In this document: positions 1 through 64,000 of the stretch, in pieces
How positions within the stretch are numbered: position 1 is the stretch's first letter
Layout of the letters: each line of letters begins with the position of its first letter
Assembly (NCBI GenBank): GCA_964411255.1
Contig: CAYPKD010000004.1
Span: 94,037 to 158,036 of the forward strand
Source of the DNA: an uncultured Gammaproteobacteria bacterium
GTDB lineage: Bacteria; Patescibacteriota; Patescibacteriia; UBA11705; DATKZF01
DNA length: 64,000 nt
Direction of reading: 5' to 3'
Translations under genes and position numbers: made by a program
The notes under the pieces: model-generated
What the model was told of the DNA's origin: nothing
Databases searched by the model: none
The model's input: the letters and a program-made list of their open reading frames with translations, nothing else

Positions 1-452
1 AATTACAAAACTATATCCTTCTGTAGGATGAAAAAAAATATCTTTTAGATCAAACTCAATCTCTTTTGTCTGCCACTGGTCTTGTTTTTCAATTTCAATA
101 TTTTCATTTAGAAAAATCTTTTTGCCTTCATCTTCAATAATGCCAAATTCAAAATTCTGCAAATTCTCAGACGAATATGTTAATTTTACCTTTGCATTTT
201 CAAATTTAACAGGCATACGCAAATTGAAGGCAATTGGACTGTTTATAATTTTCATGTATGAGTCATTTTCTTCTACAATCATTTCATAATCTTCTGGCAT
301 AAAAAATCTAGAGACAAATCCGCTTTGCTTGCCAAAATCATATTTTAAATGAAAATGACCGCTAAATGAAAAATAATTATAAGCAAAACCAAAAAGTATG
401 GCCATTGGGATCAACCAAATAAAAATTCTAATTATAACAATATGGTTTTTCT

Positions 453-2120
453 TCATAAATTCAAATCCAAAGATATTTTATATAAATAAAAATTATCAAT
501 TTGTGTGTTCAACTCAAATTTTAAATTCTGATTTATTTTTGTTCTGTTTATAAATTCCATATCATCTGGCGCTAGCATTGAATAATAATAGACTGGTCGT
601 GAATCAATCAAATTTGCCACAAATGGAAAAATTGCATAATTTTCTAAAAACACAATTACTTTTCTTTTTGGAAAAAATATTTTATCAGACCGGTCTGTAA
701 TAATAATGGCATGGTCTTCTGTCTTTTCTAAAACAATATTTCGAGTTTGATTATATTTTTCCAAATTCTGTTTTACTGCAAATAAACTTTCATCTGTTTT
801 TACAAAAACCAAATTAAATGTAAACAAGCTTAAAACTAATAAAAATAAAATTGTTGAACTTGCTTTTATATTAATTCTTACTTTTTCAAAAACCTTCCAG
901 ACTGCGAACAAGCTGTAAGACATAAATGGCAATAGCAAAACAAATATTGGCAGCCAGTATCGCAGATATGAAGTACCAATGGTCAGTTTTGAAGCATCAA
1001 AATGATCATAAAAAACATATCCGCCATAATATATTATTAAATAAGCACTGACAGCTAAAGTAATTAAAAGATAAACAAACTTTTTTGTATAATGTTTTTT
1101 ATCTTTGTAAAAATAAATAAAAAAGGTAGCAATTCCTGGAATTAAAAAAATATTAAACCATGCTAAAAATCTCCAAAAATAATTAATAAACACAGTAATG
1201 CTCTGAACCAGCTTTATGCCAAATGGAAAAATTGCTGAAACTGAAAAGAATGAACTTAAAATTGTAAAAATATTTCCATTTGCAACCTGATCATTTAAAT
1301 CTACACTTAAAAGCCTGGTATTATAACCAAGCTGAAAATAGCCCCCATATAATTCTTTGTTTAAATGCAGAGTCGGTAAAAATGCAACTACTACAAAAAT
1401 TATACCAATTGTGATGCCAGCCCAATTCGCTTTTTTTATGTTGAACAAAAGCAAGGCGAAATATAGCAATGCTACCCAATAAATCTCTGATGGTCTAATG
1501 CTCAAAGCTAAACCTAAAAGCAATCCTGCTATAGCATATGTTTTCAAAACTCTTGGTTTAAAATAATTTTTTATTCCTTTTTTATATTTTATGTTTAACA
1601 AAATAGCCAAAGAAATAATTAACAAATCAACAAATATAACATTGGGCATCAAGCTTTTTGCAGTATAATAAATAAAAATTGGATGAAAAAATAAAAGCAA
1701 TGCGCTAAGCATTGCCACTTCTTTTTCAAAAATTTTGCGTAATCCTAAATACAAAAAAATTGGAGTAATAGCGCTGACTATTGGAATTATAAAAGGAATT
1801 ATATAACAGCCAAATAAATCAGCTATCACTCCTAAAATAATTGGCATGCCTAAAAAATATCCAGGTACAATGTCTCCGTTGGCATTTGAAGTGGCAGATC
1901 TTGGAATGATAACTCCATTTACTTTTAAATTATCAGGTTCAGCAATACCCATTGATCCATTTGAATAATTGCAGGAAAAAACATAATTGGCCGTTTCATC
2001 TGGAGAATTAAAAATTTCCTTTGGCGCGCTAAAAGCTAAAAAGCTGTACACAAAAAAGCATGCAATTCCCACTATTGCCAACACAAATATAGGCTGATTG
2101 TTCTTCACCCACTTTTTCAT
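453..2120 (-). CDS. polytopic membrane protein, possibly a GT-C fold glycosyltransferase (PMT/ArnT-like)
   Basis: 555 aa with >10 predicted TM helices; first periplasmic loop carries an 'SPDETANY' acidic motif resembling GT39/GT83 DE motifs. No closer match recognised. Confidence 0.35.
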   Translation of the reverse strand: MKKWVKNNQPIFVLAIVGIACFFVYSFLAFSAPKEIFNSPDETANYVFSCNYSNGSMGIAEPDNLKVNGVIIPRSATSNANGDIVPGYFLGMPIILGVIADLFGCYIIPFIIPIVSAITPIFLYLGLRKIFEKEVAMLSALLLFFHPIFIYYTAKSLMPNVIFVDLLIISLAILLNIKYKKGIKNYFKPRVLKTYAIAGLLLGLALSIRPSEIYWVALLYFALLLFNIKKANWAGITIGIIFVVVAFLPTLHLNKELYGGYFQLGYNTRLLSVDLNDQVANGNIFTILSSFFSVSAIFPFGIKLVQSITVFINYFWRFLAWFNIFLIPGIATFFIYFYKDKKHYTKKFVYLLITLAVSAYLIIYYGGYVFYDHFDASKLTIGTSYLRYWLPIFVLLLPFMSYSLFAVWKVFEKVRINIKASSTILFLLVLSLFTFNLVFVKTDESLFAVKQNLEKYNQTRNIVLEKTEDHAIIITDRSDKIFFPKRKVIVFLENYAIFPFVANLIDSRPVYYYSMLAPDDMEFINRTKINQNLKFELNTQIDNFYLYKISLDLNL

Positions 2121-2201
2121 ATTGCTTGTATTTTAGCGTAAAATAACAAAAATTTCAATTCATTCTTATTAATATTTATTGCGTTAAACAAGAACAGAAT
2201 T

Positions 2202-2361
2202 GGGGGTCTGGGGGGCTGATTGCCCCTTGCAAAACCTCATAATCTTCATCGTCCCTTCGCATTTGAAGCCCCCCAGCGGTTTTTGGTTACTTTTTGGCGC
2301 CAAAAAGTAACTTGGCGCAAGCCAACATTGCAAAGCCCAAAGCAGGCATATGCCTGTATAG
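2202..2361. repeat. structured dispersed repeat, copy A (gggggtctggggggctgattgcccc ... cgcatttgaagccccccagcggtttttgg + palindromic hairpin + ggcgcaagccaacattgcaaag + terminal hairpin)
   Basis: Near-identical to copies at 44944, 55146 and 58147. Long-range stem ctggggggct/agccccccag; perfect palindrome gttactttttggcgccaaaaagtaac; terminal hairpin caggcatatgcctg. Confidence 0.8.
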
Positions 2362-2428
2362 TAAAAATGTAAAATGGGTTCTTCTTTATTTTTATTTATA
2401 ATCAAAAAAGACAAAGCATTGCTTTGCC

Positions 2429-3244
2429 TTAAATTATTCCAGTAGGCGCAATCCGCGCCAAAAATAGATTTCTTTTTTTATCTCCTGCCACTCTAGACCA
2501 AAATTCTCCCTCATGGCAAGTACAGCTACTATCCCAGCCAAACTGAAATTCCTGTTCGAGAACATCTGAGTCATCAATGCCCAGCCTATCTGCTTCGCAA
2601 TAAATCATTTGCTGCAAATGATAAGAAACCTTGCCTTTGCGAGGGCCATGCTCTACTTCTTTAAGACACAAACGAGTTCCCCACTTACCAAACCTTGATC
2701 TAATTTCCTGCTCCTGCTTTTCATCTTTATCATGTCCATAACAGCACGGGCCAATACCACAGCCAACCCAAAACCTTAATTTCTCAGGCGGAGTCTTTAA
2801 AACCATTACCACTTCTTCTAATATTGAATAATTCCATCCTCGTCTAAAAATATTTTTTAATCCTAAACGCACAACGCACATTGCTTTTTGAATTGGATCC
2901 CAGACAACTCCGATCGGGCAATCATAGGTTAAAATTCCGATTCCCACTCGGGTGTCGCGAAAAACAAGACCTGCATCTGAATCATTTTGCGTCCGCCAAA
3001 GACCTGGTCCTAATTGAATCGTATTTGAATCATGAAAATTCGCAACCCCAGTCTTAAATTCTACTCTTGGAAAAAACATTTGTTCAATATTAAGAGCAGA
3101 CATAATTTCTTTTCTTTTCGCCGCTCCTGCTTCAGTTTGCAGCAAACTGCTACTATCTCCATGGCCTTTACCTAAAAAAATATATTCAACTGCTCCGTCA
3201 AAAAGTTTTTTCCGCTCAAAGGCCATTTTTTCTCCTTTCCTCAT
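2429..3244 (-). CDS. YfiH/PgeF-family (DUF152, laccase-domain) protein
   Basis: Motifs 'YDCPIGVV', 'GIGPCCYG' (cf. the IGPCCYEV box of YfiH) and C-terminal 'CTCHEGEFWSR'. 4-nt ATGA overlap with the upstream paralog. Confidence 0.5.
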   Translation of the reverse strand: MRKGEKMAFERKKLFDGAVEYIFLGKGHGDSSSLLQTEAGAAKRKEIMSALNIEQMFFPRVEFKTGVANFHDSNTIQLGPGLWRTQNDSDAGLVFRDTRVGIGILTYDCPIGVVWDPIQKAMCVVRLGLKNIFRRGWNYSILEEVVMVLKTPPEKLRFWVGCGIGPCCYGHDKDEKQEQEIRSRFGKWGTRLCLKEVEHGPRKGKVSYHLQQMIYCEADRLGIDDSDVLEQEFQFGWDSSCTCHEGEFWSRVAGDKKRNLFLARIAPTGII

Positions 3245-4044
3245 CTGGGAAGCAATCTGGCCACAAAAGCATTTCTTGGATATTCTCTGTCAGCATCTCT
3301 GACATTGGACCAAAAATCTCCATAACCATCAGCATTTGGATCTTTCATGCCAAAACATGAAGTACATCTCTTGTCACAGATAATTTTTCCAAAACCTAGA
3401 TTTAATGCTTGTCGATAAATTATTTTCAAATTGTCATGGGCAACATGCAAGCCGCCTTTTCTTGGCCCATATGAAACATTGCCTTCAACCACATCTGGTC
3501 CGTATTCTTTTCTTAAAAATGACATTCTTTCCCTATTCTTATCTCCGTATTTTGGATGCTCGATTGGATAGCCATTGCAGCAAGGGCCAATTCCTCCGCC
3601 AATCCAAAGATTCAACTTTTCTGGAGGCCTACGTAGCTCTTTCACAGCTTGTTCTAAAATTGTATATTCTTTATAATCCTCTCTATAAATATTGCATATG
3701 CCCATATGAATCATGCAAAGCGTATGAAATTCTGGATCATAAATAAGTCCAATATGACAGTCAGCTGTAAAAATTACAATTGCCACTTCTGTATTGTTTC
3801 TGATAATACCACCATCAGCTGAAATCGTTGATATTAAGAGCCCAGTATCAGTAAATACTACGAGAGGTTCATCAATATCAAGCACTGTAGTTGAACATTC
3901 TACAGAAGGAACAAACAAATACTCGACCTGTAATTCCTGCATTAATCTTTGTCTTAATTCTGCAGAACTTGGATCTTTTGGATGAAAATTTCCCCATTTT
4001 CTACCAATTAAATCATATTTAACATATTTGAAAACGGTCTTCAT
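3241..4044 (-). CDS. YfiH/PgeF-family (DUF152) protein, divergent tandem paralog
   Basis: 'TADCHIGLIYDP', 'GIGPCCNGYP', 'CTSCFG...DFWSNVRD'. Same architecture as 2429..3244. Confidence 0.5.
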   Translation of the reverse strand: MKTVFKYVKYDLIGRKWGNFHPKDPSSAELRQRLMQELQVEYLFVPSVECSTTVLDIDEPLVVFTDTGLLISTISADGGIIRNNTEVAIVIFTADCHIGLIYDPEFHTLCMIHMGICNIYREDYKEYTILEQAVKELRRPPEKLNLWIGGGIGPCCNGYPIEHPKYGDKNRERMSFLRKEYGPDVVEGNVSYGPRKGGLHVAHDNLKIIYRQALNLGFGKIICDKRCTSCFGMKDPNADGYGDFWSNVRDADREYPRNAFVARLLPR

Positions 4045-4125
4045 CCCCTCCCCCTTTTTGAAAAGGACAATTAAGCTAACTTATACTATTATTGTATAAA
4101 AGTCAAGCTAATTTTACAAAAAATA

Positions 4126-4154
4126 TTGACAAAATTATAAATACATGCTAGAAT
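4126..4154 (+). promoter_or_regulatory. sigma70-like promoter (TTGACA-17-TAGAAT)
   Basis: ttgaca at 4126-4131 and tagaat at 4149-4154 with a 17-nt spacer, ~100 nt upstream of the 4258 CDS. Confidence 0.45.
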
Positions 4155-4257
4155 ACAATATTGTTCTTTTTCATTTTCCGCCTCTGCGTACGCCTGAAAT
4201 CCAGGTTAAAGTACAAGGAAGGCATGCTCGCCACAGTGCGAAGCAAGGAGAAATGAC

Positions 4258-4701
4258 ATGGTTTCTAAAACCTCACCTCCAACTGCATATCAATTGATCC
4301 AGCTGACAAGAAAATTCACTGAATTTCTTGCCAGCTATCGTAATCCTGGCACAGCCATTACTCTTTTCCTGATTAAAATATATGCAAATTGGGTGCAGGG
4401 ACTAAACAGTAGATCCTGTCAAACAGCAATAGAAACAAACGCAGATGCTTTTCAAGGTATTATTTTAGAAAAAGCCTTGCAAGACGATCTATCAGAATCT
4501 TTATTTATTATTGAAAAAAACATTACGATAAAGGGAAAACAAGATAAGATCGATCTTTTCGCATCAGGCTCTGGAGAAGGAACTGATCTGAAAGGTATGC
4601 GCCATGAACTGCCTAGTCAGCGCAGGGCAGATCTAATCTTTAAGAAAAACCCATTTAAGAAGATTACTGAAAATAATCCCTACTGGAAACCCAAACCATA
4701 A
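4258..4701 (+). CDS. hypothetical protein
   Basis: 147 aa ORF with strong RBS aaggag 7 nt upstream; followed by an intrinsic terminator. Confidence 0.5.
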   Translation: MVSKTSPPTAYQLIQLTRKFTEFLASYRNPGTAITLFLIKIYANWVQGLNSRSCQTAIETNADAFQGIILEKALQDDLSESLFIIEKNITIKGKQDKIDLFASGSGEGTDLKGMRHELPSQRRADLIFKKNPFKKITENNPYWKPKP

Positions 4702-4707
4702 TAAAAT

Positions 4708-4740
4708 AAATCCCAGCTTTATAAGCTAGGGATTTTTTAT
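4708..4740 (+). terminator. rho-independent terminator
   Basis: aaatcccagcttt-ata-agctagggattt hairpin followed by TTTTTT. Confidence 0.55.
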
Positions 4741-4757
4741 TATATAGAATTTATAAT

Positions 4758-5213
4758 TTAGAGTAGTTCTTCTAATTTCTGACTTTCATCATCAGTAACC
4801 AATGAATTGCGTTTAAATATTTCAATTATTTTCCGCTTAAATTTCATTTCCTTTTCTTTATTTCTTTCAATCCTTCTTCCAATCTCAGCAGCTAAATCAG
4901 CCAATTTGTTATCCAAATACATCTTATCTGGATACTGATTTTTTACTGTCATTTTAAAATCAGATAATTCAGTTTTAACTTGACTTAGACCACCTTCAAC
5001 TTTATCAAGCCTGCCTTCAACTTTATCAAGCCTGCCTTCAACTTTATCAAGCCTGCCTTCAACTTTATCAAATCTTTTTCCCACCTCTAAAAATCCAGTT
5101 TGCACAGCACCAGCTAAATTATCAATTTTTTCATTGGTTTTCTTAAATTCTTGTTTTATTTCCTCATCCATATATATAATTTTAGCACACAAAATCAATT
5201 TAGTAAATTTCAT
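4758..5213 (-). CDS. coiled-coil protein with heptad tandem repeat (GRLDKVE)x4
   Basis: 151 aa; protein repeat 'GRLDKVEGRLDKVEGRLDKVEGRLDKVEG' encoded by a 21-bp DNA tandem repeat. Confidence 0.5.
   Translation of the reverse strand: MKFTKLILCAKIIYMDEEIKQEFKKTNEKIDNLAGAVQTGFLEVGKRFDKVEGRLDKVEGRLDKVEGRLDKVEGGLSQVKTELSDFKMTVKNQYPDKMYLDNKLADLAAEIGRRIERNKEKEMKFKRKIIEIFKRNSLVTDDESQKLEELL
4991..5075. repeat. 21-bp tandem repeat x4 (coding, within the 4758..5213 CDS)
   Basis: ccttcaactttatcaagcctg repeated in tandem. Confidence 0.8.
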
Positions 5214-6792
5214 CCTTTTTTTCCTTCAAAAATGCAAACCAATCATCAATTACATCAATAATTATATTAAACGGCGCAGCAATAATAAAATCTAAAATAA
5301 ATATAAAAATGTTTATTCTGGAAAATTTAGTGGAAATCCACTGGCCAACTTTAATAATTGGCATAAAGAAAAATTCTATTAAACTTGAAATGAATCCGCC
5401 TCTTTCTTTAACCACATACATTTCCTTAGCTGACTGGCGCAGCCGATAACCGAAAAAGCTGACAATGCTTAAAAATATTAAAAAGATAGCTCCGCTAATT
5501 ATATTAAATTCAAGCTGCATCAAACCCCAAATCAATGCACCAAAAGTTATAACATATGTGCAAAGATAGAATAGGCCAAAAATTACCTGCTTGATTGCTC
5601 CCCAATCCCGCGGCGGCTTGATTATTGTCTTTTTCATATCATCAACCCAGCCAAAAATTATTTTCATAGTTTCGCTTTGAATCTTTTTAGCATTCCTTGA
5701 TGAAGAAACAATTATTGTTTTGCCCAGAAAAAATAAAAGCAGGATCGGTACAAATAAATTAATCAGAAGCGGAATATAACTTATTTCCTTAATTATAAAA
5801 TATTCAAAAGGAACTTCGATCGCTAATGCCAATAGCATCTTTGTTAAAAATATATAAATCATTGCCCGAAATATACTTTTATTCAAACGCGATTTTACAA
5901 ACTTCTTCTTCTTGGTCACTGCTACATTCAAATAGGCCTTTGTCGTTTCCGGATCCAGAAGGATCGATTCAACCTTATCTGGATTTTGCTCAATAATATC
6001 TTTTACCATGTATAGATAAACGCTAAATGATTTTGAGTGACGCTGAATCTTTCTTGCCAGCCGGTGATGTAGATGATGATCAATTATTTTTTTTATTTCA
6101 GAAATATTTACTCTAATATCATCAAACACTTCATCAGGATCTGAGTACCAGGCAGGATAAAACAAACGAAACAATGAATAAGCCACCATATCATTATCAG
6201 ATTTTACCAAAGCCCTTTGCACGCCAACAAATATTTGCAAATCTTTTTCATCTTCAGATATTGAATCATCTAAAATTTCTGTCTGATACTTGGCAATTGC
6301 ATAAGTTGCGTTTATCAAAGCTCTTTTAAAATTTGAAGGCACTAAAATTTCTTCAATCTCAACTGATACCAAACCTAAAAGCCAGTTCCTCATTTTATTT
6401 TGTTGGGAATAGGTAAAGGAATCCTTTATTGCCAAATACAAATTTGCAGTTTTATTTAATGCAATATTAACCTCGTTTACTTTGGTTTCTGGCAGGCTGT
6501 TATTTTCAACATATCCAGCCCGAATCAATTCTTTAATAACTGATTCTCCGATTTGAGCCCCTCTGAGGCATTCATAAAATCTGCGCTTGCAAATCCGGTT
6601 AACAGCACTTTTTCGAAGTAAATGCTCGTCCCGATAATCAACAATATTTCTGATTTTTTCATATGCTAAAACAGCCTTGGCTACCACTTCATTTACGCCA
6701 ATAGTGCTGTCCTGCGCATATTCTGACGGAGCCTGTTCGTTATAATATGCAGCTATTAAATTTTCGATTGGTTTAGTTGGCATATTTACCAT
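5200..6792 (-). CDS. hypothetical protein, soluble N-terminal domain plus C-terminal 4-5 TM region
   Basis: 530 aa ORF; hydrophobic C-terminal third; no recognised family. Confidence 0.45.
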   Translation of the reverse strand: MVNMPTKPIENLIAAYYNEQAPSEYAQDSTIGVNEVVAKAVLAYEKIRNIVDYRDEHLLRKSAVNRICKRRFYECLRGAQIGESVIKELIRAGYVENNSLPETKVNEVNIALNKTANLYLAIKDSFTYSQQNKMRNWLLGLVSVEIEEILVPSNFKRALINATYAIAKYQTEILDDSISEDEKDLQIFVGVQRALVKSDNDMVAYSLFRLFYPAWYSDPDEVFDDIRVNISEIKKIIDHHLHHRLARKIQRHSKSFSVYLYMVKDIIEQNPDKVESILLDPETTKAYLNVAVTKKKKFVKSRLNKSIFRAMIYIFLTKMLLALAIEVPFEYFIIKEISYIPLLINLFVPILLLFFLGKTIIVSSSRNAKKIQSETMKIIFGWVDDMKKTIIKPPRDWGAIKQVIFGLFYLCTYVITFGALIWGLMQLEFNIISGAIFLIFLSIVSFFGYRLRQSAKEMYVVKERGGFISSLIEFFFMPIIKVGQWISTKFSRINIFIFILDFIIAAPFNIIIDVIDDWFAFLKEKKDEIY

Positions 6793-6848
6793 GTTATTCT
6801 AGCATAAATTTAAAAAAATAAAACCTGAGAAATTTTCTCAGGCTTCTA

Positions 6849-7202
6849 TCACATTCTGGTTAGAGTTAGACCTTTGGGATCGTAACTCAATTTGAATAAT
6901 TGATTTTCCCTATTTTTCCGAAAAATACTCACAATTCCTTCACGGCAATATCGAAAAAACTTTGCCAATATGAGCCAGACAGAATCCTGGCCTCTGTAAA
7001 AATGCCGAGTTGTGCCTTGTCTCGTATTGACAATGGCTATTACAGACTTTTTACCTTTTTCAAACCTTACTTCATATGCTTTGTCTTCATATGCTGATCG
7101 CAAAATATTTGCCATAAAGGCATTAATCGATTCTTCATTTATTCGCATTTTCCCTCCATTTCCAGAACATTTTACTATAGCATATATTATAAAAAAAGTC
7201 AA
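6849..7202 (-). CDS. hypothetical protein
   Basis: 117 aa ORF; no recognised motif. Confidence 0.3.
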   Translation of the reverse strand: MTFFIIYAIVKCSGNGGKMRINEESINAFMANILRSAYEDKAYEVRFEKGKKSVIAIVNTRQGTTRHFYRGQDSVWLILAKFFRYCREGIVSIFRKNRENQLFKLSYDPKGLTLTRM

Positions 7203-7248
7203 ACGTTGACTAGGAAATTAGATTAATTGCTGATAAGATATTCATAGT

Positions 7249-9339
7249 ATGATAAAAAATCTGACATTTCTTTTTATAAATCTTGCACTTACAATATTTG
7301 TTTGTATAAATTTTTTTGTCGAACAAAACTTTTATATACACATAATTGCATCAGGCATTTTTTTAATTTTAAATACTTATTTATTTGCCTCAATTTTTTC
7401 AAAATATAATTTTAAATCATGGATTTTATCTATTTTACTTATAATAGGCATCATAATTATCCCAGGATCAATAATCTATTATTTTTATCAGATTAATTCA
7501 TATGTGATAAGTATTCTGGTCGTATTAATCTTTGGATTATCAACATTTTTTTGGTATAAAAGCGATACACCATTATTAAAGCCACATATTCCAAAATTAA
7601 AACTGACTTTTCTTGAATTCTTAACCATGGTCAGCTATTTAATTTCTATTGGCTTTATTCTTTTTATTTTAATTAAATCCAGATCAGATATTGCTGTCAG
7701 AACGCCCTGGGCTTTAATTGACAAAAGAATATTTGTCCTTTATTTTACTTCAACCTTTATTCTGATTGTTTTATTTTGGCAGACAAAATTAAATTCATTT
7801 TGGCAAAAAACATTTTTATCAATGCATTTTTTTGTTTCTTTTTGTGTTGCATTTATTGTTTACAAATTAGGATTTGGCTATGATCCTTTTATTCATCAAA
7901 AAACAGTAGAAATAATCAGCCAAGATGGTTTTATCTCCCCAAAACCACTATATTATCTTGGGCAATATACACTCGAAGTATTGGTGCACAAATTATTTTT
8001 AATTCCAATTGACTGGATTGATAGATTATTTGTCCCTGTTTTAGCAGCAATCTCTCTGCCAAGCATAATTATTTTTTCCATAAAAAAAATAAATCCAATT
8101 GCTGTGTTAATCTTTTTAGCTATCCCTTATTCATTTTTAGCATTTACCACCCCTCAGAATCTAACTTTTTTCTTTAGTCTTTTATTAATATTTCTGGCTT
8201 ATCGATTTTTAATTTATAAAGACATTTCCTGGATTTGGCTTGGTCTATTATCCTTAATTATACTGACCATTCACCCATTAACCGGCCTTCCAATGCTTTT
8301 ATTTTCCCTGGCCTTGCTTATTTTTAGATATAAAGCCAGTAACCTAATAAGCAAAATATCAAAAACCCTTTATTTAATATTGTCTGCAATAATTATTCCT
8401 TTTGCATTTGTCTTATTAAATTTAACACGCGGCTATCAAATCAATTTCCGATTTGATTGGAATGTAATCACTTCAGATTTATCAAGTTTTTTTCAAAACA
8501 TGTTTTATTTAAAAAATAATTTTAGACAGATTTATGATCTGATATACTTTTATGGATTAAATTTAAAATTCTTTATAATTATTTCGATTATTGTATTTTT
8601 AATTTTATTTTGGAAAAAAGGCAGCCAGATGTTTGGTCATAAAATAAAAACTCAGCCCAAACATCTGGCTGCCATCTTTCTTGGGTCTTTTATTATCACT
8701 GGAATAAATTATTTAATCTTAAAAAACTTCTTTGTCTTTGAAGAATTAATTTATTATGAAAGATCTGATTATGCATTACGACTAATAACTTTAATGTTTT
8801 TATTTTTAATCCCTCTGATTCTAATATTTATTTCAAAACTTATTGATTTTAAAAATAAAAGAAAAATAATTGTAATTTCAATTTTTATCCTCTTGAGTTT
8901 AATAATTTCAGCCAGCTTTTACCTCAGCTATCCCCGCTATGACAATATTCAGGCCAGCCGGGCATTAAATGTAAGTAAATATGATTTTAATGCTGTGCGA
9001 TATATTGCAGATAATGAAAATCTACCATACATAGTGCTCGCCAATCAAAATACTTCTGTGGCTGCAATAAAGCTATACGGATTTGAACCTGTTTATAATA
9101 ATTATTTTTACTATCCAATTCCAACAGGTGATGAATTATATCAAATTTATCTAAAAATGGTTAATGATCAACCAAGAATTGAATACATTAATGAAGCTAA
9201 ACAATTGACCAGAATCAGCACGGTTTATTTTGTTCTGCCAAAATACTGGGATAATTTCAATCAAATTAAGTCAGCAGCCGAGCAGATTGCAATTGAACAT
9301 CATTCTATTGATGAGCAAATTGAAATATTTAAATTTTAG
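7249..9339 (+). CDS. large polytopic membrane protein (possible GT-C-type glycosyltransferase / DUF2079-like)
   Basis: 696 aa, ~14 TM segments, extremely AT-rich coding region. Confidence 0.45.
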   Translation: MIKNLTFLFINLALTIFVCINFFVEQNFYIHIIASGIFLILNTYLFASIFSKYNFKSWILSILLIIGIIIIPGSIIYYFYQINSYVISILVVLIFGLSTFFWYKSDTPLLKPHIPKLKLTFLEFLTMVSYLISIGFILFILIKSRSDIAVRTPWALIDKRIFVLYFTSTFILIVLFWQTKLNSFWQKTFLSMHFFVSFCVAFIVYKLGFGYDPFIHQKTVEIISQDGFISPKPLYYLGQYTLEVLVHKLFLIPIDWIDRLFVPVLAAISLPSIIIFSIKKINPIAVLIFLAIPYSFLAFTTPQNLTFFFSLLLIFLAYRFLIYKDISWIWLGLLSLIILTIHPLTGLPMLLFSLALLIFRYKASNLISKISKTLYLILSAIIIPFAFVLLNLTRGYQINFRFDWNVITSDLSSFFQNMFYLKNNFRQIYDLIYFYGLNLKFFIIISIIVFLILFWKKGSQMFGHKIKTQPKHLAAIFLGSFIITGINYLILKNFFVFEELIYYERSDYALRLITLMFLFLIPLILIFISKLIDFKNKRKIIVISIFILLSLIISASFYLSYPRYDNIQASRALNVSKYDFNAVRYIADNENLPYIVLANQNTSVAAIKLYGFEPVYNNYFYYPIPTGDELYQIYLKMVNDQPRIEYINEAKQLTRISTVYFVLPKYWDNFNQIKSAAEQIAIEHHSIDEQIEIFKF

Positions 9340-9398
9340 TATTTGTAAAACATTCACTATTGTGATATTTTATTATTAGCCATTCAGGAGGGCATACA

Positions 9399-9818
9399 AT
9401 GAAAAACGCAAAACTGCTCTTTTTTATTTTGTTAATGCATGCCTGTTCGACAGGCCCAAATTTTGCGAATCAAAAATTGAGAGGCCATGACTTTGCAGGC
9501 AAGCAATTACAAAATGCGAATTTTTCAAATGCATTTTTAGAAAAAGTAAATTTCAAAGGCGCAAATTTAAGAGGTGTGGTTTTTTCAAATGCTAGTCTAA
9601 GCGCTGCTGAGTTTGACAAAGCAATCCTGATTGATGCAGATTTTGACAATGCTGATCTGAGCTATGCCAGTTTTAATGGTGCTGACTTAACTGGTGCAAA
9701 TGTAAAAGACGCAAAAAACGTCATTGGGGTTTTTTATACAAAAGCTACCAAATGGCCTGGCAGTTATAAACCAAACGGGGGTATTTGCACAGATTGTAAT
9801 AATACACAGAACCACTAA
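9399..9818 (+). CDS. pentapeptide-repeat lipoprotein
   Basis: Signal peptide with lipobox 'LMHAC'; tandem A(D/N)LxxA(N/D)F pentapeptide repeats; RBS ggagg. Confidence 0.7.
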   Translation: MKNAKLLFFILLMHACSTGPNFANQKLRGHDFAGKQLQNANFSNAFLEKVNFKGANLRGVVFSNASLSAAEFDKAILIDADFDNADLSYASFNGADLTGANVKDAKNVIGVFYTKATKWPGSYKPNGGICTDCNNTQNH

Positions 9819-9867
9819 ACTTAGTGGTTTTTTAAAAAACAAAAAATCCCATATCAGGGACTTTTTT
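9809..9867. terminator. two adjacent intrinsic terminators, the second bidirectional
   Basis: aaccactaa-actt-agtggtt+TTTT, then aaaaaa-tccc-atatca-ggga-cttttt flanked by A-run and T-run. Ends the pentapeptide gene (+) and rpmG (-). Confidence 0.5.
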
Positions 9868-9905
9868 AGAATACAACTAACCGACTCGCCTACCGACCTT
9901 CCAAT

Positions 9906-10061
9906 CTATTTTACTTCCTTATGAATGGTATGTTTTTTACAATGTTTACAAAACTTTTTCAATTCTAAACGCTGTTTAATTATTTTTTTATTCTTTTTTG
10001 AATAATAATTAATTCTTTTGCAGTCCTTGCATTCAAATTTTATTAGATTATCTTGTGACAT
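9906..10061 (-). CDS. rpmG: 50S ribosomal protein L33
   Basis: Not in the ORF track (51 aa). Translation [51 protein letters not shown] has the L33 CxxC...CxxC zinc ribbon and the '[15 protein letters not shown]' signature. Confidence 0.8.
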
Positions 10062-10194
10062 AAAGACAGTTTATTGAATTAATGAATCAGCCGAAATTTG
10101 ATTTATCTTATACTATTTTAATTTATTATGCAAATTATCATTGGCTTGCCATTCGAATCTCGAGCTCGAACAAAATGAAAGCAAGAGTGAAGAA

Positions 10195-10270
10195 TGGAGC
10201 CACCCGCCGGACTCGAACCGGCGACCGACGGTTTACAAAACCGTTGCTCTACCAACTGAGCTAGGGTGGC
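10195..10270 (-). tRNA. tRNA-Thr (anticodon UGU), CCA encoded
   Basis: Manual fold: acceptor GCCACCC/GGGTGGC, D-arm GCTC-AGTTGGTA-GAGC, anticodon stem ACGGT/ACCGT with loop TTTGTAA (anticodon TGT), 5-nt variable loop, T-arm GCCGG-TTCGAGT-CCGGC, discriminator T, CCA. The overlapping + strand ORF 10082..10264 is spurious. Confidence 0.85.
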
Positions 10271-10376
10271 ATAACGCTAAGAGTTAAAGATTGAAAGTTC
10301 TTGCCAAAGGCGGGCCCGCCCCTGGCGGGAAAAAGTAAAAGACAAAAGTTAAAATATTAACCAAATCACAAAATAC

Positions 10377-10405
10377 ATTATATACAATTTTTCGATAATT
10401 GTCAA
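10377..10405 (-). promoter_or_regulatory. consensus sigma70 promoter (TTGACA-17-TATAAT) driving tRNA-Thr and rpmG
   Basis: Minus-strand reading cttgacaattatcgaaaaattgtatataatg; perfect -35 and -10 hexamers. Confidence 0.55.
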
Positions 10406-10457
10406 GAGAAATTTGGATAAAAAAGCAGATAATCTCTGAATTATCTGCTACATTCTA

Positions 10458-10841
10458 TTATTGCACTTTAGGTGCAAATGGCACATCATGCTCATGTTTA
10501 CAAACTGTACATTTCACTCTAGCTTTGGCAAAACCAGCTGAATAACCAATTAGCTGATGGCTTGTTTGAGTAAGGTCATTTTTTCCATTATTACAGTTAG
10601 GACAATAAGCTGGAATACCAGTAACTGTTCCTGTCTTACCTCTTAACGGAGGAACTTTTCTGCCATCAGGCAAAGATGAATCAACCGTTTGAGCTTTGTT
10701 AACTTCACGTAGCATTTTATCATCATCAAAAATTACAGCATCATCATCTAAGGTTCTGGGAGCAGGTGGCAAGGAAACGTCTGTATTTGAACGATTTCTA
10801 ATTCTTATCAAAATGTTTTTTAGCCAATCACTCGGTGCCAT
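10458..10841 (-). CDS. zinc-ribbon protein, hypothetical
   Basis: 127 aa; 'CPNCNNG...CTVCKHEHD' pair of CxxC motifs at the C-terminus. Confidence 0.4.
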   Translation of the reverse strand: MAPSDWLKNILIRIRNRSNTDVSLPPAPRTLDDDAVIFDDDKMLREVNKAQTVDSSLPDGRKVPPLRGKTGTVTGIPAYCPNCNNGKNDLTQTSHQLIGYSAGFAKARVKCTVCKHEHDVPFAPKVQ

Positions 10842-10938
10842 TTGTCTTCCCCTTACTTTTGATGTTACTAATGATTTATAGCATATTATTTCAGTAATGT
10901 CAAGTGAAATAAAAAACGGATAATATTTGAATTACCCG

Positions 10939-11226
10939 CTATTTTTTCACTTCATATGTTTCTTTACATTTACTACACTGAACAGAAATTGTTCCTTTTC
11001 TATTCTGTTCCACACCATGAATATTATCTGCAAAACAATGAGGACATTCTGATCTCATTTTAGTCAAAGTCTTTTTTAAAACAGCCTCAACCTTTTTATC
11101 TCGAGGATCAGTGGTTCCGACACCTACTGGCAAGGGTGAATCTGACCATCTTGCTTTTCTTTCCTGATCTTCTTTTTCAAGCAGACTCATTCCTCTTTTT
11201 TTTCTTTTTTTGAATGATCCGAACAT
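10939..11226 (-). CDS. small zinc-ribbon protein, hypothetical
   Basis: 95 aa; 'CPHC...CSKCK' CxxC pair; A/T-rich promoter-like sequence upstream. Confidence 0.45.
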   Translation of the reverse strand: MFGSFKKRKKRGMSLLEKEDQERKARWSDSPLPVGVGTTDPRDKKVEAVLKKTLTKMRSECPHCFADNIHGVEQNRKGTISVQCSKCKETYEVKK

Positions 11227-11348
11227 TTTGCCCCTCCTTGCTTCTTTCTTTTCTATTAAATATATTTAACATATTTATTTTATTTTGTCAAGTTTACTTT
11301 TTACAATAAATTGCTAAAATACATTAATGAATTAATAATAACAAAAAT

Positions 11349-11909
11349 ATGCTAAAAATTGGTCAAAAAATCCCAGATTTCAGCGTAGAAGCATTTCATA
11401 ACAATGAAATAAAAAAGATAAATTTAATTGATGAAAAATGGTTAGTTCTCCTTTTTTATCCTGCTGACTTTACTTTTGTCTGCCCTACTGAATTAGAAGA
11501 AGCTGCTTTATATTACGAGGAATTCAAGAAGCAGGGCGCAGAAATAATGAGTGTCAGTACTGACACAGCTTTTGTTCATAAAGCATGGCATGATAATTCA
11601 GAGGCTATAAAAAAGATAAGGTATCCAATGATTGCTGATCCTACAGGAACTATTTGCAAAGCATTTGGCACTTATATTGAAGAAGAAGGTGTGTCTGTCA
11701 GGGCAACATTTATTATTGATCCTGACGGCGTATTAAAAGCAATGGATATCCATGACAATAGCATTGGCCGAAGTGCTGATGAGATTCTACGAAAGCTTCA
11801 AGCAGCTAAGTTTGTCAGAGATAATAATGGCGCTCTTGTTTGTCCAGCCAACTGGAAGCCTGGTAAAGACACGTTAAAACCAGGACTTGATCTCGTTGGA
11901 AAAATTTAA
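11349..11909 (+). CDS. 2-Cys peroxiredoxin (AhpC/TSA family)
   Basis: Peroxidatic motif 'FTFVCPTELEE' and resolving Cys 'VCPANWKPG'; length 186 aa typical of the family. Confidence 0.85.
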   Translation: MLKIGQKIPDFSVEAFHNNEIKKINLIDEKWLVLLFYPADFTFVCPTELEEAALYYEEFKKQGAEIMSVSTDTAFVHKAWHDNSEAIKKIRYPMIADPTGTICKAFGTYIEEEGVSVRATFIIDPDGVLKAMDIHDNSIGRSADEILRKLQAAKFVRDNNGALVCPANWKPGKDTLKPGLDLVGKI

Positions 11910-11965
11910 ACTAACTTTATTTCTTTAATAAAAAAACCTGCGTTAATTCAACGCAAGTTTTTGTT

Positions 11966-12571
11966 TTAAAAGGCACAGCTTGTTTTCACCCGAAACGTAT
12001 GACCTTTGTTTTCCTTCTGAACTCCAAAATAATACTGAACATCAAAGGACCATGGCGTATCTGGCTTGTTCAGTCCAAAGTGTGGACCAAACATAACACC
12101 TTTTTCAATCTGTTCACCATGAACGCCAAGCTTCAGCCATTTTATAGGATGATAGTCTAAGGCGTAAAAGCCATAGTAATCATAAACATCTTTAAAATGG
12201 TTGGCCAAAAAATCTCCTTCGAAAAACATCGTGAACTGGCCCTCAAAAAATGAAAATCCAATCCACAGACTGGCATCAAATGCAGTCGTATCTGCCCAAT
12301 TGATTCCAGTACCAATCAACGGAGATACCCAAAACCAATCAGTAATCACCCACATTGGGCCAATATAGGCAAAATACATGTGAATACCATTTTCTGGTGA
12401 TACAAATGCAATTGAATTGCCAAATAGCGACAATGTCTGACCTGCAGCCAAATTATCACCTAATTCGACTGAGCTCTCGACAGAAAACATCAATTCAGCG
12501 CCCCTCCAGCTATACTCAGCAAGAGCAGTTTGCGAAACGCACAGCAATACAATAAAAATCAGCTTTTTCAT
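11966..12571 (-). CDS. secreted hypothetical protein (signal peptide, aromatic-rich)
   Basis: N-terminal 'MKKLIFIVLLCVSQTALA'; W/Y/F-rich, possibly beta-rich; no family recognised. Confidence 0.45.
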   Translation of the reverse strand: MKKLIFIVLLCVSQTALAEYSWRGAELMFSVESSVELGDNLAAGQTLSLFGNSIAFVSPENGIHMYFAYIGPMWVITDWFWVSPLIGTGINWADTTAFDASLWIGFSFFEGQFTMFFEGDFLANHFKDVYDYYGFYALDYHPIKWLKLGVHGEQIEKGVMFGPHFGLNKPDTPWSFDVQYYFGVQKENKGHTFRVKTSCAF

Positions 12572-12797
12572 GTTTTTTCCTCCAGGAAATTGTAAGAACA
12601 GTCAACATCATATTATAACAAACATAAATAAATATGTCAACAGCATTATTCGTAATTATTTGTAATAATAACAAAAAAAATTTGTAATATACTAAAAAAC
12701 AGCATGTTATGACATACTGTTAATTTGTAATATTGTCTAAAAGCTCATTCATTAATATATGAATCTCAAAGTTTGAAGCAACATGACTGGCCCCAAA

Positions 12798-13106
12798 CTA
12801 TAGCATTTTTTCTGCATACACTTCAGAAGCTGACTTTGCAATTATTGGATTGGTAAAACCTGTTCTTCTTATTTTTTGTACAAACGGATAGGTATTTGGC
12901 ACTCTTCCAGGCACACAGCAATCCATTACCATAAAATCAAAATTTTGATCTTGGTCAAAAATTTTCTCAGCATCTACTAAATTATTAGCCCAAATTACAT
13001 CTGCCCTGTCTGCAACTGTAGTCTGCCAAAAATCAACCAGCGTATCTTCATCCTCAACCACAAAAATTCGAGCCTTTTTCAAATCTGGCGCCCTCCTTTT
13101 CACCAA
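12798..13106 (-). CDS. single-domain response regulator (CheY-like receiver)
   Basis: 'RIFVVEDEDT' acidic pocket and 'FDFMVMDCCVPG' phospho-acceptor region; 102 aa. Confidence 0.5.
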   Translation of the reverse strand: MVKRRAPDLKKARIFVVEDEDTLVDFWQTTVADRADVIWANNLVDAEKIFDQDQNFDFMVMDCCVPGRVPNTYPFVQKIRRTGFTNPIIAKSASEVYAEKML

Positions 13107-13242
13107 TCAAAACGTGCCAATATATATGGCACAGACAATAAAAATAGAATAACATATTTTTTCACTCGTTGTCAAGACTAAAAGCAACTACTTGAATTTT
13201 TTCGACAAATATACTAGAATAAATAATCAAAAAGGAGGGAAC

Positions 13243-13611
13243 ATGCAGTCCTTTACAAAACGCCTAAAAGCAATATTTTCACAGCGCGATCCGCCAAAAG
13301 AAAAATTAGCTGATAAAAGAGTGGCTAAATGGATTGAAAAAAGAAAAAAGCATTTTGATACGACTAAAAAAGAGGTAGAAAAATTAATTGAAAAATATCA
13401 ATTGCAGCCAGATGGCAAACCAATTGAATATGCCTTAATGGATCTACCACCGCTGATTAATGGTGTAATACCAAATACAATTTGTATTTTAATTGTTAAT
13501 GCTGAGAACTTTGAAACAATTGTAAAAGGTGAAAATGTAAAAGATATAGATATGCTATTTCCTGATAAAAAAATTTTTGCCCAAGATCAAATCAAGAATT
13601 TTTTCATTTAA
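13243..13611 (+). CDS. hypothetical protein
   Basis: Start moved to the ATG preceded by a strong RBS aaaggaggg (the track ORF starts at 13192); TTGAAT-17-TAGAAT promoter at ~13185-13213. Confidence 0.45.
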   Translation: MQSFTKRLKAIFSQRDPPKEKLADKRVAKWIEKRKKHFDTTKKEVEKLIEKYQLQPDGKPIEYALMDLPPLINGVIPNTICILIVNAENFETIVKGENVKDIDMLFPDKKIFAQDQIKNFFI

Positions 13612-13882
13612 AGTTGGATGGCTTCGGATCTATACAGATACCAATTTCAATGCCAGTGACTTTTATACAAGCTTATGGAATAACCTAAATCATACTTTCA
13701 AGGAATATCAGGGTAAAGTAGTGAAAATGGATGACTTTATTAAATATATCAAAAACAATATTGGACTGTATTATGATGTGATTTTTGACAAAAAGCTTAT
13801 TCTTATATCAATTAACTACAGAGCTCTTGAACCGGAAAAACAAGTTACTTTAATTTATCCAAAAAAACAAGCAGATTCATAA
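13577..13882 (+). CDS. hypothetical protein (overlaps the previous ORF by 35 nt in another frame; possible frameshift continuation)
   Basis: 101 aa ORF in frame +1 relative to 13243..13611; no separate RBS. Confidence 0.3.
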   Translation: MPKIKSRIFSFKVGWLRIYTDTNFNASDFYTSLWNNLNHTFKEYQGKVVKMDDFIKYIKNNIGLYYDVIFDKKLILISINYRALEPEKQVTLIYPKKQADS

Positions 13883-13891
13883 TCTGCTTTT

Positions 13892-14266
13892 TTATATTCT
13901 GCCTTTTAAAAAAACATTCAATCGCATAAAGGAATTTTTCTCTCCTGCGATATATTGTATCAAGGCAATTAAATCCTGAAATCTTCTATCAATTTGAATC
14001 CGGCGCACTTTATTTGACGAACGTCGAAAACTTCTTCCTCGTTGAGCCTCAATATCTTCAATTAATATTTTTAAATCTTTTTCTCCGTTAAATCTAAGAC
14101 CGGGAATGGTATTAAATACTGGCTGTTCTCCAAGTAAATATCTAAGTAATGAAATGCAATCATTTATTCTAACCTGGAACTGATCTATTTTACTACCTGA
14201 TATTGGTTTTCTCAAAGCCAACTTAAACTTATTATATAGTTCTAAAAGTTCTGGTCTTGTCTTCAT
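13892..14266 (-). CDS. hypothetical protein
   Basis: 124 aa ORF, basic. Confidence 0.4.
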   Translation of the reverse strand: MKTRPELLELYNKFKLALRKPISGSKIDQFQVRINDCISLLRYLLGEQPVFNTIPGLRFNGEKDLKILIEDIEAQRGRSFRRSSNKVRRIQIDRRFQDLIALIQYIAGEKNSFMRLNVFLKGRI

Positions 14267-14384
14267 TTCACTCCTCCTTTGTGATATTATTTTTTATCAA
14301 ATATTTTCAAATCAGTCAACTTGACAAAATGTAAGAAATATTTTAAAATACTATCATTCAATATTCCAAACCCACTACTAAGGA

Positions 14385-14654
14385 GTGAAAATGAACAGTC
14401 ACCTTTCTGAAGCACAGCATCATGTTGATCTAGGAGAAACCGATACTTATATAAAATGTGAATATTGTCATAATTCATTGCCCAGTCATCATGCTGACTG
14501 TCCTCAGGTTACTAAAAAATTTCAAGAATGGAAAAAAGGGTTGAATATTGGCAGAAATGGCATAACTATGCCAAAAAATCTTAATCCTACTGCACAGGTC
14601 GGCTGGCATATAGGAAACATAATGCTTGATCCGAAAAATATTGCAAGAAACTAA
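14385..14654 (+). CDS. small Cys/His-rich hypothetical protein
   Basis: RBS aaggagtg; 'CEYCHNSLPSHHADCP' metal-binding-like motif; terminator follows. Confidence 0.5.
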   Translation: MKMNSHLSEAQHHVDLGETDTYIKCEYCHNSLPSHHADCPQVTKKFQEWKKGLNIGRNGITMPKNLNPTAQVGWHIGNIMLDPKNIARN

Positions 14655-14683
14655 ACTCTTCTGACATTCAGAAGAGTTTTTTA
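14655..14683 (+). terminator. rho-independent terminator
   Basis: ctcttctga-cat-tcagaagag followed by TTTTTT. Confidence 0.6.
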
Positions 14684-14904
14684 TTGACTTATTAAAATGT
14701 ATATGCAAAAATTTAAATAGGCCTGTTATTGCAGAGTATTTCAGGTCTTCATACTCTAACACTCTTGCGGAAAGGAAAACGACCATGCTGAAAGTAGCAA
14801 GAGACAATCCTTATGACGGTTAAATAATCGTCAAGGAACATCAGATGGATTTGATTCAATCCTTGGGCTGCGCCTAGCCGATCAAGGAATTTTAAAAATT
14901 TTTA

Positions 14905-14936
14905 ACTCTCAAGTGGCGCATTGAGAGTTTTATATT
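14905..14936 (+). terminator. rho-independent terminator inside an ORF-poor island
   Basis: actctcaa-gtggcgca-ttgagagt followed by TTTATATTT. Confidence 0.45.
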
Positions 14937-15182
14937 TGACAAATTTTTAATTTTATGAAAAAATTTAAATGGAGGGGGGTAGTCCAAGGTGGGACGTCAA
15001 TCAACCGTACAACAGTAGCGTCCACGAAAACCTTAAACAGTAAAGGAGTGAATGATGGATCACTTCAACATCGTCGGACGACCTGCGCCTGGAGACGACC
15101 CTTACGAGACCCCTAGCCTCAGGCTTTGAAAATTGACTTTTGGCTGCTTTTAAGCCGACCCTTGTCTTTTCAAAGCGACGTT

Positions 15183-15220
15183 GAACTCCTACTGACATTC
15201 AGTAGGAGTTCAAATTTTTT
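15183..15220 (+). terminator. rho-independent terminator (13-bp stem) closing the 14.94-15.22 kb unit
   Basis: gaactcctactga-cat-tcagtaggagttc then AAATTTTTT; shares the loop 'ctga-cat-tcag' with the 14655 terminator. Confidence 0.55.
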
Positions 15221-15223
15221 AAA

Positions 15224-15670
15224 TTATTTTTTCATTTTAAAAAACAACCAATTCTTATCCCTGAACTTTATCAATGCATACTTCCCCTTTAATTTTCTGC
15301 CTTTTATTTCAATAATATATTTTTTTTCTTTTTTCTCATCTAACATTTTGTATCTTCCTCTGTCCCAAACTTTTACCTCACCTGCGCCATACTCTCCTTT
15401 TGGAATCGTTCCCTTCCAATATGCATAATCAAGCGGATGATCTTCAGTTTGGACTGCTAATCTTTTTAATCCCACCTTTTTCGGTGGTTTTTTTGGAATG
15501 GCAAAAGATTTTAAAACACCGTCTTTTTCCAATCTTAAATCCCAATGCAAATTTCTGGCATGATGCTCCTGAATTGAATAAATATCTCCAGTTTTTGACT
15601 TTTTTACCACTGGTTTTGGTTCAGGAGTTTTAGTAAATTTTCTTTTCTTTTTATATTGTGTTAAAGACAT
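15224..15670 (-). CDS. stand-alone LigD 3'-phosphoesterase (PE) domain protein
   Basis: 'IQEHHARNLHWDLRLEKDGVLKSFAIPKKPP' matches the LigD-PE signature (H-ARRLH-D-RLE...W-VPKGP); 148 aa. Confidence 0.8.
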   Translation of the reverse strand: MSLTQYKKKRKFTKTPEPKPVVKKSKTGDIYSIQEHHARNLHWDLRLEKDGVLKSFAIPKKPPKKVGLKRLAVQTEDHPLDYAYWKGTIPKGEYGAGEVKVWDRGRYKMLDEKKEKKYIIEIKGRKLKGKYALIKFRDKNWLFFKMKK

Positions 15671-15673
15671 AGA

Positions 15674-16372
15674 TTATTTTAACAAGCCAATTATATTTCC
15701 TATCAATAGTCCTATTAAATACGCAAAGGCAGAAACTGCGGCCCCAATAACAAGCATTTCAAGTCCGCTCTTTGACTTGTCTATTTCTGTTAATTGGCCC
15801 TTATAATATCCTAGAATAAATAAACTTAAACAAGCTAAAATGATTGAAAGAATTATTCCATAACCAACTGGCAGAAAAAAGTATGGCAGAACAGGAACAA
15901 TTCCACCAATTATATATGAAAAAAACATATATACAGAATTTTTAAATGGCTTTTCATACTTACCCATTACAATTCCCAATTCCTTATGGGCTATTTCCTC
16001 TAAAAGCAATTTTTCATCTTTCATCACATGATTAACCATTTTCTTTATCTCATCATCATGATATCCTCTTTTTTTATAAAATTTAATTAAATCTTCCCTT
16101 TTTGCTTCAGGATCCTTTTGGATCTCATCTAATTCTTCTTTTAATAATTTTTCTTGGGCTTGTCTTTCAGATTTTGAAGATAAATATGTACCAGCTCCCA
16201 TTGATAAAGCTTCAACTAAAACAACAATGATTCCAGACAGAATTATAACTGCCCTATTATTTGTACCGCCGGCAATCCCAGTTAAAACTCCCAAAGTTGA
16301 GATTAATCCATCCTCAACTCCAAAAACCACCTGTCGTATTTGTCCAAAAACTTTTTGTGAAAACTTTTTCAT
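15674..16372 (-). CDS. VIT1/CCC1-family iron/manganese transporter
   Basis: N-terminal 'VFGVEDGLISTLGVLTGIAG' VIT signature, central coiled-coil/ferritin-like segment, C-terminal TM helices. Confidence 0.7.
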   Translation of the reverse strand: MKKFSQKVFGQIRQVVFGVEDGLISTLGVLTGIAGGTNNRAVIILSGIIVVLVEALSMGAGTYLSSKSERQAQEKLLKEELDEIQKDPEAKREDLIKFYKKRGYHDDEIKKMVNHVMKDEKLLLEEIAHKELGIVMGKYEKPFKNSVYMFFSYIIGGIVPVLPYFFLPVGYGIILSIILACLSLFILGYYKGQLTEIDKSKSGLEMLVIGAAVSAFAYLIGLLIGNIIGLLK

Positions 16373-16426
16373 ATTTTTATTTTTTATTTTATTAAAAAAC
16401 TCCCACTATCTTTATAGTAAGAGTTT

Positions 16427-17743
16427 TTACTGCTTCACGCAAGTAGTGATGCGTATAAGCAACTCATCCAAAAAGCGCTCAGCCTCAGCAAAAGAATCTG
16501 CTACCATTACACATTGTATTTTGCCGCCTTTATAATCAGCTTCTTCGTTCTTGTTCAGCAGCCCAGGATTATAAAAGGCAACTCCTTTTTTATTTTGTTG
16601 ATCAAAAAGAATCCCTGTACAAAGTTCGAGTAACCTGGAAAAAGGCATGTCACATAAATTCTTATGATTCATATCAATACCATAAATTACTTTGTCCAAA
16701 ACTCCCTGAACTCTGGCAAATTCCCTGATAAAAGTAACTCCGCCCTTTCGAGCATTAGCTTCAATCCAGGTTAATGTGTGTCTGCCATTCCTAAAAACAA
16801 TAACTGTATCAAACCCAATATCGCCCTCATGATCTAACCGATTATATTCCCGTGCAAATTCCATTCCCTCTTCCAGCATCTGGGCTTTATTGTATACTGG
16901 GATTCTAGCCGGGTATATTGCTCCGCCATATGTCCGGATATCACCAATCAAAATCTGTTCCCAGGGTCCAGGTAAGGGCATTACTTTGCCATTAACCATA
17001 AAATGAATTGATGGCGACACCTCAACTCCAGCCAGCCATTCTTCTACCACTCCAGAATTAAACTGAATTCGGTCATAGAATCTTTTTACTTTGTCCTGCC
17101 ATCCAGCTGAGCTGTCAAATCTAAAATTTTCAGTTGAGCTGGCGCCTTTATCTTCTTTCATTACGACTTGTTTTGCTCCTTTTCGAAAAAGCAATTTAGA
17201 AGCATCTATTACTTCTTTTACATCTTGTAAAAATTCTTCTCCATCAGCGACTTTCACACCAATTTCCTTGGCAATTGTTCTGAAATTACTTTTTCTACCA
17301 TTTCGTTCATTTGATGCTCTGCCAAGTATTTTATATCCTGTTTCCTGGGCAAATCTTTCTTCAAAATCACTAACAATAAATACATCGAACAGAGCCTCAG
17401 CTGGATCAGCCAATGACATCAGGTGATGTAGGGTTGCACTGTCTGCTAATAGCTTTTCACCTAAATGCTTTCCGTCAGCCTTTGGCACAATAAAAATTTC
17501 ATGCAAATTTTCATTGCCATATCCCAGATAATTTCTTCTATATTCCAAATAACTATTTGGCGGCATTGAGGATAATAAGAATATTGACTGTCCTTCTAAA
17601 GGAGCTACATGTAATACTCTTTTTTCATAATTTTGTATTCCAGGAATGTGTTTCCAATTTGGTTCAGACATAAAATGTCCGAATATGTTTGGGTGATGTA
17701 TGGCACTCACGACTACCTCCTGTCGTGTTAGCTTGAACCTCAA
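16427..17743 (-). CDS. ATP-grasp-superfamily enzyme (putative ligase), function unknown
   Basis: C-terminal 'IEANARKGG' resembles the ATP-grasp E-x-N-x-R motif; 438 aa; GC-richer than its neighbours; first gene of the operon with VIT1 and LigD-PE. Confidence 0.35.
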   Translation of the reverse strand: MRFKLTRQEVVVSAIHHPNIFGHFMSEPNWKHIPGIQNYEKRVLHVAPLEGQSIFLLSSMPPNSYLEYRRNYLGYGNENLHEIFIVPKADGKHLGEKLLADSATLHHLMSLADPAEALFDVFIVSDFEERFAQETGYKILGRASNERNGRKSNFRTIAKEIGVKVADGEEFLQDVKEVIDASKLLFRKGAKQVVMKEDKGASSTENFRFDSSAGWQDKVKRFYDRIQFNSGVVEEWLAGVEVSPSIHFMVNGKVMPLPGPWEQILIGDIRTYGGAIYPARIPVYNKAQMLEEGMEFAREYNRLDHEGDIGFDTVIVFRNGRHTLTWIEANARKGGVTFIREFARVQGVLDKVIYGIDMNHKNLCDMPFSRLLELCTGILFDQQNKKGVAFYNPGLLNKNEEADYKGGKIQCVMVADSFAEAERFLDELLIRITTCVKQ

Positions 17744-17938
17744 GGAACATGTCAGCTATTTAATTAAAAATAGCCATCGCAGCTGATGACTATGAAAGTA
17801 TAAAAGCAAGCTTTAGCCATCAACTACCAGGGCTATTAATAAAAATAGCAGATATTGCGGAGTAATTGTTTATATGCAAATTTGTCATAAATTATATCTT
17901 ATACTTTAAAAGTAGTCAATATTTTTAGATGTTAAAAA

Positions 17939-18505
17939 TTATTCATTTACTTGCTGCTCAGCCTCAATTATTGCCTGCTTTATCTCTACTGGAAATCTTT
18001 TGCTAAATTCTGTGACAAAATCAGCTGGGAACTCTCTTAATTCAATTAAATCCTTACCTTTCAGCTCAGCAAAAAACCAAATTAATTGTTTACTTTTCGG
18101 ATCTTCTATTAATAGAAGCCCCGCATCTTCTGGAATTGGTTTTAAATTCGGATAAAATCTACCAACTGGAACTGATTTAATATCTTTTAATATAATCTCT
18201 TTTTTTACATTTTCTAATTCAAAATGTGGCTTTCCTTCATATTTTTCTGCTTCTCGAATATGCTGCCATTCCAAAGCGACCTGAGCTCTAGGATCATCGT
18301 GCTCAACCAAATATGGAAGTTTACCTAGCACAGCATCAGGCTCTTTTTTATATTCCCAGACTCTCCAAAACCATTGAATGTTCTTCTTCTCTTCAGGAGT
18401 TAATTTCTTTTTTTCAGTTTTCTCACCTTTAATAACCTTAAAGTGTCTGGGTTTATCAGGTTGTTCTCCAAAATCTAGTGGAATTTGCTCAACATTTTGA
18501 ACCAT
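17939..18505 (-). CDS. hypothetical protein
   Basis: 188 aa ORF, charged; no family recognised. Confidence 0.4.
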   Translation of the reverse strand: MVQNVEQIPLDFGEQPDKPRHFKVIKGEKTEKKKLTPEEKKNIQWFWRVWEYKKEPDAVLGKLPYLVEHDDPRAQVALEWQHIREAEKYEGKPHFELENVKKEIILKDIKSVPVGRFYPNLKPIPEDAGLLLIEDPKSKQLIWFFAELKGKDLIELREFPADFVTEFSKRFPVEIKQAIIEAEQQVNE

Positions 18506-18508
18506 ATT

Positions 18509-19423
18509 TTATAATGAATTGCCAAAAGGAATATTATCCAGGGTTGATTGGTCAACAAAAGTTAAATTTGCCCAGCTATATCCTAATGAAAATAATTTTT
18601 CTGCAGATCGGATGTGATGTTTGGTTCCTTTTTGGATTAAAAATACGCGTGTATCAGTATAACTTCTGAGTACTTTCCCTTCATATGACTTGCTGCCTGA
18701 AGCAGGATGCGAATTTATGTCTTTAAGGCTTGTTCCATGCTGAATTTCTTCATCTTTTGAATATCCATCTTTATCTGCATCACTCCAGCCAGAATGCCTG
18801 ATGTCTTTATGCGTAAATATTGCTATCTGATTACCTCTTTGCTGATCTCCATAATTCAAATCATGGATGGCTTCCATCATTTCATCATAGCCGTAACGCC
18901 AGTCATGCCCATGAATTGTGCCTGGCTCATTAGTTATAAATTGCCTTCGGTTATCATCATAACCTTTTATTATTACAACATGATAAATTGGACCAGCACC
19001 TTGAAAATTTGGATTGTGTAACCCTCTTCCATACACTGGCACTAAAACCGGCTGATTATTATCAATTTCATTTTTTATAGCAATCAAGCTCGGGTTTTTT
19101 TTTGTATCTGCTTCAAATGGAAAGTAATTATTTATAATATGAGTCATCTGATGAGCATTGGTATCTTTATTATATCCCCAAAGTTTATTTTCAATATTAA
19201 CAATGTCTAAAATCTCACTTTTGGGATTATTAATATGTGTATTGCCTTTATAATAATTATCTAGCATAACAGTTGCAGATTCCTCGCAGGCTTCATCAAA
19301 CGGCGCATACCAGCCGTCTGGCGCCTGAACAGTAAAAGGCACGTTTATATTCTTAATATTACCTGCAAATACTGGCAAAGCCATTAAAAAAAATATTATA
19401 CTAAAAATTGTAATTTTTTTCAT
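18509..19423 (-). CDS. secreted papain-like (C39-like domain) cysteine peptidase, putative
   Basis: Signal peptide; 'QAPDGWYAPFDEACEE' (Gln/Cys) and 'HVVIIKGYDD' (His) arranged as in Peptidase_C39_2 / BtrH-like domains. Confidence 0.45.
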   Translation of the reverse strand: MKKITIFSIIFFLMALPVFAGNIKNINVPFTVQAPDGWYAPFDEACEESATVMLDNYYKGNTHINNPKSEILDIVNIENKLWGYNKDTNAHQMTHIINNYFPFEADTKKNPSLIAIKNEIDNNQPVLVPVYGRGLHNPNFQGAGPIYHVVIIKGYDDNRRQFITNEPGTIHGHDWRYGYDEMMEAIHDLNYGDQQRGNQIAIFTHKDIRHSGWSDADKDGYSKDEEIQHGTSLKDINSHPASGSKSYEGKVLRSYTDTRVFLIQKGTKHHIRSAEKLFSLGYSWANLTFVDQSTLDNIPFGNSL

Positions 19424-19435
19424 AAAAATTAGACT

Positions 19436-20059
19436 TTAAATACTTGATTCTATATTTTCCTCCACTTGTTTAATTAATACTTCAATTTCCTTATCTTTTA
19501 CAATATATTGCAAAAGCCTGGTTACTTCTTCAACTGCATTTGTATTTGCCTTTTCCAATAATTCCTGGGTGTTAGCTGCCTGCTCAGCTTGTTTTGTTAG
19601 CTCAGTCAAAGCCTGATTATAGCCATCATCACTATCAAGTACTCTTTTTAAAATACCCTGTTTATTTTTTACATCAATCGGACCTACCAATCTGGTATTA
19701 AATATTTCTGCAGGAGCCAATGAAACAACCACTTTTGTTGATTTTACTTCAATATCTTCTTCTGCAAGCTTTTGCAAATCCACGCCTAAATTCACTTCCA
19801 TATTTCCCCTGGCTTCAATGCTCTGACCAAACAGAAGATCTTTCCAAGTGCCCTCTTTATTTTCTATCAATATCGGTTCATTAAAAACATAAGTCTGCGT
19901 TACTAAAAAACCGCGCGCATGAAGAGTTGTTAAAATGACATCAGCAGTCACTTTTCGCTCTGACTTTTCTGGCTTTGCAATGGACCAGCCAAGGTACATT
20001 GCGCCTCCAATGATTGCAATAACAGCGATAATTATTAAAATTACTTTTAATTTTTTCAT
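19436..20059 (-). CDS. membrane-anchored DUF4230-like protein
   Basis: N-terminal TM helix, then a 'NEGTWKDLLFG' region typical of DUF4230; overlaps neighbours by 4 nt (operon). Confidence 0.4.
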   Translation of the reverse strand: MKKLKVILIIIAVIAIIGGAMYLGWSIAKPEKSERKVTADVILTTLHARGFLVTQTYVFNEPILIENKEGTWKDLLFGQSIEARGNMEVNLGVDLQKLAEEDIEVKSTKVVVSLAPAEIFNTRLVGPIDVKNKQGILKRVLDSDDGYNQALTELTKQAEQAANTQELLEKANTNAVEEVTRLLQYIVKDKEIEVLIKQVEENIESSI

Positions 20060-20580
20060 ACTTTATCCTTTATTTGATAAATATATATTGGAATTTGATC
20101 TTTTGCTGGTTTATCTATTAAAATAGGCTGCCAGTCAGCAATTTTAAAAGAATATGAAATAATCTTTGCACCAGGCTTCAATTCTTTTTGAAGCTTTTTA
20201 GCCACTCTCAATTTCAAACTGATCGGATATCCAAAAATGTAAACAACATCTGCATCGGTTAAATCAACTTTAAAAAAATTTCTATACAATATTTGGCAAT
20301 TTTTACAGCCTGAGAATATTTGCTTAATTTTTGCCCAAAAATAAATTGGCAGAGCCATCTCTATACCAAATGCTTTAGCTTTTGAATTCTTTCCAATAAA
20401 AAATACTACTTTACCATTTCCGCATCCCAAATCATAAAAATTTTGACCGGGTTTTAGGTTTGCCAATTTTAATATCCTGGACAAATCTTTTGTTCTGGTC
20501 GGAACAAAAGGAGCGCTAGACCAGCTGGCAATGGCAATTGTAAGCAGCAAAACAACCAAAACTAAAGCTGCATAAATCAT
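20056..20580 (-). CDS. membrane-anchored class I SAM-dependent methyltransferase
   Basis: Motif I 'YDLGCGNGKVV'; N-terminal TM helix. Confidence 0.6.
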   Translation of the reverse strand: MIYAALVLVVLLLTIAIASWSSAPFVPTRTKDLSRILKLANLKPGQNFYDLGCGNGKVVFFIGKNSKAKAFGIEMALPIYFWAKIKQIFSGCKNCQILYRNFFKVDLTDADVVYIFGYPISLKLRVAKKLQKELKPGAKIISYSFKIADWQPILIDKPAKDQIPIYIYQIKDKV

Positions 20581-23309
20581 ACTTTTGCAGGCTTTGCCTT
20601 TGGAGGTCTAATTTTACCTCTTCTTTTTGCTAATTGCCAGAAGAAAATATAAATTAATATGTGCAATAGGAATAAAAATGCATAGAACCATGTTGGTGAT
20701 ATAATTAATGATGCCAAAGCAAGTAAAACTGAACCAGCAGCTATGAATTTTTGTAAAAATCTGCCAAATCTAATCCATGCCACTTTTTTTGGAATATCAA
20801 CTGGGAATTCTGCATCCAATGGAATGTTCTTGGTTACAACCTGGTCTGGCTTATCAACTAAAATATTTTCACCATGATAAATTTTCTGATAAACAGGGTC
20901 AATATTAAGATCTGCCAATTCAACAGTTGGATATGTATATCTTGGCTTTTTAACATCAATTCTATAAATGCCTTGTCTTGGCACAAAGCTGTATTGACCT
21001 TTTCTGCTGGTTACTACTGTATCAACAATATCATTTGTTTTAACATCAATTAAATGAACAATGGCATATGGAACCGGTTTTTTACTTTGAGACTCATATA
21101 CCACTCCACCACGCCTTTTTTTGCCAAATAACAAGAAAGGCTGTGTAAACAGCAAGAAAAGCAACCAACGCAGAGCAAACAATGCATTTAGTAAATTAGC
21201 TGCTGTCGCAGCTAGCACTGTAGGTTTTAAAAAATCATTATTAAATTCCTGAACTGCTGGCATATCTAATGCTTCTCTGACAACCTGGGTTTGATAAACA
21301 ATTCGCTCACCGACTGCACCAATATATTCAGGTAGTTCTTCAATAGGTGGCATTTCTTCAGGCTGACGTAATAATTCAATTCCTGGATTGATAATCAAGC
21401 TTGAACTATATGAAACTTCTCTTTGTCGATAGCCTTCTTTGCTTATCTGAATTCTGTAATTTCCTGGCAGCACCATAAAACCAAACGTTCCGTTTATTGT
21501 AGAATATGCTGGATTTGATTGGGCATAAGCATTGCCTGGCCAAACAGTACCATCTTCATGAAGAAGTGTTATATATGCTCCTTGAACAGCAAATTGCTGA
21601 CCATCGATTTCTTCATATACATATCCCCATGGAACAACCGTAACTCCAAAATCCAATACGTCAACAGACCCATCCAAATACGTGATTACCAGACGGGCAG
21701 GATAATTCCCAGGAGTAAAATCGCTTTGAACACTGACTTTATATAATAATCCATCTGCAGTTCTGGCCATTTGGTACGTTGATGATCCAATCAACCATTG
21801 CACTGAAGAAGTGGGATTAGGTAAAACTGTAGCATCAAGCTCAACTGAATATACAAAGCTCGGCAATATTGATATATATCTGTTACTGGCAGGTATTAAC
21901 TCTATTGTATGTCCTGCAGCCCAAAATTCCACATGTTCTGCCCCTACTCTTTGGTCTTCTGGAACTGTTATTTCAGGTGCCTCAGGTATTTCTGGGCATG
22001 GTTCACACTCTTCACATTCCTCAAGTCCGCATTCTAATACTTCACAAGTACAACCCAATTCTTCACAGGTAGGAGGTGGGGGCACTGGTTCATTAAAAAT
22101 GTATCTGTAAGGGGTCATTATATTCCCTGCCAAATCTCTAGCATTTATCTCAACAACAATTGGTTGGCCATCAGTGAAATCCTGAATAGTATCAATTGTT
22201 ACACGAAAATTACTTGTATCTCCAGTATAGGTGAATACATTTGGCCCAGCTAATTGGTATGTTATACCATCAATCGATACAACTACTGTATCAATATCAA
22301 CCCCTGATTGATCATCCCGGATATTAAACGCAACATCTGCATCCAAAGGAACACCTCGCTCACCAGGACTTGGATCTGGATTTCTCACATACGGCGGCGT
22401 AAGATCGACAATTGGCTCATTAAAAGTGTATATATACGGATTCATTACATTACTTGCCAGATCCATTGCTCGAATTTCTACCCTGACTGGCGTATCAGGC
22501 AAGAAATCCTGGATCGGATCTACTGTAATTCGATAATTTAATGGATCACCTGTATATGTAAAAGTATTTGGGCCAGCTAAAGTATATTCAATGCCATCAA
22601 CAAATATTTGAACAGAATCTAAATCAACACCTGATAAATTATCCCGTAAATTAAAAGCAATATTAGAATCCAATGGTACACCTCTTTGTCCTGGAGTCGG
22701 ACTAGGATTAGTTACCCAAGGAGGAGTTGTATCGTCTACACAAGGCCCTGTAACAAAGTTGTAATTGGCACCAGCAACTCCATCTAAAATATCATTACTT
22801 AACATATCAGCAATATTACTATCAGTTGATCCGCCGACAACATAATAAAAATTAAAACTGGTACTGGTTATCCCAGGTCTACTTCTAAAAACTAATGAGC
22901 CATAAACTCCTGACCCATTATAGCCCCCCATAACATTAAAGCCAGTTAAATACACCCTTCCCTCAGCTTCATTCACCACATTGCCCGGATACATCTGATA
23001 AACTGTCCCCGGCTTTACTTGAGTACCAGGCATATTTGTAACCTGATCAATAAATTCTATTTCTGCAGGATTAAATTCAATGACTGCGTCAGCAGCGTTT
23101 GAATCCACCCCCTCTGTATCAATCATTATATTTACCGAATATTCACATTCCATTCGATACGTATCAGCCGCTGGATCAATCCAAAAATCTGCTGCATTAA
23201 CGACCTTTGATCCGGCAAAAAATCCAATTGCTGCTAACACTATTATTCCAAAAAGTAGTACTATTTTTTTCATATTTATATTATTAGTTACAAATATATT
23301 TATTTTCAA
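20577..23309 (-). CDS. large cell-surface protein with duplicated ~100-aa domains, Cys-rich linker, carboxypeptidase-regulatory-like domains and a C-terminal TM anchor
   Basis: Signal peptide; two ~100-aa internal repeats (TPPWVTNPSPTPGQRGVPLD... / TPPYVRNPDPSPGERGVPLD...); 'CEELGCTCEVLECGLEECEECEPCPE'; 'GNYRIQISKEGY' CarbopepD_reg-like; C-terminal hydrophobic helices. Confidence 0.6.
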   Translation of the reverse strand: MKINIFVTNNINMKKIVLLFGIIVLAAIGFFAGSKVVNAADFWIDPAADTYRMECEYSVNIMIDTEGVDSNAADAVIEFNPAEIEFIDQVTNMPGTQVKPGTVYQMYPGNVVNEAEGRVYLTGFNVMGGYNGSGVYGSLVFRSRPGITSTSFNFYYVVGGSTDSNIADMLSNDILDGVAGANYNFVTGPCVDDTTPPWVTNPSPTPGQRGVPLDSNIAFNLRDNLSGVDLDSVQIFVDGIEYTLAGPNTFTYTGDPLNYRITVDPIQDFLPDTPVRVEIRAMDLASNVMNPYIYTFNEPIVDLTPPYVRNPDPSPGERGVPLDADVAFNIRDDQSGVDIDTVVVSIDGITYQLAGPNVFTYTGDTSNFRVTIDTIQDFTDGQPIVVEINARDLAGNIMTPYRYIFNEPVPPPPTCEELGCTCEVLECGLEECEECEPCPEIPEAPEITVPEDQRVGAEHVEFWAAGHTIELIPASNRYISILPSFVYSVELDATVLPNPTSSVQWLIGSSTYQMARTADGLLYKVSVQSDFTPGNYPARLVITYLDGSVDVLDFGVTVVPWGYVYEEIDGQQFAVQGAYITLLHEDGTVWPGNAYAQSNPAYSTINGTFGFMVLPGNYRIQISKEGYRQREVSYSSSLIINPGIELLRQPEEMPPIEELPEYIGAVGERIVYQTQVVREALDMPAVQEFNNDFLKPTVLAATAANLLNALFALRWLLFLLFTQPFLLFGKKRRGGVVYESQSKKPVPYAIVHLIDVKTNDIVDTVVTSRKGQYSFVPRQGIYRIDVKKPRYTYPTVELADLNIDPVYQKIYHGENILVDKPDQVVTKNIPLDAEFPVDIPKKVAWIRFGRFLQKFIAAGSVLLALASLIISPTWFYAFLFLLHILIYIFFWQLAKRRGKIRPPKAKPAKV

Positions 23310-23355
23310 ATGTATATACTATTTTTTCTTTTTTTATTTTTACTTTATACGTTTA

Positions 23356-25305
23356 CTAGTCTCCCCATTCATATAAATTATAAACCAAAATACTTAAATC
23401 CAATCCGTTTACCTGCGTATCTTGATTTAAATCTGCATGTAAATCAGCTGTATATAATGCAATCACCGTTGCTGAAATATCTAATCCATTTACATAATTA
23501 TCTTTTGTCATATGCACATCACCAGCTAATACGCTAAAGGTTTCACCCAAAGTGAAATCAAGAATTTCTGCTTGTGTTGGATCCATACTTTGATCATAAA
23601 GCTTCTTTTTTAAATGAGACAATCCCTTGAACATAGTATCATAAACGCCAGGAACCAGATCGTCTATTAAAACATCAGCCTCACCTGTTGATTCTGCAGT
23701 ATCTACTGAATATAAATTCGTAATAACATCTGTTCCAGGAGTGTAAAAAGCTAAAACACCATTTGTGTCCCAATTTCCGGTTCGAGGCAAACGCTTTTCA
23801 GGCCAGGCTTTTATATGCACGGTAAACGGAGCTATCAATATTGCCCAGTCAAATGCTCCTGAAGCAAAATCTCCGTTTGTATTATAAGCAAAGGCTGAGT
23901 AGTAATAAATAACTCCAAACTCCACATTATAATCATAAGCTAATTCATCAGGCCCATTATATACAAAGTCTCCGTCAAATGGAGTAGCAGGATAGCCAGT
24001 AGTACTTCTCTTAATTAAAACACCGCCAAAATCCGGCATAATCGGATTTTGCCAGGTTAAAATAATCCTAACATTATCAACATCTGGATCAGCTGAAAAA
24101 TTTAATACATTTGGCACAAACACTTCTTCAGGAAGTGTTGTAAAGGAATGATTTATACTGGATACAGTATTGCCAAAATTATCACTGGAAGTTACAGAAA
24201 AATAATATGTTGTATCAGCTAATAGTCCGTCTAGAGGAATCGTATGAATTATAACCATTGTGCCATCCTCCCTAAATCCAATTTCATAGCTGTTTGTTAA
24301 TCCAAAATCAACTCTGGAATCTGCGTCATGGTTTGTTTCCCAAACGATGTCAGCTGAATGAGCAGTAATATTTTCAGCTCTGACATTAAAAATTATTAAT
24401 TCTTCAGCTAAGGGTAAAGTGGTAAAAGTATAGTCCCCGTCGCTGGCCAATGTACCATCTCCGGCAACTGACACTACCTGAAAATGATATAGGGTATCAG
24501 GAGTCAATCCAATCAAATCAATCGAATGAGATGTAACATATGCTCCGTCAAAGGTACTTCCAATCTCATATCCAGCAGTCAGTCCATAATCAACTCTGGA
24601 ATTTGCATTTCTGTTTGTGTCCCAGGTAACAGTGGCGCTGTAAGGAGTGATATTTATAACCTGAACATTTGAAATAATCAAAGGCGTGCTACCTCCAGGC
24701 GGTATAGTAGACTGTTGAACAGTTGCAATTACCCCTACGGTTGTGTCAGAAATTGAGAGACCAATAACTCTTTCATCGCCAAATCCACCGCTAATATATA
24801 AAAGATAAGCACCGGCTGTGTTCGGATTATTAATCATATCCACTCCACCAGACGCATTTGTACCTATTTCTATTATCACCGTATCATTTGACGCAATTTC
24901 ATTTATGCCTGCGTTTGTAGGTGGAGTTAAGGTCAATATATTTGCTGTAAAAGAAGCGCCCCAAGTATTAAATCCAGCCACGGCTGCCAATACTTCCTCT
25001 GTCTCATATCCTGTTGTCGGGCCATGAGAAAGATCTATATCGCTAAAATCAACGCCTGCATTATTAAAATTCGAATCAAAAGTAAGAGTTATGGTTGACG
25101 CAGGCAAATGAACCCCAGATGGCGTATCAAATTTGATAGTATGATTTGAATCAGCTCCCATTAAATGCGAGGAAACCGCATCTGAAACATTTATTAAATT
25201 GGCAGCATCGGTTTGATTTGGAGAAAAACAAAATATACTAAAAACATTAGCAATTGAAATAATTACCAAAAAAGCTAAACTCTTTTTTAGCGCCTTTTTA
25301 ATCAT
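23356..25305 (-). CDS. secreted surface protein with FN3-like domains and a C-terminal dockerin-like module
   Basis: Signal peptide; 'YSATVTWDTNRNANSRVDYGLT' and 'HSADIVWETNHDADSRVDFGLT' FN3/PAP-N-like pair; C-terminus 'DLNQDTQVNGLDLSILVYNLY' and 'NYVNGLDISATVIALY' dockerin-like repeats. Confidence 0.55.
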   Translation of the reverse strand: MIKKALKKSLAFLVIISIANVFSIFCFSPNQTDAANLINVSDAVSSHLMGADSNHTIKFDTPSGVHLPASTITLTFDSNFNNAGVDFSDIDLSHGPTTGYETEEVLAAVAGFNTWGASFTANILTLTPPTNAGINEIASNDTVIIEIGTNASGGVDMINNPNTAGAYLLYISGGFGDERVIGLSISDTTVGVIATVQQSTIPPGGSTPLIISNVQVINITPYSATVTWDTNRNANSRVDYGLTAGYEIGSTFDGAYVTSHSIDLIGLTPDTLYHFQVVSVAGDGTLASDGDYTFTTLPLAEELIIFNVRAENITAHSADIVWETNHDADSRVDFGLTNSYEIGFREDGTMVIIHTIPLDGLLADTTYYFSVTSSDNFGNTVSSINHSFTTLPEEVFVPNVLNFSADPDVDNVRIILTWQNPIMPDFGGVLIKRSTTGYPATPFDGDFVYNGPDELAYDYNVEFGVIYYYSAFAYNTNGDFASGAFDWAILIAPFTVHIKAWPEKRLPRTGNWDTNGVLAFYTPGTDVITNLYSVDTAESTGEADVLIDDLVPGVYDTMFKGLSHLKKKLYDQSMDPTQAEILDFTLGETFSVLAGDVHMTKDNYVNGLDISATVIALYTADLHADLNQDTQVNGLDLSILVYNLYEWGD

Positions 25306-25508
25306 GAAAATACAGTCATTTATTCGATTAAATTTGATTTTATTATACCATTTTTCATTTTTTTTTACTTGGGGATAAATGATTATTTTAATTTTAAAAA
25401 AATTTGTTTATTTTTTTTGCTTTTTCAAAGAAAAATTTGTATAATGTTTATAATTAATTCTTTAATTTATTCAAGTTATATAATCTTTTCAGATTCATTA
25501 ATTTTTAT

Positions 25509-25751
25509 ATGGATCAGCTAAAACAAAAATCAATTGAGCAATACTTTGCTGCTCATGATATTTCTGACCCTGATCAAAAAGCAAAAATTCTGCCAGAAAT
25601 CACAGAAATTATTTATGATAGAAACGTTTATGTAGTGCAGGCTGAAAAAGAGGAAAATGATTATAAAAAGCAGCAGATAACAAACGATGCTATTGAAATG
25701 GATAAAACCATTAATGAAATTATTCAGGAATTTCTGGAGGAAAATCAATAA
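25509..25751 (+). CDS. small acidic hypothetical protein
   Basis: 80 aa ORF; stop is 1 nt before the gpmI start. Confidence 0.35.
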   Translation: MDQLKQKSIEQYFAAHDISDPDQKAKILPEITEIIYDRNVYVVQAEKEENDYKKQQITNDAIEMDKTINEIIQEFLEENQ

Positions 25752-25752
25752 T

Positions 25753-27333
25753 ATGCCTTTAGCACAAAAACCAGTGGTATTAATTATTTTGGATGGTTTT
25801 GGAATAACCTCTCCAACAGAAACAAATGCAATCACCCAAAGTGCAAAGCCTTTTTTTAATAAATTAATTAATACTTATCCAACCATGCTTTTAGAAGCTT
25901 CTGGCATGAATGTTGGTCTACCATTTGGTGAAATGGGCAATTCTGAAGTTGGGCACGTCAATATTGGTTCAGGAGTTTTACATTATCAAAGTCTGCCAAG
26001 GATTGATAAATCAATTGAAGATAAATCATTTTTTGAAAATGCAAGTTTATTAAAAGCAGTTGAAAAAGTAAAAAAATACGATTCCAAGCTCCATATTATA
26101 GGTTTAATCGGAAATGGAGGCGTTCATGCGCATCAAAGGCATTTAGAAGCGATGATTGATTTTTGCAGAAAATACAAATTAAAGAAAAAAACTTTTCTGC
26201 ATGCTTTTTTAGATGGCAGAGATGCTGGTCGCGACACTGGAAAACAATTTTTAGAAGAAATAATAAAATATGGAAAAAAGAAAAAATGCGTTGAGCTAGC
26301 TTCAATCTGCGGACGACTATACGGAATGGACAGAAACAGAAGATGGGAAAGAACTGAAAAAGCCTATAATTTAATTGCTTTAGGCCAGGCAGAACAGACA
26401 ACGCAAAGCCCAATCAAAGCTATTGAAGCCTCTTATGCAAACAATGTCTTTGATGAGGAATTTGAACCAACCTTAATTGTTGATAAAAAAAATAACCCAA
26501 CCGCCACAGTAGCCAAAGAAGATGCTGTAATATTTGTTAACTTTAGAGCAGACAGGGCTGTGCAGTTAACCCAGGCATTTGTTAAGGAAAAATTTAAAAG
26601 ATTTGAAAGGCCTTATTTAGAAGGATTAACCTTTATTACGCTAACTGAATACAAAGAAGGATTACCAGTTGAAGTTGCATATCCAAGACAAACAATTAAA
26701 AATCCTTTAGCTAAAATATTCAGTGATGCAGATTTAAAACAACTTCATGCAGCAGAAACTGAAAAATATGCGCATGTAACTCATTTCTTAAACGGACAAA
26801 ACGAAGATAAATTCCCAGGTGAAGAACGAATTTTAGTTCCCTCTCCTCTGGCAGAAAGTTATGCTAAAGTGCCAGAGATGTCTGCTAATCCGTTGACTGA
26901 CGAACTTATAAAAGCAATAAATTCTGAAAAATTTGATTTCATTGTAGTAAACTATGCCAATCCAGATATGGTTGGCCATACTGGAGATTTACAAGCAACG
27001 ATAAAAGCTGTTGATGTGGTTGATCAATGTTTACAAAAGCTCATCCCTGAAATTCTGAAAAAAAATGGTATTGCTTTCATTGTCGGTGATCATGGCAATG
27101 CAGAAGAATTAATAAATTTACAAACTGGAAAATTAGACAAGGAACACAGCGTTTATCCAGTACCCTTTATAACAATAAGCAACAAACATGAAGCACAAAT
27201 AATCCAGACTCTGCAAAACAATGATTTATCAACCATGTCACCTTTAGGGATTTTATCTGATGTCGCCCCTACTATACTGGCACAGATTGGGCTTCCTGCA
27301 GATCCAGAAATGACCGGAGCCAGCCTTTTATAA
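25753..27333 (+). CDS. gpmI: 2,3-bisphosphoglycerate-independent phosphoglycerate mutase
   Basis: N-terminus 'PVVLIILDGFGI...NSEVGHVNIGSG' and C-terminal 'GDHGNAEE' metal-binding motifs of iPGM; start moved to ATG 25753 (track ORF begins 66 nt upstream). Confidence 0.9.
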   Translation: MPLAQKPVVLIILDGFGITSPTETNAITQSAKPFFNKLINTYPTMLLEASGMNVGLPFGEMGNSEVGHVNIGSGVLHYQSLPRIDKSIEDKSFFENASLLKAVEKVKKYDSKLHIIGLIGNGGVHAHQRHLEAMIDFCRKYKLKKKTFLHAFLDGRDAGRDTGKQFLEEIIKYGKKKKCVELASICGRLYGMDRNRRWERTEKAYNLIALGQAEQTTQSPIKAIEASYANNVFDEEFEPTLIVDKKNNPTATVAKEDAVIFVNFRADRAVQLTQAFVKEKFKRFERPYLEGLTFITLTEYKEGLPVEVAYPRQTIKNPLAKIFSDADLKQLHAAETEKYAHVTHFLNGQNEDKFPGEERILVPSPLAESYAKVPEMSANPLTDELIKAINSEKFDFIVVNYANPDMVGHTGDLQATIKAVDVVDQCLQKLIPEILKKNGIAFIVGDHGNAEELINLQTGKLDKEHSVYPVPFITISNKHEAQIIQTLQNNDLSTMSPLGILSDVAPTILAQIGLPADPEMTGASLL

Positions 27334-27393
27334 ATGTACTTAACAAACAAAAAAATCAGCGACTTAATGCCGCTGATTTTATTAGTCAATACT

Positions 27394-27723
27394 TTAGTCT
27401 TCAACAAATTTTGGTCTCTTGTCTACATGAAGTCCAAAATAAGCATTCCATTTGGACATGTGTCTGAATAATCGAGCTGATTTCTTCCACATTGTTTCGT
27501 GTCTTTTTCCTAAAATCAACATGTACCAGAAATGTGCGAAATTTACTAATCCGATCCAAAATCCCCATGGAATTAAAGGCCAAACCATTATAAACATCCA
27601 TAATTGCCGAAAAATGAATAGCCTGGAAATCTTTTCTCTGAATGGAATCTCAATTTTGATCTCTAATTTAGGAGATTCCGATTTTCCACCTGATGAAGGT
27701 GTTGGTTGATTTTCTCCATTCAT
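27394..27723 (-). CDS. small membrane protein, hypothetical
   Basis: 109 aa; two TM helices. Confidence 0.4.
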   Translation of the reverse strand: MNGENQPTPSSGGKSESPKLEIKIEIPFREKISRLFIFRQLWMFIMVWPLIPWGFWIGLVNFAHFWYMLILGKRHETMWKKSARLFRHMSKWNAYFGLHVDKRPKFVED

Positions 27724-27810
27724 AAATATAAAAGTTAATTATATTCTTGTAAAAATTATAGCATATTTGCAAAAATAACGCAAAAGTTATCAACAATAAC
27801 AAAAAAACAT

Positions 27811-28017
27811 ATTTGTTTAGCAATTCCTGGTAAAATTGAATCAATTGATGAAAAAAACCAAACCGCACTGGTTAATTTTGATAATTTGAAAAAAAATATC
27901 AATATCAGCTTAATTAAACCAAAAATTGATGATTTTGTTATTGTACATGCGGGTTTTGCTATTGAGATAATTGATAAAAATGAGGCAATTGAAATAAAAA
28001 GGTTATTGAAACGTTAA
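27811..28017 (+). CDS. hypC: HypC/HupF-family hydrogenase maturation chaperone, lacking an ATG start (ATT at 27811 precedes the essential Cys codon)
   Basis: Translation (I)CLAIPGKIESIDEKNQTALVNFDNL...FVIVHAGFAIEIIDKNEAIEIKRLLKR matches the HypC N-terminal 'MCLAIPxKI' signature and beta-barrel length. No in-frame ATG, GTG or TTG between the upstream stop (27736) and the Cys codon. Confidence 0.6.
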   Translation: MCLAIPGKIESIDEKNQTALVNFDNLKKNINISLIKPKIDDFVIVHAGFAIEIIDKNEAIEIKRLLKR

Positions 28018-28020
28018 ATA

Positions 28021-28050
28021 TGTGTTATGTTGCGTTAATCAATGTGTTAT
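28021..28050. repeat. left inverted repeat flanking four-helix-bundle cassette 1
   Basis: tgtgttatgttgcgttaatcaatgtgtta pairs with the reverse complement of 28427..28460 (ggggttatggttgcgttaagtgggtgtta). Confidence 0.6.
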
Positions 28051-28065
28051 ATTACGTAATTAAAT

Positions 28066-28374
28066 ATGAAAATAAAAAATATAGAAGATCTTGATGCTTG
28101 GAAGGAAGCAATACTCTTTTGTGAAATGATCTATAAGTTAGCAAACAAACTGCCAATTAAGCATCTACGTGCAAGTGCTAGAGGAGTTGCTGCCAACATT
28201 GCCGAAAGATTTGGTAGATATTTCTATAAAGAGAATCTACGTTTTTATGGTATTGCAAAAGGTTGCTTAAATGAAGTTAAGAGTGATTTAAATATCTGTC
28301 TGCGAATAGAATATATAACTCAAGAAAATTTAATGAGTATATTTTTCAAGCAGATAAGGTTGAATCAATACTAA
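28066..28374 (+). CDS. four-helix-bundle protein (23S rRNA IVS protein / Avd family)
   Basis: 'LDAWKEAILFCEMIYKLANKLP...LRASARGVAANIAERFGRYF...FYGIAKGCLNEVKSDLNIC' follows the TIGR02436/PF05635 family pattern. Confidence 0.7.
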   Translation: MKIKNIEDLDAWKEAILFCEMIYKLANKLPIKHLRASARGVAANIAERFGRYFYKENLRFYGIAKGCLNEVKSDLNICLRIEYITQENLMSIFFKQIRLNQY

Positions 28375-28426
28375 ATGGATTAATAAACAGCGTATTAAAA
28401 AGACTTAAAAATATTGCCAAATAACG

Positions 28427-28460
28427 CATACTAACACCCACTTAACGCAACCATAACCCC
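28427..28460. repeat. right inverted repeat flanking four-helix-bundle cassette 1
   Basis: Reverse complement aligns with 28021..28050 at ~23 of 29 positions with one indel. Confidence 0.6.
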
Positions 28461-28467
28461 ATGTAAC

Positions 28468-29496
28468 ATGTATAACACCATAGATACAATCAATACACTG
28501 ACTTGCAAAATAAATCATCCTGTTAAATTGATGGAACTTTGCGGCACGCATTCGCAAACCGTGGCCAAATACAATTTAAAAAGCTTGCTGCCGCAAAATA
28601 TTGAATTAATCTCCGGCCCTGGCTGCCCTATTTGCGTCACTGATCAAACTGATATTGATATTGTAATTAGCCTGGCAGAAAATAATATTCCAATTGCCAT
28701 TTATGGTGATGCTTTAACATTGCCAGGCACAAATTCCAGTCTTGAAAAGTTAAAGCAGCAAGGTAAAAAAATCCATATTGTTTATTCAACTCAAGATGCA
28801 TTAAATATTCAAAAACAAGAACCAGACTTGATTTTCTTTGGAATTGGATTTGAGACAACCACTCCAATGACAGCTTGGGCACTCAAGCAAGGTCTTAAGG
28901 TTTATTCAGCACATAAACTTTTTCCACCAGCAATGGCAGCGCTTTTACAAAATCCTGATATCCAAATCGACGGATTTATTGATCCGGGTCATGTTTCTGC
29001 AATAATTGGAGAAAAGCCTTATAAACAATTTAATGTTCCTCAAGTTATATCCGGATTTGAGCCTGAGGATGTATTAATTTCAATTCAAATGCTGCTGGAA
29101 ATGATTTTGAAAAATAAAAATGAACTTAAAAACCAATACACACGAGTTGTAAAGCCAGATGGAAACATTGAAGCCAAAAAAATCATTGAAGAAGTTTTTG
29201 AAATTTCAGATGCCAAATGGCGCGGACTTGGCAACATTCCAAACTCCGGATTAAAAATAAAAACTAAATTTCAAAATCAGGATGCGGAATATATTCATAA
29301 AGATTTAATTGAAAAAATAAAACAAAACATTGAACCAAAACAAAATAAATGCATTTGTGGTAAAATACTGCAAGGATTGGCAAAACCTGGTGATTGCCCT
29401 CTATTTGCCAAGTCTTGCACACCGGAAAATCCTCAGGGAGCGTGCATGGTTTCAGTTGAAGGGAATTGCCAGATTGAGTACAGGTTTAATAACTAA
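28468..29496 (+). CDS. hypD: hydrogenase maturation factor HypD
   Basis: 'CGTHSQ', 'GPGCPICV', 'FFGIGFETTTP', 'PGHVSAIIG', and C-terminal 'CICG...CPLF...C...GACM' Fe-S cysteine motifs typical of HypD. Confidence 0.85.
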   Translation: MYNTIDTINTLTCKINHPVKLMELCGTHSQTVAKYNLKSLLPQNIELISGPGCPICVTDQTDIDIVISLAENNIPIAIYGDALTLPGTNSSLEKLKQQGKKIHIVYSTQDALNIQKQEPDLIFFGIGFETTTPMTAWALKQGLKVYSAHKLFPPAMAALLQNPDIQIDGFIDPGHVSAIIGEKPYKQFNVPQVISGFEPEDVLISIQMLLEMILKNKNELKNQYTRVVKPDGNIEAKKIIEEVFEISDAKWRGLGNIPNSGLKIKTKFQNQDAEYIHKDLIEKIKQNIEPKQNKCICGKILQGLAKPGDCPLFAKSCTPENPQGACMVSVEGNCQIEYRFNN

Positions 29497-29501
29497 TTTG
29501 G

Positions 29502-29540
29502 GGGAGGCTGGAAGCTGGGTGTAGGTTTAGAAGCTAGAAT
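29502..29540. repeat. left inverted repeat flanking four-helix-bundle cassette 2
   Basis: gggaggctggaagctgggtgtaggtttagaagctaga pairs with the reverse complement of 30035..30071 (gggatgctggaagctaggtatgggtgtggatgctaga), ~30 of 37 identical; an extra inner copy ctccagcttccagcc sits at 29968..29982. Confidence 0.7.
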
Positions 29541-29547
29541 ATACAAT

Positions 29548-29958
29548 ATGAACAATAACAAACAACCAATTAAAAGCTTTGATGACTTATGGGTTTATAC
29601 TGAAAGTTATAATGCCTCAATTATTATCTTCTCAGAAATTCTTCCAAAATTACCAGCTGAAGAAAAATTCGATTTAAAGGATCAAATACGAAGGGCCTAC
29701 AAAGCAGTTCCACGATTGATTGCCGAGGGATATGCTAAAAGACATCAAAAGGCAGGGTTTCAAAAATACTTGGACGATGCTAACGCAGAATCCAATGAAA
29801 TGATTGTTTGCTTACGGCAATGCAGGGACTTGTATAGTGAATTTATTGATAAAGATATATGTAAAAAACTTATAGAAATCTACACAAAATGCAGCAAAGG
29901 ACTCTGCAGCCTTTCCAAAACCTGGATGAGTTTTTCTAAACTTCCCCCAAAAAAATAA
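29548..29958 (+). CDS. four-helix-bundle protein (23S rRNA IVS / Avd family), second copy
   Basis: 'DQIRRAYKAVPRLIAEGYAKRH' matches the family core (RAA-SIP-NIAEG-GR); 136 aa. Confidence 0.65.
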   Translation: MNNNKQPIKSFDDLWVYTESYNASIIIFSEILPKLPAEEKFDLKDQIRRAYKAVPRLIAEGYAKRHQKAGFQKYLDDANAESNEMIVCLRQCRDLYSEFIDKDICKKLIEIYTKCSKGLCSLSKTWMSFSKLPPKK

Positions 29959-30034
29959 TATTTCTAACTCCAGCTTCCAGCCTTCGTCAAGACTTCGGCC
30001 GGCAGGCCAAATCCACAATTCGCTTCTAAAAAAA

Positions 30035-30071
30035 TCTAGCATCCACACCCATACCTAGCTTCCAGCATCCC
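30035..30071. repeat. right inverted repeat flanking four-helix-bundle cassette 2
   Basis: See 29502..29540. Confidence 0.7.
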
Positions 30072-30097
30072 AACGAATAAATTAATCTATCTTAAAT

Positions 30098-31066
30098 ATG
30101 ATTGAATTAGAACACGGTGGCGGTGGTTATAAAAACAACCAACTAATAAAAGAACTCCGCCAAATCATTAATTTAAAAACAGACTGGACAAACATTGAAG
30201 ATGATGCAGCAATTTATGATCTTGGTGATAAAAAATTGGTTTTTACAACTGATGCTTTTATAGTTGATCCGATTTTCTTTCCAGGAGGAGATATTGGAAA
30301 AATTGCAGTTTGCGGGACCATTAATGATCTTGTTGTGATGGGAACAAAGCCATTGGGATTATCTTTAAGTATTGTAATCGAAGAAGGTTTTGCTAAAAAA
30401 GATCTTTTCAAAATAGCTGAATCCATTGATAAAATTTCAAAACAAACTAATATTCCAATTGTAACTGGTGATACAAAAGTAATTGATAAAGGAAAACTTG
30501 ATAAAATTGAAATAACCACAGCTGGAGTTGGCGTAACTGAAAAAGTAATTGACAATGGTGGTGCAAAAATTGGCGACAATATTATAACTTCCGGAGATTT
30601 AGGCGAGCATGGCGTTACTTTACTCGCCTATCGATTTGATTATCAAACTGATATAAAAAGCGACTGCAAAGCTTTATGGGAAGAATTTCAGGCAGTTGGG
30701 CCTTTATTAAACGCAGCCAAAGATCCAACTCGCGGCGGAGTGGCAGCAAATATAAATGAAATTGCAGAAAAGTCAAAAGTAAAAATTGTTTTAGACGAAA
30801 ATAAACTACCGTATAAAAAAGACGTAATTGCTTTAACGGAACTTTTAGGTATTGAATTATTTAATTTACCATCAGAAGGCCGCTTTATTGCAGCAGTTAG
30901 TGAGGAGAACACTGATGAAGCATTAAAAAAACTTCAGGAATTTAATCCTGAAGCTAAAGTGATAGGAAAATGCGTTCAAGGTGATGGCGTATTTTTGAAG
31001 ACCAAACTTGGTTCTGAGAGAAGGATTGAGGAGCCAAAGGGTAAATTGATACCGAGGATTTGCTAA
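30098..31066 (+). CDS. hypE: hydrogenase maturation factor HypE (carbamoyl dehydratase, AIR-synthase-related)
   Basis: N-terminus 'IELEHGGGGYKN', 'FTTDAFIVDPIFFPGGDIGKIAVCGTINDLVVMG', and C-terminal 'PRIC' ending with the thiocyanate-carrying Cys. Confidence 0.85.
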   Translation: MIELEHGGGGYKNNQLIKELRQIINLKTDWTNIEDDAAIYDLGDKKLVFTTDAFIVDPIFFPGGDIGKIAVCGTINDLVVMGTKPLGLSLSIVIEEGFAKKDLFKIAESIDKISKQTNIPIVTGDTKVIDKGKLDKIEITTAGVGVTEKVIDNGGAKIGDNIITSGDLGEHGVTLLAYRFDYQTDIKSDCKALWEEFQAVGPLLNAAKDPTRGGVAANINEIAEKSKVKIVLDENKLPYKKDVIALTELLGIELFNLPSEGRFIAAVSEENTDEALKKLQEFNPEAKVIGKCVQGDGVFLKTKLGSERRIEEPKGKLIPRIC

Positions 31067-31127
31067 AAGAAATAAATCATGCTATATTAAAACGAAAAAT
31101 ATTTATTAATAAAAATTTTTATATTTT

Positions 31128-32033
31128 ATGTTTTGTAAAAATTGCGGCACCAAAATAGAAAATAATTCAAAATTTTGTACTAATTGCGGTGCTCCTACAT
31201 CTAATACACATAATCGAGGAAATGAAACCTTAAAAACTAAAAAGTCAACTACCACAACTGCTAAAAAACAATCCTCATTAATTGGAAAAATTGTCACCGT
31301 TTTTTTAATTCTTACTGTGGTTGGAGTTGGTGTCTACCTTAGCTTAGATGAGGATTCAATAGAAAAAAATAATGAAGGCTTAACAAGCTTTGATTCTGGT
31401 GATAGTCAAACTGCTATCAATCAATTGCAAGAGGCGAAAGGAGAGGCTATTACCAATGAAAATAAAATCAATACTCTCAAGAATCTCGGTTATGTATATT
31501 CATCAGAAGAACAAAACTTGGAGGCGCTAAAATCATTTAAAGAAGCTCTAAATTTAACAAAAAATCATAGCTTTGATTATTACCTAATATCCGGAGAGAT
31601 AGCTGAGCTTGAAAACAATCCAACCCTGGCTGTACAAAATTACAATAAAGCCTATGAAATAGATCCAAATGATTTTCAGGTCAATAATTCTCTTGCTTTA
31701 TTTTACCTTGACCTTGACGAAATTGCTCCACAATATGTTGATTATCCAAAGGCATTATCATATGCAAAAAAAGCATACGAATACGATTTAGAAAAACAAG
31801 AAACAATCAAACAAAACCTTGCGATCGCACATTATTTTAATAATAACTTTAATCAAACTATTTCATTGTTATCAACCTCAAACTACACCCAACATCCATA
31901 TGCTGCTTTCTGGCTAGGTCTCGCTTATTTAGAAAAGGAAGATGATTTAAACGCAAAATTTTATTTACAAAAAGCTGTAAACGGAGGCGCTGAAGTCCCT
32001 CAATTAATCCATGATTATTTAAATAATGATTAA
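31128..32033 (+). CDS. zinc-ribbon / TM / TPR-repeat protein
   Basis: 'FCKNCGTKIENNSKFCTNCG' zinc ribbon, one TM helix, then TPR-like repeats (…AYEIDPND…, …LGLAYLEKED…). Confidence 0.55.
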   Translation: MFCKNCGTKIENNSKFCTNCGAPTSNTHNRGNETLKTKKSTTTTAKKQSSLIGKIVTVFLILTVVGVGVYLSLDEDSIEKNNEGLTSFDSGDSQTAINQLQEAKGEAITNENKINTLKNLGYVYSSEEQNLEALKSFKEALNLTKNHSFDYYLISGEIAELENNPTLAVQNYNKAYEIDPNDFQVNNSLALFYLDLDEIAPQYVDYPKALSYAKKAYEYDLEKQETIKQNLAIAHYFNNNFNQTISLLSTSNYTQHPYAAFWLGLAYLEKEDDLNAKFYLQKAVNGGAEVPQLIHDYLNND

Positions 32034-32101
32034 ACACAATAAAAAAATAGAAAAATAGTACACTTCATCTTGTTTAAAAAGTCTTTTTTTACTATTTAAT
32101 T

Positions 32102-32815
32102 ATGTCAAACTACACGAACCTTTTCCAGCAATTCATTGCTCACACTAATGAAAAAGAAACGTTAAAAAATGAACTTAGTATATTATTAAAAAATCACAAA
32201 TTTGATTCTCTTTTAGATATTGGCTGTGGAACTGGGGCAATAATTGAGCAAATAATTCCGAATTTTAAAAAAATATCCTTACTTGATATTGAAGACAGAT
32301 TAAAGGATGATATTAAAAATAATCCAAAAGTAGAATTTATTCAAAAAGATTTTCTACAATTTGAAACTGATAAAAAATTTGATGTCATTTTAGCTGCTTA
32401 TGTTTTATGGGAGATCCCTTACAAAGAATGGGACGCTTTTTTTGAAAATACCCAAAATTTACTCCAACCCAACGGAATAATGGTTATAATTGATGAATAT
32501 TCAGAAAATAAATATGACAATCCTTTTTTCAATTTTAATACAAATATCCAGCCATACAATGATTACCCTGGCTTATCAGAATTTTTATCAAAAAAAGGGT
32601 TTGATTACAAAATAAAAAAATTCAAATCCCAAATATTTGCTAAAGATGAATTAGAAATGTATGAAGTATTAAAATTCTTTTTCCAATTACCTAAACAAAG
32701 AGATTTTTATCAGAAAAGCAAGCAACAAATCATCAATAATCTTAAAACAAAATGTAATAATACTGGATGTATCATAAACATGCAGCATATTATTTATAAA
32801 ATAAAACTCCAATAA
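32102..32815 (+). CDS. class I SAM-dependent methyltransferase
   Basis: Motif I 'LLDIGCGTGAI' and motif II 'FDVILAAYVL'. Confidence 0.6.
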   Translation: MSNYTNLFQQFIAHTNEKETLKNELSILLKNHKFDSLLDIGCGTGAIIEQIIPNFKKISLLDIEDRLKDDIKNNPKVEFIQKDFLQFETDKKFDVILAAYVLWEIPYKEWDAFFENTQNLLQPNGIMVIIDEYSENKYDNPFFNFNTNIQPYNDYPGLSEFLSKKGFDYKIKKFKSQIFAKDELEMYEVLKFFFQLPKQRDFYQKSKQQIINNLKTKCNNTGCIINMQHIIYKIKLQ

Positions 32816-32816
32816 T

Positions 32817-33542
32817 ATGAGAAACAAAATTTTCATTCTAATCATTATAATTTTACTGATAATTATTGCAGGCGGCGCATATTATTATTTTTATAAATTC
32901 AAACCTTCACAAACCATTCAAGAACAACCAATAACTGAAGAATCAGCTACAGAACAGCAAGAAGAACCCACTCAAGTAACTCAAAAGCAGGATCCAAGCA
33001 GTATTTTAGATTATTACAACATTATCCCAGCAGATTATATTGGTGAAGCAATAGACATGGAAATTGATGGAGTTTATTATGATCGAAGTAAGTTTATTGA
33101 AATTTTAGATGAAAAAAATTACTATATTCGCCTCTCAGCAAAGCCAGCCAATTTAGTGCGAGGCGGAGGCATATCCTATACTGATTTTACTTTATTTTTA
33201 GGAAAAAACGCACCAGACACTTTAGCCATAGCAAATACAACATGCGTTTCAATTGGATGTTTAATAAATGATTTGTATTTTTTGCAATATAAAAATGAAC
33301 AATGGATTGACATGCAAGATTCAGTTTTTCCAAAATTAGATGAGGATTTTATAAAAGAAAAAGCAGAAAGCGCAGTAATGAATAAATTCGGCAATCTGGG
33401 AGATGAGCCAGAATCTGTGCCAGTAACACTTTTTATTTTGCCGAGATACGGCACGACAATTTTATTAAAAGAAGAAAAAACAGATACTGTAATTTATAAT
33501 CTTCAGTGGAATGGAAAAAGCTTTGATGCCTATAAACAATAA
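32817..33542 (+). CDS. membrane-anchored hypothetical protein
   Basis: N-terminal TM helix, acidic linker, 241 aa; starts 2 nt after the MTase stop. Confidence 0.45.
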   Translation: MRNKIFILIIIILLIIIAGGAYYYFYKFKPSQTIQEQPITEESATEQQEEPTQVTQKQDPSSILDYYNIIPADYIGEAIDMEIDGVYYDRSKFIEILDEKNYYIRLSAKPANLVRGGGISYTDFTLFLGKNAPDTLAIANTTCVSIGCLINDLYFLQYKNEQWIDMQDSVFPKLDEDFIKEKAESAVMNKFGNLGDEPESVPVTLFILPRYGTTILLKEEKTDTVIYNLQWNGKSFDAYKQ

Positions 33543-33590
33543 CCGAAAATTCTCATTACAATAAAAAAACTCCAAGAATTTATCCTGAAG

Positions 33591-33884
33591 CTATGATGCT
33601 CTCTCCTCAACTTTTTTCTCCTGAACTTTCATCATATTCAAAGACCTGACCATACCCACAACAAGCATTAAACAGCCCATATTTAGTAAAAATACACACA
33701 GAATAACCAGCCTGGGTACCAATGCTGATTCAATAGAATGTTCGATATGATTTAAATATGCTAGGGTAAATATACTTCCCAAAACAAGAACAGGACCGAA
33801 GACAACCATAAATGCATTTAAAAATTTCTTCATTTGATCACCTCCTCGAAATCCAGTAAGATATATGACATTATAATCATACAA
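33591..33884 (-). CDS. small membrane protein, hypothetical
   Basis: 97 aa; three hydrophobic helices. Confidence 0.35.
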   Translation of the reverse strand: MYDYNVIYLTGFRGGDQMKKFLNAFMVVFGPVLVLGSIFTLAYLNHIEHSIESALVPRLVILCVFLLNMGCLMLVVGMVRSLNMMKVQEKKVEERAS

Positions 33885-33968
33885 ATTCGGAATGTCAAAA
33901 TAATATTGACAAAATTACTAGCAGATGTTATTATATAAAATCGTTCTTTATAAACCCAGGAGGCAATC

Positions 33969-34259
33969 ATGGCAGAATCCTTTTATCCTTATGCATGCCT
34001 AATTTTAGTCATTTTTCTTTGGGTACTTATTTGGATGGCAAAAGCTATTCATAAAAAAGAAAAACATCTTTTTGGAGGATCTATTATTTTAACAATAGCA
34101 ACCATTGCAATTCTGATTTTGTTTGGATACAAAGATGCTATTGATTGTGTTTATATGGCAATTTTCATGTCTCTTAGTTTTATGACTGCTTGCATTGGTA
34201 TTGTTCTAACCAGTGCTGGCTTACTTATTGTTTGCACGCAAACAAACCTAAAATCCTGA
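33969..34259 (+). CDS. small 3-TM membrane protein (tandem paralog A)
   Basis: TTGACA-17-TATTAT promoter at 33907-33935; RBS aggagg; paralogous to 34276..34581 ('IWMAKAIHKKEKHLFGG' vs 'IWLAWIIHKNEIHFLGG'). Confidence 0.5.
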   Translation: MAESFYPYACLILVIFLWVLIWMAKAIHKKEKHLFGGSIILTIATIAILILFGYKDAIDCVYMAIFMSLSFMTACIGIVLTSAGLLIVCTQTNLKS

Positions 34260-34275
34260 AACAAAGGAGGAAATC

Positions 34276-34581
34276 ATGGAAAATCCTGTACATCATGTAT
34301 TGATATTAACTTTGCTAGCCAATGCTATTGTGTGGTGCGTAATCTGGCTGGCCTGGATAATTCATAAAAATGAAATACATTTTTTAGGTGGAGGTATACT
34401 GGTAATAATTGGAACAGCCGGACTAATAATTATGAATGAAATCAGCCACCTGATGGATCCTGCTTATTGCTCCATAGAAGCAACAGGCTTTCTGCTTTCA
34501 ACACAAGGTATGATATTAGCTGCAATAGGATTTATTAAGGAATTAAAGAGGGCAATGAATAAATTTAGACCGCAATCATAA
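34276..34581 (+). CDS. small 3-TM membrane protein (tandem paralog B)
   Basis: RBS aaggagg; paralog of 33969..34259; terminator accgca-atcataaa-tgcggt+TTTTTT at 34569..34594. Confidence 0.5.
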   Translation: MENPVHHVLILTLLANAIVWCVIWLAWIIHKNEIHFLGGGILVIIGTAGLIIMNEISHLMDPAYCSIEATGFLLSTQGMILAAIGFIKELKRAMNKFRPQS

Positions 34582-34664
34582 ATGCGGTTTTTTGTTATTG
34601 ACAAATTATTTTAATAATGATATAATAAATTATTGATATTTCAACTTGCCTAAGGGAGGTAATA

Positions 34665-35090
34665 ATGTCTGCGCAACAACAAGCAGTAGAAAGAAATGTT
34701 AGACTATTTCTTGATGGATTTGATCAAACTCGTCTAGATGTATTTAACACAACCGCCCAGGCAGTTGTTCAGGCTCTTAAACAGCCAGTCAAAAATCCAA
34801 GGCAATGGGACAAGCTGTTCAATATGCTCACTGGCTATCTTGAAAAATTCCTAGGTGAGCTTATTACAGATTCCCTTCATTTTCCCATGGAATTTTACGA
34901 TAATACATATATTGAAACTAGAGGTCAATTTTATATGGCTATAGAAGAGCTGGCAGAATCTCTAAGGGAAATCCTTGTTGTAAAAACAAAGGGAAACTGC
35001 TCAATGTTAGGACCTCACATGTATGATGGACTTAATATAGAAGCCTTTAATAAGGTGATGCAATACATTAGTCAACTAAAAAACTCATAG
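34665..35090 (+). CDS. hypothetical protein
   Basis: TTGACA-17-TATAAT promoter at 34598-34626; RBS gggagg; terminator aaccgcat-taaaat-atgcggtt+TTTTT at 35094..35120. Confidence 0.5.
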   Translation: MSAQQQAVERNVRLFLDGFDQTRLDVFNTTAQAVVQALKQPVKNPRQWDKLFNMLTGYLEKFLGELITDSLHFPMEFYDNTYIETRGQFYMAIEELAESLREILVVKTKGNCSMLGPHMYDGLNIEAFNKVMQYISQLKNS

Positions 35091-35143
35091 TACAACCGCA
35101 TTAAAATATGCGGTTTTTTGATCCCTGATTTTCAGGTAACAAC

Positions 35144-36337
35144 CTAGAACTTTTCATTTCTCAAGCAATACATCATCTGCCCCAAACTCAATCCATAATC
35201 TCCCCTCTCAATATTTTTAGACATAATTACTCCATTGTTTTTCGCAACTTGACTCATAATCTTATTATTTGCCATTCCTCCTCCAAAATATATTGGTAAA
35301 TTTGAATCAGCTTTTTTCGCAATATTAATTAGCCCTTCAATAACATATTTTTGAACAGTAGCTGCCAGTCTTCCCTTATCCTTATCCAAATTATCCAAAA
35401 GCCATTCAAAAAGATAAGAGATATTTAACTCATATTGTTTTTCAATTTCTCTGTTTCTCTGTTTCTCTGTCTTTGTGTTTTTCTGCTCTTCTGTTTCTCT
35501 GTCTTTGTGTTTTTCTGTTATCCTAGGCTCTAAATCAAACGGATCTGCTGATTTCTTCTCCAGTAAATCAACGGGCTCATGTTTATAATTTCTTTCATTT
35601 TTACAAAGGCCAAGTAAAACTGAGGCTGCATCCAGTATTCTTCCAGTACTACTAGTTTCTACTGAATTAAATTTTTGTTCGTACATTTTTACAAATAAAT
35701 CAAACTCCTCCTTTTTAAAAAACTTTTCAAAAATCGACCGTATTTCAGCCGGCTTTTTTATTTTTAAAAGTATTGAAAGAAGCATTCTGGCCGGCTCTTT
35801 TATTGATAAATCCGCACCGCATAATAATTGATTTTCCAAATGCCCAATTCTTTTTATTTTATCTTTGCTTTTTTCTTTTTGATTTTGACTGATAAGGAAC
35901 ACTTCACCTCCCCAAATCTTTCCATCAAGACCATACCCTGTACCGTCTGCTGCTATACCTATAAACTTGGAGAAGCTGAGTGTGGGTATAGAAGCTAGAA
36001 TAGTGTAATCAAATAATACTGAATAAACATGCGCAATGTGATGTTGTACTTTTTCAAGCTTTGCGTCATATTTATCAGCTAATTCTTCTCCCAATTTTGA
36101 GGTTTTATATTCTGGATGCAGATCAACACATATTATATCTGGAACAAAACTATTTTTTTCCAAAAATTCAAATATAATCTTTTTATAATTTTCAAAATTA
36201 TTTTCTTCAATCAAATCACCTAGATCTTCTTGGTAATAAATCTTTCCTTTATTATAAACACAAAAATTCCCAGCTGACTCAGGTCCTAAGGCTAGGATTT
36301 TTTGATTCTTATTAATCGTCACGTCAAACCCTTTCAT
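35144..36337 (-). CDS. HypF-like carbamoyltransferase, Kae1/TsaD-like domain only (no acylphosphatase, Zn-finger or YrdC domains)
   Basis: 'VQHHIAHVYSV' (the HHxAH metal motif of the HypF Kae1-like domain), 'IGIAADGTGYG', 'GGGMANNKIM...GDYGLSLGQMMY'. Contains a charged low-complexity insert encoded by a tandem DNA repeat. Confidence 0.6.
   Translation of the reverse strand: MKGFDVTINKNQKILALGPESAGNFCVYNKGKIYYQEDLGDLIEENNFENYKKIIFEFLEKNSFVPDIICVDLHPEYKTSKLGEELADKYDAKLEKVQHHIAHVYSVLFDYTILASIPTLSFSKFIGIAADGTGYGLDGKIWGGEVFLISQNQKEKSKDKIKRIGHLENQLLCGADLSIKEPARMLLSILLKIKKPAEIRSIFEKFFKKEEFDLFVKMYEQKFNSVETSSTGRILDAASVLLGLCKNERNYKHEPVDLLEKKSADPFDLEPRITEKHKDRETEEQKNTKTEKQRNREIEKQYELNISYLFEWLLDNLDKDKGRLAATVQKYVIEGLINIAKKADSNLPIYFGGGMANNKIMSQVAKNNGVIMSKNIERGDYGLSLGQMMYCLRNEKF
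35450..35520. repeat. imperfect ~35-bp tandem repeat x2 inside the hypF-like CDS
   Basis: ttctctgtttctctgtctttgtgtttttctg repeated; encodes 'TEKHKDRETEEQKNTKTEKQRNRE'. Confidence 0.7.
35972..36003. repeat. solo copy of the cassette-2 inverted-repeat motif inside the hypF-like CDS
   Basis: gaagctgagtgtgggtatagaagctagaata versus 29511..29541 gaagctgggtgtaggtttagaagctagaata (28 of 31 identical). Confidence 0.6.
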
Positions 36338-36354
36338 ACTATTTTAATCTTATC

Positions 36355-36392
36355 ATAATTTTTAAAATTTAAAAGGCGCATATAATAAAAAC
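36355..36392 (-). terminator. rho-independent terminator for the histidine kinase gene
   Basis: Minus strand aaggcg-tttttattatatg-cgcctt followed by TTTAAATTTT. Confidence 0.5.
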
Positions 36393-36395
36393 GCC

Positions 36396-37244
36396 TTATT
36401 TTGTGTTTGTTCTTACTGGAAAATAAACGCTAAATGTCGTTCCATAACGGTATATACTATCAACGTCAATCCAGCCTTTATACTTTCTTACCACCTTATC
36501 AACAATTGTCAGTCCAATGCCAGTACCCTTTCTTAATTTTGTCGTATAATACGGATCAAAAATTCTATCAACATTCTCACCCATAATTCCTATTCCCGTG
36601 TCTTCAATTGTAATTAAAACATATCTTTCTGGATTCTCTTGGTCAGGCAGAAAACCAGGCTTATTCTCAGCAATTACTATTTTTGTCATTACCTTAATAA
36701 CATTAGGACGATCATAAGCCCCCAGGGCGTCTCCTTCTTGAATCGCATCATATGCATTTATAAATAGATTCAGCAACATTTGCTGTATATCTACTGGATC
36801 AATCAAAATAGGTGGCAAATCTTCTTGAAAGCTATATTCGAACACAGCCTCAGCATGCAGGCCTTGAATAAGCGCCATTATCTCTTCAATAATTCTATTA
36901 ATATTTACTGGAATCATTGCAGCCGCAGATGGTTTTCCAAAATCCTGAAGTTGTTTTACCAGCGCTACAGTTTGATGATGCGCACATAAAGCTAACTCAC
37001 GCAGGGGGCGATCTTCATTATTATCAGTCTTTAAATCCTCGCTGTCCAGATAAAAACCAACCACAGCAAGTAAATTATTCAGCTGATGAATTACCTGGCT
37101 TGTTAGTTGGCCTAGCCCTTGCAATTGCATGGCTTTGCGCTGTCTTTGTCTGTATGGTTTTTTTTCTAAAGTTTTAAAGGCCTCAGGAGGCTGAGTTACC
37201 TCATGCCTAAATTTATTTTGATCCAATTTATCTTTATCTCCCAC
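36396..37244 (-). CDS. soluble sensor histidine kinase (HisKA + HATPase_c), no TM or sensor domain recognised
   Basis: H-box 'VIHQLNNLLAVV'; 'DTGIGIMGENVDRIFDPYYTTK...GTGIGLTIV' N/G1/F/G2 boxes. Confidence 0.75.
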   Translation of the reverse strand: MGDKDKLDQNKFRHEVTQPPEAFKTLEKKPYRQRQRKAMQLQGLGQLTSQVIHQLNNLLAVVGFYLDSEDLKTDNNEDRPLRELALCAHHQTVALVKQLQDFGKPSAAAMIPVNINRIIEEIMALIQGLHAEAVFEYSFQEDLPPILIDPVDIQQMLLNLFINAYDAIQEGDALGAYDRPNVIKVMTKIVIAENKPGFLPDQENPERYVLITIEDTGIGIMGENVDRIFDPYYTTKLRKGTGIGLTIVDKVVRKYKGWIDVDSIYRYGTTFSVYFPVRTNTK

Positions 37245-37365
37245 ATCCCTCTCCTTTTTGTCTTTTTGTTTTTATTTCAAAAAACTAGTTATATTATAAC
37301 ATTTTTTTATCATCTTCAATGTTACACTGTGGATTAAAAAAACGTTTTTTTGAAAAACGTTTTTA

Positions 37366-38196
37366 TCATTGATAACAAATAGTTGGAAAAAATATTTCAA
37401 ACATAGATCCACATCCGATTCGACTTAAAACCTTTATAAAACCTCCATATTTTCCAACAATGCTCCTGACTATATGAAGACCTATTCCAGTGCCCTCTTC
37501 TTTAGTAGTAAAATAGGGTACAAAAATTTTATTAAAATTTTCTGGGTCTATGCCGCAGCCATTATCACTGATTGACATTCTAACATAATTTCCCGGATGT
37601 ATTCCTTGTAAACTATATTTTTTCGTATCACTAATCACAAATTCTTTAACACTAATACCTACTTCCCAAATGCTATTTGGATTATTACTTTCTGCTGCAT
37701 CCCATATTGCTTCTCTGGCATTTAATATTAAACACATTATCACTTGCTGTAAATCTATAGGATCAATCATAATTTTTGTTGTTTCATCCAAATCCAAAGC
37801 CAATTCAAAACATCTATCAATTAAGCCCCACTTAATAACTTTTGCAATCGAATCATTAATATCGATTGGCTCAGGCTCTGGCAGAGACAATCGCCCGAAT
37901 TCTAAAATTCTTCTGCATAATCGATGTGACTGCTGGCATATTTCTTCAGCTTCTGTTAAATATTCTTCCTTTCTTTGTTCAGAAGCTTGATTAGCAGCCA
38001 TCTTCAAATTCATATCAATAACCACCAATTGACTTCGAAGCTGATGAGCAATCCTAACAGTCGATTCACCAATTGTCTGCATGATAAGTAACTGTCTTTC
38101 CTGCATTTCAATACTTTCATCTGATTCAGGCGGCAAAATTTGTTCATCATTACCTATTACAATACTACACCTTTGTCTTTCACCTTTTTCTTGCAT
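37366..38196 (-). CDS. soluble sensor histidine kinase, second tandem copy
   Basis: H-box 'RIAHQLRSQLVVI'; 'DNGCGIDPENFNKIFVPYFTTKEEGTGIGLHIV'. Confidence 0.75.
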   Translation of the reverse strand: MQEKGERQRCSIVIGNDEQILPPESDESIEMQERQLLIMQTIGESTVRIAHQLRSQLVVIDMNLKMAANQASEQRKEEYLTEAEEICQQSHRLCRRILEFGRLSLPEPEPIDINDSIAKVIKWGLIDRCFELALDLDETTKIMIDPIDLQQVIMCLILNAREAIWDAAESNNPNSIWEVGISVKEFVISDTKKYSLQGIHPGNYVRMSISDNGCGIDPENFNKIFVPYFTTKEEGTGIGLHIVRSIVGKYGGFIKVLSRIGCGSMFEIFFPTICYQ

Positions 38197-38306
38197 TATT
38201 CCTCCTTGTCAAATAACTAAACGAATTATAGCAAGCTCTTTTATAAAAATCAAAAAGGCAGCCATTTTAGCTGCCTAGCATCTAATCACTCATTACTAAT
38301 TACCCA

Positions 38307-39368
38307 TTACTTATTTACAAAAACCGTCTGCGTCGGATATGCGAATTCTATACTTTCTTCATTAAATTTCTTATAAATGTCAAGGTTGATCTGCTGCTTT
38401 GCCTCTGCAAAAACATCAAACTCTTTTGACTTGACCTCATAAACAATTTTAAAAATTAAAGCAGAATCTCCAAAATTTTGAAATTTGCAACGGACAAATT
38501 CAAGATCCTTGTGTTTAGTAATTATATCCTCAATAATTTTTGGAATTGATTCCAATTTAGCTGAGGAAGTGTCATAGGTTACACCTAATTCAAAACTATC
38601 ACGACGCTTTTGCATTTTTCTAAAGTTCTGCACTCTGGCATTTGTCAATTCTCTGTTTGAAATAACCAATTCTTCACCATTCATTGTTCGAAGTCTTGAA
38701 GTTTTTAGTCCAATTTTTTCAACTGTGCCACTATCAGATCCGACCTGGATAAAATCCCCAATTTTAAATGGCTTATCAATATAAATGGAAAATGAGCTAA
38801 AAATATCTTCTAAAATATTCTGCAAGGCTAAAGCAATAGCAATACCGCCGATTCCTAATCCAGCTATTAATGCAGTCACATCAAAGCCTAGATTTCCAAG
38901 TATCAAAACAATTCCCACTGCCCACAAAACGATCTTTACTATGATTTTTAATGCTCTCATCATTGACTGGCTGATTGTTTCCTTATCAGCGGATTTTTCC
39001 ATGTACTTTTTTGCAGAATAATCTACCAATCTCTCTAAAGCATGAATTACTTCATAAACAATGACCAATAAAAACAAAACACTAATTACCTTGTGCACCA
39101 TTGCCGGAAAAGTTAATGCTTTAATTCCTAAATACAAGGCGACAAAAAAGTAAAACGGTGGCCTGATTTTTCGAAAAATCTCTATTAAAATGTCATCAAA
39201 TTCCGTCTCAGTCTTCTCCGACAGCTTTTTTAGTTTTGATAAAATAACTGATTGAAAAATTTTCAATACAAGAATTGTGCCAATGAAAATGGCTAAGGCC
39301 AAAACATATTCATATCCTGTATTTGACCAAAATTCTATAGCTTTTAAGGCTTCAATAATTTTGTCCAT
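38307..39368 (-). CDS. MscS-family small-conductance mechanosensitive channel
   Basis: Three N-terminal TM helices and the conserved beta-domain 'KIGDFIQVGSDSGTVEKIGLKTSRLRTMNGEELVISNRELTNARVQNF'. Confidence 0.8.
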   Translation of the reverse strand: MDKIIEALKAIEFWSNTGYEYVLALAIFIGTILVLKIFQSVILSKLKKLSEKTETEFDDILIEIFRKIRPPFYFFVALYLGIKALTFPAMVHKVISVLFLLVIVYEVIHALERLVDYSAKKYMEKSADKETISQSMMRALKIIVKIVLWAVGIVLILGNLGFDVTALIAGLGIGGIAIALALQNILEDIFSSFSIYIDKPFKIGDFIQVGSDSGTVEKIGLKTSRLRTMNGEELVISNRELTNARVQNFRKMQKRRDSFELGVTYDTSSAKLESIPKIIEDIITKHKDLEFVRCKFQNFGDSALIFKIVYEVKSKEFDVFAEAKQQINLDIYKKFNEESIEFAYPTQTVFVNK

Positions 39369-39404
39369 ATTTTTTTGTTAATTATGTTTATAATCTAGCA
39401 GTTT

Positions 39405-39560
39405 TTGGTGATTTTTGCAAAAGGCCGATTCACGGGCGCGTACCACGCGCCTGTAGAGACAGGTTTGAAACCTGTCTCTACGTAGGAACACAAAATATTG
39501 TGTTCCTACATGAATCGGCATAAAAAAACACCAAAGCTTTGCTTTGGCGCTTATAATTAT
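39405..39560. other. highly structured intergenic element: three adjacent perfect hairpins enclosed by an 8-bp outer stem, then a fourth hairpin
   Basis: Outer stem ccgattca...tgaatcgg; hairpins gggcgcgt-acca-cgcgcc, gtagagacaggtt-tgaa-acctgtctctac, gtaggaacacaaaat-attgtgttcctac; then ccaaagc-ttt-gctttgg. The overlapping ORF 39378..39623 is judged spurious. Confidence 0.5.
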
Positions 39561-39907
39561 AAATCTGGGAAAAACAAATCTCCTTTTATTGGGTGAGATG
39601 ATTCTGCTACAATTGCTTGCCATGTATCCCTTTTATTATATTCAAAACGAATCAGGGTTTTATCCATAAAATCTTTTTTATCAATTTCAAGTTTTAATAT
39701 ATAAAGGCGACCTTCAGTATCCAGCTCGAGCTCACATCCAATTATTGTACCTGTAATAACAAATGTATTACCCTCTTCACATGAACTTGCTGGCCCTGCA
39801 ATAAAACAAGCATTCCGGCCACGATTTCTACACAATGATTTTGGATCAGAATCTATGTCTATTCCATTTGACGAGAGTTCATCTACTATGGCTTGGGGTA
39901 TTTCCAT
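39557..39907 (-). CDS. hypothetical protein
   Basis: 116 aa ORF. Confidence 0.4.
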   Translation of the reverse strand: MEIPQAIVDELSSNGIDIDSDPKSLCRNRGRNACFIAGPASSCEEGNTFVITGTIIGCELELDTEGRLYILKLEIDKKDFMDKTLIRFEYNKRDTWQAIVAESSHPIKGDLFFPDL

Positions 39908-40109
39908 TTTCTTCTTCCTTTCGCCTAAATTTAGGCTTTAAATTCAGCTTATCAAATGCTGTAAATTCAGTCAAACCCTTGACAAAAGGAATCAGGCATG
40001 ATAGAATGTTATCATAATTCATAAGTTTAGTTTTGTTAAAACCTTACAATTTTTATCTAGCTTTTTATAAGTAGTATCAAATCGTACAGTTTATCAAAAC
40101 ATCAATTAC

Positions 40110-40271
40110 ATGGACGACCAAAACAATGGTTCACGGCAAATGTTTCAAGGCGACTGGACTTGTTCAGAGTGCGGAGCTGAAATCAAAGAGCTTCCATTCG
40201 AACCAGATGGTGACAGACCGCTTTATTGCAGAGACTGCCATCGAAAAAGACGACCACAAAGACGATTTTAA
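40110..40271 (+). CDS. small CxxC-CxxC zinc-ribbon protein (53 aa), not in the ORF track
   Basis: MDDQNNGSRQMFQGDWTCSECGAEIKELPFEPDGDRPLYCRDCHRKRRPQRRF; followed by the terminator gagccccgaaatggggttc+TTTTATTTT at 40277..40314. Confidence 0.5.
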   Translation: MDDQNNGSRQMFQGDWTCSECGAEIKELPFEPDGDRPLYCRDCHRKRRPQRRF

Positions 40272-40387
40272 GATATAGAACCAAAAGAGCCCCGAAATGG
40301 GGTTCTTTTATTTTATTAAACTTGACAATATATAAAAATCCATATATAATATTGGAGCTCTTTTCCCACAATAAACAGAGGAATGGT

Positions 40388-40681
40388 ATGCTATCTGATT
40401 TATTCAATGCAAATGAAATCATTGCTTTTTTCCTCTTAATTGCTATATGCTATTTTTATGCCAGAATTGATTCCTGGGCAGTAGGCAATAAGTCAATAAG
40501 ATCCTCCATTGTCCTCATAATACATGGTCTTTCTACTGCAATACTTTTTGCATGTATCATTGCCATTTTTTTCCTGCTTGAAGTAATTTTTGCTTACTTT
40601 TTCTTTATGTTTACTTTTGCAATCTGGCTCACAGTCGACTTCATCAAAGATTCGATCATGAAAAAAGACATTTTTTCATAA
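40388..40681 (+). CDS. small 3-TM membrane protein
   Basis: Start moved to the ATG after RBS agaggaa; TTGACA-17-TATAAT promoter at 40323-40351; the track ORF 40226.. extends upstream through the promoter. Confidence 0.5.
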   Translation: MLSDLFNANEIIAFFLLIAICYFYARIDSWAVGNKSIRSSIVLIIHGLSTAILFACIIAIFFLLEVIFAYFFFMFTFAIWLTVDFIKDSIMKKDIFS

Positions 40682-40715
40682 AAAAAAACTGACTCTTTCA
40701 TAAAGGTCAGTTTTA

Positions 40716-41465
40716 TTATTCCTCCAATGCTCTTTGGATTTCCTCTAAAGTGCGTTTTACAGCATCTTTTGGATCATCAGCTCCAGTGATCGGCCTGCCA
40801 ATGACCAAGCGCTTTGCGCCATTTTGAATTGCCTTAGCTGGTGTCATTACCCTGGCCTGGTCATCACCAGAGACCAAAGTCCACTCAGGCCTAATTCCCG
40901 GACAATTACCTTCTAATAACAATTCTCTTCTGTTTTTCAGCAGTTCAGCTTCATGCGGAGAGCAAATAAGTCCATCTGCTCCTGCCAGCTGTGCCATGCG
41001 CGCAAACCGCAGCACTCCAGCTTTTGTCGAACAGGTGAAAATTGACTGGCATTCTTCTTCATTTAATGAAGTAAGGACAGTTACGCCCAAAACTTCAGTT
41101 TGATCTCCAACCGCTTGTTTTAAAGCATTCATGCCATCAATACCTGCACAGCACATCATGGTTACTATTTCTGGTTGCACTTCTGCTAAAAACCCACCAT
41201 CATATTCCATTGTTTTTGGAATATCAACCAGTTTTAGATCAGCAAAGACTTTTAGGCCTAAATTATGAAGATAAACAATTAACGAATAACCGCAGGCGCG
41301 TAAAATAGAATTGATTTTCAAATAAACCCCGGTTCCTTTAAGTTTTTCAGCCAACGCCGCAACCTGTTCTCTGGCATCAGCAACAGAGCCGGCTTTTTTC
41401 GGATCAAAGTCAGCAGCTACAATCAGTCTTTCTGTAAGCTCCATCCATCCCCCTTTCTCAGTCAT
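40716..41465 (-). CDS. pyrF: orotidine-5'-phosphate decarboxylase, putative
   Basis: 'LIVAADF', 'DLKLVDIPKT', 'VTVLTSL', 'GIRPEW...GDDQARVMTPAKAI..GA..LVIGRPIT' as in OMP decarboxylases; a HPS/KGPDC-type relative cannot be excluded; GC-richer than its surroundings. Confidence 0.6.
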   Translation of the reverse strand: MTEKGGWMELTERLIVAADFDPKKAGSVADAREQVAALAEKLKGTGVYLKINSILRACGYSLIVYLHNLGLKVFADLKLVDIPKTMEYDGGFLAEVQPEIVTMMCCAGIDGMNALKQAVGDQTEVLGVTVLTSLNEEECQSIFTCSTKAGVLRFARMAQLAGADGLICSPHEAELLKNRRELLLEGNCPGIRPEWTLVSGDDQARVMTPAKAIQNGAKRLVIGRPITGADDPKDAVKRTLEEIQRALEE

Positions 41466-42327
41466 AATCTGCAGTTAAATCAATCCAGTTTTGTTTAGGT
41501 CTTAATGCATCAGACCCAGTCTCACACAATGGACACTCATCTGGATGCCAAATATTCATCTTTTGATCAATTAAAGCAAAAATTCTCCTCTCATCCAAAT
41601 GTGTTTGTCCTGATCTGTTTAGTATTGCTAAAATGTAAGGTAAAACAGTTACCCCTTTCTCTTCTAAAGCTGCAATTGTCTTTCTGGTTGTGCCCATTGT
41701 ATTTAATACATCCTCAACCACTAAAACTTTTGTTCCTGGCTCAAATTCAAATCTTTTAACAAGCATTCTGGTTCTTTTGATGTTTAAAAAAGTGTCAACA
41801 AAATCTTCAATGTCTTGTTCTGATAAATTAAAGGATTGCAGAAGCAGGCTCAATTGTTCTTTTACTTTATCCTTATCCATACCCATATTGACAATGATTT
41901 GTCTGCAAACAGGCTCGAGTGCTCGTAATCCAGCATAAAGTAAATCCATATCCTCTTCTGAACCATAATCAAACTGAACTTTTTTCACTACTTTTTCTGT
42001 AAAACCACATTTCAAATGAAGCTGTCTGGCAAATTCATATGCTATATTAATGGCTCCATAAGCAGAACCAAAAACCTGACTACCCACAGGAACATGCCAA
42101 GAAAGTTCTTTCAATATCTCCCTGCAGACCTGACTAAGCAGTTTTGGATCTGAAATAATGCCACTGGCATTTAAATAACCATCACTATGATTACCGCTTG
42201 TTAATAAGGCATGAGGCCGAAGTTTATGACCATCATGCATCCAAAATATTCCCATTTTGGTAAATTTTGCCATCCATTTTTCCTGGTCCATTTTTCCTCC
42301 TTTCCAGGAATTTTTGTAAAAGGTCAA
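41458..42327 (-). CDS. type I phosphoribosyltransferase, orotate PRTase-like, with an N-terminal extension
   Basis: PRPP-binding loop 'VLVVEDVLNTMGTTRK'; 8-nt overlap with pyrF suggests a pyrE-pyrF operon. Confidence 0.5.
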   Translation of the reverse strand: MTFYKNSWKGGKMDQEKWMAKFTKMGIFWMHDGHKLRPHALLTSGNHSDGYLNASGIISDPKLLSQVCREILKELSWHVPVGSQVFGSAYGAINIAYEFARQLHLKCGFTEKVVKKVQFDYGSEEDMDLLYAGLRALEPVCRQIIVNMGMDKDKVKEQLSLLLQSFNLSEQDIEDFVDTFLNIKRTRMLVKRFEFEPGTKVLVVEDVLNTMGTTRKTIAALEEKGVTVLPYILAILNRSGQTHLDERRIFALIDQKMNIWHPDECPLCETGSDALRPKQNWIDLTADYD

Positions 42328-42426
42328 TCAAATTGTATCCTAAATCATATAAAAATACAATGTCAATTTTTTGTATTTTAAAAAGCCATTTTTATTTTGA
42401 CTTTTTTTAGAATGTGAATGCGGATT

Positions 42427-43200
42427 TTATTTATATAACTCGTAAAAAATTATTGCCGCAGCGCTGGCCACATTAATCGATTCAATTTCATCACCCATTT
42501 TGATTGTAATAGCCCCATCGGCTATTTTTTCAATTTTTTTATCAACACCATGCGATTCGCTTCCCAAAACAATGCAAACTTTTTTTTGCTTTTTAATTCT
42601 CTTAATATCCTCCCCACCTTCAAGTTTAGTAGAATAAATTTTCATTTCTTCTTTAATCTTTTTTAATAATTTTCTATTTTTATCAAATTCAATATTGAGC
42701 TTAAAAAAAGATTCTTTAGCAGCATTTATCACTTTAAAATTAAACAAATCAACACAATCTTCATCAATTACAATATTTTTCAAATTAAAAGCTAAAGCTG
42801 ACCGTAATATTGTTCCTAAATTTCCCGGATCACTTAGTGCATTGAAATACACGATTGACTTTGCCAAATCAACCTTACCAGGCTTTTTTGAATAAATTGC
42901 AGCAAAGCCAGCTGGAGTATCTAAATTTGAAAATTTCTTATTCAGCTTTTCATCTATTAAATAATATTCTTTCAAGTCTGACTTTTTTAATACAAAATCC
43001 AGCTTTTTCTTATTTCTTTCTTCAAAATCTTCAGTGATAAAAACAAAATCTGGATAAATTTCAGTTTTTGCAGCATCAAAAGCAATGGTGATATTTTCAA
43101 CAAAAAACTGATCATACTTTTCCCTGTACTTTTTTTGATTCAACTTTTTCAAAAACTTAATTTTTTCATTGTCTTTGCTTTCAATTTGAATTTTTTTCAT
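42427..43200 (-). CDS. SpoU/TrmH-family RNA 2'-O-methyltransferase
   Basis: C-terminal 'VCIVLGSESHGVDKKIEKIADGAITIKMGDEIESINVASAAAIIFYEL' SPOUT knot motifs. Confidence 0.75.
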   Translation of the reverse strand: MKKIQIESKDNEKIKFLKKLNQKKYREKYDQFFVENITIAFDAAKTEIYPDFVFITEDFEERNKKKLDFVLKKSDLKEYYLIDEKLNKKFSNLDTPAGFAAIYSKKPGKVDLAKSIVYFNALSDPGNLGTILRSALAFNLKNIVIDEDCVDLFNFKVINAAKESFFKLNIEFDKNRKLLKKIKEEMKIYSTKLEGGEDIKRIKKQKKVCIVLGSESHGVDKKIEKIADGAITIKMGDEIESINVASAAAIIFYELYK

Positions 43201-43202
43201 AC

Positions 43203-43526
43203 TTATTCTTGTTCTTTAAGCCATTCTTTATTAATGCTCTTTTCTTTTATTGCTTGTTCCAAATCAATTCCTAAAAAATCCGCATTTAAAGTAATATTGG
43301 CAAAAATATCAGCCAATTCTTTAGATACAAATTTCCTTGATTCTTTTTCTGAAACAAATTTTTCAGGTCTGCACTTTTTTCTGTGAATTAAGACAGCCTG
43401 ATAAAACTCCCCTACTTCTTCAGCAAGTTTTAGCAATGCAAACTCTTCATCAATTTGAACATTGTATTCTTTTGAGTACTCCTTAATTCGTTCAAGCACG
43501 CCTTGTTGTAATTTTTTAAATTCCAT
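43203..43526 (-). CDS. MazG-like nucleotide pyrophosphohydrolase
   Basis: 'LKLAEEVGEF...KELADIFANIT' EExxE...D motifs of the all-alpha NTP-PPase fold; 107 aa. Confidence 0.6.
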   Translation of the reverse strand: MEFKKLQQGVLERIKEYSKEYNVQIDEEFALLKLAEEVGEFYQAVLIHRKKCRPEKFVSEKESRKFVSKELADIFANITLNADFLGIDLEQAIKEKSINKEWLKEQE

Positions 43527-43692
43527 ATATTGGTAATGAGTAAAGAGTAATGGGTAATAAGTAATTAAAATATCTGCGCTTTGGTTATTGATACTATGAT
43601 ACCTTATTCATTACTAATAATCAAAGACTTGACATATTTTATAATCTCAAATATAATGATATATTCTCTGCCATAGCTAAAGGGGGCTAACA

Positions 43693-43926
43693 ATGGAAGA
43701 CAGAGGTAAGCGCTTCACAGAAGAACATCGATACAGTTTTGGTGATCTAAGGCCTGGAGCTAAATTTATTATTAGTAATCGTCAGGGAAGATATGATGTT
43801 TACTGCCATGATTCATATTTAGTAATGAGTAAACTGCAAGGACAAGGCAGGGCCGTAATCCTAAACAGTGGTGAAATTTTAGAAAGCATTGAACCAAATG
43901 TTTTAGTACAAAAAGTTCTTTTTTAA
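43693..43926 (+). CDS. hypothetical protein
   Basis: TTGACA-17-TATAAT promoter at 43629-43657; RBS aaaggggg; 77 aa. Confidence 0.45.
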   Translation: MEDRGKRFTEEHRYSFGDLRPGAKFIISNRQGRYDVYCHDSYLVMSKLQGQGRAVILNSGEILESIEPNVLVQKVLF

Positions 43927-44028
43927 CACTGGCGTTATATTTAACAGCCAGTTTTTTATTACAATAATCTTGACTGAAAAAGCATTATTAATTACTATAA
44001 ATTTGTTACACATAGCCAAGGAGGGGTT

Positions 44029-44385
44029 ATGCCAGAATTTATCCATGGCCAGGACTTACAAGGCTGGTATATTGAAATATGGTATCAACTGGTAACTGTC
44101 AAGGACAGTGGTAAATCAAAAGTTGTCGGATATATAAATAATGAAAAACTTGCCAGGGCAATTGCCAATAAAGGCGGGTCATGGGGAGCAAAAGGAAAAG
44201 CAATACAAATAACGGTAATTACCCAGGATGGAAAAACCGGACATATTATAAAGAAAAAATCCATTCATCCAAACCATGAGAAGCTGCGTCAGGAAGCAAT
44301 GCTGTCAATCTTACCAAAACTTGATGATGATGAAATTGCGATTTTAGGACTTGAAAAAGAAATAGACAAATTAGAAAAAGATTAG
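44029..44385 (+). CDS. hypothetical protein
   Basis: RBS aaggagggg; 118 aa. Confidence 0.45.
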   Translation: MPEFIHGQDLQGWYIEIWYQLVTVKDSGKSKVVGYINNEKLARAIANKGGSWGAKGKAIQITVITQDGKTGHIIKKKSIHPNHEKLRQEAMLSILPKLDDDEIAILGLEKEIDKLEKD

Positions 44386-44435
44386 CATTATAAAGCGTTT
44401 CAAAAACGCTTTTTTTAATTTAAAAAGCGAGAATA

Positions 44436-44798
44436 TTATCCCCGCTTATTTTTTTTAGACCTTTTTCTTGATTTCTTTTTTTTACCATTTGGTTTAAAAA
44501 ATGCACCTGATAGAGTTATGTCGCATTTTCCTGAACATTTTTCTACACTACCTCGACAAAAAGTAGGCCGATTACATTGGTCATTACACCTAATGGTTAT
44601 TAATTGCGGATGCTGCGTTTGCTGAGGATTGGCAGATCTTTGAGTCCTTAACACCTTAAAAGGATCTAGCCCATACCAAATCTTTATGTTTTCTTTCCCC
44701 ATACTTTTAAAAGCAAAGTCAGACCATTTAACTGTTTGCTTCTTTCTAAATATGTATGGAATAGCCACAGTCATCTCCTTTGGCAAATCACCTGCCAT
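44436..44798 (-). CDS. basic Cys-rich hypothetical protein
   Basis: 120 aa; C-terminal K/R-rich tail; several Cys. Confidence 0.4.
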   Translation of the reverse strand: MAGDLPKEMTVAIPYIFRKKQTVKWSDFAFKSMGKENIKIWYGLDPFKVLRTQRSANPQQTQHPQLITIRCNDQCNRPTFCRGSVEKCSGKCDITLSGAFFKPNGKKKKSRKRSKKNKRG

Positions 44799-44943
44799 CT
44801 GAAAATAAAGTATAACAGATTGTATAAATTGTCAAATTTTGCTTAATCTATAAAACCATCTGTTTTATTTCTATATTTTTCAGTCTCTTATGAATATCGG
44901 GACAAAATCTTTTTATTCAGAACATCTTTTCATGTATAGCAAC

Positions 44944-45101
44944 GGGGGTCTGGGGGGCTGATTGCCCCTGGCGCGATAACAGAACTCAATCGAAGCTTCG
45001 CATTTGAAGACCCCCAGCGGTTTTTGGTTACTTTTTGACGCCAAAAAGTAACTTGGCGCAAGCCAACATTGCAAAGGGCAAAGCAGGCTTTGCCTGTATA
45101 G
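44944..45101. repeat. structured dispersed repeat, copy B
   Basis: Same core as copy A; variable loop differs; terminal hairpin caggc-ttt-gcctg; flanked by 'gtatag' on both sides. Confidence 0.8.
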
Positions 45102-45154
45102 GAAAAAATAATATTTGAATTTTAAAAAGCCTGCATTAAAAATGCAAACTCTTT

Positions 45155-46144
45155 TTATATGCTTTTATTTTTTTCAAAAATATCACTAATAACTTCCTCA
45201 AGTGAAACATCTTTAATATTCAGATCTTTAACTGGCAATTGCGCCATCAACCGGCTAATTTTATCCAATGAATCTTCCTGCGGAATACTCAATTCAGCTT
45301 CATACATTGAATGCTTTGTCACTTTACCAAATACCCTAAGTCTATTTCGATCTACTTTTTTATAAAAACTGATTTTAATATTTTTATCATTGCTATAGTC
45401 GTTAATGATTTTGTCAATTGATCCATCATAACCAAGCTTGCCTTCATTAATAATGATCAAGCGCTTGCACAAATCCTGCACATCATCCATGTAATGTGAA
45501 GTTAAAATAATGGTTGTCTTATTGACCCGATTATATTTTCTTAAAAATTCTCTGATCTTTTTTTGAGATACAACATCCAGACCAATTGTCGGCTCATCTA
45601 AAAACAATACCTTAGGATTATGCAAAAGCGAGGCAATAATTTCAAATTTCATTCTCTGGCCTAAAGAAAGCTTTCGAACCTGCACTTTCAATTGATCAAC
45701 CACATCTAAAAGTTCTGTCAGTTCTTTTAATCTCTTTCTATAAGGGCCTTCTGAAATTTCATACATTCTTTGATATAGATTAAAGGTTTCAATCGCTGGC
45801 AAAGTCGGCCAGAGCTGCTGCTTTTGACCCATTACAATAGATATTTTTTTCTTAAAGCTCTCTTCTCTTCGGCGAGGATCATGACCAGCCACCTTAATAT
45901 CACCTTCTGTTGGGTATAAAATCCCTGAAAGCATTTTTAGAGTGGTAGTTTTACCAGCACCATTTGGCCCGATAAATCCCACAAACTCGCCTTTTTTTAT
46001 TTCAATAGATACATTCTTCACCGCTTGCTTTGTTAACTTTTTCCTTTTAAAAACTGCTTTCAAAGACCCTTTCAGCCCTTCTTCTTTTTTATGATAAACA
46101 AAAGTCTTTGATAAATTTTTTACGTGTATTATTGATTTTTGCAT
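45155..46144 (-). CDS. ABC transporter ATP-binding protein (ABC-2 type exporter)
   Basis: Walker A 'GPNGAGKTT', signature 'LSLGQRMK', Walker B 'VLFLDEPTIGLD'. Confidence 0.9.
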   Translation of the reverse strand: MQKSIIHVKNLSKTFVYHKKEEGLKGSLKAVFKRKKLTKQAVKNVSIEIKKGEFVGFIGPNGAGKTTTLKMLSGILYPTEGDIKVAGHDPRRREESFKKKISIVMGQKQQLWPTLPAIETFNLYQRMYEISEGPYRKRLKELTELLDVVDQLKVQVRKLSLGQRMKFEIIASLLHNPKVLFLDEPTIGLDVVSQKKIREFLRKYNRVNKTTIILTSHYMDDVQDLCKRLIIINEGKLGYDGSIDKIINDYSNDKNIKISFYKKVDRNRLRVFGKVTKHSMYEAELSIPQEDSLDKISRLMAQLPVKDLNIKDVSLEEVISDIFEKNKSI

Positions 46145-46147
46145 ATT

Positions 46148-46933
46148 TTATCCTTTGGCGCTTTCATATCTTTTTATTCCAGAATTCCAAAATACTCTGC
46201 TAAATAAATAGAAAGCAATGGTTATAAAAATTACTAATAGAAATTCCCATAAGGCCAGGTCATTATACATCGCCTTTGCTGGAAATGAATAAATGACAGC
46301 AATTGGCACCACTATTGATAAAATCCATTTCATTGCACCTTTATAAATTGAAATTGGATACTGGCCCAATTCATGCAATTCTGTATGTAAATATGTTGAC
46401 TGCCTGATAATTTTATAAAAACTTATGGCATAAATAATGGAAGTGATTGAGAAATGAATGATTATTCCGCAAAGCAAAACAAAAAGATAAAATAATATAT
46501 TAATCGGCTGCTGGCTGTTTAATATTCCATAAATTATTATACCAATTGCTGTGGCAATTTGTGGAATGGAAAAAATGACATCAATTTTTCTGTATGAGAT
46601 AAAAGCTTTTACATTTATTGGCTTGGTCATAAAAATGTCCAAATCTCCAAATTCGATATACCTAGGCAAATGATTAAGTCCCCTAACATATGATGCCCAG
46701 CTAATGGCTTCAATAAAAAAATATGTACCCAGCAGAATATAAGTCTGATTAATTTCCCAGCCTCCCAGAGTATCTACCTGAAGGTAAACTGCTTTAAAAA
46801 ATATAATTACAACTGCGAATCGCAAAAGTACGCCAATAAGCACAAAAGTAAAAGGAAATGGTTCACTCAGGCGATCCATCATTTCAAGCTTGGCTGTACT
46901 GCTCATTAATTTTAAATTTTTCATTAATTTCAT
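46148..46933 (-). CDS. ABC-2 family permease
   Basis: Six TM helices; immediately downstream of a second permease gene, in an operon with the ATPase. Confidence 0.6.
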   Translation of the reverse strand: MKLMKNLKLMSSTAKLEMMDRLSEPFPFTFVLIGVLLRFAVVIIFFKAVYLQVDTLGGWEINQTYILLGTYFFIEAISWASYVRGLNHLPRYIEFGDLDIFMTKPINVKAFISYRKIDVIFSIPQIATAIGIIIYGILNSQQPINILFYLFVLLCGIIIHFSITSIIYAISFYKIIRQSTYLHTELHELGQYPISIYKGAMKWILSIVVPIAVIYSFPAKAMYNDLALWEFLLVIFITIAFYLFSRVFWNSGIKRYESAKG

Positions 46934-46936
46934 AAA

Positions 46937-47731
46937 TTATGCTCCATAAGCTTCATATCTTTTAAGGCCTCTTATCCAGACAATTTTTACAATTGCTAGC
47001 AAAACAAATGTCCATAAAAGCTGAATGCCAATTCCAATAAACAATTGCTCCATGTTCAATCGGCCTAAAAAAGACTCAATTATAAAATAACCTGTATATT
47101 TAAATGGCAGAAAACTTGCAATATTTTGAATATATAAAGGCAGAAAAACAATTGGAATCCAGGTGCCGGTAAAAAGGCTGGCAACAATATCTGTAACCAT
47201 AGTAATACTTTCAGAAAATTTTACCCAAAACTCTATTAATGCCAGCAGCACTGCAAATAAAAACAAAATATTAACAGCGCCTAAAGCCGTGATTATTAAA
47301 GTCAAATACGCAATCGGATCAGTAACAAAGAAAAGATGTTCTCTGAAAATAATAAAAATCAAAATTAAAATTGGCAGCCCGATAAGCATCCGAAAAATTG
47401 TCTTTGATAAATTCATCCAATAAGTATGGGCAATATAGCTAATCGGCTTGGTCATATAAACTGACAAACGGCCTTCTCGAATTTCCTCAGCTATTGGAAT
47501 CCAGGGAAAAATAGCAGCAAACAAATAAACAACTATCAAATAATACGTGACAATTTGCTCTTTTGAATATCCCATTAATTCTGCTCTTTCTCCAAAAACA
47601 GTTGACCATAAATAAAAAACGCCAATCATTGAAATCATAGCGATTATAAAATGTATTAGCGTATTAAAACGATATTCTAACTGTACCTGCCAAAAATTTT
47701 TAAAAACTAAAAAATATTTTCCAAGCTTCAT
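46937..47731 (-). CDS. ABC-2 family permease
   Basis: Six TM helices; first gene of the permease-permease-ATPase operon. Confidence 0.6.
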   Translation of the reverse strand: MKLGKYFLVFKNFWQVQLEYRFNTLIHFIIAMISMIGVFYLWSTVFGERAELMGYSKEQIVTYYLIVVYLFAAIFPWIPIAEEIREGRLSVYMTKPISYIAHTYWMNLSKTIFRMLIGLPILILIFIIFREHLFFVTDPIAYLTLIITALGAVNILFLFAVLLALIEFWVKFSESITMVTDIVASLFTGTWIPIVFLPLYIQNIASFLPFKYTGYFIIESFLGRLNMEQLFIGIGIQLLWTFVLLAIVKIVWIRGLKRYEAYGA

Positions 47732-47841
47732 CTTTATTTTTATGTTTATTTAATTAAATTATAGCATATTTTTGTTATTCAATATATTACTAAAAAAACA
47801 GGCTGAATAACCTGTTTCAATATTACATTATTTTATAACTT

Positions 47842-48351
47842 TTATTCCTTGTTCAATTCCGTAAAAAACATTTTCAAAGCATTTTGCAAAGACTCTCGTA
47901 TTTGCTTATCATACTTTGGACGATCTATGGCGTTGCCCGCACCTAAGCGAAACCCAGCTCCATCTTCCAAATAACTGCACTCAATTTCCTGTCCATAAAA
48001 TGTAACTTTCCCAGTTTCTTCTCTTGGCTCTCCGTATTCTGCTTCAGCACCAACCTGATAAGAGCTTGAAATATCTATCAGAAAATCTTTTTTCCCAGCC
48101 TTTAATACTAAAAGTTCAAACATCTCTTTAATCTTTTTTTCCAAATCAGACACAGTAGCATAACCTAATGACGCCCTGCCCTCTTCAAATGCAATTATTT
48201 CATCAAAAAAAAGAGCAGTTATTTGCTCTATGTTGTTTTCCCCAAAATCTGAAATTTTTCCAGCTTGTTCATCTAATAAAAAATAATCATCCAGTAAAAT
48301 CTCCCCCTCTGCTGGTGTTTCTGGCCCCCCTTTTTCTGGATTTAATACCAT
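47842..48351 (-). CDS. acidic hypothetical protein
   Basis: 169 aa ORF. Confidence 0.45.
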   Translation of the reverse strand: MVLNPEKGGPETPAEGEILLDDYFLLDEQAGKISDFGENNIEQITALFFDEIIAFEEGRASLGYATVSDLEKKIKEMFELLVLKAGKKDFLIDISSSYQVGAEAEYGEPREETGKVTFYGQEIECSYLEDGAGFRLGAGNAIDRPKYDKQIRESLQNALKMFFTELNKE

Positions 48352-48526
48352 ATGTTTGAAGCTAATTTATGTACTTTTATTATATCAAAAAAATGCTATT
48401 TTCCAAAATAATAAGGTAATTTTAAAAAAAATTTTACCTGTAATTATCCAAGATTGAATAGCTATACTATTACTTTAACTAAGGTTTTAGCTTTTTTATT
48501 ACAGCTCAATCATAATCATCCCTTTC

Positions 48527-48660
48527 GTGGGGTCTGGGGTGGCCACTCAGCGCCATATAAAAAAGCGTCAAATCGTATTCATTGTGATAGCGATTTGGCC
48601 ACCCCAGAACTTTTTGGTTCTTTTTGGTTACAAAAAGAACAAGGCCGCGCGCCTAGCGCA
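48527..48660. repeat. structured dispersed repeat, diverged copy E with compensatory substitutions
   Basis: Long-range stem is now ctggggtggcc/ggccaccccag; hairpin is gttctttttg-gttac-aaaaagaac; both structures retained despite sequence change. Confidence 0.65.
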
Positions 48661-48777
48661 CCATGAAAAAACATACATTAATGAAAATTCATATAAAGGG
48701 TTTTATAAGAAAGTAAGCATACCCCATAAAAAAAACACTATTTATCAAAATTAAATAGCATCTTTGTAATTTATCGT

Positions 48778-49734
48778 TTAAACTGATTTTCTACTCATTA
48801 CAGCCTGCCAAATCAGGCTTATTATTGAAATTAATACAAACATTCCAATAATTACTGAACCTATGCCCAAAAAGAAAACAATTATTGAATCCTGCGGCTG
48901 TGGATTTGAAATAATATCAAAATTTTGGGTTTCAATAGCTGCTTGAAATTCATCTGATAATAATCCAATTAAAATTACCGGCGTGACCAAAACCGCATTA
49001 TGAATCAAATGATTGGCAATTGCCCAGCCAAGTCCAAATTTCATTCTGACAAACCCCAGTATCAGGCCAAGAATGAATTGCGGCAGAATTATAAGCGGCG
49101 CTAAAAACCAAATCTGCTCAAAATCCAAAAAATTAAATAAATGGAGCAGGGCAAAAACAAATGCTGCGCTGTAAAAAATATAATTAAACTTTTTTAAATA
49201 AAATTTTTCAATTTTTTCTTTTTTTACTTTTTTTCTAAAAAGAAATCCTAAAAGCAGGCCTACAACCATTATAAAAAAAACAAAAGAAATAATTCCCCAA
49301 ATTTGCGTAATTGAAAAAATCCACTCAGGTAAAAGAACTGCAAATCCATGCCAAACTTCAGTTAAAAGGCCAAAAAATATTATTAAAATAAAGGCAATTG
49401 AAAAACTTAAACGAAATGGCGAATACTTTAATCCCATACGAAAAGTCAGTTCTTCTGCCAATGGTGCCCAAACCAAACTAAGTAAAAGCACTAAATACAA
49501 TGGCTGATTTAATAAAAGATCAACAACTGCATGCCGCTGCTCATCATATTCAAAAATTGATAAAACAATATTTATAAAAATTCCGACAACAATGGCTATT
49601 GTCAAGAACAATGCCCAGATTCTGATCACATCCCAAAGCTTTGATCTTATCTTTTGCCTTGAAACCTCAATACCATAGTTTGGCTTAGTCAGAAATCTGA
49701 AAAAAGATATTAAAATACTGTTTTGTTTTTCCAT
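48778..49734 (-). CDS. CPBP-family intramembrane metalloprotease (CAAX protease / Abi)
   Basis: 'APLAEELTFR' (EExxxR), 'FALLHLFNF' (FxxxH), 'ANHLIHNAV' motifs; multiple TM helices. Confidence 0.7.
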   Translation of the reverse strand: MEKQNSILISFFRFLTKPNYGIEVSRQKIRSKLWDVIRIWALFLTIAIVVGIFINIVLSIFEYDEQRHAVVDLLLNQPLYLVLLLSLVWAPLAEELTFRMGLKYSPFRLSFSIAFILIIFFGLLTEVWHGFAVLLPEWIFSITQIWGIISFVFFIMVVGLLLGFLFRKKVKKEKIEKFYLKKFNYIFYSAAFVFALLHLFNFLDFEQIWFLAPLIILPQFILGLILGFVRMKFGLGWAIANHLIHNAVLVTPVILIGLLSDEFQAAIETQNFDIISNPQPQDSIIVFFLGIGSVIIGMFVLISIISLIWQAVMSRKSV

Positions 49735-49803
49735 AAAAGATATTACTTTCTTATTTTATCACAAATGAAACAAAGCATAAAACAATAAAAAAGCCAAGTT
49801 ATA

Positions 49804-50547
49804 TTAAACTTGACCAATATATCCTCCATGCGGACAAGGCTCATTACAATTATAAAAATTATAGCACCACTGCCGAACATCATCTGTCCAAAATTGTTCT
49901 TTAAATCCCGGAAGTTCCAAATTTATTCTTTCAAGCTCATTCCCATGACCACCAATAACAACATGCAGAATATGTCTATCATTATTTTTCTGAAATTGCT
50001 CAAAGGCATACATAAAATAGTCCCAGCGCTCAATGGCATAAAAAGCTAAAGCCTCCATTTTTCTTGTTTCTGCCAGTTCGGCCATTATTTCTCTGGCATC
50101 AGAAGGAAAACCTTTATGTTCTTCAAGGCAAAATTGCAATAAAAATGCTCGGTGAAACTCATCAAAAGCTTCTTTTGGCAAAAAACTAAACATATTGCGA
50201 ACTGCAAGATACTCATCAAGATCATCATCTGCTTCAACATTTTTTTCAGCTAAAACTATATCTCGGCCAAGCTCACCCTCACCAAGATCATGAATTAAAA
50301 ATGCTGTTAAAAGAAGGTGCTTATCCAAATCAACATACTTGCTAAGCATCGTTATCATAATATTGCCAAGTACACTCAGCGCAATTGTATGCTGCAAACA
50401 ATCTTGCTTTCGCAATTCATCATTTTTTTCAATAAATCTGCCCCAGCGGATAACCTTTGGCATTCTGACCTGAATGCCTGACCATACGTCTACACAATTT
50501 TGTAAAAATTCAGCAGGTATAGTAACCAATCTATTCTTCTGGTGCAT
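49804..50547 (-). CDS. HD-domain phosphohydrolase
   Basis: 'HTIALSVLG' ... 'FLIHDLGE' H...HD motif. Confidence 0.55.
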   Translation of the reverse strand: MHQKNRLVTIPAEFLQNCVDVWSGIQVRMPKVIRWGRFIEKNDELRKQDCLQHTIALSVLGNIMITMLSKYVDLDKHLLLTAFLIHDLGEGELGRDIVLAEKNVEADDDLDEYLAVRNMFSFLPKEAFDEFHRAFLLQFCLEEHKGFPSDAREIMAELAETRKMEALAFYAIERWDYFMYAFEQFQKNNDRHILHVVIGGHGNELERINLELPGFKEQFWTDDVRQWCYNFYNCNEPCPHGGYIGQV

Positions 50548-50795
50548 TTGGCCACCTTTCGATGCTTGTTTTGCATCACCAACTCAATGCCATTCAGAAA
50601 TATTTTGAACATCTGTAGTATACATGATTTTTATAAAAACTTATCCACAACCAACTTTAACTAATTATATTAAATTTATTTAAATTAACCTCGAGCAAAA
50701 GACGCTCTTGCAATGTAGTTAATAAAGCTTTTCATTGACAAAATTCAAGTTTATTGATAAAATATTTTGAAATCTGATCTTTTCATGGAGGAAAA

Positions 50796-51392
50796 ATGAC
50801 AGCCAGCCAAATTTTAGCAATAATAGCAAATATTATTATATTTGCAGTATATGTCACATATTTAAAGCAAGTGATAACAGGACAGTCAACTCCAAATCCA
50901 GCTACTTGGCTTATCTGGTTTTCAGTATTGCTGATCAATTCCATTACATATATAATCATCACTGAAGATGTTTATAAAAGCTTTATTTCTATTTCAGCCT
51001 GCATGTTTGTTGGAATCATTCTGGTTTTATCTTATTTCAAAGGAGCTCTTAGGCCGTTAGAAAGAGTGGATAAATGTGCATTGATTGGAGTATTACCAAT
51101 TGTAATATTCTGGCAAATCTCAGAAAATGCAGAAATTTCAAATCTATCATTACAGGCAATTCTGTTTATATCCTTTATTCCAACAATCATGAGATTGCTG
51201 GATGGGACACTAAAAGAAGCCACAATTTTACCCTGGAATTTGGCAGTCATTGCCTATGGATTTCAGATTGCTGCAATTTTAGTCGATTTTAATGGAAATT
51301 ATTACTCTATTGCCTTTCCAATAGTCAATGGAATTTTGGGCAATGGTGCTGTGGCTGTTACAATTTTATATATAAACAAAAAGAGAACCTGA
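50796..51392 (+). CDS. 6-TM membrane protein, hypothetical
   Basis: TTGACA-17-TAAAAT promoter at 50737-50765; RBS ggagg. Confidence 0.5.
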   Translation: MTASQILAIIANIIIFAVYVTYLKQVITGQSTPNPATWLIWFSVLLINSITYIIITEDVYKSFISISACMFVGIILVLSYFKGALRPLERVDKCALIGVLPIVIFWQISENAEISNLSLQAILFISFIPTIMRLLDGTLKEATILPWNLAVIAYGFQIAAILVDFNGNYYSIAFPIVNGILGNGAVAVTILYINKKRT

Positions 51393-51425
51393 CATTAGGT
51401 TCTTTTTTAAATTAGTCATCGGTCA

Positions 51426-53411
51426 TTATTTAAATTCTGCCTGAAAAACTCCATCAAAATCTCTTGGCGGATTTTGTAAATATTTTCTAATTCTTTGCAA
51501 ATATAAATCAATCACTTTGTCTTCTGGATATTTGTTTTTTAATTTTTCAAAAACGTATTTTGCTTCTTTAAATCTGCCCTGCAGATAAATTCTGGCAGCT
51601 CTGTTAAATTCAGAAGCAAACTGTTCATGCTTACCGCTTCTCACCTTCACTCCCAAAACTTCATATATTTTCACACCCTTATCTTTGCCTTTTACAGCCA
51701 CATTATCTAAATATCTGACCACAAATTCATCTTTAATTTTTTCTGCAGTTATTGCTGAAACAATTATTTGTACGCCATAATACTTAGTTAATCCTTCAAG
51801 CCTGGATGCCAAATTTACATCATCTCCTATTACTGTATAATCAAATCTTTTCTTTGATCCAATATTACCAACTATCACCTTCCCAGTATTAATTCCAATC
51901 CCAATATTAATCTCAGGCTTGCCGTTTGATCTGTTTTTCTTATTAAATACTTTTAGCTTTTCAACCATCATTAATGCGGACCTGATTGCATCTTTTTCAT
52001 GATTTTTATTTTCCAAAGGCGCATTCCAAAATGCCATAATTGCATCACCAATATATTTATCAATCACTCCGTCATTTTCAATTATTACATCTGACATAGC
52101 TGATAAATAATCATTTAATAATTCAACCAAATTTTCTGTTGATAATTTTTCAGAAAGAGAAGTAAAGCCTCTAATATCTGAAAACAATATGCTTAAAGTC
52201 TTTTTTTCTCCTCCCAAATTCAGCTTTTCAGGCCTGGCAATCAATTCATCAACCACTTCTTTTGCCACATATTGTGAAAACCCAGCCCTAATCTTTTTCT
52301 TTTCCTTTGATTCAAGCAGATATTTCGCAAAAATACCTAAAAAGTAAATTACAATCATTAATAATATTGGATATAAAATTGGGATGATAAAGCCTGAGGC
52401 AAATAAGGCTGAACAGAAAATCAAATAGACAATCATTAATAACAATAATAAAAATACTGAATATCTAATTCGTATACTAAAAACAATCAGGCCGATTATA
52501 ATTGCCAGCATTGCTAAATGCAACAAATATTGGATATCATTATCAATCTCTCTTAAAAAATCTTTTTGTAAATAACTTTCAATTAAATTTGCCTGGATCT
52601 CAACGCCTGACATTGCCTGTCCACGAGTGGAAGCAGTAAAATACTCATCATGCAGATTATTTGCTGTTGCCCCAACCAATACGATTTTATCTTTTAATTT
52701 TCTACTTTTAAAATCATTTTCTAAAACATCTGAAAAAGAATAGGTTTTAAAAGTATCTTGCGGTCCGAAAAATTTTATACGAAATAAACCATATTGGTTA
52801 AAATCATAAATCTTCGGATTAGTCTCTTTTTCTTCAGCCCAAAATCCGGCAGCTCTTAAAATCTCCGCATAAAATGGCGATATCTGTTCATCATTATATC
52901 TAATATAAAATGGGACTTTGCGAATCTTGCCGTCAACATCTGGAATAAGTACTGAATGACCAATATTGTGATTGAATCTTATATCACCTATAGGAAATAA
53001 AGTGTCAGTGAACTGGGGGATTTTATTTTGTCTTAGTTTTATTTGACCTTCCATTGGAAAAACAACATTGTCATAATTATTTAGTGTTTGCAAAAATATT
53101 TCATCACCATTTCCTTTTTCGCTAAAAGTAACATCATAGCCAATTGCTCTGGCTCCAGAATTTTCAAGTTTTTCAATCATTTCAGCATGCATTTCTCTGT
53201 TCCACGGCCACTGGCCAAACTGCTGGATTGAATCATCATCAATGGCAACAATTACAATTTTACTCGAGATATCTTCTTTAATGAATAATTTATCCTGAAG
53301 CTGAGTATCAAAATTCCAAAAAATTCTAAAATAAAACAAAGCAAAAATTAAAGCAACACCCCCCAGTATTGCCAAAATTGCACTGAAAAATTTTGTGGAT
53401 TTTTTTACCAT
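51426..53411 (-). CDS. CHASE2-domain class III adenylate/guanylate cyclase
   Basis: N-terminal TM + CHASE2 ('VIVAIDDDSIQQFGQWPW'), TM cluster, C-terminal cyclase domain ('LSILFSDIRGFTSLSE', 'GDAIMAFW', 'IGINTGKVIVGNIG'). Confidence 0.8.
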   Translation of the reverse strand: MVKKSTKFFSAILAILGGVALIFALFYFRIFWNFDTQLQDKLFIKEDISSKIVIVAIDDDSIQQFGQWPWNREMHAEMIEKLENSGARAIGYDVTFSEKGNGDEIFLQTLNNYDNVVFPMEGQIKLRQNKIPQFTDTLFPIGDIRFNHNIGHSVLIPDVDGKIRKVPFYIRYNDEQISPFYAEILRAAGFWAEEKETNPKIYDFNQYGLFRIKFFGPQDTFKTYSFSDVLENDFKSRKLKDKIVLVGATANNLHDEYFTASTRGQAMSGVEIQANLIESYLQKDFLREIDNDIQYLLHLAMLAIIIGLIVFSIRIRYSVFLLLLLMIVYLIFCSALFASGFIIPILYPILLMIVIYFLGIFAKYLLESKEKKKIRAGFSQYVAKEVVDELIARPEKLNLGGEKKTLSILFSDIRGFTSLSEKLSTENLVELLNDYLSAMSDVIIENDGVIDKYIGDAIMAFWNAPLENKNHEKDAIRSALMMVEKLKVFNKKNRSNGKPEINIGIGINTGKVIVGNIGSKKRFDYTVIGDDVNLASRLEGLTKYYGVQIIVSAITAEKIKDEFVVRYLDNVAVKGKDKGVKIYEVLGVKVRSGKHEQFASEFNRAARIYLQGRFKEAKYVFEKLKNKYPEDKVIDLYLQRIRKYLQNPPRDFDGVFQAEFK

Positions 53412-55055
53412 TTATTCAAAAGTTACGCCTAATAAATTTATACTATCATCATCTTCGAGCACAATCTCAAATTTTTCCATAAATACTTGCATATCTGTTT
53501 TCAAATCTACCAATTTATTCTCCTGATCAAGAATTCTGGCTGATAAATCACTGACCAGCTCTCCATATTGATACAACTCATCTCCCAGTAAATCATCAAG
53601 CACATTTAAATCATTGGTTGTGCCAATAGCTTCTTTATTCAAATTCTGCAGCTGCATTTGTATTTCACTTAGCCTTTTTTCCAGACTTTCATAATTTTTA
53701 TAATAATCTTCCAGTTCATCCTTTGAATAAAAAGCCCGGTCTTTTTGAGACTGTTCAATTTTTTCTAATTGGGCTAAGAGTTGTCCAAGGTTTTGCTCAG
53801 TATTGCTAATCCGTAGATTTATTTCCTGCATTTCAGCTTTTAAATTTTTTAAGGTAATATCTCCATTATTTTCAAAAGTTTCTCCATCTTGCTGTAATTC
53901 ATCTGCAATATTTTCAATTGCCGTCTCGATCCGAGGCTTTGAAATCCTGGTATTCTGAAATATTCTATTTATTAAAAAGTCTTTTTGATTTGCATCAAAT
54001 ATATTGTTTAAATAAAAATTCTTAATTTGCTCGTCCTGCATTAAATTTTCCTTTATCTGTGGGTCAAATGCTTTTATTCTTTGAATAAATGGAAGTATTT
54101 GCGGATCAACATCCATTTTATTTATAATTGCCAACGCCTGATCTTTTCTGCCACTTTCAATCAATGCCTCTACTTCTAAAAGCCTTTTTATTTTTATATT
54201 TCTGACAATTTTTTCTTTTTGATATTTATCAAAAGCTGTCATTAATGAAATTCTCTCGCTTAATTTCTTTAAATTATAAAATTTGTCTCCGGGAAGCGGA
54301 CCGACCTGATTTAAAATACGCTTTCGTCTTTTAGAAATTTCATCTTTAAAATCTGAATCTCTTTCTAAATTATTTTTCACCCAGGATTTTTTTCTCTCAT
54401 CAATCCTTAATTTTCTTTTCTGAAATCGTGATCTTTTTAATGTTTCTATTTCATCAGCTGACGCTGTCTCATCAATTTTTACTGGCTGATAAATCAAAAC
54501 ATCTTCTTCATTGACTTCAACCTCTCCTTCTTCGTCAGAAACCTGGACTGTATTTTCAAAAACCGCCACATTTACTTCATCACCTAAATAAGAAACGTTA
54601 AATGAAGTGCCACGCACAGTAGCTACCACATTATCAGCCTCGACTTCAAAAGCCGCATCTGGGTGTAAAAGCTCCAATAAACGAGACCAGACTTGGCCTT
54701 CTTTTAAATTAACTTTAACTTTTGTCAAAAGAGGTGAATTCTCATCAATCACTCCCTTGGTAATTTCAATTTCAGTATTTTCATCTAGAATAATCTCCTG
54801 AGTATCGTAAAACACTATTTTAGCTTTTGAATTCTCGTCAGTTTTCACACTGTCACCCTGCATTAAAGGCATGTCTCCGGAGACTTTAATATAGCCTTCA
54901 CCGTCTGATTTGTAATAAACACTGCCCTTTTCCTCATAAAGTAAAATGGCAGGATCTTCAAGGTCAATTGAGCTTGCATAAGCTGTCATTAATGCCCAGC
55001 CGCCAACTCCAGCTATAATAATAATAATTAGGATAAATATTATAGATTTTTTCAT
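53412..55055 (-). CDS. FecR-domain membrane protein with a long coiled-coil C-terminus
   Basis: N-terminal TM; 'VSGDMPLMQGDSVKTDENSKAKIVFYDTQEIILDENTEIEI' FecR-like beta-sandwich; directly upstream of and abutting the CHASE2 cyclase. Confidence 0.55.
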   Translation of the reverse strand: MKKSIIFILIIIIIAGVGGWALMTAYASSIDLEDPAILLYEEKGSVYYKSDGEGYIKVSGDMPLMQGDSVKTDENSKAKIVFYDTQEIILDENTEIEITKGVIDENSPLLTKVKVNLKEGQVWSRLLELLHPDAAFEVEADNVVATVRGTSFNVSYLGDEVNVAVFENTVQVSDEEGEVEVNEEDVLIYQPVKIDETASADEIETLKRSRFQKRKLRIDERKKSWVKNNLERDSDFKDEISKRRKRILNQVGPLPGDKFYNLKKLSERISLMTAFDKYQKEKIVRNIKIKRLLEVEALIESGRKDQALAIINKMDVDPQILPFIQRIKAFDPQIKENLMQDEQIKNFYLNNIFDANQKDFLINRIFQNTRISKPRIETAIENIADELQQDGETFENNGDITLKNLKAEMQEINLRISNTEQNLGQLLAQLEKIEQSQKDRAFYSKDELEDYYKNYESLEKRLSEIQMQLQNLNKEAIGTTNDLNVLDDLLGDELYQYGELVSDLSARILDQENKLVDLKTDMQVFMEKFEIVLEDDDSINLLGVTFE

Positions 55056-55145
55056 AAAAATAAGTTTATTAGAAGTACATATAATTTACCTAATTTTATT
55101 CAATTTGACAACTTTTATTTAGAACTTTCAACCGTTTATAGAAAC

Positions 55146-55334
55146 GGGGGTCTGGGGGGCTGATTGCCCGATGCGCGATACCTGCACATAATCAATACTT
55201 CGCATTTGAAGCCCCCCAGCGGTTTTTGCCCAGCACCAAAACAAAGTTTGGTGCTGGGTCGGCGCAAGCCGAGAACCGTATGGTTCTGGGCAAGTCAACA
55301 TTGAAAAGCCCAAAGCAGGCTCCAGGCCTGTTTT
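55146..55334. repeat. structured dispersed repeat, copy C with a compensatory hairpin swap and an inserted hairpin
   Basis: Core identical; central palindrome replaced by cccagcaccaaa-acaaag-tttggtgctggg; extra hairpin agaacc-gtat-ggttct; ends caggc-tccag-gcctg+TTTT. Confidence 0.8.
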
Positions 55335-55446
55335 GAAAAAAGTGACCTTTGCGTTATTAATCTTTAAAATAATTTAGTAGCTATTGTTGTTTCACAAAAA
55401 AACCAGATGTAAATCTGGTTTTTTATATATCATTTGTATAAATCTT

Positions 55447-55863
55447 TTACTTTATCTCAAACTGCTTTTTCACTGGCTCAGCATTATCAGTATGAATTTT
55501 TAACTCAACTTCATATCTACCAGTTGGCCAGCCTGCAGGCGGCGCAGTTAAAGCTGAATAAATACTGGAAGTTACTTCTTCTATATCCACAGTGACTGAA
55601 TCAATTTCAACAACTGGATCTTCATCTAAATAACGCCAATAAAATGTTACCTGCGTCCCCTCTGGTGCATTATTTAATACCGCAGTCACATAGATTTCCT
55701 CTAAATCAGTTGCAAATTCTGCTTGGTCCTCAGCGCATAAATCTCCCTCTGGAATCTCGCACATTTTTACATCAGTTAAATTTGCAGTTGATACTTCACA
55801 AGATGATGCCATGATAAACACACAACTGGCAATCAAAAACAAGGATAAAATTTTTGTTTTCAT
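55447..55863 (-). CDS. small secreted/lipoprotein, hypothetical
   Basis: Signal peptide with 'ASSC' lipobox-like site; acidic. Confidence 0.45.
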   Translation of the reverse strand: MKTKILSLFLIASCVFIMASSCEVSTANLTDVKMCEIPEGDLCAEDQAEFATDLEEIYVTAVLNNAPEGTQVTFYWRYLDEDPVVEIDSVTVDIEEVTSSIYSALTAPPAGWPTGRYEVELKIHTDNAEPVKKQFEIK

Positions 55864-55909
55864 AATTTTTCATTAGTAGTTAATCTATATATATTTTATC
55901 AAAAAAATA

Positions 55910-56737
55910 TTATTGATTCAATGCATCAATCTCTTCTGTATCCTCTATATCTGTCCAGTTTTGCAATACTCTGCCATAGACAGAGATTGTCCAATATTCA
56001 TAATTTGATCCAGTAACACCTTGTTCCTCATCCCCTGCCAATCCTGTAAAGCAGGCCCATTCAATTCTATTATTAACAAACTCAACCCTGCAAGGATAAA
56101 CTTCTGCTCCTGTAGCAGTCTTATGCAATGTTTCAACATTATAAACTTCATAAACATCATCTTCATTTACAACTAATAAATTTCTTTGTTCATATGATAA
56201 TAACTTATTGGCCTTGGCTCCATGGGGCCAAAAATATCCAGCAGCTAAATCCAGACCTTCATCTAAATGGCAGACATAAAATGCATAAAAATCTGATGAA
56301 TGTCTGTACTGAGCATATTCAGCCAATTTCTTTTCTAGATCTTGAATATATTTTGTGGTATAAATATCCAAATCCATTTGAGCTCTCATTTTTTTATTGA
56401 CAATTAATGAACTCAATAAATCTCCGCCATATGTTTGGCCGTTTGCCATGCCAATACAGTCTGAAGAGGCATAGCCTTCAAATCCAAAATAATCATCAGA
56501 CGGGAATTCAATAGCCCATTGTTTATAAATGTCTTCAACAGGCTTTTTCTTTGGTTTTGTCCGTTCCTCAGTGGCAACTGAAGTCTGTTCTTCAACTTCT
56601 AAAACATCAACAGGAGTGGTGACAGTATCTTGCTCAATCTGCTTTTCTTTTTTAAAACGATCAAAAATGTCAGTTACGCTGCATCCGCTTAAAAAAATTA
56701 AGCATGACATTAAGATAAATATTAAATATTTTCTCAT
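55910..56737 (-). CDS. lipoprotein, hypothetical
   Basis: 'LIFLSGCSV' lipobox; 275 aa. Confidence 0.5.
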   Translation of the reverse strand: MRKYLIFILMSCLIFLSGCSVTDIFDRFKKEKQIEQDTVTTPVDVLEVEEQTSVATEERTKPKKKPVEDIYKQWAIEFPSDDYFGFEGYASSDCIGMANGQTYGGDLLSSLIVNKKMRAQMDLDIYTTKYIQDLEKKLAEYAQYRHSSDFYAFYVCHLDEGLDLAAGYFWPHGAKANKLLSYEQRNLLVVNEDDVYEVYNVETLHKTATGAEVYPCRVEFVNNRIEWACFTGLAGDEEQGVTGSNYEYWTISVYGRVLQNWTDIEDTEEIDALNQ

Positions 56738-56930
56738 ATTTAATTCTTAATTTAATAATCCAGAATTTAGGTTTCAGAATACATGATCTAGGACACTTTC
56801 ATTATAACATTTTGCTAAATTTTAATAAAATGTCTATTCAATCATGAAACAATAAAAAATAGGATTGACAAATACCCAAAATCAATTTATTATTAAACAT
56901 CAAGTGTTCTTTTTATTAAAGGAGGGTAAA

Positions 56931-57470
56931 ATGGGCACAGTCACAGCCATGATTCATGTGGGTCGAACCCATCAAAACCATTTAGGCATATTGCCAGCCG
57001 ATTGGCTATATTTACATGAAAACAGCCGCCCGAGCTGGCATTTACAGCCATTAAGTATAATGGGCAGAAATAGACAACATATTGATATCACCTGGGTTCC
57101 TACTCTAAAACATATGCTTGATGATGCAATGCTGATGATTGCAATTTTTATACTTAAAGATGAAGCAATTATTAAAAAAGCAAAACAATGCTTTAAAAAA
57201 GATGACCTTTCGTTTATTGAACTAAACAGAGATATTAATAAACAAGATTTGTATCAACTTCGCAGAAAATGCAGAGCGTTGAGAAACAGATATAAGATTG
57301 TTGTTACACTCCTTGGCAAATCTTCTTTATCAAGGCATTGCCCTGTACTTGAAAAGTATAAAATGGATGTTGAAGTTTGTATTCCTGCCTTTGATAGACA
57401 TTTTTCTCATTGGGAAAAGAAAACAGTCACTTCAGGTTCTCTGGATATTCAAAGAACGGAGGCTCCATGA
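56931..57470 (+). CDS. hypothetical protein
   Basis: Start moved to the ATG after RBS aaggaggg; TTGACA-17-TATTAT promoter at 56868-56896; stop overlaps the next start (ATGA). Confidence 0.45.
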   Translation: MGTVTAMIHVGRTHQNHLGILPADWLYLHENSRPSWHLQPLSIMGRNRQHIDITWVPTLKHMLDDAMLMIAIFILKDEAIIKKAKQCFKKDDLSFIELNRDINKQDLYQLRRKCRALRNRYKIVVTLLGKSSLSRHCPVLEKYKMDVEVCIPAFDRHFSHWEKKTVTSGSLDIQRTEAP

Positions 57471-58006
57471 AAATCGTACTTGGCTCAAAAAGCAAAATAA
57501 AAGCTGAGGCTCTCAGACAAGCCCTGACTGAAGTACTGGAATTGATTGACGAAAAGTCGAACATTGAACTGGAGCTTACAGAAGTGAAATCCTGGGTGAG
57601 ACCTCAGCCAATGAAGGCCGATGAAGCTCTCAGGGGCGCAATGGAAAGAGCCGGACGCTCTCTGCGGGCTTGCCCAGAAGCTGAACTGGCAATAGGGATT
57701 GAAAATGGCGTGCACAGATTTTCTGACATGATTAATGAATATTGGATCGATTTTGCTTTTGTGGTTGCCCTTACTCCGCTTATGATAAAATATGTCAGCA
57801 CAAGCTGTGGAATTCAGTTTCCGACAAATATTGTATTTTTATCCGAATCCAAACAAGCCCAGGATACTTGCGGACAAATTATGGAAAAATTAAAGATGGT
57901 CAAGGATGGCAAAGATCCTCATTCATCTTTGACTTTTGGCGCATTGTCCAGAAAAGAATCGCTTATTCAGCCACTCAAGGTGGTTTTAATACAAGCATTA
58001 TCATAA
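57467..58006 (+). CDS. YjjX-like inosine/xanthosine triphosphatase (NTPase_I-T / DUF84), putative
   Basis: 'KIVLGSKSKIKAEALRQAL' and 'ELAIGIENGV' resemble YjjX 'VVCATTNPAKIQAILQAF' and 'FWVAIEAGI'; RBS ggagg; track ORF start trimmed. Confidence 0.45.
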   Translation: MKIVLGSKSKIKAEALRQALTEVLELIDEKSNIELELTEVKSWVRPQPMKADEALRGAMERAGRSLRACPEAELAIGIENGVHRFSDMINEYWIDFAFVVALTPLMIKYVSTSCGIQFPTNIVFLSESKQAQDTCGQIMEKLKMVKDGKDPHSSLTFGALSRKESLIQPLKVVLIQALS

Positions 58007-58008
58007 AA

Positions 58009-58034
58009 CCCGCTTTCAGAAAGCGAGTTTTTTA
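58009..58034 (+). terminator. rho-independent terminator
   Basis: cgctttc-agaa-agcg+TTTTTT. Confidence 0.5.
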
Positions 58035-58062
58035 TTTCAGATCAATTATTATATTCCCTATC

Positions 58063-58085
58063 GTGGGGTCTGGGGTTGCCATTCA
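58063..58085. repeat. 5' fragment of an E-type copy of the structured repeat
   Basis: cgtggggtctggggttgcc matches the 5' end of copy E; no 3' partner strand present. Confidence 0.5.
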
Positions 58086-58146
58086 ATTATATAAATAAAA
58101 ATTCACACATTGATGAAGATCAGAACATTTTTTCATTTATAGCATC

Positions 58147-58305
58147 GGGGGTCTGGGGGGCTGATTGCCCCCGGAGCGATCCTCAAACTTAATCGTTGCT
58201 TCGCATTTGAAGCCGCTCAGCACTTTTTGGTTACTTTTTGGTGCCAAAAAGTAACTTGGCGCAAGCCAACATTGCAAAACCCATAGCAGGCTCCAGGCCT
58301 GTTTT
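58147..58305. repeat. structured dispersed repeat, copy D
   Basis: Core as copies A/B; long-range stem partly degraded (agccgctcagc); ends caggc-tccag-gcctg+TTTT as in copy C. Confidence 0.8.
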
Positions 58306-58377
58306 GAAAAAGATTAAATTTATTTTTTCCTAAATAAAAAACCCTGATACTATAGGGATATAAAACTCGTAATTCAA

Positions 58378-59349
58378 TCATTTATTCCAAAGATTTATAT
58401 AAGACTGAAATTTTTTAGCTATCAAATCCTGAGCTTTTGATTTTGTAATCTTTTTTTCTTTATATTTTATCAAAGCATCTAAAAATATTGTCCGGCCAAT
58501 AGCAAATCCAATAATCTGATCAAACTTTTTGGCTGCCAAAAGCCATTGCTTAACTTTTTTATCATCCTCTCCCCTGCCTAAAAATATTATTGACGAGTTC
58601 TTTGGAATTACTTTTAAAATTCTCTTCCAGCATTTATTAGAAAATCCTTCCATTTTCCAAATATCAACTTTTACTTTTTGTTTTATTTCTTTAATTGCCG
58701 CAACTGTTCTGATCAATCGTAAAGTCTTTTCATAATTTCTTTCAGTATTTACCAGTTTTAAATCTTTGTCAGTTGCTGGAACTAAAAGCTCAATTAATAA
58801 TTTATAATTATTTTTTTTGCAAAAATCACTTAAACGCTTTAATTTTTTAAGCTGCACTTTATTTATTTTCTTATTTATAGGATTATACCGAACCAATGCT
58901 TTAGCATAATCTGGCTTAAATTTATTGATATGCCTGCCAAAAGCACTTCCATATTCAAAACCATATTGTTTTTGCCCGCTTTTCTCAGTGGTCAAACAAA
59001 TCTGAATTTTTCGCTTTTTTGCATCTTTTAATACTTTCGCACCAAATTCTTCATCAACGAGAATGGCCAAATCGTCTTTTTTTTCATACTTTTTATACAC
59101 CTTTAAAAATGCCTGATAAATCAATTCTTTCAGTTTTTCTAGCTCTTTATGCTGCTTTTTTGTTATTTTTTTAGTACCAATTAAGTGCTTTTTAAATGAG
59201 CCCCGATGGTCAAAAGGCATGATTATAAGCTGTTTTTTCATATTATTCGTATTATACCATATTTCATTCGATTTTTGCCTATTGACAAAATTCTCATTAT
59301 TAGCTAGTATGTAAATTATTAAATATCCATGTTGATTGCAGTAAAGCAC
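58378..59349 (-). CDS. hypothetical protein, possibly a DUF2090 / class I aldolase-like TIM-barrel
   Basis: N-terminal 'IIMPFDHRGSF' and C-terminal 'IIGFAIGRTIF' resemble the IolC C-terminal/DUF2090 family; assignment uncertain. Confidence 0.35.
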   Translation of the reverse strand: MLYCNQHGYLIIYILANNENFVNRQKSNEIWYNTNNMKKQLIIMPFDHRGSFKKHLIGTKKITKKQHKELEKLKELIYQAFLKVYKKYEKKDDLAILVDEEFGAKVLKDAKKRKIQICLTTEKSGQKQYGFEYGSAFGRHINKFKPDYAKALVRYNPINKKINKVQLKKLKRLSDFCKKNNYKLLIELLVPATDKDLKLVNTERNYEKTLRLIRTVAAIKEIKQKVKVDIWKMEGFSNKCWKRILKVIPKNSSIIFLGRGEDDKKVKQWLLAAKKFDQIIGFAIGRTIFLDALIKYKEKKITKSKAQDLIAKKFQSYINLWNK

Positions 59350-59366
59350 TGATTGGGGGATACTTA

Positions 59367-59579
59367 ATGCAAAAAGGTAGTAAGTTCAAGTGGAAACCTC
59401 TCTCAAAATTGCCGCAAGGAACAGCAGAAAATCTCAGGATTAGAGAAGAAGACCATGGAAAAGGGCCATTTATTGTAAAGGAAATCGAGCCATTTCTTGA
59501 AAATAATCGTTTAATAATATTTAGAAATGAACGTGGTCATGATGCAGTTGTAAATGAAAATTTATTGATTGAGGTGTAA
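59367..59579 (+). CDS. small hypothetical protein
   Basis: 70 aa ORF; terminator-like hairpin cctgactt-cat-aagtcagg+TTTTTT follows. Confidence 0.35.
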   Translation: MQKGSKFKWKPLSKLPQGTAENLRIREEDHGKGPFIVKEIEPFLENNRLIIFRNERGHDAVVNENLLIEV

Positions 59580-59622
59580 ATAAATACCTGACTTCATAAG
59601 TCAGGATTTTTTAATATTATTA

Positions 59623-60381
59623 TTACTCTATTGAAATTGAAAAAATTGCTTGTGTATATCCAGTATCTTTTTCCTTATCTATTCCAAATGAAATCTTTTT
59701 CCCAGAGTCAAAATTTATATCTGTTTTAATCAAGCCTCTTTTTGCACTTAATTCGGTTGAAAATGATTTAATAATACCAAGTGTCTCTTTTTCTAAAATA
59801 TCATCTGGCTCAATGTTTGATATAATATACCAATTAAATTCTTCATGTTGTTCGGTGATACGATGTATTGAACCGACTAATAATCCTTTAATTCCTTCTA
59901 CTTCCAATATAATTTCCCAAGATGCTGGCAACCATGGTCTTCCTTTCTTGTCTTTCTTTCTTAATTCCTTTAGATCAAACTCTATAGCTTCTAAATAGTC
60001 TTTATTTAAACTTAATAATAACTCATAGGTAGCTTCATCACTTAACTTCACTTCTGAAACATTTTTTTTACGTATGCGTTCCTGATTAGTATCCTCCAGA
60101 AGATCAATTGGCTCTGTATTGAAGGCTGGTTCTGCACTTTCTTGTCTTTTTCTTTTCTTTTCAATTTTATCCTTTATCTTCATTAACTCATTCTTATAAT
60201 CCGTATAAAAATCCAAAGCCTCTTTCAACTTCCCAGCTTTTTCAGCAGCCACAGCCTTATCCATGATCTTTCCCAGAAATTCCTTTTCTTCATCAGTTAA
60301 AGGCACACGCTTAACCTCACTCCGCCGCGGGCGGGCCATTTGGAGTTGGGATTCGAGAGATTGGGGTTTTTCTGACTTCAT
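59623..60381 (-). CDS. paralog-family protein 1 (shared N-terminal helical domain, unique C-terminus)
   Basis: N-terminus 'PQSLESQLQMARPRRSEVKRVPLTDEEKEFLGKIMDKAVAAEKAGKLKEALDFYTDYKNEL' shared with three neighbours. Confidence 0.55.
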   Translation of the reverse strand: MKSEKPQSLESQLQMARPRRSEVKRVPLTDEEKEFLGKIMDKAVAAEKAGKLKEALDFYTDYKNELMKIKDKIEKKRKRQESAEPAFNTEPIDLLEDTNQERIRKKNVSEVKLSDEATYELLLSLNKDYLEAIEFDLKELRKKDKKGRPWLPASWEIILEVEGIKGLLVGSIHRITEQHEEFNWYIISNIEPDDILEKETLGIIKSFSTELSAKRGLIKTDINFDSGKKISFGIDKEKDTGYTQAIFSISIE

Positions 60382-60393
60382 ATCTTTTACATG

Positions 60394-61086
60394 CTATTTC
60401 ATTATATCACCTTTTATTTTTCCCTCTTCTTTCAGTCTTTCTGCTTTTTCAACTAATTTTTTAGTACAGCCCTCAATTATAAGATCGTTGCCAACATATA
60501 AATCATCTGGCAAATCTTTAATTGATGAATTATTTAATATTAGATCACCATCAATGCGAGTATTCTCAGGTAAAGAATCCATTATTGCTCCGTTCATATT
60601 AAGTGTACCAAAAACTCTAAGACCTGAACCTTTCCACTTTTTTACAACAGTATTTTTTAATATTAATGAATTACTAACTAACATGTTTGCAGGAAATTCA
60701 TCAATAATTTTCCCTGTTAAATTTAACATTTGTTTTGTTTCCAGCGCTGGAAGCTTTGATAAATCAAAAACAATCTCTACAAAATTTTCCTCTGTGAATC
60801 CAATAGCAGCAATCCATTCTTCTAGTTTTTCCCTTGTCCAAACAATTTCTTTCTCTTTTTCCTTTATCTTTAACAACTCATTCTTATACTCAGTATAAAA
60901 CCCTAAAGCCTCAGCCAATTCCCCAGCTTTTTCCGCAGCCACAGCCTTATCCATAATCTTTCCTAAAAATTCCTTTTCTTCAGCAGTCAGCGGCACACGC
61001 TTAACATCACTCCGCCGCGGGCGGGCCATTTGAAGTTGGGATTCGAGAGATTGAGGTTGTTCTTTTTGCATAGAGCTATTAGACAT
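60394..61086 (-). CDS. paralog-family protein 2 (shared N-terminal domain; C-terminus related to paralog 3)
   Basis: 'QPQSLESQLQMARPRRSDVKRVPLTAEEKEFLGKIMDKAVAAEKAGELAEAL'; C-terminal '...GCTKKLVEKAERLKEEGKIKG' similar to paralog 3; the true start may be the internal Met 15 codons downstream. Confidence 0.55.
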   Translation of the reverse strand: MSNSSMQKEQPQSLESQLQMARPRRSDVKRVPLTAEEKEFLGKIMDKAVAAEKAGELAEALGFYTEYKNELLKIKEKEKEIVWTREKLEEWIAAIGFTEENFVEIVFDLSKLPALETKQMLNLTGKIIDEFPANMLVSNSLILKNTVVKKWKGSGLRVFGTLNMNGAIMDSLPENTRIDGDLILNNSSIKDLPDDLYVGNDLIIEGCTKKLVEKAERLKEEGKIKGDIMK

Positions 61087-61109
61087 TAATCATTTGTAAT
61101 TGAGAATAA

Positions 61110-61823
61110 CTATGAAGGAATGATTACTTTTCCCTTAATTTTTCCTTCTTTTGCTAACTTTTGCGCTTTTTCTTTCACTTTATCAGAACAACCACCAACC
61201 CAAAAATTATGCCCGACATATATATTATCTGGCAAATTTTCAATAGCTGACCTTGCTATGTCAAAACTCCCTGTAACATGCGTATTTTCAGGTATGTGAG
61301 ATAGTTTTGCATTTTTCATATCACATGAACCTTTTACAGTTAATCCCGGGCCATTCCATTTTTTAACTTCCGCATCATTTAATAAAAGATGTCCATTAAC
61401 AGTTAAATTTGGCGGGAATTCGTCAATTACTTTACCTCTCAAACGCAGATAGCCTATTGTTTCTAATCGAGGGAATTTGGTTAAATCAAAAGTCTGTGCT
61501 GTATATTCTGAAATTGAAAAATCAGGAAATTCATAAACCTTTTCCACCCACTCTTCAAGCCTACCTAGAGTCCATATTTTTTTTTCATCCTCTTTTATTT
61601 TTTTATCCTTCTCTTCTTTAATCTTTAACAATTCATTTTTATAGTCAGTATATAAATCTAATGCTTCTTGCAGCTTCCCTGCCTTTTCCGCAGCCACTGC
61701 CTTATCCATAATATTTCCCAGAAATTCCTTTTCTTCATCAGTTAAAGGCACACGCTTAATCTCAGCACGTTTTGGTTTGGCCATTTTTAATTGACTTTCT
61801 AGTGATTGAGGTTGTTCTGGCAT
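61110..61823 (-). CDS. paralog-family protein 3
   Basis: Start set to 'MPEQPQSLESQLKMAKPKRAEIKRVPLTDEEKEFLGNIMDKAVAAEKAGKLQEAL'; the track start 61844 would overlap the upstream gene. Confidence 0.55.
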   Translation of the reverse strand: MPEQPQSLESQLKMAKPKRAEIKRVPLTDEEKEFLGNIMDKAVAAEKAGKLQEALDLYTDYKNELLKIKEEKDKKIKEDEKKIWTLGRLEEWVEKVYEFPDFSISEYTAQTFDLTKFPRLETIGYLRLRGKVIDEFPPNLTVNGHLLLNDAEVKKWNGPGLTVKGSCDMKNAKLSHIPENTHVTGSFDIARSAIENLPDNIYVGHNFWVGGCSDKVKEKAQKLAKEGKIKGKVIIPS

Positions 61824-61840
61824 ATATTTTAGGTATAAAA

Positions 61841-63205
61841 TCAAATCGTATTTATTCTCTTTACATAATTGTTTCCCTCCTTAGCAATTATATATATTTT
61901 ATCCTCATTTATTAAACCAAAATGATAAATTTCATCATAATCTTTACCAACTTTTTCTCCCTTTTCATTTACTACAAACCATTTGCCATCTTTTTTTGCT
62001 GCAAAAACAATTTTACCTCCAATATCTCGTGGATCTTTAACCTCATCATAATCGTGTCCAACTTTCTCCCCTGCTTCATTTACTACAAACTTTTTGCCAT
62101 CTTTTTTTGCTGAAAAAGTAATTTTACCTCCAATATCTTGTACCTGCCCAACATTATCATAATCTTGTCCAACTTTTTCTCCTTTTTCATTTATTGTAAA
62201 CCATTTACCATCTTTTTTTGCTGAAAAAGCAATTTTACCTCCAATATCTTGTGGATCTTTAACCTCATCATAATCTTGTCCGACTTTTTCTCCTTTTTCA
62301 TTCATAACAAACTGTTTATTATCCTTGATTGCTACAAAAGCAATTTTTCCTCCAATATCCTGTGGGTCCCAAATTTTATCATAATCTTGTTCAGTTTCTT
62401 CACCCTTTTCGTTTACTATAAACCATTTGCCATCTTTTTTTGCTCGAAAAACAATTTTACCTCCAATATCTTGTGCCTGCCCAATATGATCATAATCTTG
62501 TCCAACTTTTTCTCCTTTTTCATTTATTATAAACCATTTGCTACCTTTTTTTGCAGAAAAAGCAAGCTTACCACTAATATTTTTTAAAAAACTAATATGA
62601 TCATAATCTTGTCCAACTTTTTCTCCTTTTTCATTAACTACAAAGCATTTGTCATCTTTTTTTGCTCGAAAAACAATTTTTCCTCCAATTTCATGAGGAT
62701 ACCCAACATCATCATAATCGTGTCCAACTTTTTCTCCTTTTTCATTTATTATAAACTCTTTGTTGTTTTTTTCAGCATCAAAAGCAATCCTGCCTCCGAT
62801 ACTTTCAGGATAGCCAACATCATCATATTCATCTCCAACTTTTTCTCCCTTTTCATTTACTACAAACCATTTGCCATCTTTTTTTGCTGCAAAAGCAATT
62901 TTTCCTCCAATATCTTGAGGCTTTCGAACTCCATCATATTTCTTTATATCTATTAAAGCCACTATTAGTCCTTCATTATTTTCCTTTTCTTCTCTTTTTT
63001 TAATCTTTAATAATTCATTCTTATAATTCGAATAAAAATCCAAAGCCTCTTCTAATCTTCCAGCCTTTTCCGCAGCCACTGCCTTATCCATAATATTTCC
63101 CAGAAATTCCTTTTCTTCATCAGTTAAAGGCACACGCTTAATCTCAGCACGTTTTGGTTTGGCCATTTTTAATTGACTTTCTAGTGATTGAGGTTGTTCT
63201 GGCAT
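61841..63205 (-). CDS. paralog-family protein 4: shared N-terminal domain plus 11 tandem WG-like beta repeats
   Basis: N-terminus identical in 55 of 58 residues to paralog 3 (near-identical DNA); C-terminal '(I)GGKIxFxAKKDGKWFVVNEKGEKVGxDYDxV' repeated 11 times (WG/KWG-repeat-like). Confidence 0.6.
   Translation of the reverse strand: MPEQPQSLESQLKMAKPKRAEIKRVPLTDEEKEFLGNIMDKAVAAEKAGRLEEALDFYSNYKNELLKIKKREEKENNEGLIVALIDIKKYDGVRKPQDIGGKIAFAAKKDGKWFVVNEKGEKVGDEYDDVGYPESIGGRIAFDAEKNNKEFIINEKGEKVGHDYDDVGYPHEIGGKIVFRAKKDDKCFVVNEKGEKVGQDYDHISFLKNISGKLAFSAKKGSKWFIINEKGEKVGQDYDHIGQAQDIGGKIVFRAKKDGKWFIVNEKGEETEQDYDKIWDPQDIGGKIAFVAIKDNKQFVMNEKGEKVGQDYDEVKDPQDIGGKIAFSAKKDGKWFTINEKGEKVGQDYDNVGQVQDIGGKITFSAKKDGKKFVVNEAGEKVGHDYDEVKDPRDIGGKIVFAAKKDGKWFVVNEKGEKVGKDYDEIYHFGLINEDKIYIIAKEGNNYVKRINTI
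61960..62930. repeat. ~99-bp coding tandem repeat x11 (WG-like repeats)
   Basis: Periodic 'ttttacctccaatatc...tttttctcc...' units; generates the spurious F-rich antisense ORFs 61922..62956. Confidence 0.8.
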
Positions 63206-63260
63206 ATATTTTTAAAAAGGAAGGAAATATTTCATTCCTCCTTTTATATATATCATTAAA

Positions 63261-63962
63261 TTAGTCGTCTTTATTCATTCCCTTATGCTTTCCCGGCTCA
63301 TTTCCATGCTCAATTCCCTTGTGCTTTCCAGGATGGCCATTATCATCTCCGTCTTCAGGATCACCCTTTCCTCCTTTTGGTTTTCCATTACCACCTTTTG
63401 GTTTGCTTCCACCTACTCCGCCTTTTGGCTTGCCTTTTCCTCCGCCTTTTCCACCAGCCGGATCTCCAATTCCGCCAATACCTCCTTTAGGTTTTCCTTT
63501 TCCAAGCAGTCCCCATCCAGTAACAGCAGCTAGCATGCATACAAGCACTAATAAAAATTTTAATATTTGATCGCGCCATTCCCAAAGCATATCCCAAAAT
63601 CCTTGTTCATCTTCATTAAATTCGCAGCAATCATCATCTGATGGCCAAATAAACTGGTCATTTGAAGCAACTTCATCATCTGATGCGAAAACATCATCGC
63701 TGGCAAAAAGTGAATCATCTGAAGCAAATAAATCGTCATTGTCATCATCATCATCTCCCTCATTATTGTCATCGCCTTCATCACCATCAACATCTTCTTC
63801 TGGTTCAGGTTCTGGCTCTGGTTCATGTTCTTCTTCGCATTTATCAGAATCTAAAGGATAAAAATCATCTTTATCACTGCAAGTATCATCATCAGTATCA
63901 TAATCTTTTGGATCTGTTCCAATCTCATCTTCATCCCAGTTAAACAAACCATCATTATCCAT
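63261..63962 (-). CDS. low-complexity protein: D/E-rich N-terminal half, TM helix, G/K/P-rich tail; N-terminus may extend past the window edge
   Basis: 'DDEVASNDQF', TM 'FLLVLVCMLAAVTGWGLLG', 'GKGGGKGKPKGGVGGSKPKGGNGKPKGGKG'. Confidence 0.4.
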   Translation of the reverse strand: MDNDGLFNWDEDEIGTDPKDYDTDDDTCSDKDDFYPLDSDKCEEEHEPEPEPEPEEDVDGDEGDDNNEGDDDDDNDDLFASDDSLFASDDVFASDDEVASNDQFIWPSDDDCCEFNEDEQGFWDMLWEWRDQILKFLLVLVCMLAAVTGWGLLGKGKPKGGIGGIGDPAGGKGGGKGKPKGGVGGSKPKGGNGKPKGGKGDPEDGDDNGHPGKHKGIEHGNEPGKHKGMNKDD

Positions 63963-64000
63963 ATCTGTATCTAAATCGTCAATTATTCCATCGCCATCAG

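Follow-up and report, generated by a model that had tools for sequence, protein, structure and literature searches.

The gene at 35144..36337 on the minus strand of the window (the whole stretch of 64,000 nucleotides analyzed here) has an ATG start and encodes a 397-residue protein that represents a genuine Kae1-like domain of the HypF type rather than a paralogue of TsaD. The assignment as a Kae1-like-domain-only or "HypF1-type" HypF comes from Pfam, TIGR00143, and an AlphaFold model. We consider it probable (about 0.68) that the protein is a functional carbamoyltransferase acting in the ordinary CN-ligand pathway and that its client is an unlinked [NiFe] hydrogenase encoded elsewhere in the genome. 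A distant hydrogenase is favored because the hyp genes are under strong purifying selection, their motifs are intact, and hyp and hydrogenase genes are frequently dispersed in related genomes. From comparison with its homologues, the short Kae1-only protein is the standard form of HypF in Patescibacteria and not peculiar to this genome.

Architecture, Fold, and Active Site of the Short HypF

Pfam identifies two domains in the 397-residue protein, HypF_C at residues 10–110 (E 1e-22) and HypF_C_2 at residues 127–387 (E 3e-42), and no others. Only positions 387–738 of the 741 in the NCBIfam profile TIGR00143 (hypF) are covered, and the score of 222.7 bits is below the curated cutoff of 466.1, which applies to the whole protein. 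Because this match is limited to the C-terminal half of the profile, the acylphosphatase, Zn-finger, and YrdC domains are absent. Neither an N-terminal acylphosphatase domain nor a YrdC/Sua5-like domain was matched by Pfam or NCBIfam, and the two CxxC Zn-finger motifs (zf-HYPF) were not found in the sequence. The same matches bear out the proposal of an earlier note on this DNA that the open reading frame contains only the Kae1-like part of HypF and retains the HHxAH motif. The motif is present as VQHHIAHV (HHIAH), and its two histidines, H99 and H103, are invariant in 70 homologues together with D131 and D380. The four residues, an HxxxH motif plus two Asp, align with the corresponding positions of E. 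coli HypF; we take the E. coli metal/nucleotide site residues to be H475, H479, D502, and D727.

The AlphaFold model has a pLDDT of 92.9, and Foldseek aligns it to the HypF structures 3VTI, 3VTH, 3TSQ, and 4G9I with TM scores of 0.77–0.81, as compared with 0.43–0.49 for TsaD, Kae1, and Qri7 and 0.44 for VtdB (7XB6). These values bear on the alternative that the protein is a paralogue of TsaD/Kae1 (t6A synthesis) or one of the O-carbamoyltransferases typified by NodU, CmcH, and TobZ, an idea made somewhat plausible by the ASKHA/Kae1 fold and HxxxH metal motif that it has in common with those families. The alternative is rejected, with a negligible residual probability, on the TM scores and on the Pfam result, in which HypF_C and HypF_C_2 are the only matches and neither TsaD (PF00814) nor Carbam_trans_N/C (PF02543, PF16861) is detected; the constant linkage of the gene to hypCDE, and to hydrogenases in relatives, also stands against it. 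The domain search suggested in the earlier note, for HypF_C and Carbam_trans, thus matched the former and not the latter, and its concern that the gene might be a different Kae1/TsaD paralogue is answered by the HypF-type fold.

The protein also contains a charged loop that is encoded by a degenerate repeat array of ~10.5 units at 35436..35519 (minus strand), characterized with TRF, a repeat search, and alignment of ortholog DNA. TRF gives an 8-nt unit in 10.5 copies with 73% matches, in agreement with the second repeat search; the unit is TGTTTTTC on the plus strand and roughly GAGAAACA on the coding strand. On the coding strand, the array includes a higher-order tandem duplication of 32 nt, in which CAGAAAAACACAAAGACAGAGAAACAGA.. 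occurs twice. It encodes a K/E/T/Q/R-rich loop at residues about 272–300. Relative to two orthologues, those of loci L010 and L009 (80% and 64% identity by BLASTP), the gene has a species-specific insertion of 48 nt (16 residues) at 35441..35488 (minus strand), which encodes ..TEKHKDRETEEQKNTKTEKQRNREIEKQ.. and is composed of six 8-nt units, equivalent to the 32-nt tandem duplication plus two units, so that the reading frame is kept. The origin of the K/E/T-rich insert in a tandem DNA repeat, as the earlier note had it, is therefore sustained by the TRF array and by the insertion relative to the orthologues; the proposed period of ~35 bp corresponds to the 32-nt duplication, which is itself built of 8-nt units.

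Residues 281–300 of the loop have pLDDT values of 59–65 in the model, and the alignment with homologues indicates that the loop carrying the insert is hypervariable across the whole family. An identical protein is present on ten contigs; the three places shown are from three different samples, and variation in repeat copy number across strains, which the earlier note had raised, is not seen among them. On these alignments, the insert is a lineage-specific expansion and not a feature of the family. It would have arisen by slippage in a surface loop that is variable, would have no specific role, and is probably inconsequential.

The hyp Genes and Their Surroundings

The hypC, hypD, and hypE genes are located at 27.8–31.1 kb in the window, 4–8 kb from hypF; the product of each exceeds its NCBIfam equivalog or subfamily cutoff and retains its key motifs. 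The first of these, hypC (27811..28017, plus strand, 68 residues), scores 60.4 bits with TIGR00074 (cutoff 48) and, when read from the Cys codon, covers positions 2–64 of the 65 in Pfam HupF_HypC (E 1e-20). Its start is ATT, directly before the essential Cys2 (I/M-CLAIPG...); no ATG, GTG, or TTG start before Cys2 was found in the DNA, and the ATT start is common to locus L010. A search with the pattern M/V/L-C-L-x-x-P missed the gene because of this start, and it was seen in the DNA itself. HypC keeps Cys2 and also His46 in the sequence VHAGFA, which we take to be equivalent to His51 of E. coli HypC. The hypD gene (28468..29496, plus strand, 342 residues; TIGR00075, 418.9 bits, cutoff 192.8) encodes the motifs CGTH, GPGCPICV, GFETT, and PGHVS and a C-terminal Cys cluster, all conserved with respect to Cupriavidus necator HypD. 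The hypE gene (30098..31066, plus strand, 322 residues; TIGR02124, 346.2 bits, cutoff 251.6) ends in PRIC, which includes the acceptor cysteine. Two cassettes on the plus strand separate these genes. The first (28001..28458), between hypC and hypD, contains a four-helix-bundle gene (23S_rRNA_IVP, PF05635/TIGR02436) at 28066–28374 within 37-nt inverted repeats, and the second (29502..30071), between hypD and hypE, contains a second four-helix-bundle gene at 29548–29958, also within 37-nt inverted repeats (81% complementary).

None of the open reading frames in the window encodes a hydrogenase subunit (PF00374 or PF01058), HypA, HypB, a YrdC/Sua5 protein, or an acylphosphatase. The gene inventory of the earlier note, with hypC, hypD, and hypE present but hypA, hypB, and [NiFe] subunits missing, is accordingly correct for the window. 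The possibility it left open, of hydrogenase genes just outside, is not realized in the adjoining sequence: no hydrogenase subunit, hypA, hypB, or YrdC gene is present in the 9.5 kb that precedes the start (L004) or in the 5.2 kb that follows the end (L137). In total, a contiguous 78.8 kb that includes the hyp genes (record 257,672–336,460 of a 364,661-bp contig) contains no hydrogenase subunit, hypA, or hypB gene. The end of the window encodes proteins at 61841–63205 and 63261–63962, and the 5.2 kb that follows was reached through a DUF2090 gene with an internal start.

Seven genomes of the sub-lineage to which this DNA belongs have the gene order iPGM-x-hypC-hypD-hypE...hypF in common and no nearby hydrogenase; hydrogenase, hypA, and NuoEFG-like genes are all missing from their flanks. 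In the six genomes other than that of the window, the available flanks (3.7–10 kb) are likewise free of hydrogenase subunit, hypA, and hypB genes. A scan of metagenome contigs added one new sub-lineage locus of usable length, L094 (8 kb), which has no hydrogenase, and a 1-kb fragment, L102. Sub-lineage HypE is 57–68% identical to all outgroups, and the sub-lineage is thus equidistant from all other CPR. Among five sub-lineage genomes, dN/dS is 0.08–0.21 for HypF, 0.02–0.07 for HypE, and 0.05–0.12 for HypD, as compared with 0.05–0.13 for the glycolytic enzyme iPGM in the same five genomes, and the dN values of HypE and HypD are lower than that of iPGM. The sub-lineage hypCDEF genes are under strong purifying selection and therefore do something.

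Short HypF in Patescibacteria and in Known Systems

The best 120 homologues of the short HypF are all Kae1-only proteins of 358–447 residues with HypF_C and HypF_C_2, and those with a named source are almost all from Patescibacteria MAGs. The description of the protein in the earlier note as a reduced HypF is therefore right with respect to its domains but not as an oddity of this genome; it is one member of a large family already annotated automatically as "hydrogenase maturation protein HypF/hypF1". Thirty loci from GTDB species representatives have at least 8 kb of flanking sequence on both sides. In 22 of these, a large subunit gene lies within 10 kb of the short hypF (median about 1.7 kb), and the loci combine a group-3b-like [NiFe] hydrogenase, hypA, and hypCDE at about 1–3 kb from hypF; the other eight have no nearby large subunit. 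In L006 and L007, the small subunit, the large subunit, and hypA lie to one side of hypF, and hypE, hypD, and hypC lie to the other. In L083 and L053, hypC and hypD do not adjoin hypF. In related Patescibacteria, the large and small subunits encoded beside the short hypF have their best matches in the alpha and delta subunits of sulfhydrogenase, one of the group 3b cytosolic [NiFe] hydrogenases known from Pyrococcus and Thermococcus; this window has no such genes. The last residue of the CPR large subunits is the histidine of DPCxxCxxH, with no C-terminal extension, and their scores fall well short of the NCBIfam equivalog cutoffs. In the Patescibacterial hydrogenase clusters examined, no HypF other than the short form was seen. 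In tblastn searches of limited sensitivity, with single C. necator sequences as queries (the N-terminal half of HypF2, HypB2, and HoxW), no YrdC-like, acylphosphatase, HypB, or endopeptidase genes were detected near about 90 related loci. A literature search for hypF, hypD, or hypE in CPR/Patescibacteria returned nothing relevant.

A studied protein with the same architecture is HypF1 of C. necator H16 (Ralstonia eutropha), encoded on the megaplasmid pHG1 (WP_011153939.1; L011:10034–11218), which has 394 residues and the Pfam domains HypF_C and HypF_C_2 and is 27% identical to the window HypF (E 9e-33). Both consist of the Kae1-like domain only, at about 395 residues, and are encoded with hypC, hypD, and hypE. 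HypF1 has been described as having only one of the three domains, as a protein that "likely requires carbamoyl adenylate", and as inactive under anaerobic conditions (PMC9100943); it was also inactive in E. coli complementation (PMC5350229). Unlike the Patescibacterial clusters, C. necator has a full-length HypF2 (807 residues) on the same plasmid, as well as HypB and an endopeptidase. The full-length HypFs nearest to the CPR protein are 40–44% identical to it, closer than the 27% of C. necator HypF1, suggesting that the CPR protein may have been truncated independently. The canonical four-domain HypFs of E. coli (3TSP/3TSQ), Caldanaerobacter (3VTH/3VTI), and Thermococcus kodakarensis (4G9I) share with the short HypF the Kae1-like fold, the HHxAH...D...D site, and the partnership with HypE, but they also have the acylphosphatase, Zn-finger, and YrdC-like domains and hence the first two of three active sites.

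Probable Client and Proposed Carbamoyl-AMP Supply

Two other accounts of the sub-lineage genes have been considered. In one, they are what remains of a hydrogenase cluster that was lost and are now decaying, with the ATT start in hypC and the hypF repeat expansion as early signs of pseudogenization. The missing ATG, GTG, or TTG before Cys2, the slippage-prone repeat, and the invasion of the operon by selfish-looking four-helix-bundle cassettes can all be read in this way. However, seven genomes whose divergence exceeds a dS of 1 all keep the four open reading frames intact, the ATT start is found in two species with 83% conservation of the open reading frame downstream, and the 48-nt expansion is in frame and in a loop that varies family-wide. 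This account is rejected on the dN/dS values of 0.02–0.21, and we regard it as very improbable.

In the other account, which is unlikely but better placed than decay, the [NiFe] hydrogenase is gone from the sub-lineage, and HypC, HypD, HypE, and the short HypF persist because they serve some other client or chemistry; they might supply an Fe-CN/CO unit, cyanide, or thiocyanate to a different metalloprotein or S-carbamoylate a different target. Seven genomes with hyp genes and no hydrogenase in their flanks, together with the 78.8 kb that takes in the window, are consistent with such a loss, and the hyp genes are strongly selected all the same. Set against this, the sequence in view amounts to 20–80 kb of each roughly 1-Mb genome, and hyp genes are commonly unlinked from those for hydrogenase. 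Furthermore, HypC retains Cys2 and His46, HypE retains PRIC, all of the HypD motifs are exactly as in hydrogenase-linked relatives, and comparison of the loci reveals no conserved candidate client gene beside the sub-lineage cluster. To our knowledge, HypCDEF have no client other than hydrogenase, which also counts against this account.

If, as we prefer, the short HypF serves an unlinked hydrogenase by the ordinary pathway, carbamoyl-adenylate would bind at its His/His/Asp/Asp metal site, and the carbamoyl group would be moved onto the C-terminal cysteine of HypE (..PRIC). HypE and ATP would then dehydrate the carbamoyl group to thiocyanate, and CN would be handed to the iron on the HypC-HypD scaffold to give the Fe(CN)2CO unit of the [NiFe] hydrogenase. 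Carbamoyl-AMP is normally produced from carbamoyl phosphate and ATP by the acylphosphatase and YrdC-like domains of HypF; since the short HypF has neither, its carbamoyl-AMP must come from elsewhere. By analogy, TsaC/Sua5 or another YrdC-family enzyme that stands alone could provide it in trans. In t6A synthesis, threonylcarbamoyl-AMP (TC-AMP) passes from TsaC to TsaD, and the TsaC/Sua5 and TsaD/Kae1 pair, in which a stand-alone Kae1-family transferase likewise receives an acyl-adenylate from a separate YrdC-family enzyme, could therefore be a working model for this supply, although its substrate is threonylcarbamoyl-AMP, its acceptor is A37 of tRNA, and the TM score is only about 0.45.

A single short hypF gene is ordinary, and it is the wider Patescibacterial pattern that is of some value. 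Should the sub-lineage genomes truly lack a hydrogenase, their Hyp system would have a second use, the first outside hydrogenase maturation. In the Patescibacterial clusters examined, the HypF seen consists of just one of the three catalytic modules, the last, and no HypB or maturation protease is detected nearby. Patescibacteria as a whole may mature [NiFe] hydrogenase by a minimal kit that dispenses with the N-terminal domains of HypF, with HypB, and with the endopeptidase and that receives carbamoyl-AMP in trans, and such organisms would be natural test cases for the route of carbamoyl-adenylate to the Kae1-like site.

Domain Architecture and Active Site of the Short HypF

The hypF gene at 35144–36337 on the minus strand of the window is an intact ORF with an ATG start that encodes 397 residues. 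Pfam identifies HypF_C (residues 10–110, E = 1e-22) and HypF_C_2 (residues 127–387, E = 3e-42) and nothing else, and TIGR00143, the 741-position NCBIfam HypF equivalog, aligns at positions 387 to 738 only, with a score of 222.7 bits that is well below its cutoff of 466.1 bits. Because these are the only matches, the protein consists solely of HypF's Kae1-like C-terminal half, as an earlier note made from the sequence alone had stated; the HHxAH motif named there is present as HHIAH. An AlphaFold model built on 70 homologs is confident (pLDDT 92.9, pTM 0.92). Its top PDB matches are HypF Kae1-like domains (3VTI, 3VTH, 3TSQ, 3TSP, and 4G9I) with query TM-scores of 0.77–0.81, as compared with only 0.43–0.49 for TsaD, Kae1, and Qri7 and only 0.44 for the O-carbamoyltransferase VtdB. 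This rules out the different Kae1/TsaD paralog that the note had allowed for, and there is next to no chance that the protein is something other than a HypF. His99, His103, Asp131, and Asp380 are unchanged in 70 family members and align with the matching residues of Escherichia coli HypF, namely His475, His479, Asp502, and Asp727, which form the site for metal and nucleotide.

In Patescibacteria, this short HypF is the norm. A homology search with the window protein gave 1401 matches, the best 120 of which all have 358–447 residues and both HypF_C domains (with an additional precomputed PF02543 match in three of them); the source-named entries among these 120 are nearly all Patescibacteria/CPR metagenome-assembled genomes. 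When 1.84 billion cluster representatives were searched exhaustively (4804 matches), the top 21 are all short (281–504 residues), and full-length HypFs (720–790 residues) appear only at 229 bits and below, with 40–44% identity. The architecture is already known from a described precedent, HypF1 of the Cupriavidus necator H16 megaplasmid, a protein of 394 residues encoded between hypB1 and hypC1 that carries precisely the pair of Pfam domains found in the window HypF, to which it is 27% identical (E = 9e-33). C. necator, however, also has a full-length HypF2 (807 residues) near its soluble hydrogenase genes, and HypF1 was reported to be inactive in E. coli (PMC5350229).

The charged insert is encoded by an array at 35436–35519 with an 8-nt unit (Tandem Repeats Finder, 10.5 copies, 73% matches), and a second repeat search gave the identical register. 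The coding strand of the array holds a 32-nt tandem duplication; the two copies encode TEKHKDRETEE and QKNTKTEKQRN, in different frames because 32 is not divisible by three. This 32-nt duplication corresponds to the tandem repeat of ~35 bp in the earlier note. Relative to the orthologs in two related loci, L010 (80% protein identity, BLASTP) and L009 (64%), the window gene has exactly 48 extra nucleotides (35441–35488), or six units, so that the reading frame is preserved. No loop of the family varies more in length than the one that holds the insert, and residues 281–300 have the lowest model confidence (pLDDT 59–65). The identical protein occurs on ten contigs, the three listed places coming from three samples, and therefore no copy-number polymorphism is seen. 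We read the insert as a neutral slippage product. The earlier observation is thus confirmed and its interpretation supported in part: the Kae1-only HypF stands, but its shortness is normal for Patescibacteria and its repeat is incidental.

The hyp Genes of the Window and Its Sub-lineage

The hypC (start at 27811–27813), hypD (28468–29496), and hypE (30098–31066, C terminus PRIC) genes all score above their NCBIfam cutoffs. In hypC, an ATT codon precedes that of the essential Cys2, with no ATG, GTG, or TTG start, and for this reason gene callers give a fragment of 43–49 residues or no call; from the Cys codon onward, the gene spans positions 2–64 of the 65-position Pfam model. The ATT start is common to the window and the 80%-identical species (L010), and it occurs independently in another locus (L031). 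Among 41 hypC genes located by motif in the fetched loci, a total that includes the window's contig four times, 34 start with ATG, 6 with ATT, and 1 with GTG.

All other window ORFs were annotated, either from precomputed Pfam tables for the source contig (JGI 3300029258, Ga0309772_1000015, 364,661 bp), of which the window is the reverse of 262,913–326,912, or by a direct scan of those that remained. As the earlier note had observed, hypC, hypD, and hypE are accompanied by no hydrogenase subunit, HypA, or HypB in any window ORF, and YrdC/Sua5 and acylphosphatase are likewise absent. Nor are any of these genes present in the 9.5 kb before the window or the 5.2 kb past its end, which excludes a standard adjacent hydrogenase arrangement just outside; the search covered the window and these flanks, with ~286 kb of the contig outside it.

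The window belongs to a tight clade of seven genomes (with L010/L093, L094, L009, L008, L138, and L005/L012, GCA_049319825.1). Identities to the window within the clade are 59–80% (BLASTP) or 64–84% (global alignments) for HypF, 86–92% for HypE, and 78–87% for HypD, as compared with 39–50, 57–68, and 50–61%, respectively, for all other CPR. Where flanks suffice, the order is iPGM, a small ORF, hypC, hypD, hypE, variable genes, and hypF on the opposite strand, and no hydrogenase, hypA, or NuoEFG-like genes occur in the visible flanks of the seven genomes. Pairwise dN/dS is 0.08–0.21 for hypF, 0.02–0.07 for hypE, 0.05–0.12 for hypD, and 0.05–0.13 for the neighboring iPGM, many dS values being saturated and window-L010 being the most reliable pair; absolute dN is lower for hypE and hypD than for iPGM. 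HypD retains CGTH, GPGCPICV, GFETT, PGHVS, and the C-terminal cysteines, as in the hydrogenase-linked L006 and C. necator, and HypC retains Cys2 and the VHAGFA histidine. Judged by substitution patterns, the hyp genes are not decaying, and with ratios of 0.02–0.21 across hypF, hypE, and hypD it is very improbable that they are relics.

Two four-helix-bundle gene cassettes (23S_rRNA_IVP, PF05635/TIGR02436) lie between hypC and hypD (28001–28458) and between hypD and hypE (29502–30071), framed by 37-nt imperfect inverted repeats that are 73 and 81% complementary, respectively. The repeats resemble the stems found at rRNA intervening sequences, yet they stand within a protein operon. Relatives (L005, L010, and L138) have 0–2 cassettes at differing positions, which suggests mobile stem-plus-ORF elements that are possibly RNase III processing sites. 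Two short cytoplasmic histidine kinases (36396–37244 and 37366–38196, minus strand; HisKA/HATPase_c only), in which no sensor or transmembrane domain was seen, are encoded immediately upstream of hypF in the same orientation, after a gap of 58 nt; a HATPase_c gene also precedes hypF in L005, L009, and L010 and not in L008 or L138. At 59623–63205 (minus strand), four tandem paralogs share a near-identical N terminus (..PQSLESQL.MA.P.R...KRVPLT.EEKEFLG.IMDKAVAAEKAG..) and differ in their C-terminal domains; one has about nine repeats of a ~33-residue unit, GGKI.F.AKKDGKWF..NEKGEKVG.DYD, and none has a convincing Pfam match.

Hydrogenase Neighborhoods and the Probable Client of the Pathway

Gene neighborhoods settle what the short-HypF family does. 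In the related loci L006 and L007, whose HypFs are 47–49% identical to that of the window, genes for the hydrogenase small and large subunits and a hypA-like gene lie to one side of hypF, and hypE, hypD, and hypC lie to the other, with NuoE/F/G-like genes beyond them in L006; both clusters are set among glycolytic genes. Eighty loci from GTDB species representatives were screened by tblastn with L006, L007, and window proteins. Thirty of them extend 8 kb or more to either side; of these, 22 have a large subunit within 10 kb of hypF (median ~1.7 kb), five (L039, L055, L067, L080, and L089) have hypCDE and NuoE/F/G-like (diaphorase) genes but neither hydrogenase subunit over that distance, and three have hypCDE only. 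The relatives' large and small subunits best match the α and δ subunits of Pyrococcus/Thermococcus sulfhydrogenase (group 3b). In most of the group-3b-like large subunits listed (L006, L007, L013, and ~45 other loci), among them the types adjoining hypF in L006 and L013, the DPCxxCxxH histidine is the last residue and any C-terminal extension is lacking; a short tail occurs in one divergent type (L035, L060, and L075). Searches with C. necator queries, which are of limited sensitivity, detected no HypB, endopeptidase, or HypF N-terminal module in ~90 loci. The Patescibacterial clusters point to a minimal maturation kit of HypA, HypC, HypD, HypE, and the short HypF. In L007 (bacterium BMS3Abin15), PDDEXK_3, Y1 transposase-like, and GIY-YIG genes at 8741–9145, 12105–12773, and 19175–20495 are interspersed among the hydrogenase and hyp genes; such clusters seem to gather small genes of selfish appearance.

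We predict, with a probability of about 0.8, that the window protein functions as a HypF1-type carbamoyltransferase of the CN-ligand pathway. Because the pathway is intact and under selection, it must have a client, and the only known one is a [NiFe] hydrogenase. The full explanation, in which the window genome has an unlinked hydrogenase, is probable; roughly one in four related genomes has its hyp and hydrogenase genes apart, and the search could see no more than part of the window genome. That the hydrogenase was lost and the Hyp proteins repurposed would be remarkable if true, but this reading rests on absence within limited sequence and is unlikely. As for substrate, a Kae1-only HypF may receive carbamoyl-AMP from a separate protein, by analogy with t6A synthesis, where TsaC hands its product over to TsaD; a candidate gene for such a donor was not found near any of the clusters.

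Follow-up and report, generated by a model that had tools for sequence, protein, structure and literature searches.

Introduction

Double-foot REPs are the DNA substrates of RAYT (TnpA_REP) proteins of subclass 2.4, which are single-strand DNA transposase-like nucleases of the HUH/Y1 type. RAYT enzymes recognise a folded hairpin together with its GTAG foot in single-stranded DNA, and they cut and rejoin the strand beside the hairpin; we know of no RAYT for which this cut-and-join mechanism has been proven in vivo. Selfish palindromes are usually tolerated in the gaps between a terminator and the next promoter. The double-foot REPs of TnpA_REP subclass 2.4 have a long stem that opens with GT[AG]G (5′) and closes with the reverse complement of this foot, C[TC]AC (3′) (PMC6006769). 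This subclass (Quentin et al. 2018, PMC6006769) is the same as RAYT group 4 (Bertels et al. 2017, PMC5581495), the repeats of which are low in copy number, with approximately 14 occurrences per replicon (PMC5581495). The loss of a RAYT gene with retention of its REPs has been documented (PMC3733652, PMC6006769). A second relevant set of repeats is that of the GTAG REPs, for which Di Nocera et al. (2013, PMC3733652) reported grouping, dimers nested within longer palindromes and hybrid dimers that combine different families.

The locus described here is the gap between mscS and the gene upstream of it in a 64-kb stretch of Patescibacteria DNA (the window, meaning the whole stretch that was analysed). 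The block found in this gap shares with the subclass 2.4/group 4 systems the long perfect stems with GTAG and CTAC feet, the occurrence in few copies per genome scattered across phyla, and linked loci whose enzymes carry the NH[IV]H, WQ and YIxNNP motifs. It departs from the published members in its Patescibacteria/Parcubacteria host, which is absent from both surveys (PMC6006769, PMC5581495), in having neither a RAYT gene nor a further REP in approximately 80 kb, and in the fusion of two REPs of different families with zero spacer inside an extra enclosing stem. As in GTAG REP dimers and BIME mosaics (PMC3733652; E. coli BIMEs), REP units are grouped with short structured motifs in an extragenic position downstream of a gene, and the hybrid dimers of different GTAG families offer a parallel for the joining of two REP types (PMC3733652). 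REP dimers lying within a flanking palindrome are likewise represented by A. variabilis GTAG-15, T. roseum GTAG-23 and H. neapolitanus CGTC-1 (PMC3733652); unlike in those nested dimers, the closing stem here is only 9 bp long and is not a known repeat. The tag of classical GTAG REPs is found unpaired at a single end, whereas that of the REPs described here is paired and occurs at both ends, and the alternating orientation and conserved linkers of classical BIMEs also set them apart from the block. REPINs resemble it as non-autonomous two-REP units, presumed to be mobilised by a single-copy RAYT (Bertels & Rainey 2011, PMC3116915). However, a REPIN consists of two inverted copies of the same REP and a spacer, pairing into one long hairpin (PMC3116915), whereas the two REPs of the block differ in sequence, abut and fold each on itself. 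Finally, palindrome-associated elements derived from IS200/IS605, and MITEs, are similar in being small, hairpin-rich, non-coding insertions with no obvious target duplication (HUH 'peel and paste'), but the block lacks the distinct end hairpins (left and right) that carry guide and cleavage sites, shows no tnpA/tnpB remnant and is not present in multiple copies.

Results

The core of the block (39424-39519 of the plus-strand sequence) is a 96-nt four-way junction, in which a 9-bp closing stem encloses three hairpins (Table 1). On the plus strand, the 5′ closing arm is followed by a single C, hairpin 1, hairpin 2, hairpin 3, a single A and the 3′ closing arm. Hairpins 2 and 3, called REP2 and REP3, both start with GTAG and end with CTAC, have 7 of 12 stem positions in common and abut head to tail with zero spacer (CTAC/GTAG junction). 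With a 5′ GT[AG]G, a 3′ C[TC]AC and long stems of 13 bp (REP2) and 12 bp (REP3), they are double-foot REPs by definition. REP2, REP3 and the closing stem are paired by Watson-Crick pairs throughout, with no G·U on either strand, and the stem of hairpin 1 is made of seven Watson-Crick pairs and one G·T. An earlier note, made from the sequence alone, had described three perfect hairpins within a closing stem and a fourth hairpin beside them. This description holds for REP2 and REP3; hairpin 1 contains the one G·T pair, and the fourth hairpin turned out to be a separate terminator.

Table 1. Positions of the features in and around the gap upstream of mscS, and of similar composites in Patescibacteria MAG187 (window coordinates unless a locus is named)
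Feature	Position	Strand	Evidence or remark
Closing stem, 5′ arm, GCCGATTCA	39424-39432		perfect pairing with 39511-39519 in every fold
Closing stem, 3′ arm, TGAATCGGC	39511-39519		pairs with 39424-39432
Hairpin 1, G+C-rich accessory hairpin, GGGCGCGT-ACC-ACGCGCCT	39434-39452		without GTAG foot
Hairpin 2 (REP2), double-foot REP, GTAGAGACAGGTT-TGA-AACCTGTCTCTAC	39453-39481		13-bp perfect stem
Hairpin 3 (REP3), double-foot REP, GTAGGAACACAA-AATA-TTGTGTTCCTAC	39482-39509		12-bp perfect stem
Intrinsic terminator of the 116-aa gene (fourth hairpin), CGCCAAAGC-AAA-GCTTTGGTG and T7	39522-39552	-	terminator scan, conservation
116-aa gene	39557-39907	-	upstream of the terminator; flanking genes both on the minus strand
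Likely mscS promoter: -35 TTGCAA (39415-39420), 17-nt spacer, extended -10 TGcTAGATT (39392-39400)	39392-39420	-	conservation
mscS, 353 aa, MS_channel domains	38307-39368	-	gene downstream of the apparent insertion
MAG187 composites	L166 3870-3935; L200 2145-2220; L246 5650-5725; L252 6517-6615		architecture like that of the window element

The minimum free energy structure of both strands (ViennaRNA) was exactly this four-way junction, so the multi-hairpin element proposed in the earlier note is real. Folded as RNA, the 156-nt interval 39405-39560 reached -77.1 kcal/mol on the plus strand (z = -11.2) and -82.0 kcal/mol on the minus strand (z = -13.3), and the 96-nt core (39424-39519) folded as single-stranded DNA reached -44 kcal/mol (z = -15.6). 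None of 200 shuffles attained these energies, which, at z values of -11 to -16, are far from the unremarkable ones that would have spoken against the element. The whole 64-kb window holds only 22 perfect hairpins with stems of at least 9 bp, two of which adjoin here, and the G+C content of the core is 51% in comparison to 33.6% for the window. The block is identical in four independent assemblies of one organism (two from JGI, one from ENA and one from Logan) and is therefore not an assembly artefact. By its nearest named MscS homologues, this organism is a bacterium of the Patescibacteria/Parcubacteria type. An origin from the Tn5 mosaic end or a Nextera adapter (CTGTCTCT core) was considered and rejected: only 8 nt match, the four assemblies are identical and the hairpins belong to a natural family. 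The Rfam scan suggested in the earlier note gave, at gathering scores, only tRNA-Thr at 10195-10270 for the window, and noise for 39300-39650 at E values up to 10; all local matches at the block were far below the gathering scores. ARAGORN made no tRNA-like call at the element, tRNA-Thr (10195-10270) being the only tRNA of the window.

On the side of the 116-aa gene, the block is bordered by the fourth hairpin. The hairpin proper occupies 39529-39549 (39549-39529 on the minus strand), with its start 8 nt past the 116-aa gene's stop codon and seven T behind it; the site given by the terminator scan, from 39552 to 39526, was the sole terminator-like site reported in the region. It contains one G·U pair on the minus strand, in place of which the plus strand would have an A/C mismatch. 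Among the relatives described below, the hairpin is identical in L005 and L009 and carries a compensatory change in L008. The fourth hairpin combines a G+C-containing stem-loop, a T-run and a position directly after a stop codon, and it is an ordinary terminator outside the inserted element. The earlier remark that the gap holds far more structure than a terminator needs was thus right, the terminator proper being this hairpin only. On the side of mscS, the sequence TTGCAA-17 nt-TGcTAGATT (39420-39392, minus strand) is almost base-for-base identical in four relatives, and this conservation makes it the likely mscS promoter, although a consensus promoter scan left it unscored (8/12 matches). 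The block sits just upstream of the -35 box, between it and the T-run of the terminator.

The loci of the four closest MscS homologues served as the comparison set (L005, L007, L008 and L009, with 81, 74, 72 and 70% identity, respectively). In three of the four (L005, L008, L009), the T-run of the terminator is directly followed by TTGC(A/C)AAAAT…TGnTA(G/A)ATT(A/G)TA and then by mscS. In L007 the promoter aligns, the terminator region matches only at the T-run, and a HicAB pair lies upstream. The block stands out in the alignment as a single clean gap of approximately 100 nt, is absent from all four relatives, and has the arms of its closing stem exactly at its borders. Since the four relatives have the terminator and the promoter without the block, the block of approximately 100 nt is, judged from this alignment, a lineage-specific insertion lying outside the mscS leader. 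Neither a target-site duplication nor a defined target motif was visible at the block borders in the alignment with the four relatives, so the mechanism of insertion is one that we infer. As a separate observation, the HicA/HicB toxin-antitoxin pair of L007 (2393-2864; MscS 74% identical) takes the place of the 116-aa gene, which marks the region upstream of mscS as a site of recurrent gene turnover.

Public metagenome contigs were scanned for REP2 with the pattern GTAGAGACAGG-N5-9-CCTGTCTCTAC, and public genome contigs for REP3 with the pattern GTAGGAACAC-N4-12-GTGTTCCTAC. Since the outermost 10-11 nt of each stem were specified in the patterns, conservation across taxa in these positions is partly imposed by the search. 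The REP2 pattern occurred in at least 120 metagenome contigs of 29-64% G+C, and among the matches listed the exact REP2 29-mer was present in 21 metagenome contigs (33-52% G+C). The REP3 pattern was found in at least 119 genome contigs. Among the matches listed, these were mostly from Bacteroidota, with further ones from the FCB group, Ignavibacteria, Chloroflexota and Cyanobacteria, and Patescibacteria contributed at least 11 loci from seven MAGs. A variant of REP3 with an A/T centre (AAAATTTT or AAGATTTT; AAAATATT in the window) was, among the matches listed, almost confined to Patescibacteria MAGs, and the nearest such variant is one loop base apart from the REP3 of the window. The REP/MITE-like candidate of the earlier note is borne out to the extent that REP2 and REP3, two of the three inner hairpins, fall into widespread GTAG…CTAC families tied to RAYT genes. 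Its possible refutation, that the motif is a common REP-like repeat, applies to public metagenomes and genomes at large but not to this genome, where no further copy of REP2 or REP3 was found in approximately 80 kb of the source contig (the 64-kb window and 16 kb of flanks, L262/L263). A search of the window with up to 2 mismatches returned no copy of the element beyond itself. Group 4 repeats being of low copy number (PMC5581495), the low local number of REPs is unsurprising.

The 20-mer across the REP2/REP3 junction, CTGTCTCTACGTAGGAACAC, had 0 matches in species-representative genomes, and the composite is therefore not present in any of these genomes. No second zero-spacer pair of two different full REPs was found among approximately 300 double-foot palindromes. 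In blastn, the 96-mer had no match in plasmids and phages; viral contigs scanned with both hairpin cores yielded only unrelated terminators without GTAG feet. When the block and its flanks were compared with 1.5 Mb of collected loci by blastn-short, only the two REPs and the orthologous terminator were recovered. The rare features of the block are its two different REPs without a spacer, its closing stem and its Patescibacteria host. We additionally observed that tandem partial copies, of the 5′ arm only (GTAGGAACACGCC… repeated), often precede a full REP in many loci (for example L153 5440-5542, L219 663-705, L234 1-93, L096 240-321), an arrangement suggestive of copying that repeatedly aborted or slipped at the hairpin.

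A RAYT-like gene was present in 24 of the 239 loci examined. In all but one of these (23/24), the palindrome lay at most 100 nt from the gene or inside it; the latter position, after the HUH motif, accounts for 14 loci. Palindromes of the REP2 type occur in frame inside the RAYT-like genes of L035, L110 and L132, and in several metagenome contigs they directly follow, within the ORF, the sequence MPNH(V/I)HG, the HUH motif of IS200-like Y1 enzymes. The A/T-centred variant of REP3 was found inside or beside the RAYT genes of L175, L225, L238 and L216. The RAYT-like ORFs carry the subclass 2.4 motifs NH[IV]H, WQ and YIxNNP. Their only NCBIfam match was NF047646, REP-associated tyrosine transposase (E = 1e-12 to 1e-17), their only PDB match was E. 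coli TnpA_REP (4ER8), and their homologues are annotated in JGI as 'REP element-mobilizing transposase RayT'. REP2 and REP3 belong to RAYT-linked families, including in Parcubacteria and Paceibacterota: the L035 RAYT, which carries a REP2-type palindrome, is 86% identical to a Parcubacteria transposase, and the REP3-type RAYTs (L175/L238) come from Paceibacterota and Patescibacteria MAGs. The L035-type and the L175/L238-type enzymes are only 37-43% identical; since REP2 and REP3 go with these separate types, the block joins REPs cognate to two RAYT lineages, both of which occur in the Patescibacteria/Parcubacteria clade.

A tblastn search with four RAYT queries found no RAYT gene in the window and 16 kb of extra flank, the only match being to the peptide encoded by the REP, and none of the best 120 homologues of either RAYT type was located on the 364,661-bp source contig. 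A side result concerns the genes with an in-frame REP after the HUH motif (L035 4510-5046, L110 134-763, L132 13-636, L175 2508-2996, L238 718-1401), in which perfect 28-29-nt double-foot REPs encode VETGHALSL, VETGLKPVS or VGTQDFVFL; approximately 20 consecutive glutamine codons come after the REP in L132. The REP within the gene is a published peculiarity of subclass 2.4, which these five loci bear out and extend to Parcubacteria and Paceibacterota.

Pattern searches of the window, of L262/L263 and of 1.5 Mb of loci found neither a second copy of the closing stem nor hairpin 1 as a repeat. The architecture, as distinct from the sequence, recurs in Patescibacteria MAG187 (Table 1). All four REP3-type palindromes examined in this MAG are enclosed by a closing stem of 8-16 bp, of unrelated sequence in each case; in three of the four, the closing stem also surrounds small G+C-rich hairpins (one or two), and four-way junctions like that of the window are formed in two. 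G+C-rich perfect hairpins are otherwise rare in the 8-kb loci of MAG187. Nested REP composites were seen as well in Marinilabiliaceae, in Ferruginibacter and in other metagenome contigs. One of these cases, in a Ferruginibacter MAG (L194 4170-4349), is a perfect palindrome of approximately 180 nt with a GTAGGAACAC REP at its centre (87-bp stem, -157 kcal/mol); its flanks appear to have been duplicated in inverted orientation, with the REP hairpin as the seed. A comparable fold-back (template-switch) origin of the closing stem in the window was rejected, the interior of the block being asymmetric, unlike that of the L194 180-nt perfect palindrome.

The window contains further repeats. A second, unrelated intergenic family of approximately 190-220 nt is represented by four copies (2176-2367, 44917-45108, 55119-55340, 58120-58311) and a diverged fifth one at approximately 48492-48680. 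G-runs (GGGGGTCTGGGGGGCTGATTGCCCC … GAAGCCCCCCAGCGG) are conserved among its members, which also have one internal (GTTACTTTTTG-N4-CAAAAAGTAAC) and one terminal hairpin; in the copy at 55119 the internal hairpin has been swapped for a different, longer one, the presence of a hairpin being kept. This family, a candidate structured ncRNA or MITE in the Patescibacteria genome studied, had no Rfam match at gathering scores or at E values up to 1. At 61817-63004 there are nine tandem 111-nt units, 64-82% identical to the reference copy, which lie within a 454-aa ORF (61841-63205, minus strand) and would yield a protein with 37-residue repeats. Three perfect hairpins with stems of 9-15 bp and T-runs (13869-13889, 14653-14679, 15181-15213) have a common CAT loop, with a TGA-CAT-TCA centre in two of them, and are probably ordinary intrinsic terminators.

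Discussion

The data presented here are best accommodated if the block is a REP/BIME-like mosaic, made of two double-foot REPs and an accessory hairpin within a 9-bp inverted repeat and inserted between the terminator and the mscS promoter, and we consider this reading probable. In this Patescibacteria (Parcubacteria-like) lineage, the block would have entered the space that separates the mscS -35 box from the terminator T-run of the upstream gene. The placement or assembly of the block may be due to a present or past RAYT acting in trans, which we infer from family membership and not from observation. The exact CTAC/GTAG junction could be the product of HUH cutting and joining, and family membership is compatible with movement of the block as a unit as well as with stepwise insertion into a hairpin loop. 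Today the block is presumably largely neutral, acting at most as a structural barrier behind the terminator or through altered DNA upstream of the mscS promoter.

Four other origins or roles were weighed against such a mosaic. The block might be what is left of a REPtron, a RAYT gene with its REPs that once resided here or elsewhere and was reduced to a fused REP cluster by recombination or RAYT-mediated deletion. RAYT genes of this subclass do carry REPs inside and at their flanks, both in the loci examined and in published genomes (PMC6006769), REPtron loss by deletion has been reported (PMC3733652), and the zero-spacer CTAC/GTAG fusion resembles a precise cut-and-join product. We nevertheless find this origin unlikely, as the cognate RAYTs are only 37-43% identical and one gene carrying both REPs is not expected; in addition, tblastn detected no RAYT coding remnant but only the REP-encoded peptide, and the relatives have no RAYT at the mscS locus.

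Slightly less credit, and quite a low probability, is given to a functional RNA or cis-acting structure, be it an sRNA on the plus strand or a 3′ stabiliser, second terminator or insulator for read-through from the 116-aa gene. The predicted stability is very high on both strands, REPs of E. coli have known effects on the stability of upstream mRNA, which they increase, and on termination and translation (background in PMC3733652 and PMC6006769), and transcripts reading through the terminator would include the block lying directly behind it. However, that terminator is conserved and precedes the block, and four relatives with the same gene order lack the block. There is no Rfam family and no promoter-like site before the block on either strand, and the stems of REP2, REP3 and the closing helix without G·U, with one G·T in hairpin 1, point to palindromes of DNA; on these same grounds the structured sRNA named as a candidate in the earlier note has no support.

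A MITE-like cassette is a little more doubtful still. On this view a conventional (DDE) transposase would have moved a miniature transposon bounded by the 9-bp inverted repeats, into which the REPs had inserted as passengers. Such a cassette would account for perfect 9-bp terminal inverted repeats situated exactly at the block borders and for the presence of the entire block as one inserted unit in comparison to the relatives. Of the hallmarks of a MITE (terminal inverted repeats, target-site duplication, multiple copies), only the 9-bp inverted repeat is present, and it is short for a MITE; no target-site duplication was seen, nor a second copy in approximately 80 kb or in any locus examined. 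In MAG187, moreover, the closing stems vary between copies and the REP is constant, the opposite of what is expected for a MITE family. A riboswitch or leader regulating mscS, to which only the elaborate fold and the position upstream of mscS on the coding strand lend support, is highly improbable, and a conserved one is excluded, because the block lies upstream of the conserved -35/-10 elements and is missing from four relatives that keep the promoter and mscS, and it has no Rfam match and no unpaired conserved junction nucleotides for a ligand pocket.

The REP/BIME-like mosaic can be placed within a broader and more speculative proposal, which we put forward tentatively and regard as rather improbable. 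Rather than move as bare hairpins, double-foot REPs of Patescibacteria may be built into, or captured by, four-way-junction cassettes with an idiosyncratic closing stem, G+C-rich accessory hairpins and one or two REPs. Such cassettes could arise if HUH enzymes of the RAYT type inserted preferentially into the single-stranded loops of extruded hairpins, or if separately cut hairpins were joined end to end, in which case the CTAC/GTAG junction would be the footprint. If true, REP mosaics would be assembled in a previously undescribed manner, RAYT activity would for the first time become accessible in the reduced genomes of CPR bacteria, and the block described here would have been made, as a hybrid, by two distinct RAYT lineages.

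With the assignment to REPs, the attractive but mistaken idea of a 'cloverleaf' RNA or riboswitch preceding a mechanosensitive channel gene can be set aside. The clean presence/absence polymorphism among the relatives offers a dated insertion event beside a promoter. Selfish palindromes of the REP/RAYT type also reach the streamlined genomes of Patescibacteria, a host group for which the papers cited do not describe them; the literature search found no paper linking RAYTs with Patescibacteria. The spacer-free junction and the recurring closing-stem architecture are substrates on which cutting and joining by RAYTs can be tested.

Follow-up and report, generated by a model that had tools for sequence, protein, structure and literature searches.

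An apparently undescribed family of structured intergenic repeats in Patescibacteria

The segment 48527-48660 (+ strand) of a 64,000-nucleotide stretch of Patescibacteria DNA (the window, meaning the whole stretch that was analysed) carries one copy, named copy E, of a repeat that folds as a single strand and recurs across many genomes of this group. Copy E is intact and belongs to a second subfamily of the repeat; it is not a drifted local copy. The copies of the family are gained, lost, replaced and decaying, and they are tied to no gene family. We regard it as probable that copy E represents a large family of non-autonomous, dispersed and structured elements, which lie between genes in CPR genomes and are selected as a single strand. 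Between a selfish or semi-domesticated repeat and a set of essential RNA genes, the data speak for the former.

The genomes of CPR/Patescibacteria are about 1 Mb in size and contain very little non-coding DNA, and to our knowledge almost nothing is known of their non-coding RNAs and small mobile elements. When extrapolated from the five copies in 64 kb, the repeat would make up ~1-2% of the genome. It would represent either a widespread selfish element with a novel copying route or a widespread RNA with a job still to be found, and the gain and loss events that it marks are useful for strain-level comparison of CPR genomes.

Copy E and the other copies in the window

The copies in the window were located by repeat finding and alignment, together with a covariance model (named R1, built from 51 non-redundant family members) that was scored at every position. 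Five full copies (A-E), all on the + strand, and one remnant (F) were identified. The full copies stand singly, 3-43 kb apart from each other, and all five are antisense to the neighbouring genes. Copy E sits in a 426-bp spacer flanked by two minus-strand genes, in a window with a G+C content of 33.6%. The predicted RNA fold of its + strand (48527-48660) reaches -57.1 kcal/mol, compared with a mean of -36.8 +/- 3.9 kcal/mol for dinucleotide shuffles (z -5.2), and none of the 200 shuffles folds as well; the reverse strand gives a good fold too (z -4.6). The match of copy E spans the full length of the model (1-119) with all pairs formed, including the G4-6/C4-6 base of the stem P1 and the U5/A5 core of the hairpin P3. 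The original prediction of a structured copy at this place is borne out both by the comparison with the shuffles and by the score of 96.6 bits against the family model.

Table 1 Features of copy E, its surroundings and the other copies in the window
Feature	Position	Strand	Description
Copy E, model match	48525-48644	+	96.6 bits (E about 3e-23), the highest score among the five full copies in the window
Copy E, unit (leader, core and P4)	48492..48662	+	86% identity to the E-type copy of a related population (L138:2411-2582) across exactly this span
Leader of copy E	48492-48526	+	Common to remnant F
5' G-run (GGGG)	48529..48532	+	Start of cross-genome conservation; mirrored by the G-run of P1
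UCU turn (TCT)	48533-48535	+	Directly 3' of the 5' G-run
P1, 5' strand (TCTGGGGTGGCCA)	48533..48545	+	Perfect 13-bp complement of 48596-48608
P1, 3' strand (TGGCCACCCCAGA)	48596..48608	+	Pairs with 48533-48545
Variable inner domain	48546..48595	+	50 nt; from the minimum-free-energy fold
Triplet (AAC)	48608..48610	+	Complements the first three P3 loop bases, GTT (48627-48629)
U5-G linker (TTTTTG)	48611..48616	+	Joins P1 to P3
P3 palindromic hairpin (GTTCTTTTTG / loop GTTA / CAAAAAGAAC)	48617..48640	+	
P4 hairpin, small and G+C-rich	48642..48659	+	AGGC/CGCGC/GCCT or GCGC/GCCTA/GCGC, as read from the sequence
Extra ~316 bp at copy E	48410..48725	+	Absent from the orthologous spacer of a relative
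Left 26-nt direct repeat	48384..48409	+	21/26 identical; duplicate of the Rce1-like gene's terminator; overlaps the -35 box of the next gene
Right 26-nt direct repeat	48726..48751	+	Minus-strand terminator of the Rce1-like gene
169-aa ORF	47842-48351	minus	Neighbour of copy E
Rce1-like/CPBP protease gene	48778-49734	minus	Neighbour of copy E
Copy A	2176..2367	+	Main local subfamily, intact; model match 2199-2314, 93 bits
Copy B	44917..45108	+	Main subfamily; model match 44941-45055, 88 bits
Copy C	55119..55340	+	Model match 55143-55261, 47 bits
Copy D	58120..58311	+	Model match 58144-58258, 79 bits
Copy F	58028..58119	+	E-type remnant with an internal deletion

The view of copy E as a version of the local repeat whose sequence has drifted had to be given up. 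It belongs to a separate subfamily that lies nearer to the family consensus, and it outscores the main-subfamily copies of the window against the family model. A common 35-nt leader and a common 3' tail, both absent from A-D, connect copy E with remnant F. The E-type copy of the related population (Table 1) belongs to a genome whose neighbouring proteins are 77% (Rce1-like) and 94% (ABC ATPase) identical to those of the window, and the arrangement of F with D is also found in this population (L138:4656-4855). The 3' half of copy E is almost identical to copies in unrelated MAGs (L065 and L017).

Comparison of copy E with copy A (2199-2314) revealed which parts of the two helices have changed. 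The outer C-U-G-G-G-G/C-C-C-C-A-G of P1 and the U5/A5 core of P3 are identical in both copies. The inner pairs of P1 differ on both sides (G-C to U-A, C-G to G-C and U-A to C-G, plus extra pairs), and one A-U pair of P3 is lost on both arms. The same pattern of a kept outer P1 and U5/A5 core with an inner P1 changed on both sides holds against copies B and D. The idea that both helices are retained with different nucleotides is therefore correct for part of each helix, and the outer P1 and the core of P3 are unchanged rather than compensated.

The remaining copies are preserved to different degrees. Copy A is shortened at its 5' end, and copy B has one G-A mismatch in P1 and a possible 14-nt flanking repeat (44903-44916 and 45145-45158). 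The 3' strand of P1 in copy D contains one mismatch and one G-U pair. Copy C carries an unrelated hairpin in place of P3 plus an extra hairpin, and has lost the match between triplet and loop that is described below. What is left of the unit in remnant F is the leader, 38 nt from the start of the core, and the 3' tail. Decay is thus seen in 2-3 of the six local copies (C, D and F). The stems are disrupted in these three copies, as would be expected of a dispersed repeat whose copies arise and die out, and less so of a set of essential RNA genes.

Three other readings of these copies were rejected. The start of the main subfamily (GGGGCUGAUU) is tmRNA-like, yet ARAGORN gives only tRNA-Thr. Two ORFs (48454-48666 and 48527-48754) overlap copy E; a protein-coding reading of them was dismissed because the lengths of the copies differ by non-multiples of three and the changes are pairwise compensatory. 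A helix closing the 5' G-run with a 3' C-run can be drawn in copy E (GUGGGGU/ACCCCAU at 48721-48727) and is inconsistent in A-D and elsewhere.

Range of the family, covariation and the folded strand

A search pattern (GGGGTCTGGGG-N45-75-CCCCAG-NNN-TTTTTG), for which ~0.5 chance matches are expected by our estimate, matched 83 stretches of a species-representative genome collection. Nearly all of these are labelled Patescibacteria (Dojka-, Falkow-, Parcu- and Peribacteria), together with a few MAGs labelled otherwise; two matches (L070 and L084) were judged to be unrelated G+C-rich sequences and left out. Up to about 27 pattern matches were found in one genome (JBAZZT01), where bursts of near-identical copies occur. 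A somewhat relaxed pattern gave more than 118 metagenome stretches among the matches listed, viral contigs gave no match to the pattern, and model R1 finds further variants beyond it. The core of the repeat is ~120 nt long, within units of ~170-230 nt. Blocks of its sequence are conserved across very distant CPR lineages, which could reflect a conserved host partner rather than mobility. The conservation of GGGGTCTGGGG, CCCCAG and TTTTTG is partly imposed by the pattern, which fixed these blocks, and the pattern-free model matches relieve this only partly. In particular, the TTTTTG linker of every pattern-matched copy is imposed by the pattern.

Rfam 15 gave only tRNA-Thr when the whole window was scanned at the gathering threshold, and a permissive scan of copies B, E and L054 gave only chance-level matches (at most 19 bits). 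No description of the repeat was found in the literature by organism, concept or literal motif. The family is apparently undescribed.

Across ~100 distinct copies, pairing (~91%, compared with 72-74% when shuffled) rather than sequence is conserved, as the original prediction had proposed from copy E. The alignment of 51 non-redundant copies is 91.6% paired, compared with 74.4% after shuffling and 47-53% after sliding, and has a covariation score of 0.41 against 0.11. For 104 distinct model-aligned copies, the corresponding values are 90.8%, 71.7% and 45-54%, with a covariation score of 0.44 against 0.12, in an alignment that was fitted to the structure of the model and therefore leans towards it. 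The signal is carried by the variable columns, and some columns are fixed by the patterns. At the base of P1, a U-A pair is replaced by C-G in 13 of the 104 copies and a C-G pair by U-A in 2. P3 is 99% paired across the family, and seven of its ten pairs change on both sides; its central U-A pairs are invariant, and the T5 and A5 tracts are strictly conserved. The stems covary strongly in both alignments, and it is very unlikely that the structure would fail a curated covariation analysis.

The architecture of the repeat comprises, in order, a 5' G-run, a UCY turn, the long-range stem P1, a GA-rich inner domain, a triplet, a U5 linker, the palindromic hairpin P3 and the hairpin P4. In the minimum-free-energy fold of copy E, the inner domain forms an internal loop, one helix (GCGC/GCG) and a pair of small hairpins. 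The inner domain of the relatives often shows GA or GGA at both ends, adjoining P1, and often contains (A)GCGCC...GCGA(A/G)UU, but no consensus fold for it emerged from the model alignment or from a realignment with MAFFT. P4-like hairpins come after P3 in most relatives.

In 69 of 90 non-redundant copies, the triplet that follows P1 is the exact reverse complement of the opening three bases of the tetraloop of P3. Chance alone would give such a match in 1 of 64 cases, and no fewer than 18 different triplets are in use. These positions are 85-90% paired, with all four Watson-Crick pair types at each position. This pairing was absent from the original prediction. Four non-redundant copies carry a flipped P3 loop, for example GGCGGC against GCCGCC in JBAZZT01, and GTTA (copy E) against TAAC (L138_a). 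The flipped loops are DNA-level inversions of the palindrome centre; the complementary orientation of the loop appears to be selected, because most copies keep it. In topology, the triplet-loop match corresponds to an H-type pseudoknot, with two stems that cross. However, P3 has 10-12 bp and a 4-nt loop, with at most one spare base (a third loop of 0-1 nt) after the loop partner, and from the geometry of pseudoknots the triplet contact would be incompatible with a fully closed P3. The contact may thus belong to an alternative state of the fold, or else be a tertiary contact for which the top of P3 has to open.

Two further features may point to third strands. Among the pattern-free model matches, the length and composition of the linker partly track the U/A tract of P3 (U7 with U7/A7, U7-8 with U6/A6, and CUUUG with CUUUCC/GGAAAG), whereas in L164 the tract is changed and the linker unchanged. 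The length of the 5' G-run, where the pattern left it free, tracks the C-run of P1 (Spearman rho 0.71, phylogeny uncorrected); of the 46 copies whose C-run has at least 5 bases, 27 have a G-run of at least 5, compared with 1 of the 44 copies whose C-run is shorter. These features could fit U.A-U and G.G-C triples, or alternative pairings.

The choice between the two strands, and between RNA and DNA, depends on smaller differences. On the + strand, G-U combinations outnumber A-C by 11:4 in P1 and by 6:1 in P3, and in 34 of 58 copies this strand gives the more stable fold (mean advantage 1.1 kcal/mol, p = 0.056). Both biases weakly suggest that the + strand is the folded single strand. In our opinion, the selected strand is most likely RNA, for which a role is plausible, and less likely single-stranded DNA. 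G-U pairs are rare overall (~2%), and none is found in the triplet-loop pairing of the 51-sequence alignment, which also fits selection on DNA. The claim that RNA structure is under selection therefore stands as regards structure; for RNA as the molecule, it goes too far, as the covariation is equally compatible with a folded single-stranded DNA.

An unlikely alternative to a dispersed element is a host non-coding RNA gene family, whose + strand would be a structured RNA of ~100-170 nt kept for a cellular function, for example as a protein-binding scaffold or a regulatory sRNA, and might end at U5 after P1. The multi-helix fold, the pseudoknot-type contact and the GA-rich internal loops are typical of functional RNAs, and the core sequence conserved across distant CPR lineages, the excess of G-U over A-C on the + strand and the sharp onset of conservation at the 5' G-run also argue for such genes. 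However, no -10 box was found at a fixed distance upstream of the G-run, nor a positional -35 signal, and only some enrichment of C at -4/-3 is seen there. Tens of copies in genomes of ~1 Mb, the near-identical bursts and the decay of 2-3 of the six local copies also speak against a set of host genes.

Turnover of the copies, gene context and possible routes of spread

The site of copy E is empty in a relative with 77% (Rce1-like) to 94% (ABC ATPase) identical neighbouring proteins, where the flanking genes are 85 bp apart in four independent assemblies (L085-L088), compared with 426 bp here. The extra segment in the window consists of copy E with ~82 bp on the 5' side and ~63 bp on the 3' side that are found only at this locus; it is thus ~145 bp longer than the conserved unit, which counts against our preferred explanation. 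Direct repeats of 26 nt adjoin the segment (Table 1), and the empty site holds a single copy of this repeat. At the orthologous site of copy C, the relative has an E-type copy with both flanks conserved. Around copy B, synteny with the relative ends at the ABC ATPase stop codon. No terminal inverted repeats were found at the ends of the unit or at the ends of the E insertion. An orthologous site that is empty in a close relative, and another that is occupied by a different subfamily, are further points against host RNA genes.

Flanking direct repeats of variable length (13-26 nt) were identified at only a few copies (E, B, L036, L076, L052 and L072), where they cover terminator-like hairpins. 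In most copies, the flanking repeats are not above controls, which gives no sign of a general target duplication. The repeats that do occur recall a SINE-like retro-element, in which the + transcript would be reverse-transcribed into nicked terminator T-tracts by a reverse transcriptase acting in trans. This would also account for the A-run at the end of the main local subfamily, for the 5'-shortened copy A and the internally deleted copy F, and, through T-tract priming, for an orientation antisense to the terminated gene. We consider it highly improbable, as most copies have no detectable flanking repeat, the JBAZZT01 copies lack an A tail at the 3' boundary, no promoter was found, and no reverse transcriptase is encoded beside ~200 copies or among the 25 listed of the 63 protein families of the window. 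We know of no bacterial precedent for such an element to report.

The genes around the repeat were compared by all-against-all clustering of ORFs within 2.5-3 kb of ~200 copies. No gene family recurs beside them; the neighbours are housekeeping genes only, with no transposase, reverse transcriptase or nuclease. Within the window, no Y1/RAYT protein, reverse transcriptase or integrase was found among the 25 listed of 63 families (71 ORFs). Two ORFs of the PF05635 family, considered as a linked protein, lie at least 15 kb from any copy and were rejected.

These neighbourhoods bear on another reading, that of a single-stranded DNA element like REP/REPIN or the IS200/IS605-derived palindromes, whose top strand, once folded, would be mobilised by a structure-specific enzyme, of the HUH/Y1 type or another, with its gene elsewhere in the genome. 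The copies are dispersed, orphan and intergenic and have no promoter, their pairs are almost only Watson-Crick, and the inversion of loops among near-identical copies is a DNA-level event. In IS608, moreover, guide and cleavage site pair by short complementary segments, and the element-specific short complementary segments of the repeat recall this pairing. On the other hand, no such enzyme is present among the listed window families (25 of 63) or beside ~200 copies. The architecture resembles neither REP, a single short palindrome, nor the ends of IS200/IS605, which carry similar hairpins at both ends. Copy E has a 26-nt target duplication and Y1 transposition makes none, and the orientation antisense to most genes would be the opposite of what insertion into the lagging-strand template predicts. 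A single-stranded DNA element is consequently improbable in our view.

The orientation of the copies relative to genes is not random on one side. The gene on the 3' side is convergent with the repeat in 59 of 80 non-redundant copies (p = 2.5e-5), and the orientation of the gene on the 5' side is random (38 of 78). Among 68 copies with both neighbours called, 34 lie antisense within a tandem gene pair, 17 between convergent genes, 15 sense within a tandem gene pair and 2 between divergent genes.

Such a distribution would be compatible with a terminator or insulator cassette acting in cis and shielding tightly packed genes from read-through, in which P1 followed by U5 on the + strand, and the P4 complement followed by the U-rich P3 arm on the minus strand, would stop transcription. 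In 74% of copies, the 3' side of the repeat points at the end of a convergent gene, sense copies in tandem pairs are scarce (15 vs 34), and divergent spacers are avoided. A terminator scan flags P4 of copy E on the minus strand, and the same minus-strand P4 followed by GUUACUUUUU was also flagged at copy B; the strict conservation of the T5 and A5 tracts fits as well. In intrinsic terminators, however, the U tract comes directly after a G+C-rich hairpin, and in the repeat the U tracts begin 3-5 nt downstream of the stems, a spacing unfavourable to intrinsic termination. The genes next to E, B, A and D already have their own terminators, located between their stop codons and the repeat, and a cassette of this kind leaves the triplet-loop covariation, the 5' G-run and the inner domain unexplained. 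We judge a role as terminator or insulator to be an improbable explanation of the family.

A dispersed element selected as a single strand, which we prefer, could account for both the fold and the orientation. Trans-acting machinery encoded elsewhere would propagate only those copies whose + strand folds as a single strand, and the fold would be kept because only foldable copies propagate. The folded copy may be polar in sense transcription (P1 and then U5), and sense copies would be selected against owing to this possible polarity, which may lead to the orientation bias. A more far-reaching version is doubtful: the repeat would be a new class of self-propagating, CPR-specific structured nucleic acid, copied by machinery that acts in trans and targets gene terminators. 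The substrate of this machinery would be the compact fold itself, with its long stem beside a mirrored G-run and its module of U-tract and hairpin held together by the element-specific triplet contact, and two triple-stranded segments may be part of it. If true, the mechanism of mobility or the class of RNA would be new in itself, and not a variant of REP or MITE.

Comparison with known repeats and structured RNAs

In behaviour, the repeat is nearest to REP/REPIN and to structured MITE-like repeats, yet it fails their defining features. That it differs in kind from dispersed structured intergenic repeats is possible, though we would not expect it. The REP/BIME/REPIN sequences of proteobacteria, which are moved by RAYT, likewise occur as many short, orphan and intergenic hairpin copies per genome, are enriched at the 3' ends of genes, form near-identical bursts and keep their pairing while the sequence changes. 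A REP, however, is a single imperfect palindrome of 20-40 nt that has a conserved tetranucleotide on its 5' side and frequently occurs as inverted doublets, whereas the CPR repeat is a multi-helix fold of ~120 nt; the long-range stem, the inner domain and the triplet-loop contact are found only in the latter. No RAYT-like gene lies beside ~200 CPR copies or among the 25 of 63 window families listed.

Correia/NEMIS, ERIC, RUP, BOX and the Rickettsia RPE are also non-autonomous repeats of 100-200 bp that fold when transcribed, can affect neighbouring transcripts and vary in presence among strains. MITE-like repeats possess terminal inverted repeats and short target duplications of fixed length (TA for Correia), and the CPR repeat has neither of these two marks of DDE-type MITEs. 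Each of the MITE-like repeats is confined to one genus or family, in contrast to the CPR repeat, which is present in many CPR classes.

The ends of IS200/IS605, their palindrome-associated derivatives and the omega/HEARO RNAs are similar to the repeat in being structured and linked to mobility, in having element-specific complementary segments and in that one strand matters. Differences from IS200/IS605 are the unlike hairpins P1 and P3, the 26-nt duplication at copy E and the neighbourhoods, which contain no tnpA, tnpB or iscB; Rfam gave no match to IS605-orfB or HEARO. Integron attC sites do not fit either, since the repeat shows no RYYYAAC...GTTRRRY boxes and no cassette arrays, and no integrase is among the 25 listed of the 63 window families. 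As conservation starts sharply at the 5' end, ribozymes were also considered; the HDV-like, hammerhead, twister, pistol and hatchet types were rejected, since their strand order does not fit and their Rfam models gave no match.

The P3 module has the same strand order as H-type pseudoknots with a major-groove U.A-U triple helix (SAM-II/SAM-V, preQ1-II, telomerase RNA and ENE-type triplexes). In this order, a short stem precedes a U-rich linker and then a stem carrying a U/A tract, whose loop contains the other strand of the short stem; all three tracts are strictly conserved. These triplex pseudoknots differ from the module in that the CPR repeat has a third loop of 0-1 nt and a P3 of 10-12 bp, so that the contact would exclude the closed hairpin. 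The CPR repeat is also multi-copy, does not lie upstream of genes and has no match in Rfam. The copy-specific triplet-loop contact and the possible triple-stranded segments are features open to mutational tests.

Loop inversion and composite arrays

In copies of the element that are nearly identical elsewhere, the 4-nt loop of the perfectly palindromic hairpin P3 is found in either orientation. One such pair (GTTA/TAAC) is formed by the window copy E and an E-type copy in a relative, L138, and a second (GCCG/CGGC) is found among the copies of the CPR genome JBAZZT01. The flipped loop is an inversion of the palindrome centre at the DNA level, and it breaks the match between the loop and the triplet that follows the long-range stem P1. 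In JBAZZT01, a higher-G+C genome (L006-L075), the element occurs in composite arrays, in which a pair of direct copies lies 337 or 431 bp apart and encloses an inverted, diverged copy, the GGGGGTCAGGGGGG variant, with GUCACUUUCC/GGAAAGUGAC as its P3. A module of about 36 nt, ATGACAG..GTGAT..GCGTAGGT, recurs next to the core, on a single flank or on both.

Signals at the insertion site and repeated 31-mers

At the site of E, both in the window and in L085, an assembly of a relative with the empty site, the Rce1-like gene's terminator shares sequence with the -35 box of the promoter (TTGGAA/TTGGCA-N16-TATAAT) that serves the next gene. The segment common to the terminator and the -35 box is exactly what the E-carrying insertion duplicated, so both signals survive.

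Elsewhere in the window, a near-consensus promoter-like 31-mer (TATTGACAAAATT...TAGAAT) is present in three copies, which may give a picture of strong promoters in this organism; the structured repeats contain nothing resembling it. A second, distinct 31-mer, GAAGCTGGGTGTAGGTTTAGAAGCTAGAATA, also occurs three times, with 68-100% identity to the reference copy in repeat finding.

Features of the window and of related loci
Feature	Location	Strand
P3 loop of E	48627-48630	
L138 copy with opposite loop	L138:2411-2582	
Terminator/-35 overlap	48385-48415; L085:3135-3170	
Example of JBAZZT01 array	L055:4132-4678	
Promoter-like 31-mer	4124-4155; 33904-33935; 59280-59311	
GAAGCTGGGTGTAGGTTTAGAAGCTAGAATA 31-mer	29511-29541; 35972-36002; 54649-54679	
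PF05635 ORFs	28066-28374; 29548-29958	
111-nt tandem repeat	61817-63004	
ORF with 111-nt units	61841-63205	minus
Wider repeat region	60146-63212	
Short in-frame repeats	35436-35523; 4974-5078	

Host assignment and coding content

Family summaries of the window ORFs include the hydrogenase maturation genes HypD and HypF, AIR-synthase-type domains that may represent HypE, a CHASE2-cyclase and a LigD phosphoesterase-domain protein. The repeats and protein homologues of this contig point to Patescibacteria; among named homologues of the Rce1-like protein, the closest comes from Moranbacteria. Full-architecture copies also occur in MAGs with non-CPR record titles, namely L050 (Oscillospiraceae-labelled) and several labelled 'Gammaproteobacteria' (including L008, L015, L019, L025 and L041); either these MAGs are mislabelled or wrongly binned, or copies of the family extend beyond Patescibacteria.

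Two window ORFs match PF05635 (23S rRNA intervening-sequence/Avd-like four-helix bundle family), which also lies upstream of elements at four other loci; within the window, neither ORF is near an element copy.

Repeat finding also identified nine 111-nt units in tandem inside one ORF, which imply a 37-aa repeat protein, and related 240-nt repeats in the adjoining ORFs. Two short in-frame tandem repeats were found within other ORFs, one with an 8-nt, TGTTTCTC-like unit and the other with a 21-nt unit. Since 8 nt is not a multiple of three, a change in copy number of this unit could shift the reading frame.

Follow-up and report, generated by a model that had tools for sequence, protein, structure and literature searches.

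A family of tandem paralogs with a constant N-terminal head and interchangeable C-terminal tails in uncultivated hypersaline lake sediment bacteria

Four consecutive genes, W1–W4, in the stretch of DNA analysed here (64,000 nucleotides, hereafter the window) are members of a previously undescribed protein family from uncultivated bacteria of hypersaline lake sediment. Each joins a constant N-terminal head, which is under purifying selection (omega about 0.1), to a C-terminal tail that differs among paralogs, and the history of the head-coding segment is decoupled from that of the tails. Our tentative preference is for a lineage-specific multigene family whose modular proteins, probably cytoplasmic, act as adaptors or receptors and all dock to the same partner.

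Results

Four genes share one head

All four open reading frames expected from the original prediction, co-directional on the minus strand and beginning with a common N-terminal domain, are present between 59623 and 63205 (Table 1). Spacers of 17, 23–38 and 12 nt separate them, and their arrangement suggests that W1–W4 probably form one transcription unit. W2 likely starts at the ATG at 61071, which yields a protein of 225 aa equal to P0005. The exact W4 protein was not found in the public collection searched.

Table 1. Positions of the family genes and associated features in the window.
Feature	Position	Strand	Description
W1	59623..60381	-	252 aa; N-domain and ~170-aa tail; equal to P0037
W2	60394..61086	-	230 aa; N-domain and predicted LRR-type solenoid
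W3	61110..61823	-	237 aa; N-domain and predicted LRR-type solenoid; equal to P0002
W4	61841..63205	-	454 aa; N-domain and 37-aa beta-rich tandem repeats (ORF, alignment, repeat register)
W1 N-domain coding segment	60166..60381	-	alignment
W2 N-domain coding segment	60853..61071	-	alignment
W3 N-domain coding segment	61608..61823	-	alignment
W4 N-domain coding segment	62990..63205	-	residues 1-72; alignment
W4 copy of 148-nt identical tract	63065..63212	-	putative gene-conversion tract; identical to 61683-61830
W3 copy of 148-nt identical tract	61683..61830	-	public assemblies break or lose bases at tract end
111-nt (37-aa) unit array inside W4	61932..62917	-	Tandem Repeats Finder
W3 predicted LRR-type solenoid and C-terminal capping helix	61110..61490	-	residues ~112-237
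Terminator-like hairpin, after upstream gene, just before W4	63220..63241	-	pattern match only
Two-way terminator-like hairpin, after W1	59587..59605	.	pattern match

Over the first ~75 residues, which we term the head, W1–W4 are 72–85% identical with 52 invariant columns, and similarity collapses beyond this point. Three elements make up the head: the conserved basic peptide SLESQLxMARPRRxEVKRVPLT, a helical hairpin of TPR/MIT-like type and a charged helix. In the AlphaFold model of W3, helices occupy residues 8–15, 19–23, 29–47 and 51–81; the head is modelled as a two-helix hairpin whose second helix is single and long, and the N-terminal peptide has moderate confidence (pLDDT 68–79). Pairwise comparison of the window's N-domains gave dN of 0.05–0.17, dS of 0.43–1.46 and omega of 0.08–0.19. 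Across 30 members, alignment columns of the head average 0.43 bits of entropy and those of the LRR tails 2.16 bits, and the motif LEMARPRRG...LT.EE...AEKAG.L.KAI.LY is kept even in relatives at 33–44% identity.

Pfam, NCBIfam, PADLOC and PHROGs contain no curated family for the head, and it lacks a solved relative. It matches MIT, TPR and PPR hairpins weakly and repeatedly. One possibility is a genuine MIT domain through which the tails would be directed to a polymer of ESCRT-III type, either the bacterium's own PspA/Vipp1-like polymer or host ESCRT-III; the parallel would be with the MIT-domain proteins of eukaryotes (VPS4, spastin, katanin, MITD1, calpain-7). These share with the family a weak, recurrent similarity over MIT helices 1–2 and the concept of one N-terminal targeting domain on diverse C-terminal modules. 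Pfam MIT (PF04212) is the one match that recurs across members (E 9e-4 to 0.08 for W1–W4), best for P0045 (E 1.1e-5, 25.9 bits), and the best single-domain hits of a PDB profile search are the MIT domains of VPS4A, VPS4B, katanin, spastin, calpain-7 and Chs1 (E 0.005–2). However, every member falls below the PF04212 gathering score of 30 bits (13.5–19.8 for W1–W4, 25.9 for P0045, 16.7–20.1 for the others), and the match lies in a generic 'kaGxlxeAlxlY' turn common to TPR and PPR repeats, which score higher. The hairpin as modelled, with its one long second helix, also appears to miss the third helix of the MIT bundle, and neither ESCRT-III nor PspA was found among the ~29 window ORFs scanned against Pfam. 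We consider a true MIT domain improbable.

Tails are mostly repeat scaffolds

Clustering divides the tails of the family into seven classes. The ~170-aa tail of W1, at first taken to be unique, has no Pfam or PDB match but does have orthologs, P0041 and L020 (83% identity). The tails of W2 and W3, which the original prediction had described as two related Cys-containing domains, are re-identified with AlphaFold modelling (tail pLDDT 91) as LRR-type solenoids, curved beta/loop structures built of 20–30-aa Leu-rich repeats. In W4, the repeat (GGKIAFxAKKDGKWFVVNEKGEKVGxDYD) recurs as nine full 37-aa units with a partial copy at either end; at the DNA level its period is 111 nt, with 8.9 copies and 77% matches. 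The 11-fold WG-like propeller proposed for this tail found no support: no Pfam WG or propeller model reaches threshold in W4 (scattered sub-threshold or summed spurious hits only) and no WG-repeat family matches W4 (E <= 1) or its homologs (E <= 0.01).

Class B is a conserved tail domain of ~290 aa for which a PDB sequence search found nothing. Its plain HMM does not match the tails of a remote clade; profile-profile comparison links the last ~118 columns to them with 81% probability (E 1.2e-5). A candidate Walker A motif in class B, HGGKTK, was discarded on reading the sequence, as it does not fit the motif definition. WD40 repeats were found in P0074, and remote members have WD40 or HEAT-like repeat tails. 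Overall, the tails look like repeat-type binding scaffolds for the most part: LRR, 37-aa beta-rich and, in remote members, WD40 or HEAT-like.

The nature of the tails bears on the first reading offered in the original prediction, that of polymorphic effectors or toxins with reversed polarity, where variable C-terminal toxins follow a constant N-terminal trafficking domain and immunity genes are linked. The layout alone, with its constant N-terminus, variable C-termini and tandem arrays, fits such a system. Searches of W1–W4 and representatives of the other tail classes against Pfam, NCBIfam, PADLOC and PHROGs returned no toxin or enzyme family, and no tail class contains a toxin, nuclease, deaminase, ADP-ribosyltransferase or peptidase domain. 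Most tails are instead non-enzymatic repeats, and they evolve under purifying, not diversifying, selection (omega 0.14–0.48). Family genes lie back to back with gaps of 12–38 nt, too short to hold an immunity gene. Known trafficking domains (LXG, PAAR, RHS, MIX, TPS) are absent from W1–W4. A toxin function is thus not supported and largely refuted, and we regard it as very improbable.

The LXG, PE/PPE and WXG100 proteins of type VII secretion likewise combine a ~70–100-aa helix-turn-helix head with variable tails in multigene arrays. Unlike them, the present family has no EssC/FtsK-type ATPase nearby, no toxin tails and no immunity genes. Type VII secretion motifs were dropped from consideration, since reading the sequences for WXG, LXG and YxxxD/E revealed none.

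The family recurs in hypersaline sediment metagenomes

The pattern of a constant N-terminal module with swapped C-terminal modules proved far more extensive than the window showed. A word-based search with a full-length query identified 56 homologs. In a set of 1.84 billion representative proteins, a profile of the head matched only 41 (E <= 1e-3), and a few of these are TPR-repeat proteins unrelated to the family. These two were the informative searches: querying with the 79-aa head by itself brought up nothing but a truncated 51-aa gene call, and a 43-sequence head alignment found only short proteins. A metagenome scan yielded 31 loci, all from JGI samples of hypersaline lake sediment (sample type from PMC8036902). 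Tandem arrays of 2–5 genes recur. The window's own contig of 364,661 bp carries at least 16 copies, mostly in tandem arrays, so that the family occupies a considerable part of what appears to be a small genome. It is absent from GTDB species representatives (two scans) and IMG/VR (one scan), and a literature search found no described family of this kind.

Heads appear to be exchanged between paralogs

W3 and W4 had been predicted to be nearly identical over the 5' ~200 nt. The identity is in fact exact but confined to 148 nt (-7 to +141 relative to the start); past +141, they diverge like other pairs. Homology runs out near +215 (about 61608 and 62990), close to where a drop in identity at the domain junction had been guessed. 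In ortholog pairs, head dS (0.84–0.88, or saturated) exceeds tail dS (0.20–0.30), and the nearest DNA relative of each window head is the head of its physical neighbour, not that of its tail-ortholog. Given the 148-nt tract, the excess of head dS over tail dS and the closeness of neighbouring heads, the head appears to have been exchanged between paralogs. New combinations appear to arise by tandem duplication together with recombination or gene conversion within and just 3' of the head-coding segment.

Could repeated heads instead reflect a local assembly duplication or chimera? Public assemblies do disagree exactly at the W3/W4 repeat, where a JGI contig is without 29 nt (63040–63068) and 67 nt and an ENA contig ends. 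Yet the heads differ at synonymous sites, with the dS values given above, and in the window both frames remain open and yield the consensus of the family, whereas the JGI version is frameshifted. The independent ENA assembly is 100% identical to the window over 57394–61821, across W3, W2 and W1. The family recurs at at least 30 other loci, and homologous arrays are present on many other contigs. An assembly artefact, named at the outset as a case that would undo the finding, is not borne out and is extremely improbable.

Export features and gene neighbourhood

No signal peptide or membrane segment was detected in W1–W4 (highest 19-residue hydropathy <= 1.14; first 30 residues hydrophilic), which agrees with the earlier reading of the sequences. 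A Tat signal was considered and rejected: the RR pair is present, but it is not followed by a hydrophobic region. No secretion apparatus adjoins any array inspected. It is solely from this absence of known export signals that we infer that the proteins stay inside the cell. Repeat scaffolds, LRRs among them, are by contrast also typical of secreted effectors and surface adhesins.

The genes neighbouring the arrays inspected are housekeeping genes. A protein with a CxxC-x17-CxxC pattern (TIGR04272) is encoded nearby; proteins of this type are common in candidate phyla radiation bacteria. At one locus (L030), and there only, a VirD4/TraD-like coupling ATPase lies two genes upstream of a family pair.

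A rival reading takes the family as exported host-interaction proteins of a symbiotic or episymbiotic bacterium. The conserved head would then serve as a recognition signal or chaperone-binding domain for non-classical secretion, and the LRR and beta-repeat tails would bind host molecules in the manner of surface adhesins or of the IpaH, SspH and YopM effectors. Consistent with this proposal is the presence, in an apparently small genome, of a large paralog family that diversifies fast, as are the TIGR04272 protein, the pLDDT of the N-terminal peptide, which is as expected of a recognition motif, and the coupling ATPase. Nevertheless, the export signals and apparatus described above are missing, the VirD4-like neighbour occurs once, the family is absent from GTDB species representatives, and every Foldseek E-value is 0.03 or worse. 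Identity to IpaH/SspH/YopM-type and Leptospira LRR proteins is 10–26%, and the present proteins have no NEL ubiquitin-ligase domain, secretion signal or Pfam LRR hit. We view export as possible but rather unlikely.

In two divergent lineages, family genes lie beside a three-gene module that encodes a CobS-like AAA+ (AAA_5) ATPase, a CobT-like protein (CobT_C/VWA) in which a VWA domain is combined with an HExxH motif, and a ~150-aa protein. Family genes flank these genes at four loci (L022, L019, L024, L041), and the same module is flanked in the remote clade (L037, L038, L040). Module proteins are 41–53% identical between the two lineages, and gene order differs. The linkage comes from these two independent lineages only. 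The module is absent from the window, from the other arrays visible on the same contig, and from L036, L034, L005 and others; given its absence from the window and the other arrays on the contig, the linkage is facultative. Neither reading of the sequences nor the whole-library profile search found the head fused to the AAA+, VWA or ~150-aa protein. The module is a weakly supported candidate partner of the head.

Discussion

The layout and neighbourhood recall the effector-associated domains (EADs) of MoxR-vWA-centred 'ternary' conflict systems (Kaur, Burroughs, Iyer, Aravind, eLife 2020; PMC7159879). As with EADs, a small, non-enzymatic, alpha-helical N-terminal domain sits on many variable proteins per genome, and genes are often adjacent with further copies elsewhere. 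At some loci the neighbours resemble the ternary core, with a MoxR-type AAA+ ATPase, a VWA protein and one more conserved protein. Fusion of one EAD copy to a core component is a defining feature of EADs (PMC7159879), whereas no head copy is fused to a core component here. The partner domains also differ, being mostly binding repeats rather than enzymes; most arrays lack the ATPase/VWA pair, which is of CobS/CobT-like type and includes an HExxH region; and the organisms are apparently small-genome uncultivated bacteria, not multicellular ones. F-box families (FBXL, FBXW, FBXO and the Ralstonia GALA F-box/LRR effectors) offer an analogy only: W1–W4 have no Pfam match to the F-box signature at E <= 1, the head, a basic peptide followed by a hairpin, differs from the three-helix unit of the F-box, and the family is not known to have a Skp1-like partner.

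Of the two options in the original prediction, the second, modular binding proteins diversifying by recombination, is the one we favour, given that the tails are mostly repeat scaffolds and the head history is decoupled. In our adaptor/receptor reading, the constant head (basic peptide, TPR/MIT-like hairpin and charged helical spacer) would dock every member onto one common partner, and the interchangeable tail would bind a different ligand in each paralog. The tail set includes IpaH/YopM-like LRR solenoids, 37-aa beta-rich repeats, the ~290-aa class B domain and a number of small domains, to which remote members add WD40/HEAT-like repeats.

A bolder proposal, which we think unlikely, would make the head a docking domain new to bacteria, by which interchangeable LRR, WD40, beta-repeat and HEAT-like recognition modules are connected to a CobS/CobT-like AAA+ and VWA remodelling machine. 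If true, prokaryotes would have a substrate-receptor system with the organisation of the F-box/SCF or MIT/ESCRT adaptor families of eukaryotes, and its repertoire would be renewed as tandem paralogs exchange the head-coding segment. The partial linkage to the CobS/CobT-like AAA+ and VWA module makes this a concrete, testable hypothesis.

The family also cautions against reading toxins into a constant-N/variable-C layout alone. Should the head prove to be a docking module, as we infer, it would provide a handle for finding the shared partner and would show how an uncultivated hypersaline-sediment bacterium builds and renews a recognition repertoire of LRR, WD40 and beta-repeat proteins.

Four genes with one head and different tails

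The four genes of the array (W1–W4) are co-directional, with intergenic spacers of 12–38 nt. Their first ~75 residues, here called the head, align without gaps at 72–85% identity with 52 invariant columns. Past this point the proteins are unrelated, save for a tail common to W2 and W3. These results confirm the original prediction of four paralogs with one head and divergent tails, two of them related. The predicted lack of signal peptides was also borne out, as none of the four proteins (0/4) has a hydrophobic segment or signal peptide. Because terminator-like hairpins flank the array, it is plausible that W1–W4 form a single transcription unit, the hairpins being pattern matches only.

The small ORF convergent with W1 is also called in public assemblies, and a counterpart 81% identical adjoins the W1 ortholog at the related metagenome locus L020. 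It matched no family and is absent beside the other arrays seen. The product of the gene 5' of the array has a signal peptide, long D-rich acidic repeats (DTDGD / DxDxDG-like), a single transmembrane helix and a tail rich in Gly and Lys (GKGGGKGKPKGG). No Pfam match was found for its window-encoded part and no NCBIfam match for its full length.

Features of the array, its surroundings and related loci (window positions unless a locus is named)
Feature	Position	Strand	Description
W1	59623–60381	minus	ORF, 252 aa; = P0037 (database family protein)
W2	60394–61086	minus	ORF, 230 aa; 225 aa from ATG at 61071 = P0005
W3	61110–61823	minus	ORF, 237 aa; = P0002
W4	61841–63205	minus	ORF, 454 aa
Terminator-like hairpin	63220–63241		just upstream of W4; pattern match
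Terminator-like hairpin	59587–59605		just downstream of W1; pattern match
Small ORF	59367–59579	plus	70 aa
Gene 5' of array	63261–64000		runs past window end; full 434 aa at L001 8641–9945
GC stem-loop	60322–60336		in W1 head
GC stem-loop	61012–61026		in W2 head
Intergenic repeat	58120–58292, 44917–45089, 2196–2347; L001 1052–1187		~165 nt
hypD	28468–29496		hydrogenase maturation
hypF	35144–36337		hydrogenase maturation
CxxC-x17-CxxC protein	L001 7296–7865		standalone, two such domains; ~2 kb past window end
CobT-like VWA gene	L022 12962–14944; L037 1594–3525; L040 1853–3475		in four pieces in L040
VirD4/TraD-like ATPase	L030 4506–6479		coupling ATPase with C-terminal CxxC-x17-CxxC domain

A genuine array that is difficult to assemble

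The window locus corresponds to JGI contig Ga0309772_1000015 (L001; 364,661 bp), which lacks 29 nt (63040–63068) and 67 nt (61620–61686) of the window. Both gaps lie directly after a 148-nt tract that W3 and W4 share without a mismatch, and they shift the frame of both genes, splitting W4 and W3 into fragments of 51+373 aa and 53+145 aa, respectively. An ENA contig stops at the same tract and is elsewhere 100% identical to window positions 57394–61821. Because both frames are open in the window and encode the family consensus, its version is the coherent one; the exact W4 sequence was not found in the public collection, and the 29 nt have no independent match. The JGI gene splits and the ENA break mean that public gene calls for the family are partly truncated.

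Pairwise comparisons of the W1–W4 heads gave dS values of 0.43–1.46, dN of 0.05–0.17 and omega of 0.08–0.19, so they are old paralogs kept by purifying selection and not products of duplication during assembly. The head dS speaks against the alternative that their similarity stems from a recent local assembly duplication, and an artefact is essentially excluded.

A restricted family in a bacterial genome

A search with a full-length query returned 56 homologs. Against 1.84 billion representative proteins, the head profile had only 41 matches with E ≤ 1e-3; 19 of them were below 1e-30, and unrelated TPR-repeat proteins account for a few of the weak ones. The head family was found neither in GTDB r232 species representatives nor in IMG/VR. 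A metagenome scan identified 31 loci with family genes, all in JGI samples Ga0180431-38, one of which is a hypersaline lake sediment metagenome (PMC8036902). Family genes usually lie in tandem arrays of 2–5 genes on one strand. As the original prediction proposed checking, there are further members in this genome: the window's 365-kb contig holds at least 16 copies, including two further five-gene arrays and a pair of genes with the ~290-aa class B tail.

The genome is cellular and bacterial, with a GC content of ~33%; the window and related loci encode iPGM, HypD/HypF, MscS, MurF, PBP2, PheS and a lipoprotein. The presence of hypD and hypF in the window makes a [NiFe] hydrogenase probable in this organism. 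A CxxC-x17-CxxC protein (TIGR04272), of a type that candidate phyla radiation bacteria commonly have, is encoded nearby. Dispersed in this AT-rich genome is a GC-rich intergenic repeat, three copies of which have a mean column identity of 84%. The repeat holds a perfect palindrome (AGTTACTTTTTGG/CCAAAAAGTAACT) and, as RNA, several predicted hairpins (-64 kcal/mol, z = -3.1), ending in a hairpin followed by UUUU. Nothing in Rfam matched it even at E ≤ 1. It may be either a small RNA gene or an element of the REP/MITE type.

The head is a TPR/MIT-like hairpin

The core consensus of the head is M-x(2-5)-QSLESQL(K/Q)MARP(R/K)RxEVKRVPLTPEEKEFLGxIMDKAVAAEKAGxLxEALxxYTDYKNELLKIKE, followed by a K/E-rich stretch. 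Relatives at only 33–44% identity retain LEMARPRRG...(E)LT.EE...A..AEKaG.L.kAI.LY...IK. An AlphaFold model of W3 (30-sequence alignment, pLDDT 91) has short helices at 8–15 and 19–23 and then a hairpin (29–47 / 51–81) whose second helix extends into the charged linker. The sole recurring database signal is a sub-threshold MIT match, with Pfam E values between 9e-4 and 0.08 for W1–W4 and a highest score in the family of 25.9 bits (P0045) against a cut-off of 30; a PDB search returned the MIT domains of VPS4, katanin, spastin and calpain-7 (E 0.005–2). Because these matches are sub-threshold, we describe the head as a TPR/MIT-like hairpin rather than filing it as a MIT domain, and consider a true link to MIT/ESCRT-III quite improbable.

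In the head, 79% of Arg codons are CGN, compared to 33% in other window genes, where AGA dominates. Across the family, MARPRR in the head is often coded GCC CGC CCG CGG CGG, which holds a GC stem of 5 bp closed by a 3-nt loop (CCGCC-CGC-GGCGG); W3 and W4, with AKPKR, lack it. The pattern could reflect codon choice that was inherited and then maintained by gene conversion, or a signal acting at the mRNA level.

Tails are diverse and heads appear to be exchanged

When 73 non-redundant tails were clustered, they fell into seven classes: LRR-like (39 members, e.g. W2 and W3), the strongly conserved class B (17, e.g. P0043), a 37-aa beta-rich repeat (6, e.g. W4), helical (5, e.g. P0050), P0049-like (3, e.g. 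P0049), W1-like (2, e.g. W1) and the singleton P0036. Remote members carry WD40 (P0074, P0091), HEAT-like (P0084) and other repeats (P0069, P0090). The W4 tail had been described as a propeller of 11 WG-like repeats; we counted 9 full copies of GGKIAFxAKKDGKWFVVNEKGEKVGxDYD, and no WG-repeat or propeller model matched. The class B and W1 tails had no match in Pfam, PDB, PADLOC or PHROGs. An hhalign comparison (probability 81%, E 1.2e-5) matched the tails of remote members P0062, P0067 and P0068 to the last ~118 columns of class B, so the combination of head and class B may be the oldest architecture.

Among 30 LRR-class members, variability per column was 0.43 bits in the head versus 2.16 bits in the tails. 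The tails are under purifying selection (omega 0.14–0.48), so these are working genes. The sequences of W3 and W4 match exactly between -7 and +141 and diverge beyond, so that the near-identity predicted over the 5' ~200 nt holds for the first part of that stretch. In ortholog pairs, tail dS was 0.20–0.30 while head dS was 0.84–0.88 or saturated, and for each window head the nearest head at the DNA level was that of the physical neighbour (W1–W2 0.88, W3–W4 0.91) rather than that of the tail-ortholog; made on segments of roughly 60–75 codons, these comparisons are indicative, not formal, evidence of a head history decoupled from that of the tail. They are consistent with conversion or recombination between paralogs that lie side by side, the junctions falling within or just past the head.

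Neighbouring genes and a candidate partner

Most arrays lie among ordinary housekeeping genes, and no conserved secretion apparatus was found at the inspected arrays. In L030, the VirD4/TraD-like ATPase gene lies two genes upstream of paired beta-repeat family members. One neighbour recurs: a three-gene module for a 467-aa AAA_5 (CobS-like) ATPase, a ~650-aa protein that combines a HExxH motif with a CobT_C/VWA domain, and a third protein of ~150 aa. This module lies within or beside family arrays at L022, L019, L024 and L041, and beside family genes of the remote 'MPKQFEK' clade at L037, L038 and L040. Between these two lineages the module proteins are 41–53% identical and gene order is unlike. 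The module is present neither in the window nor in the other visible arrays on the same contig. The HExxH motif (ICHEGSHRKISR), conserved in the N-terminal half of the VWA protein, suggests a metallopeptidase-like domain.

MoxR-type AAA+/VWA pairs are known to act as chaperone and co-chaperone, the VWA domain binding a peptide of the client. In the MoxR-vWA 'ternary' systems described by Aravind's group, variable proteins are recruited via small helical effector-associated domains (PMC7159879). The recruitment logic is alike, but the present family fails one defining feature of those systems because no core component carries the head. The CobS/CobT-like module is a tentative candidate for the partner of the head, and an unlikely one.

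A proposed repertoire of modular binding proteins

Overall, this is a new, restricted multigene family with a constant N-terminal module under selective constraint, a head segment exchanged among paralogs and seven or more kinds of interchangeable tail, most of them binding scaffolds. It has no toxin, immunity or export features, which disfavours the polymorphic toxin/effector reading of the original prediction; a toxin-immunity family is very improbable, essentially excluded. The binding-scaffold tails and head-segment exchange favour the other reading offered, modular binding proteins diversifying by recombination. A serious rival, which we regard as somewhat unlikely, is that these are exported host-interaction proteins: LRR scaffolds are a typical feature of both effectors and adhesins, and this bacterium may live as a symbiont.

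For modular binding proteins, we propose that the head would dock every family member to one partner and the tails would provide specificity, so that the proteins would form a repertoire of adaptors or receptors with an organisation like that of F-box families. The family is undescribed in the libraries searched; its design principle is already known. Its interest would rise should the head prove to link recognition modules with a machine of the AAA+/VWA kind.
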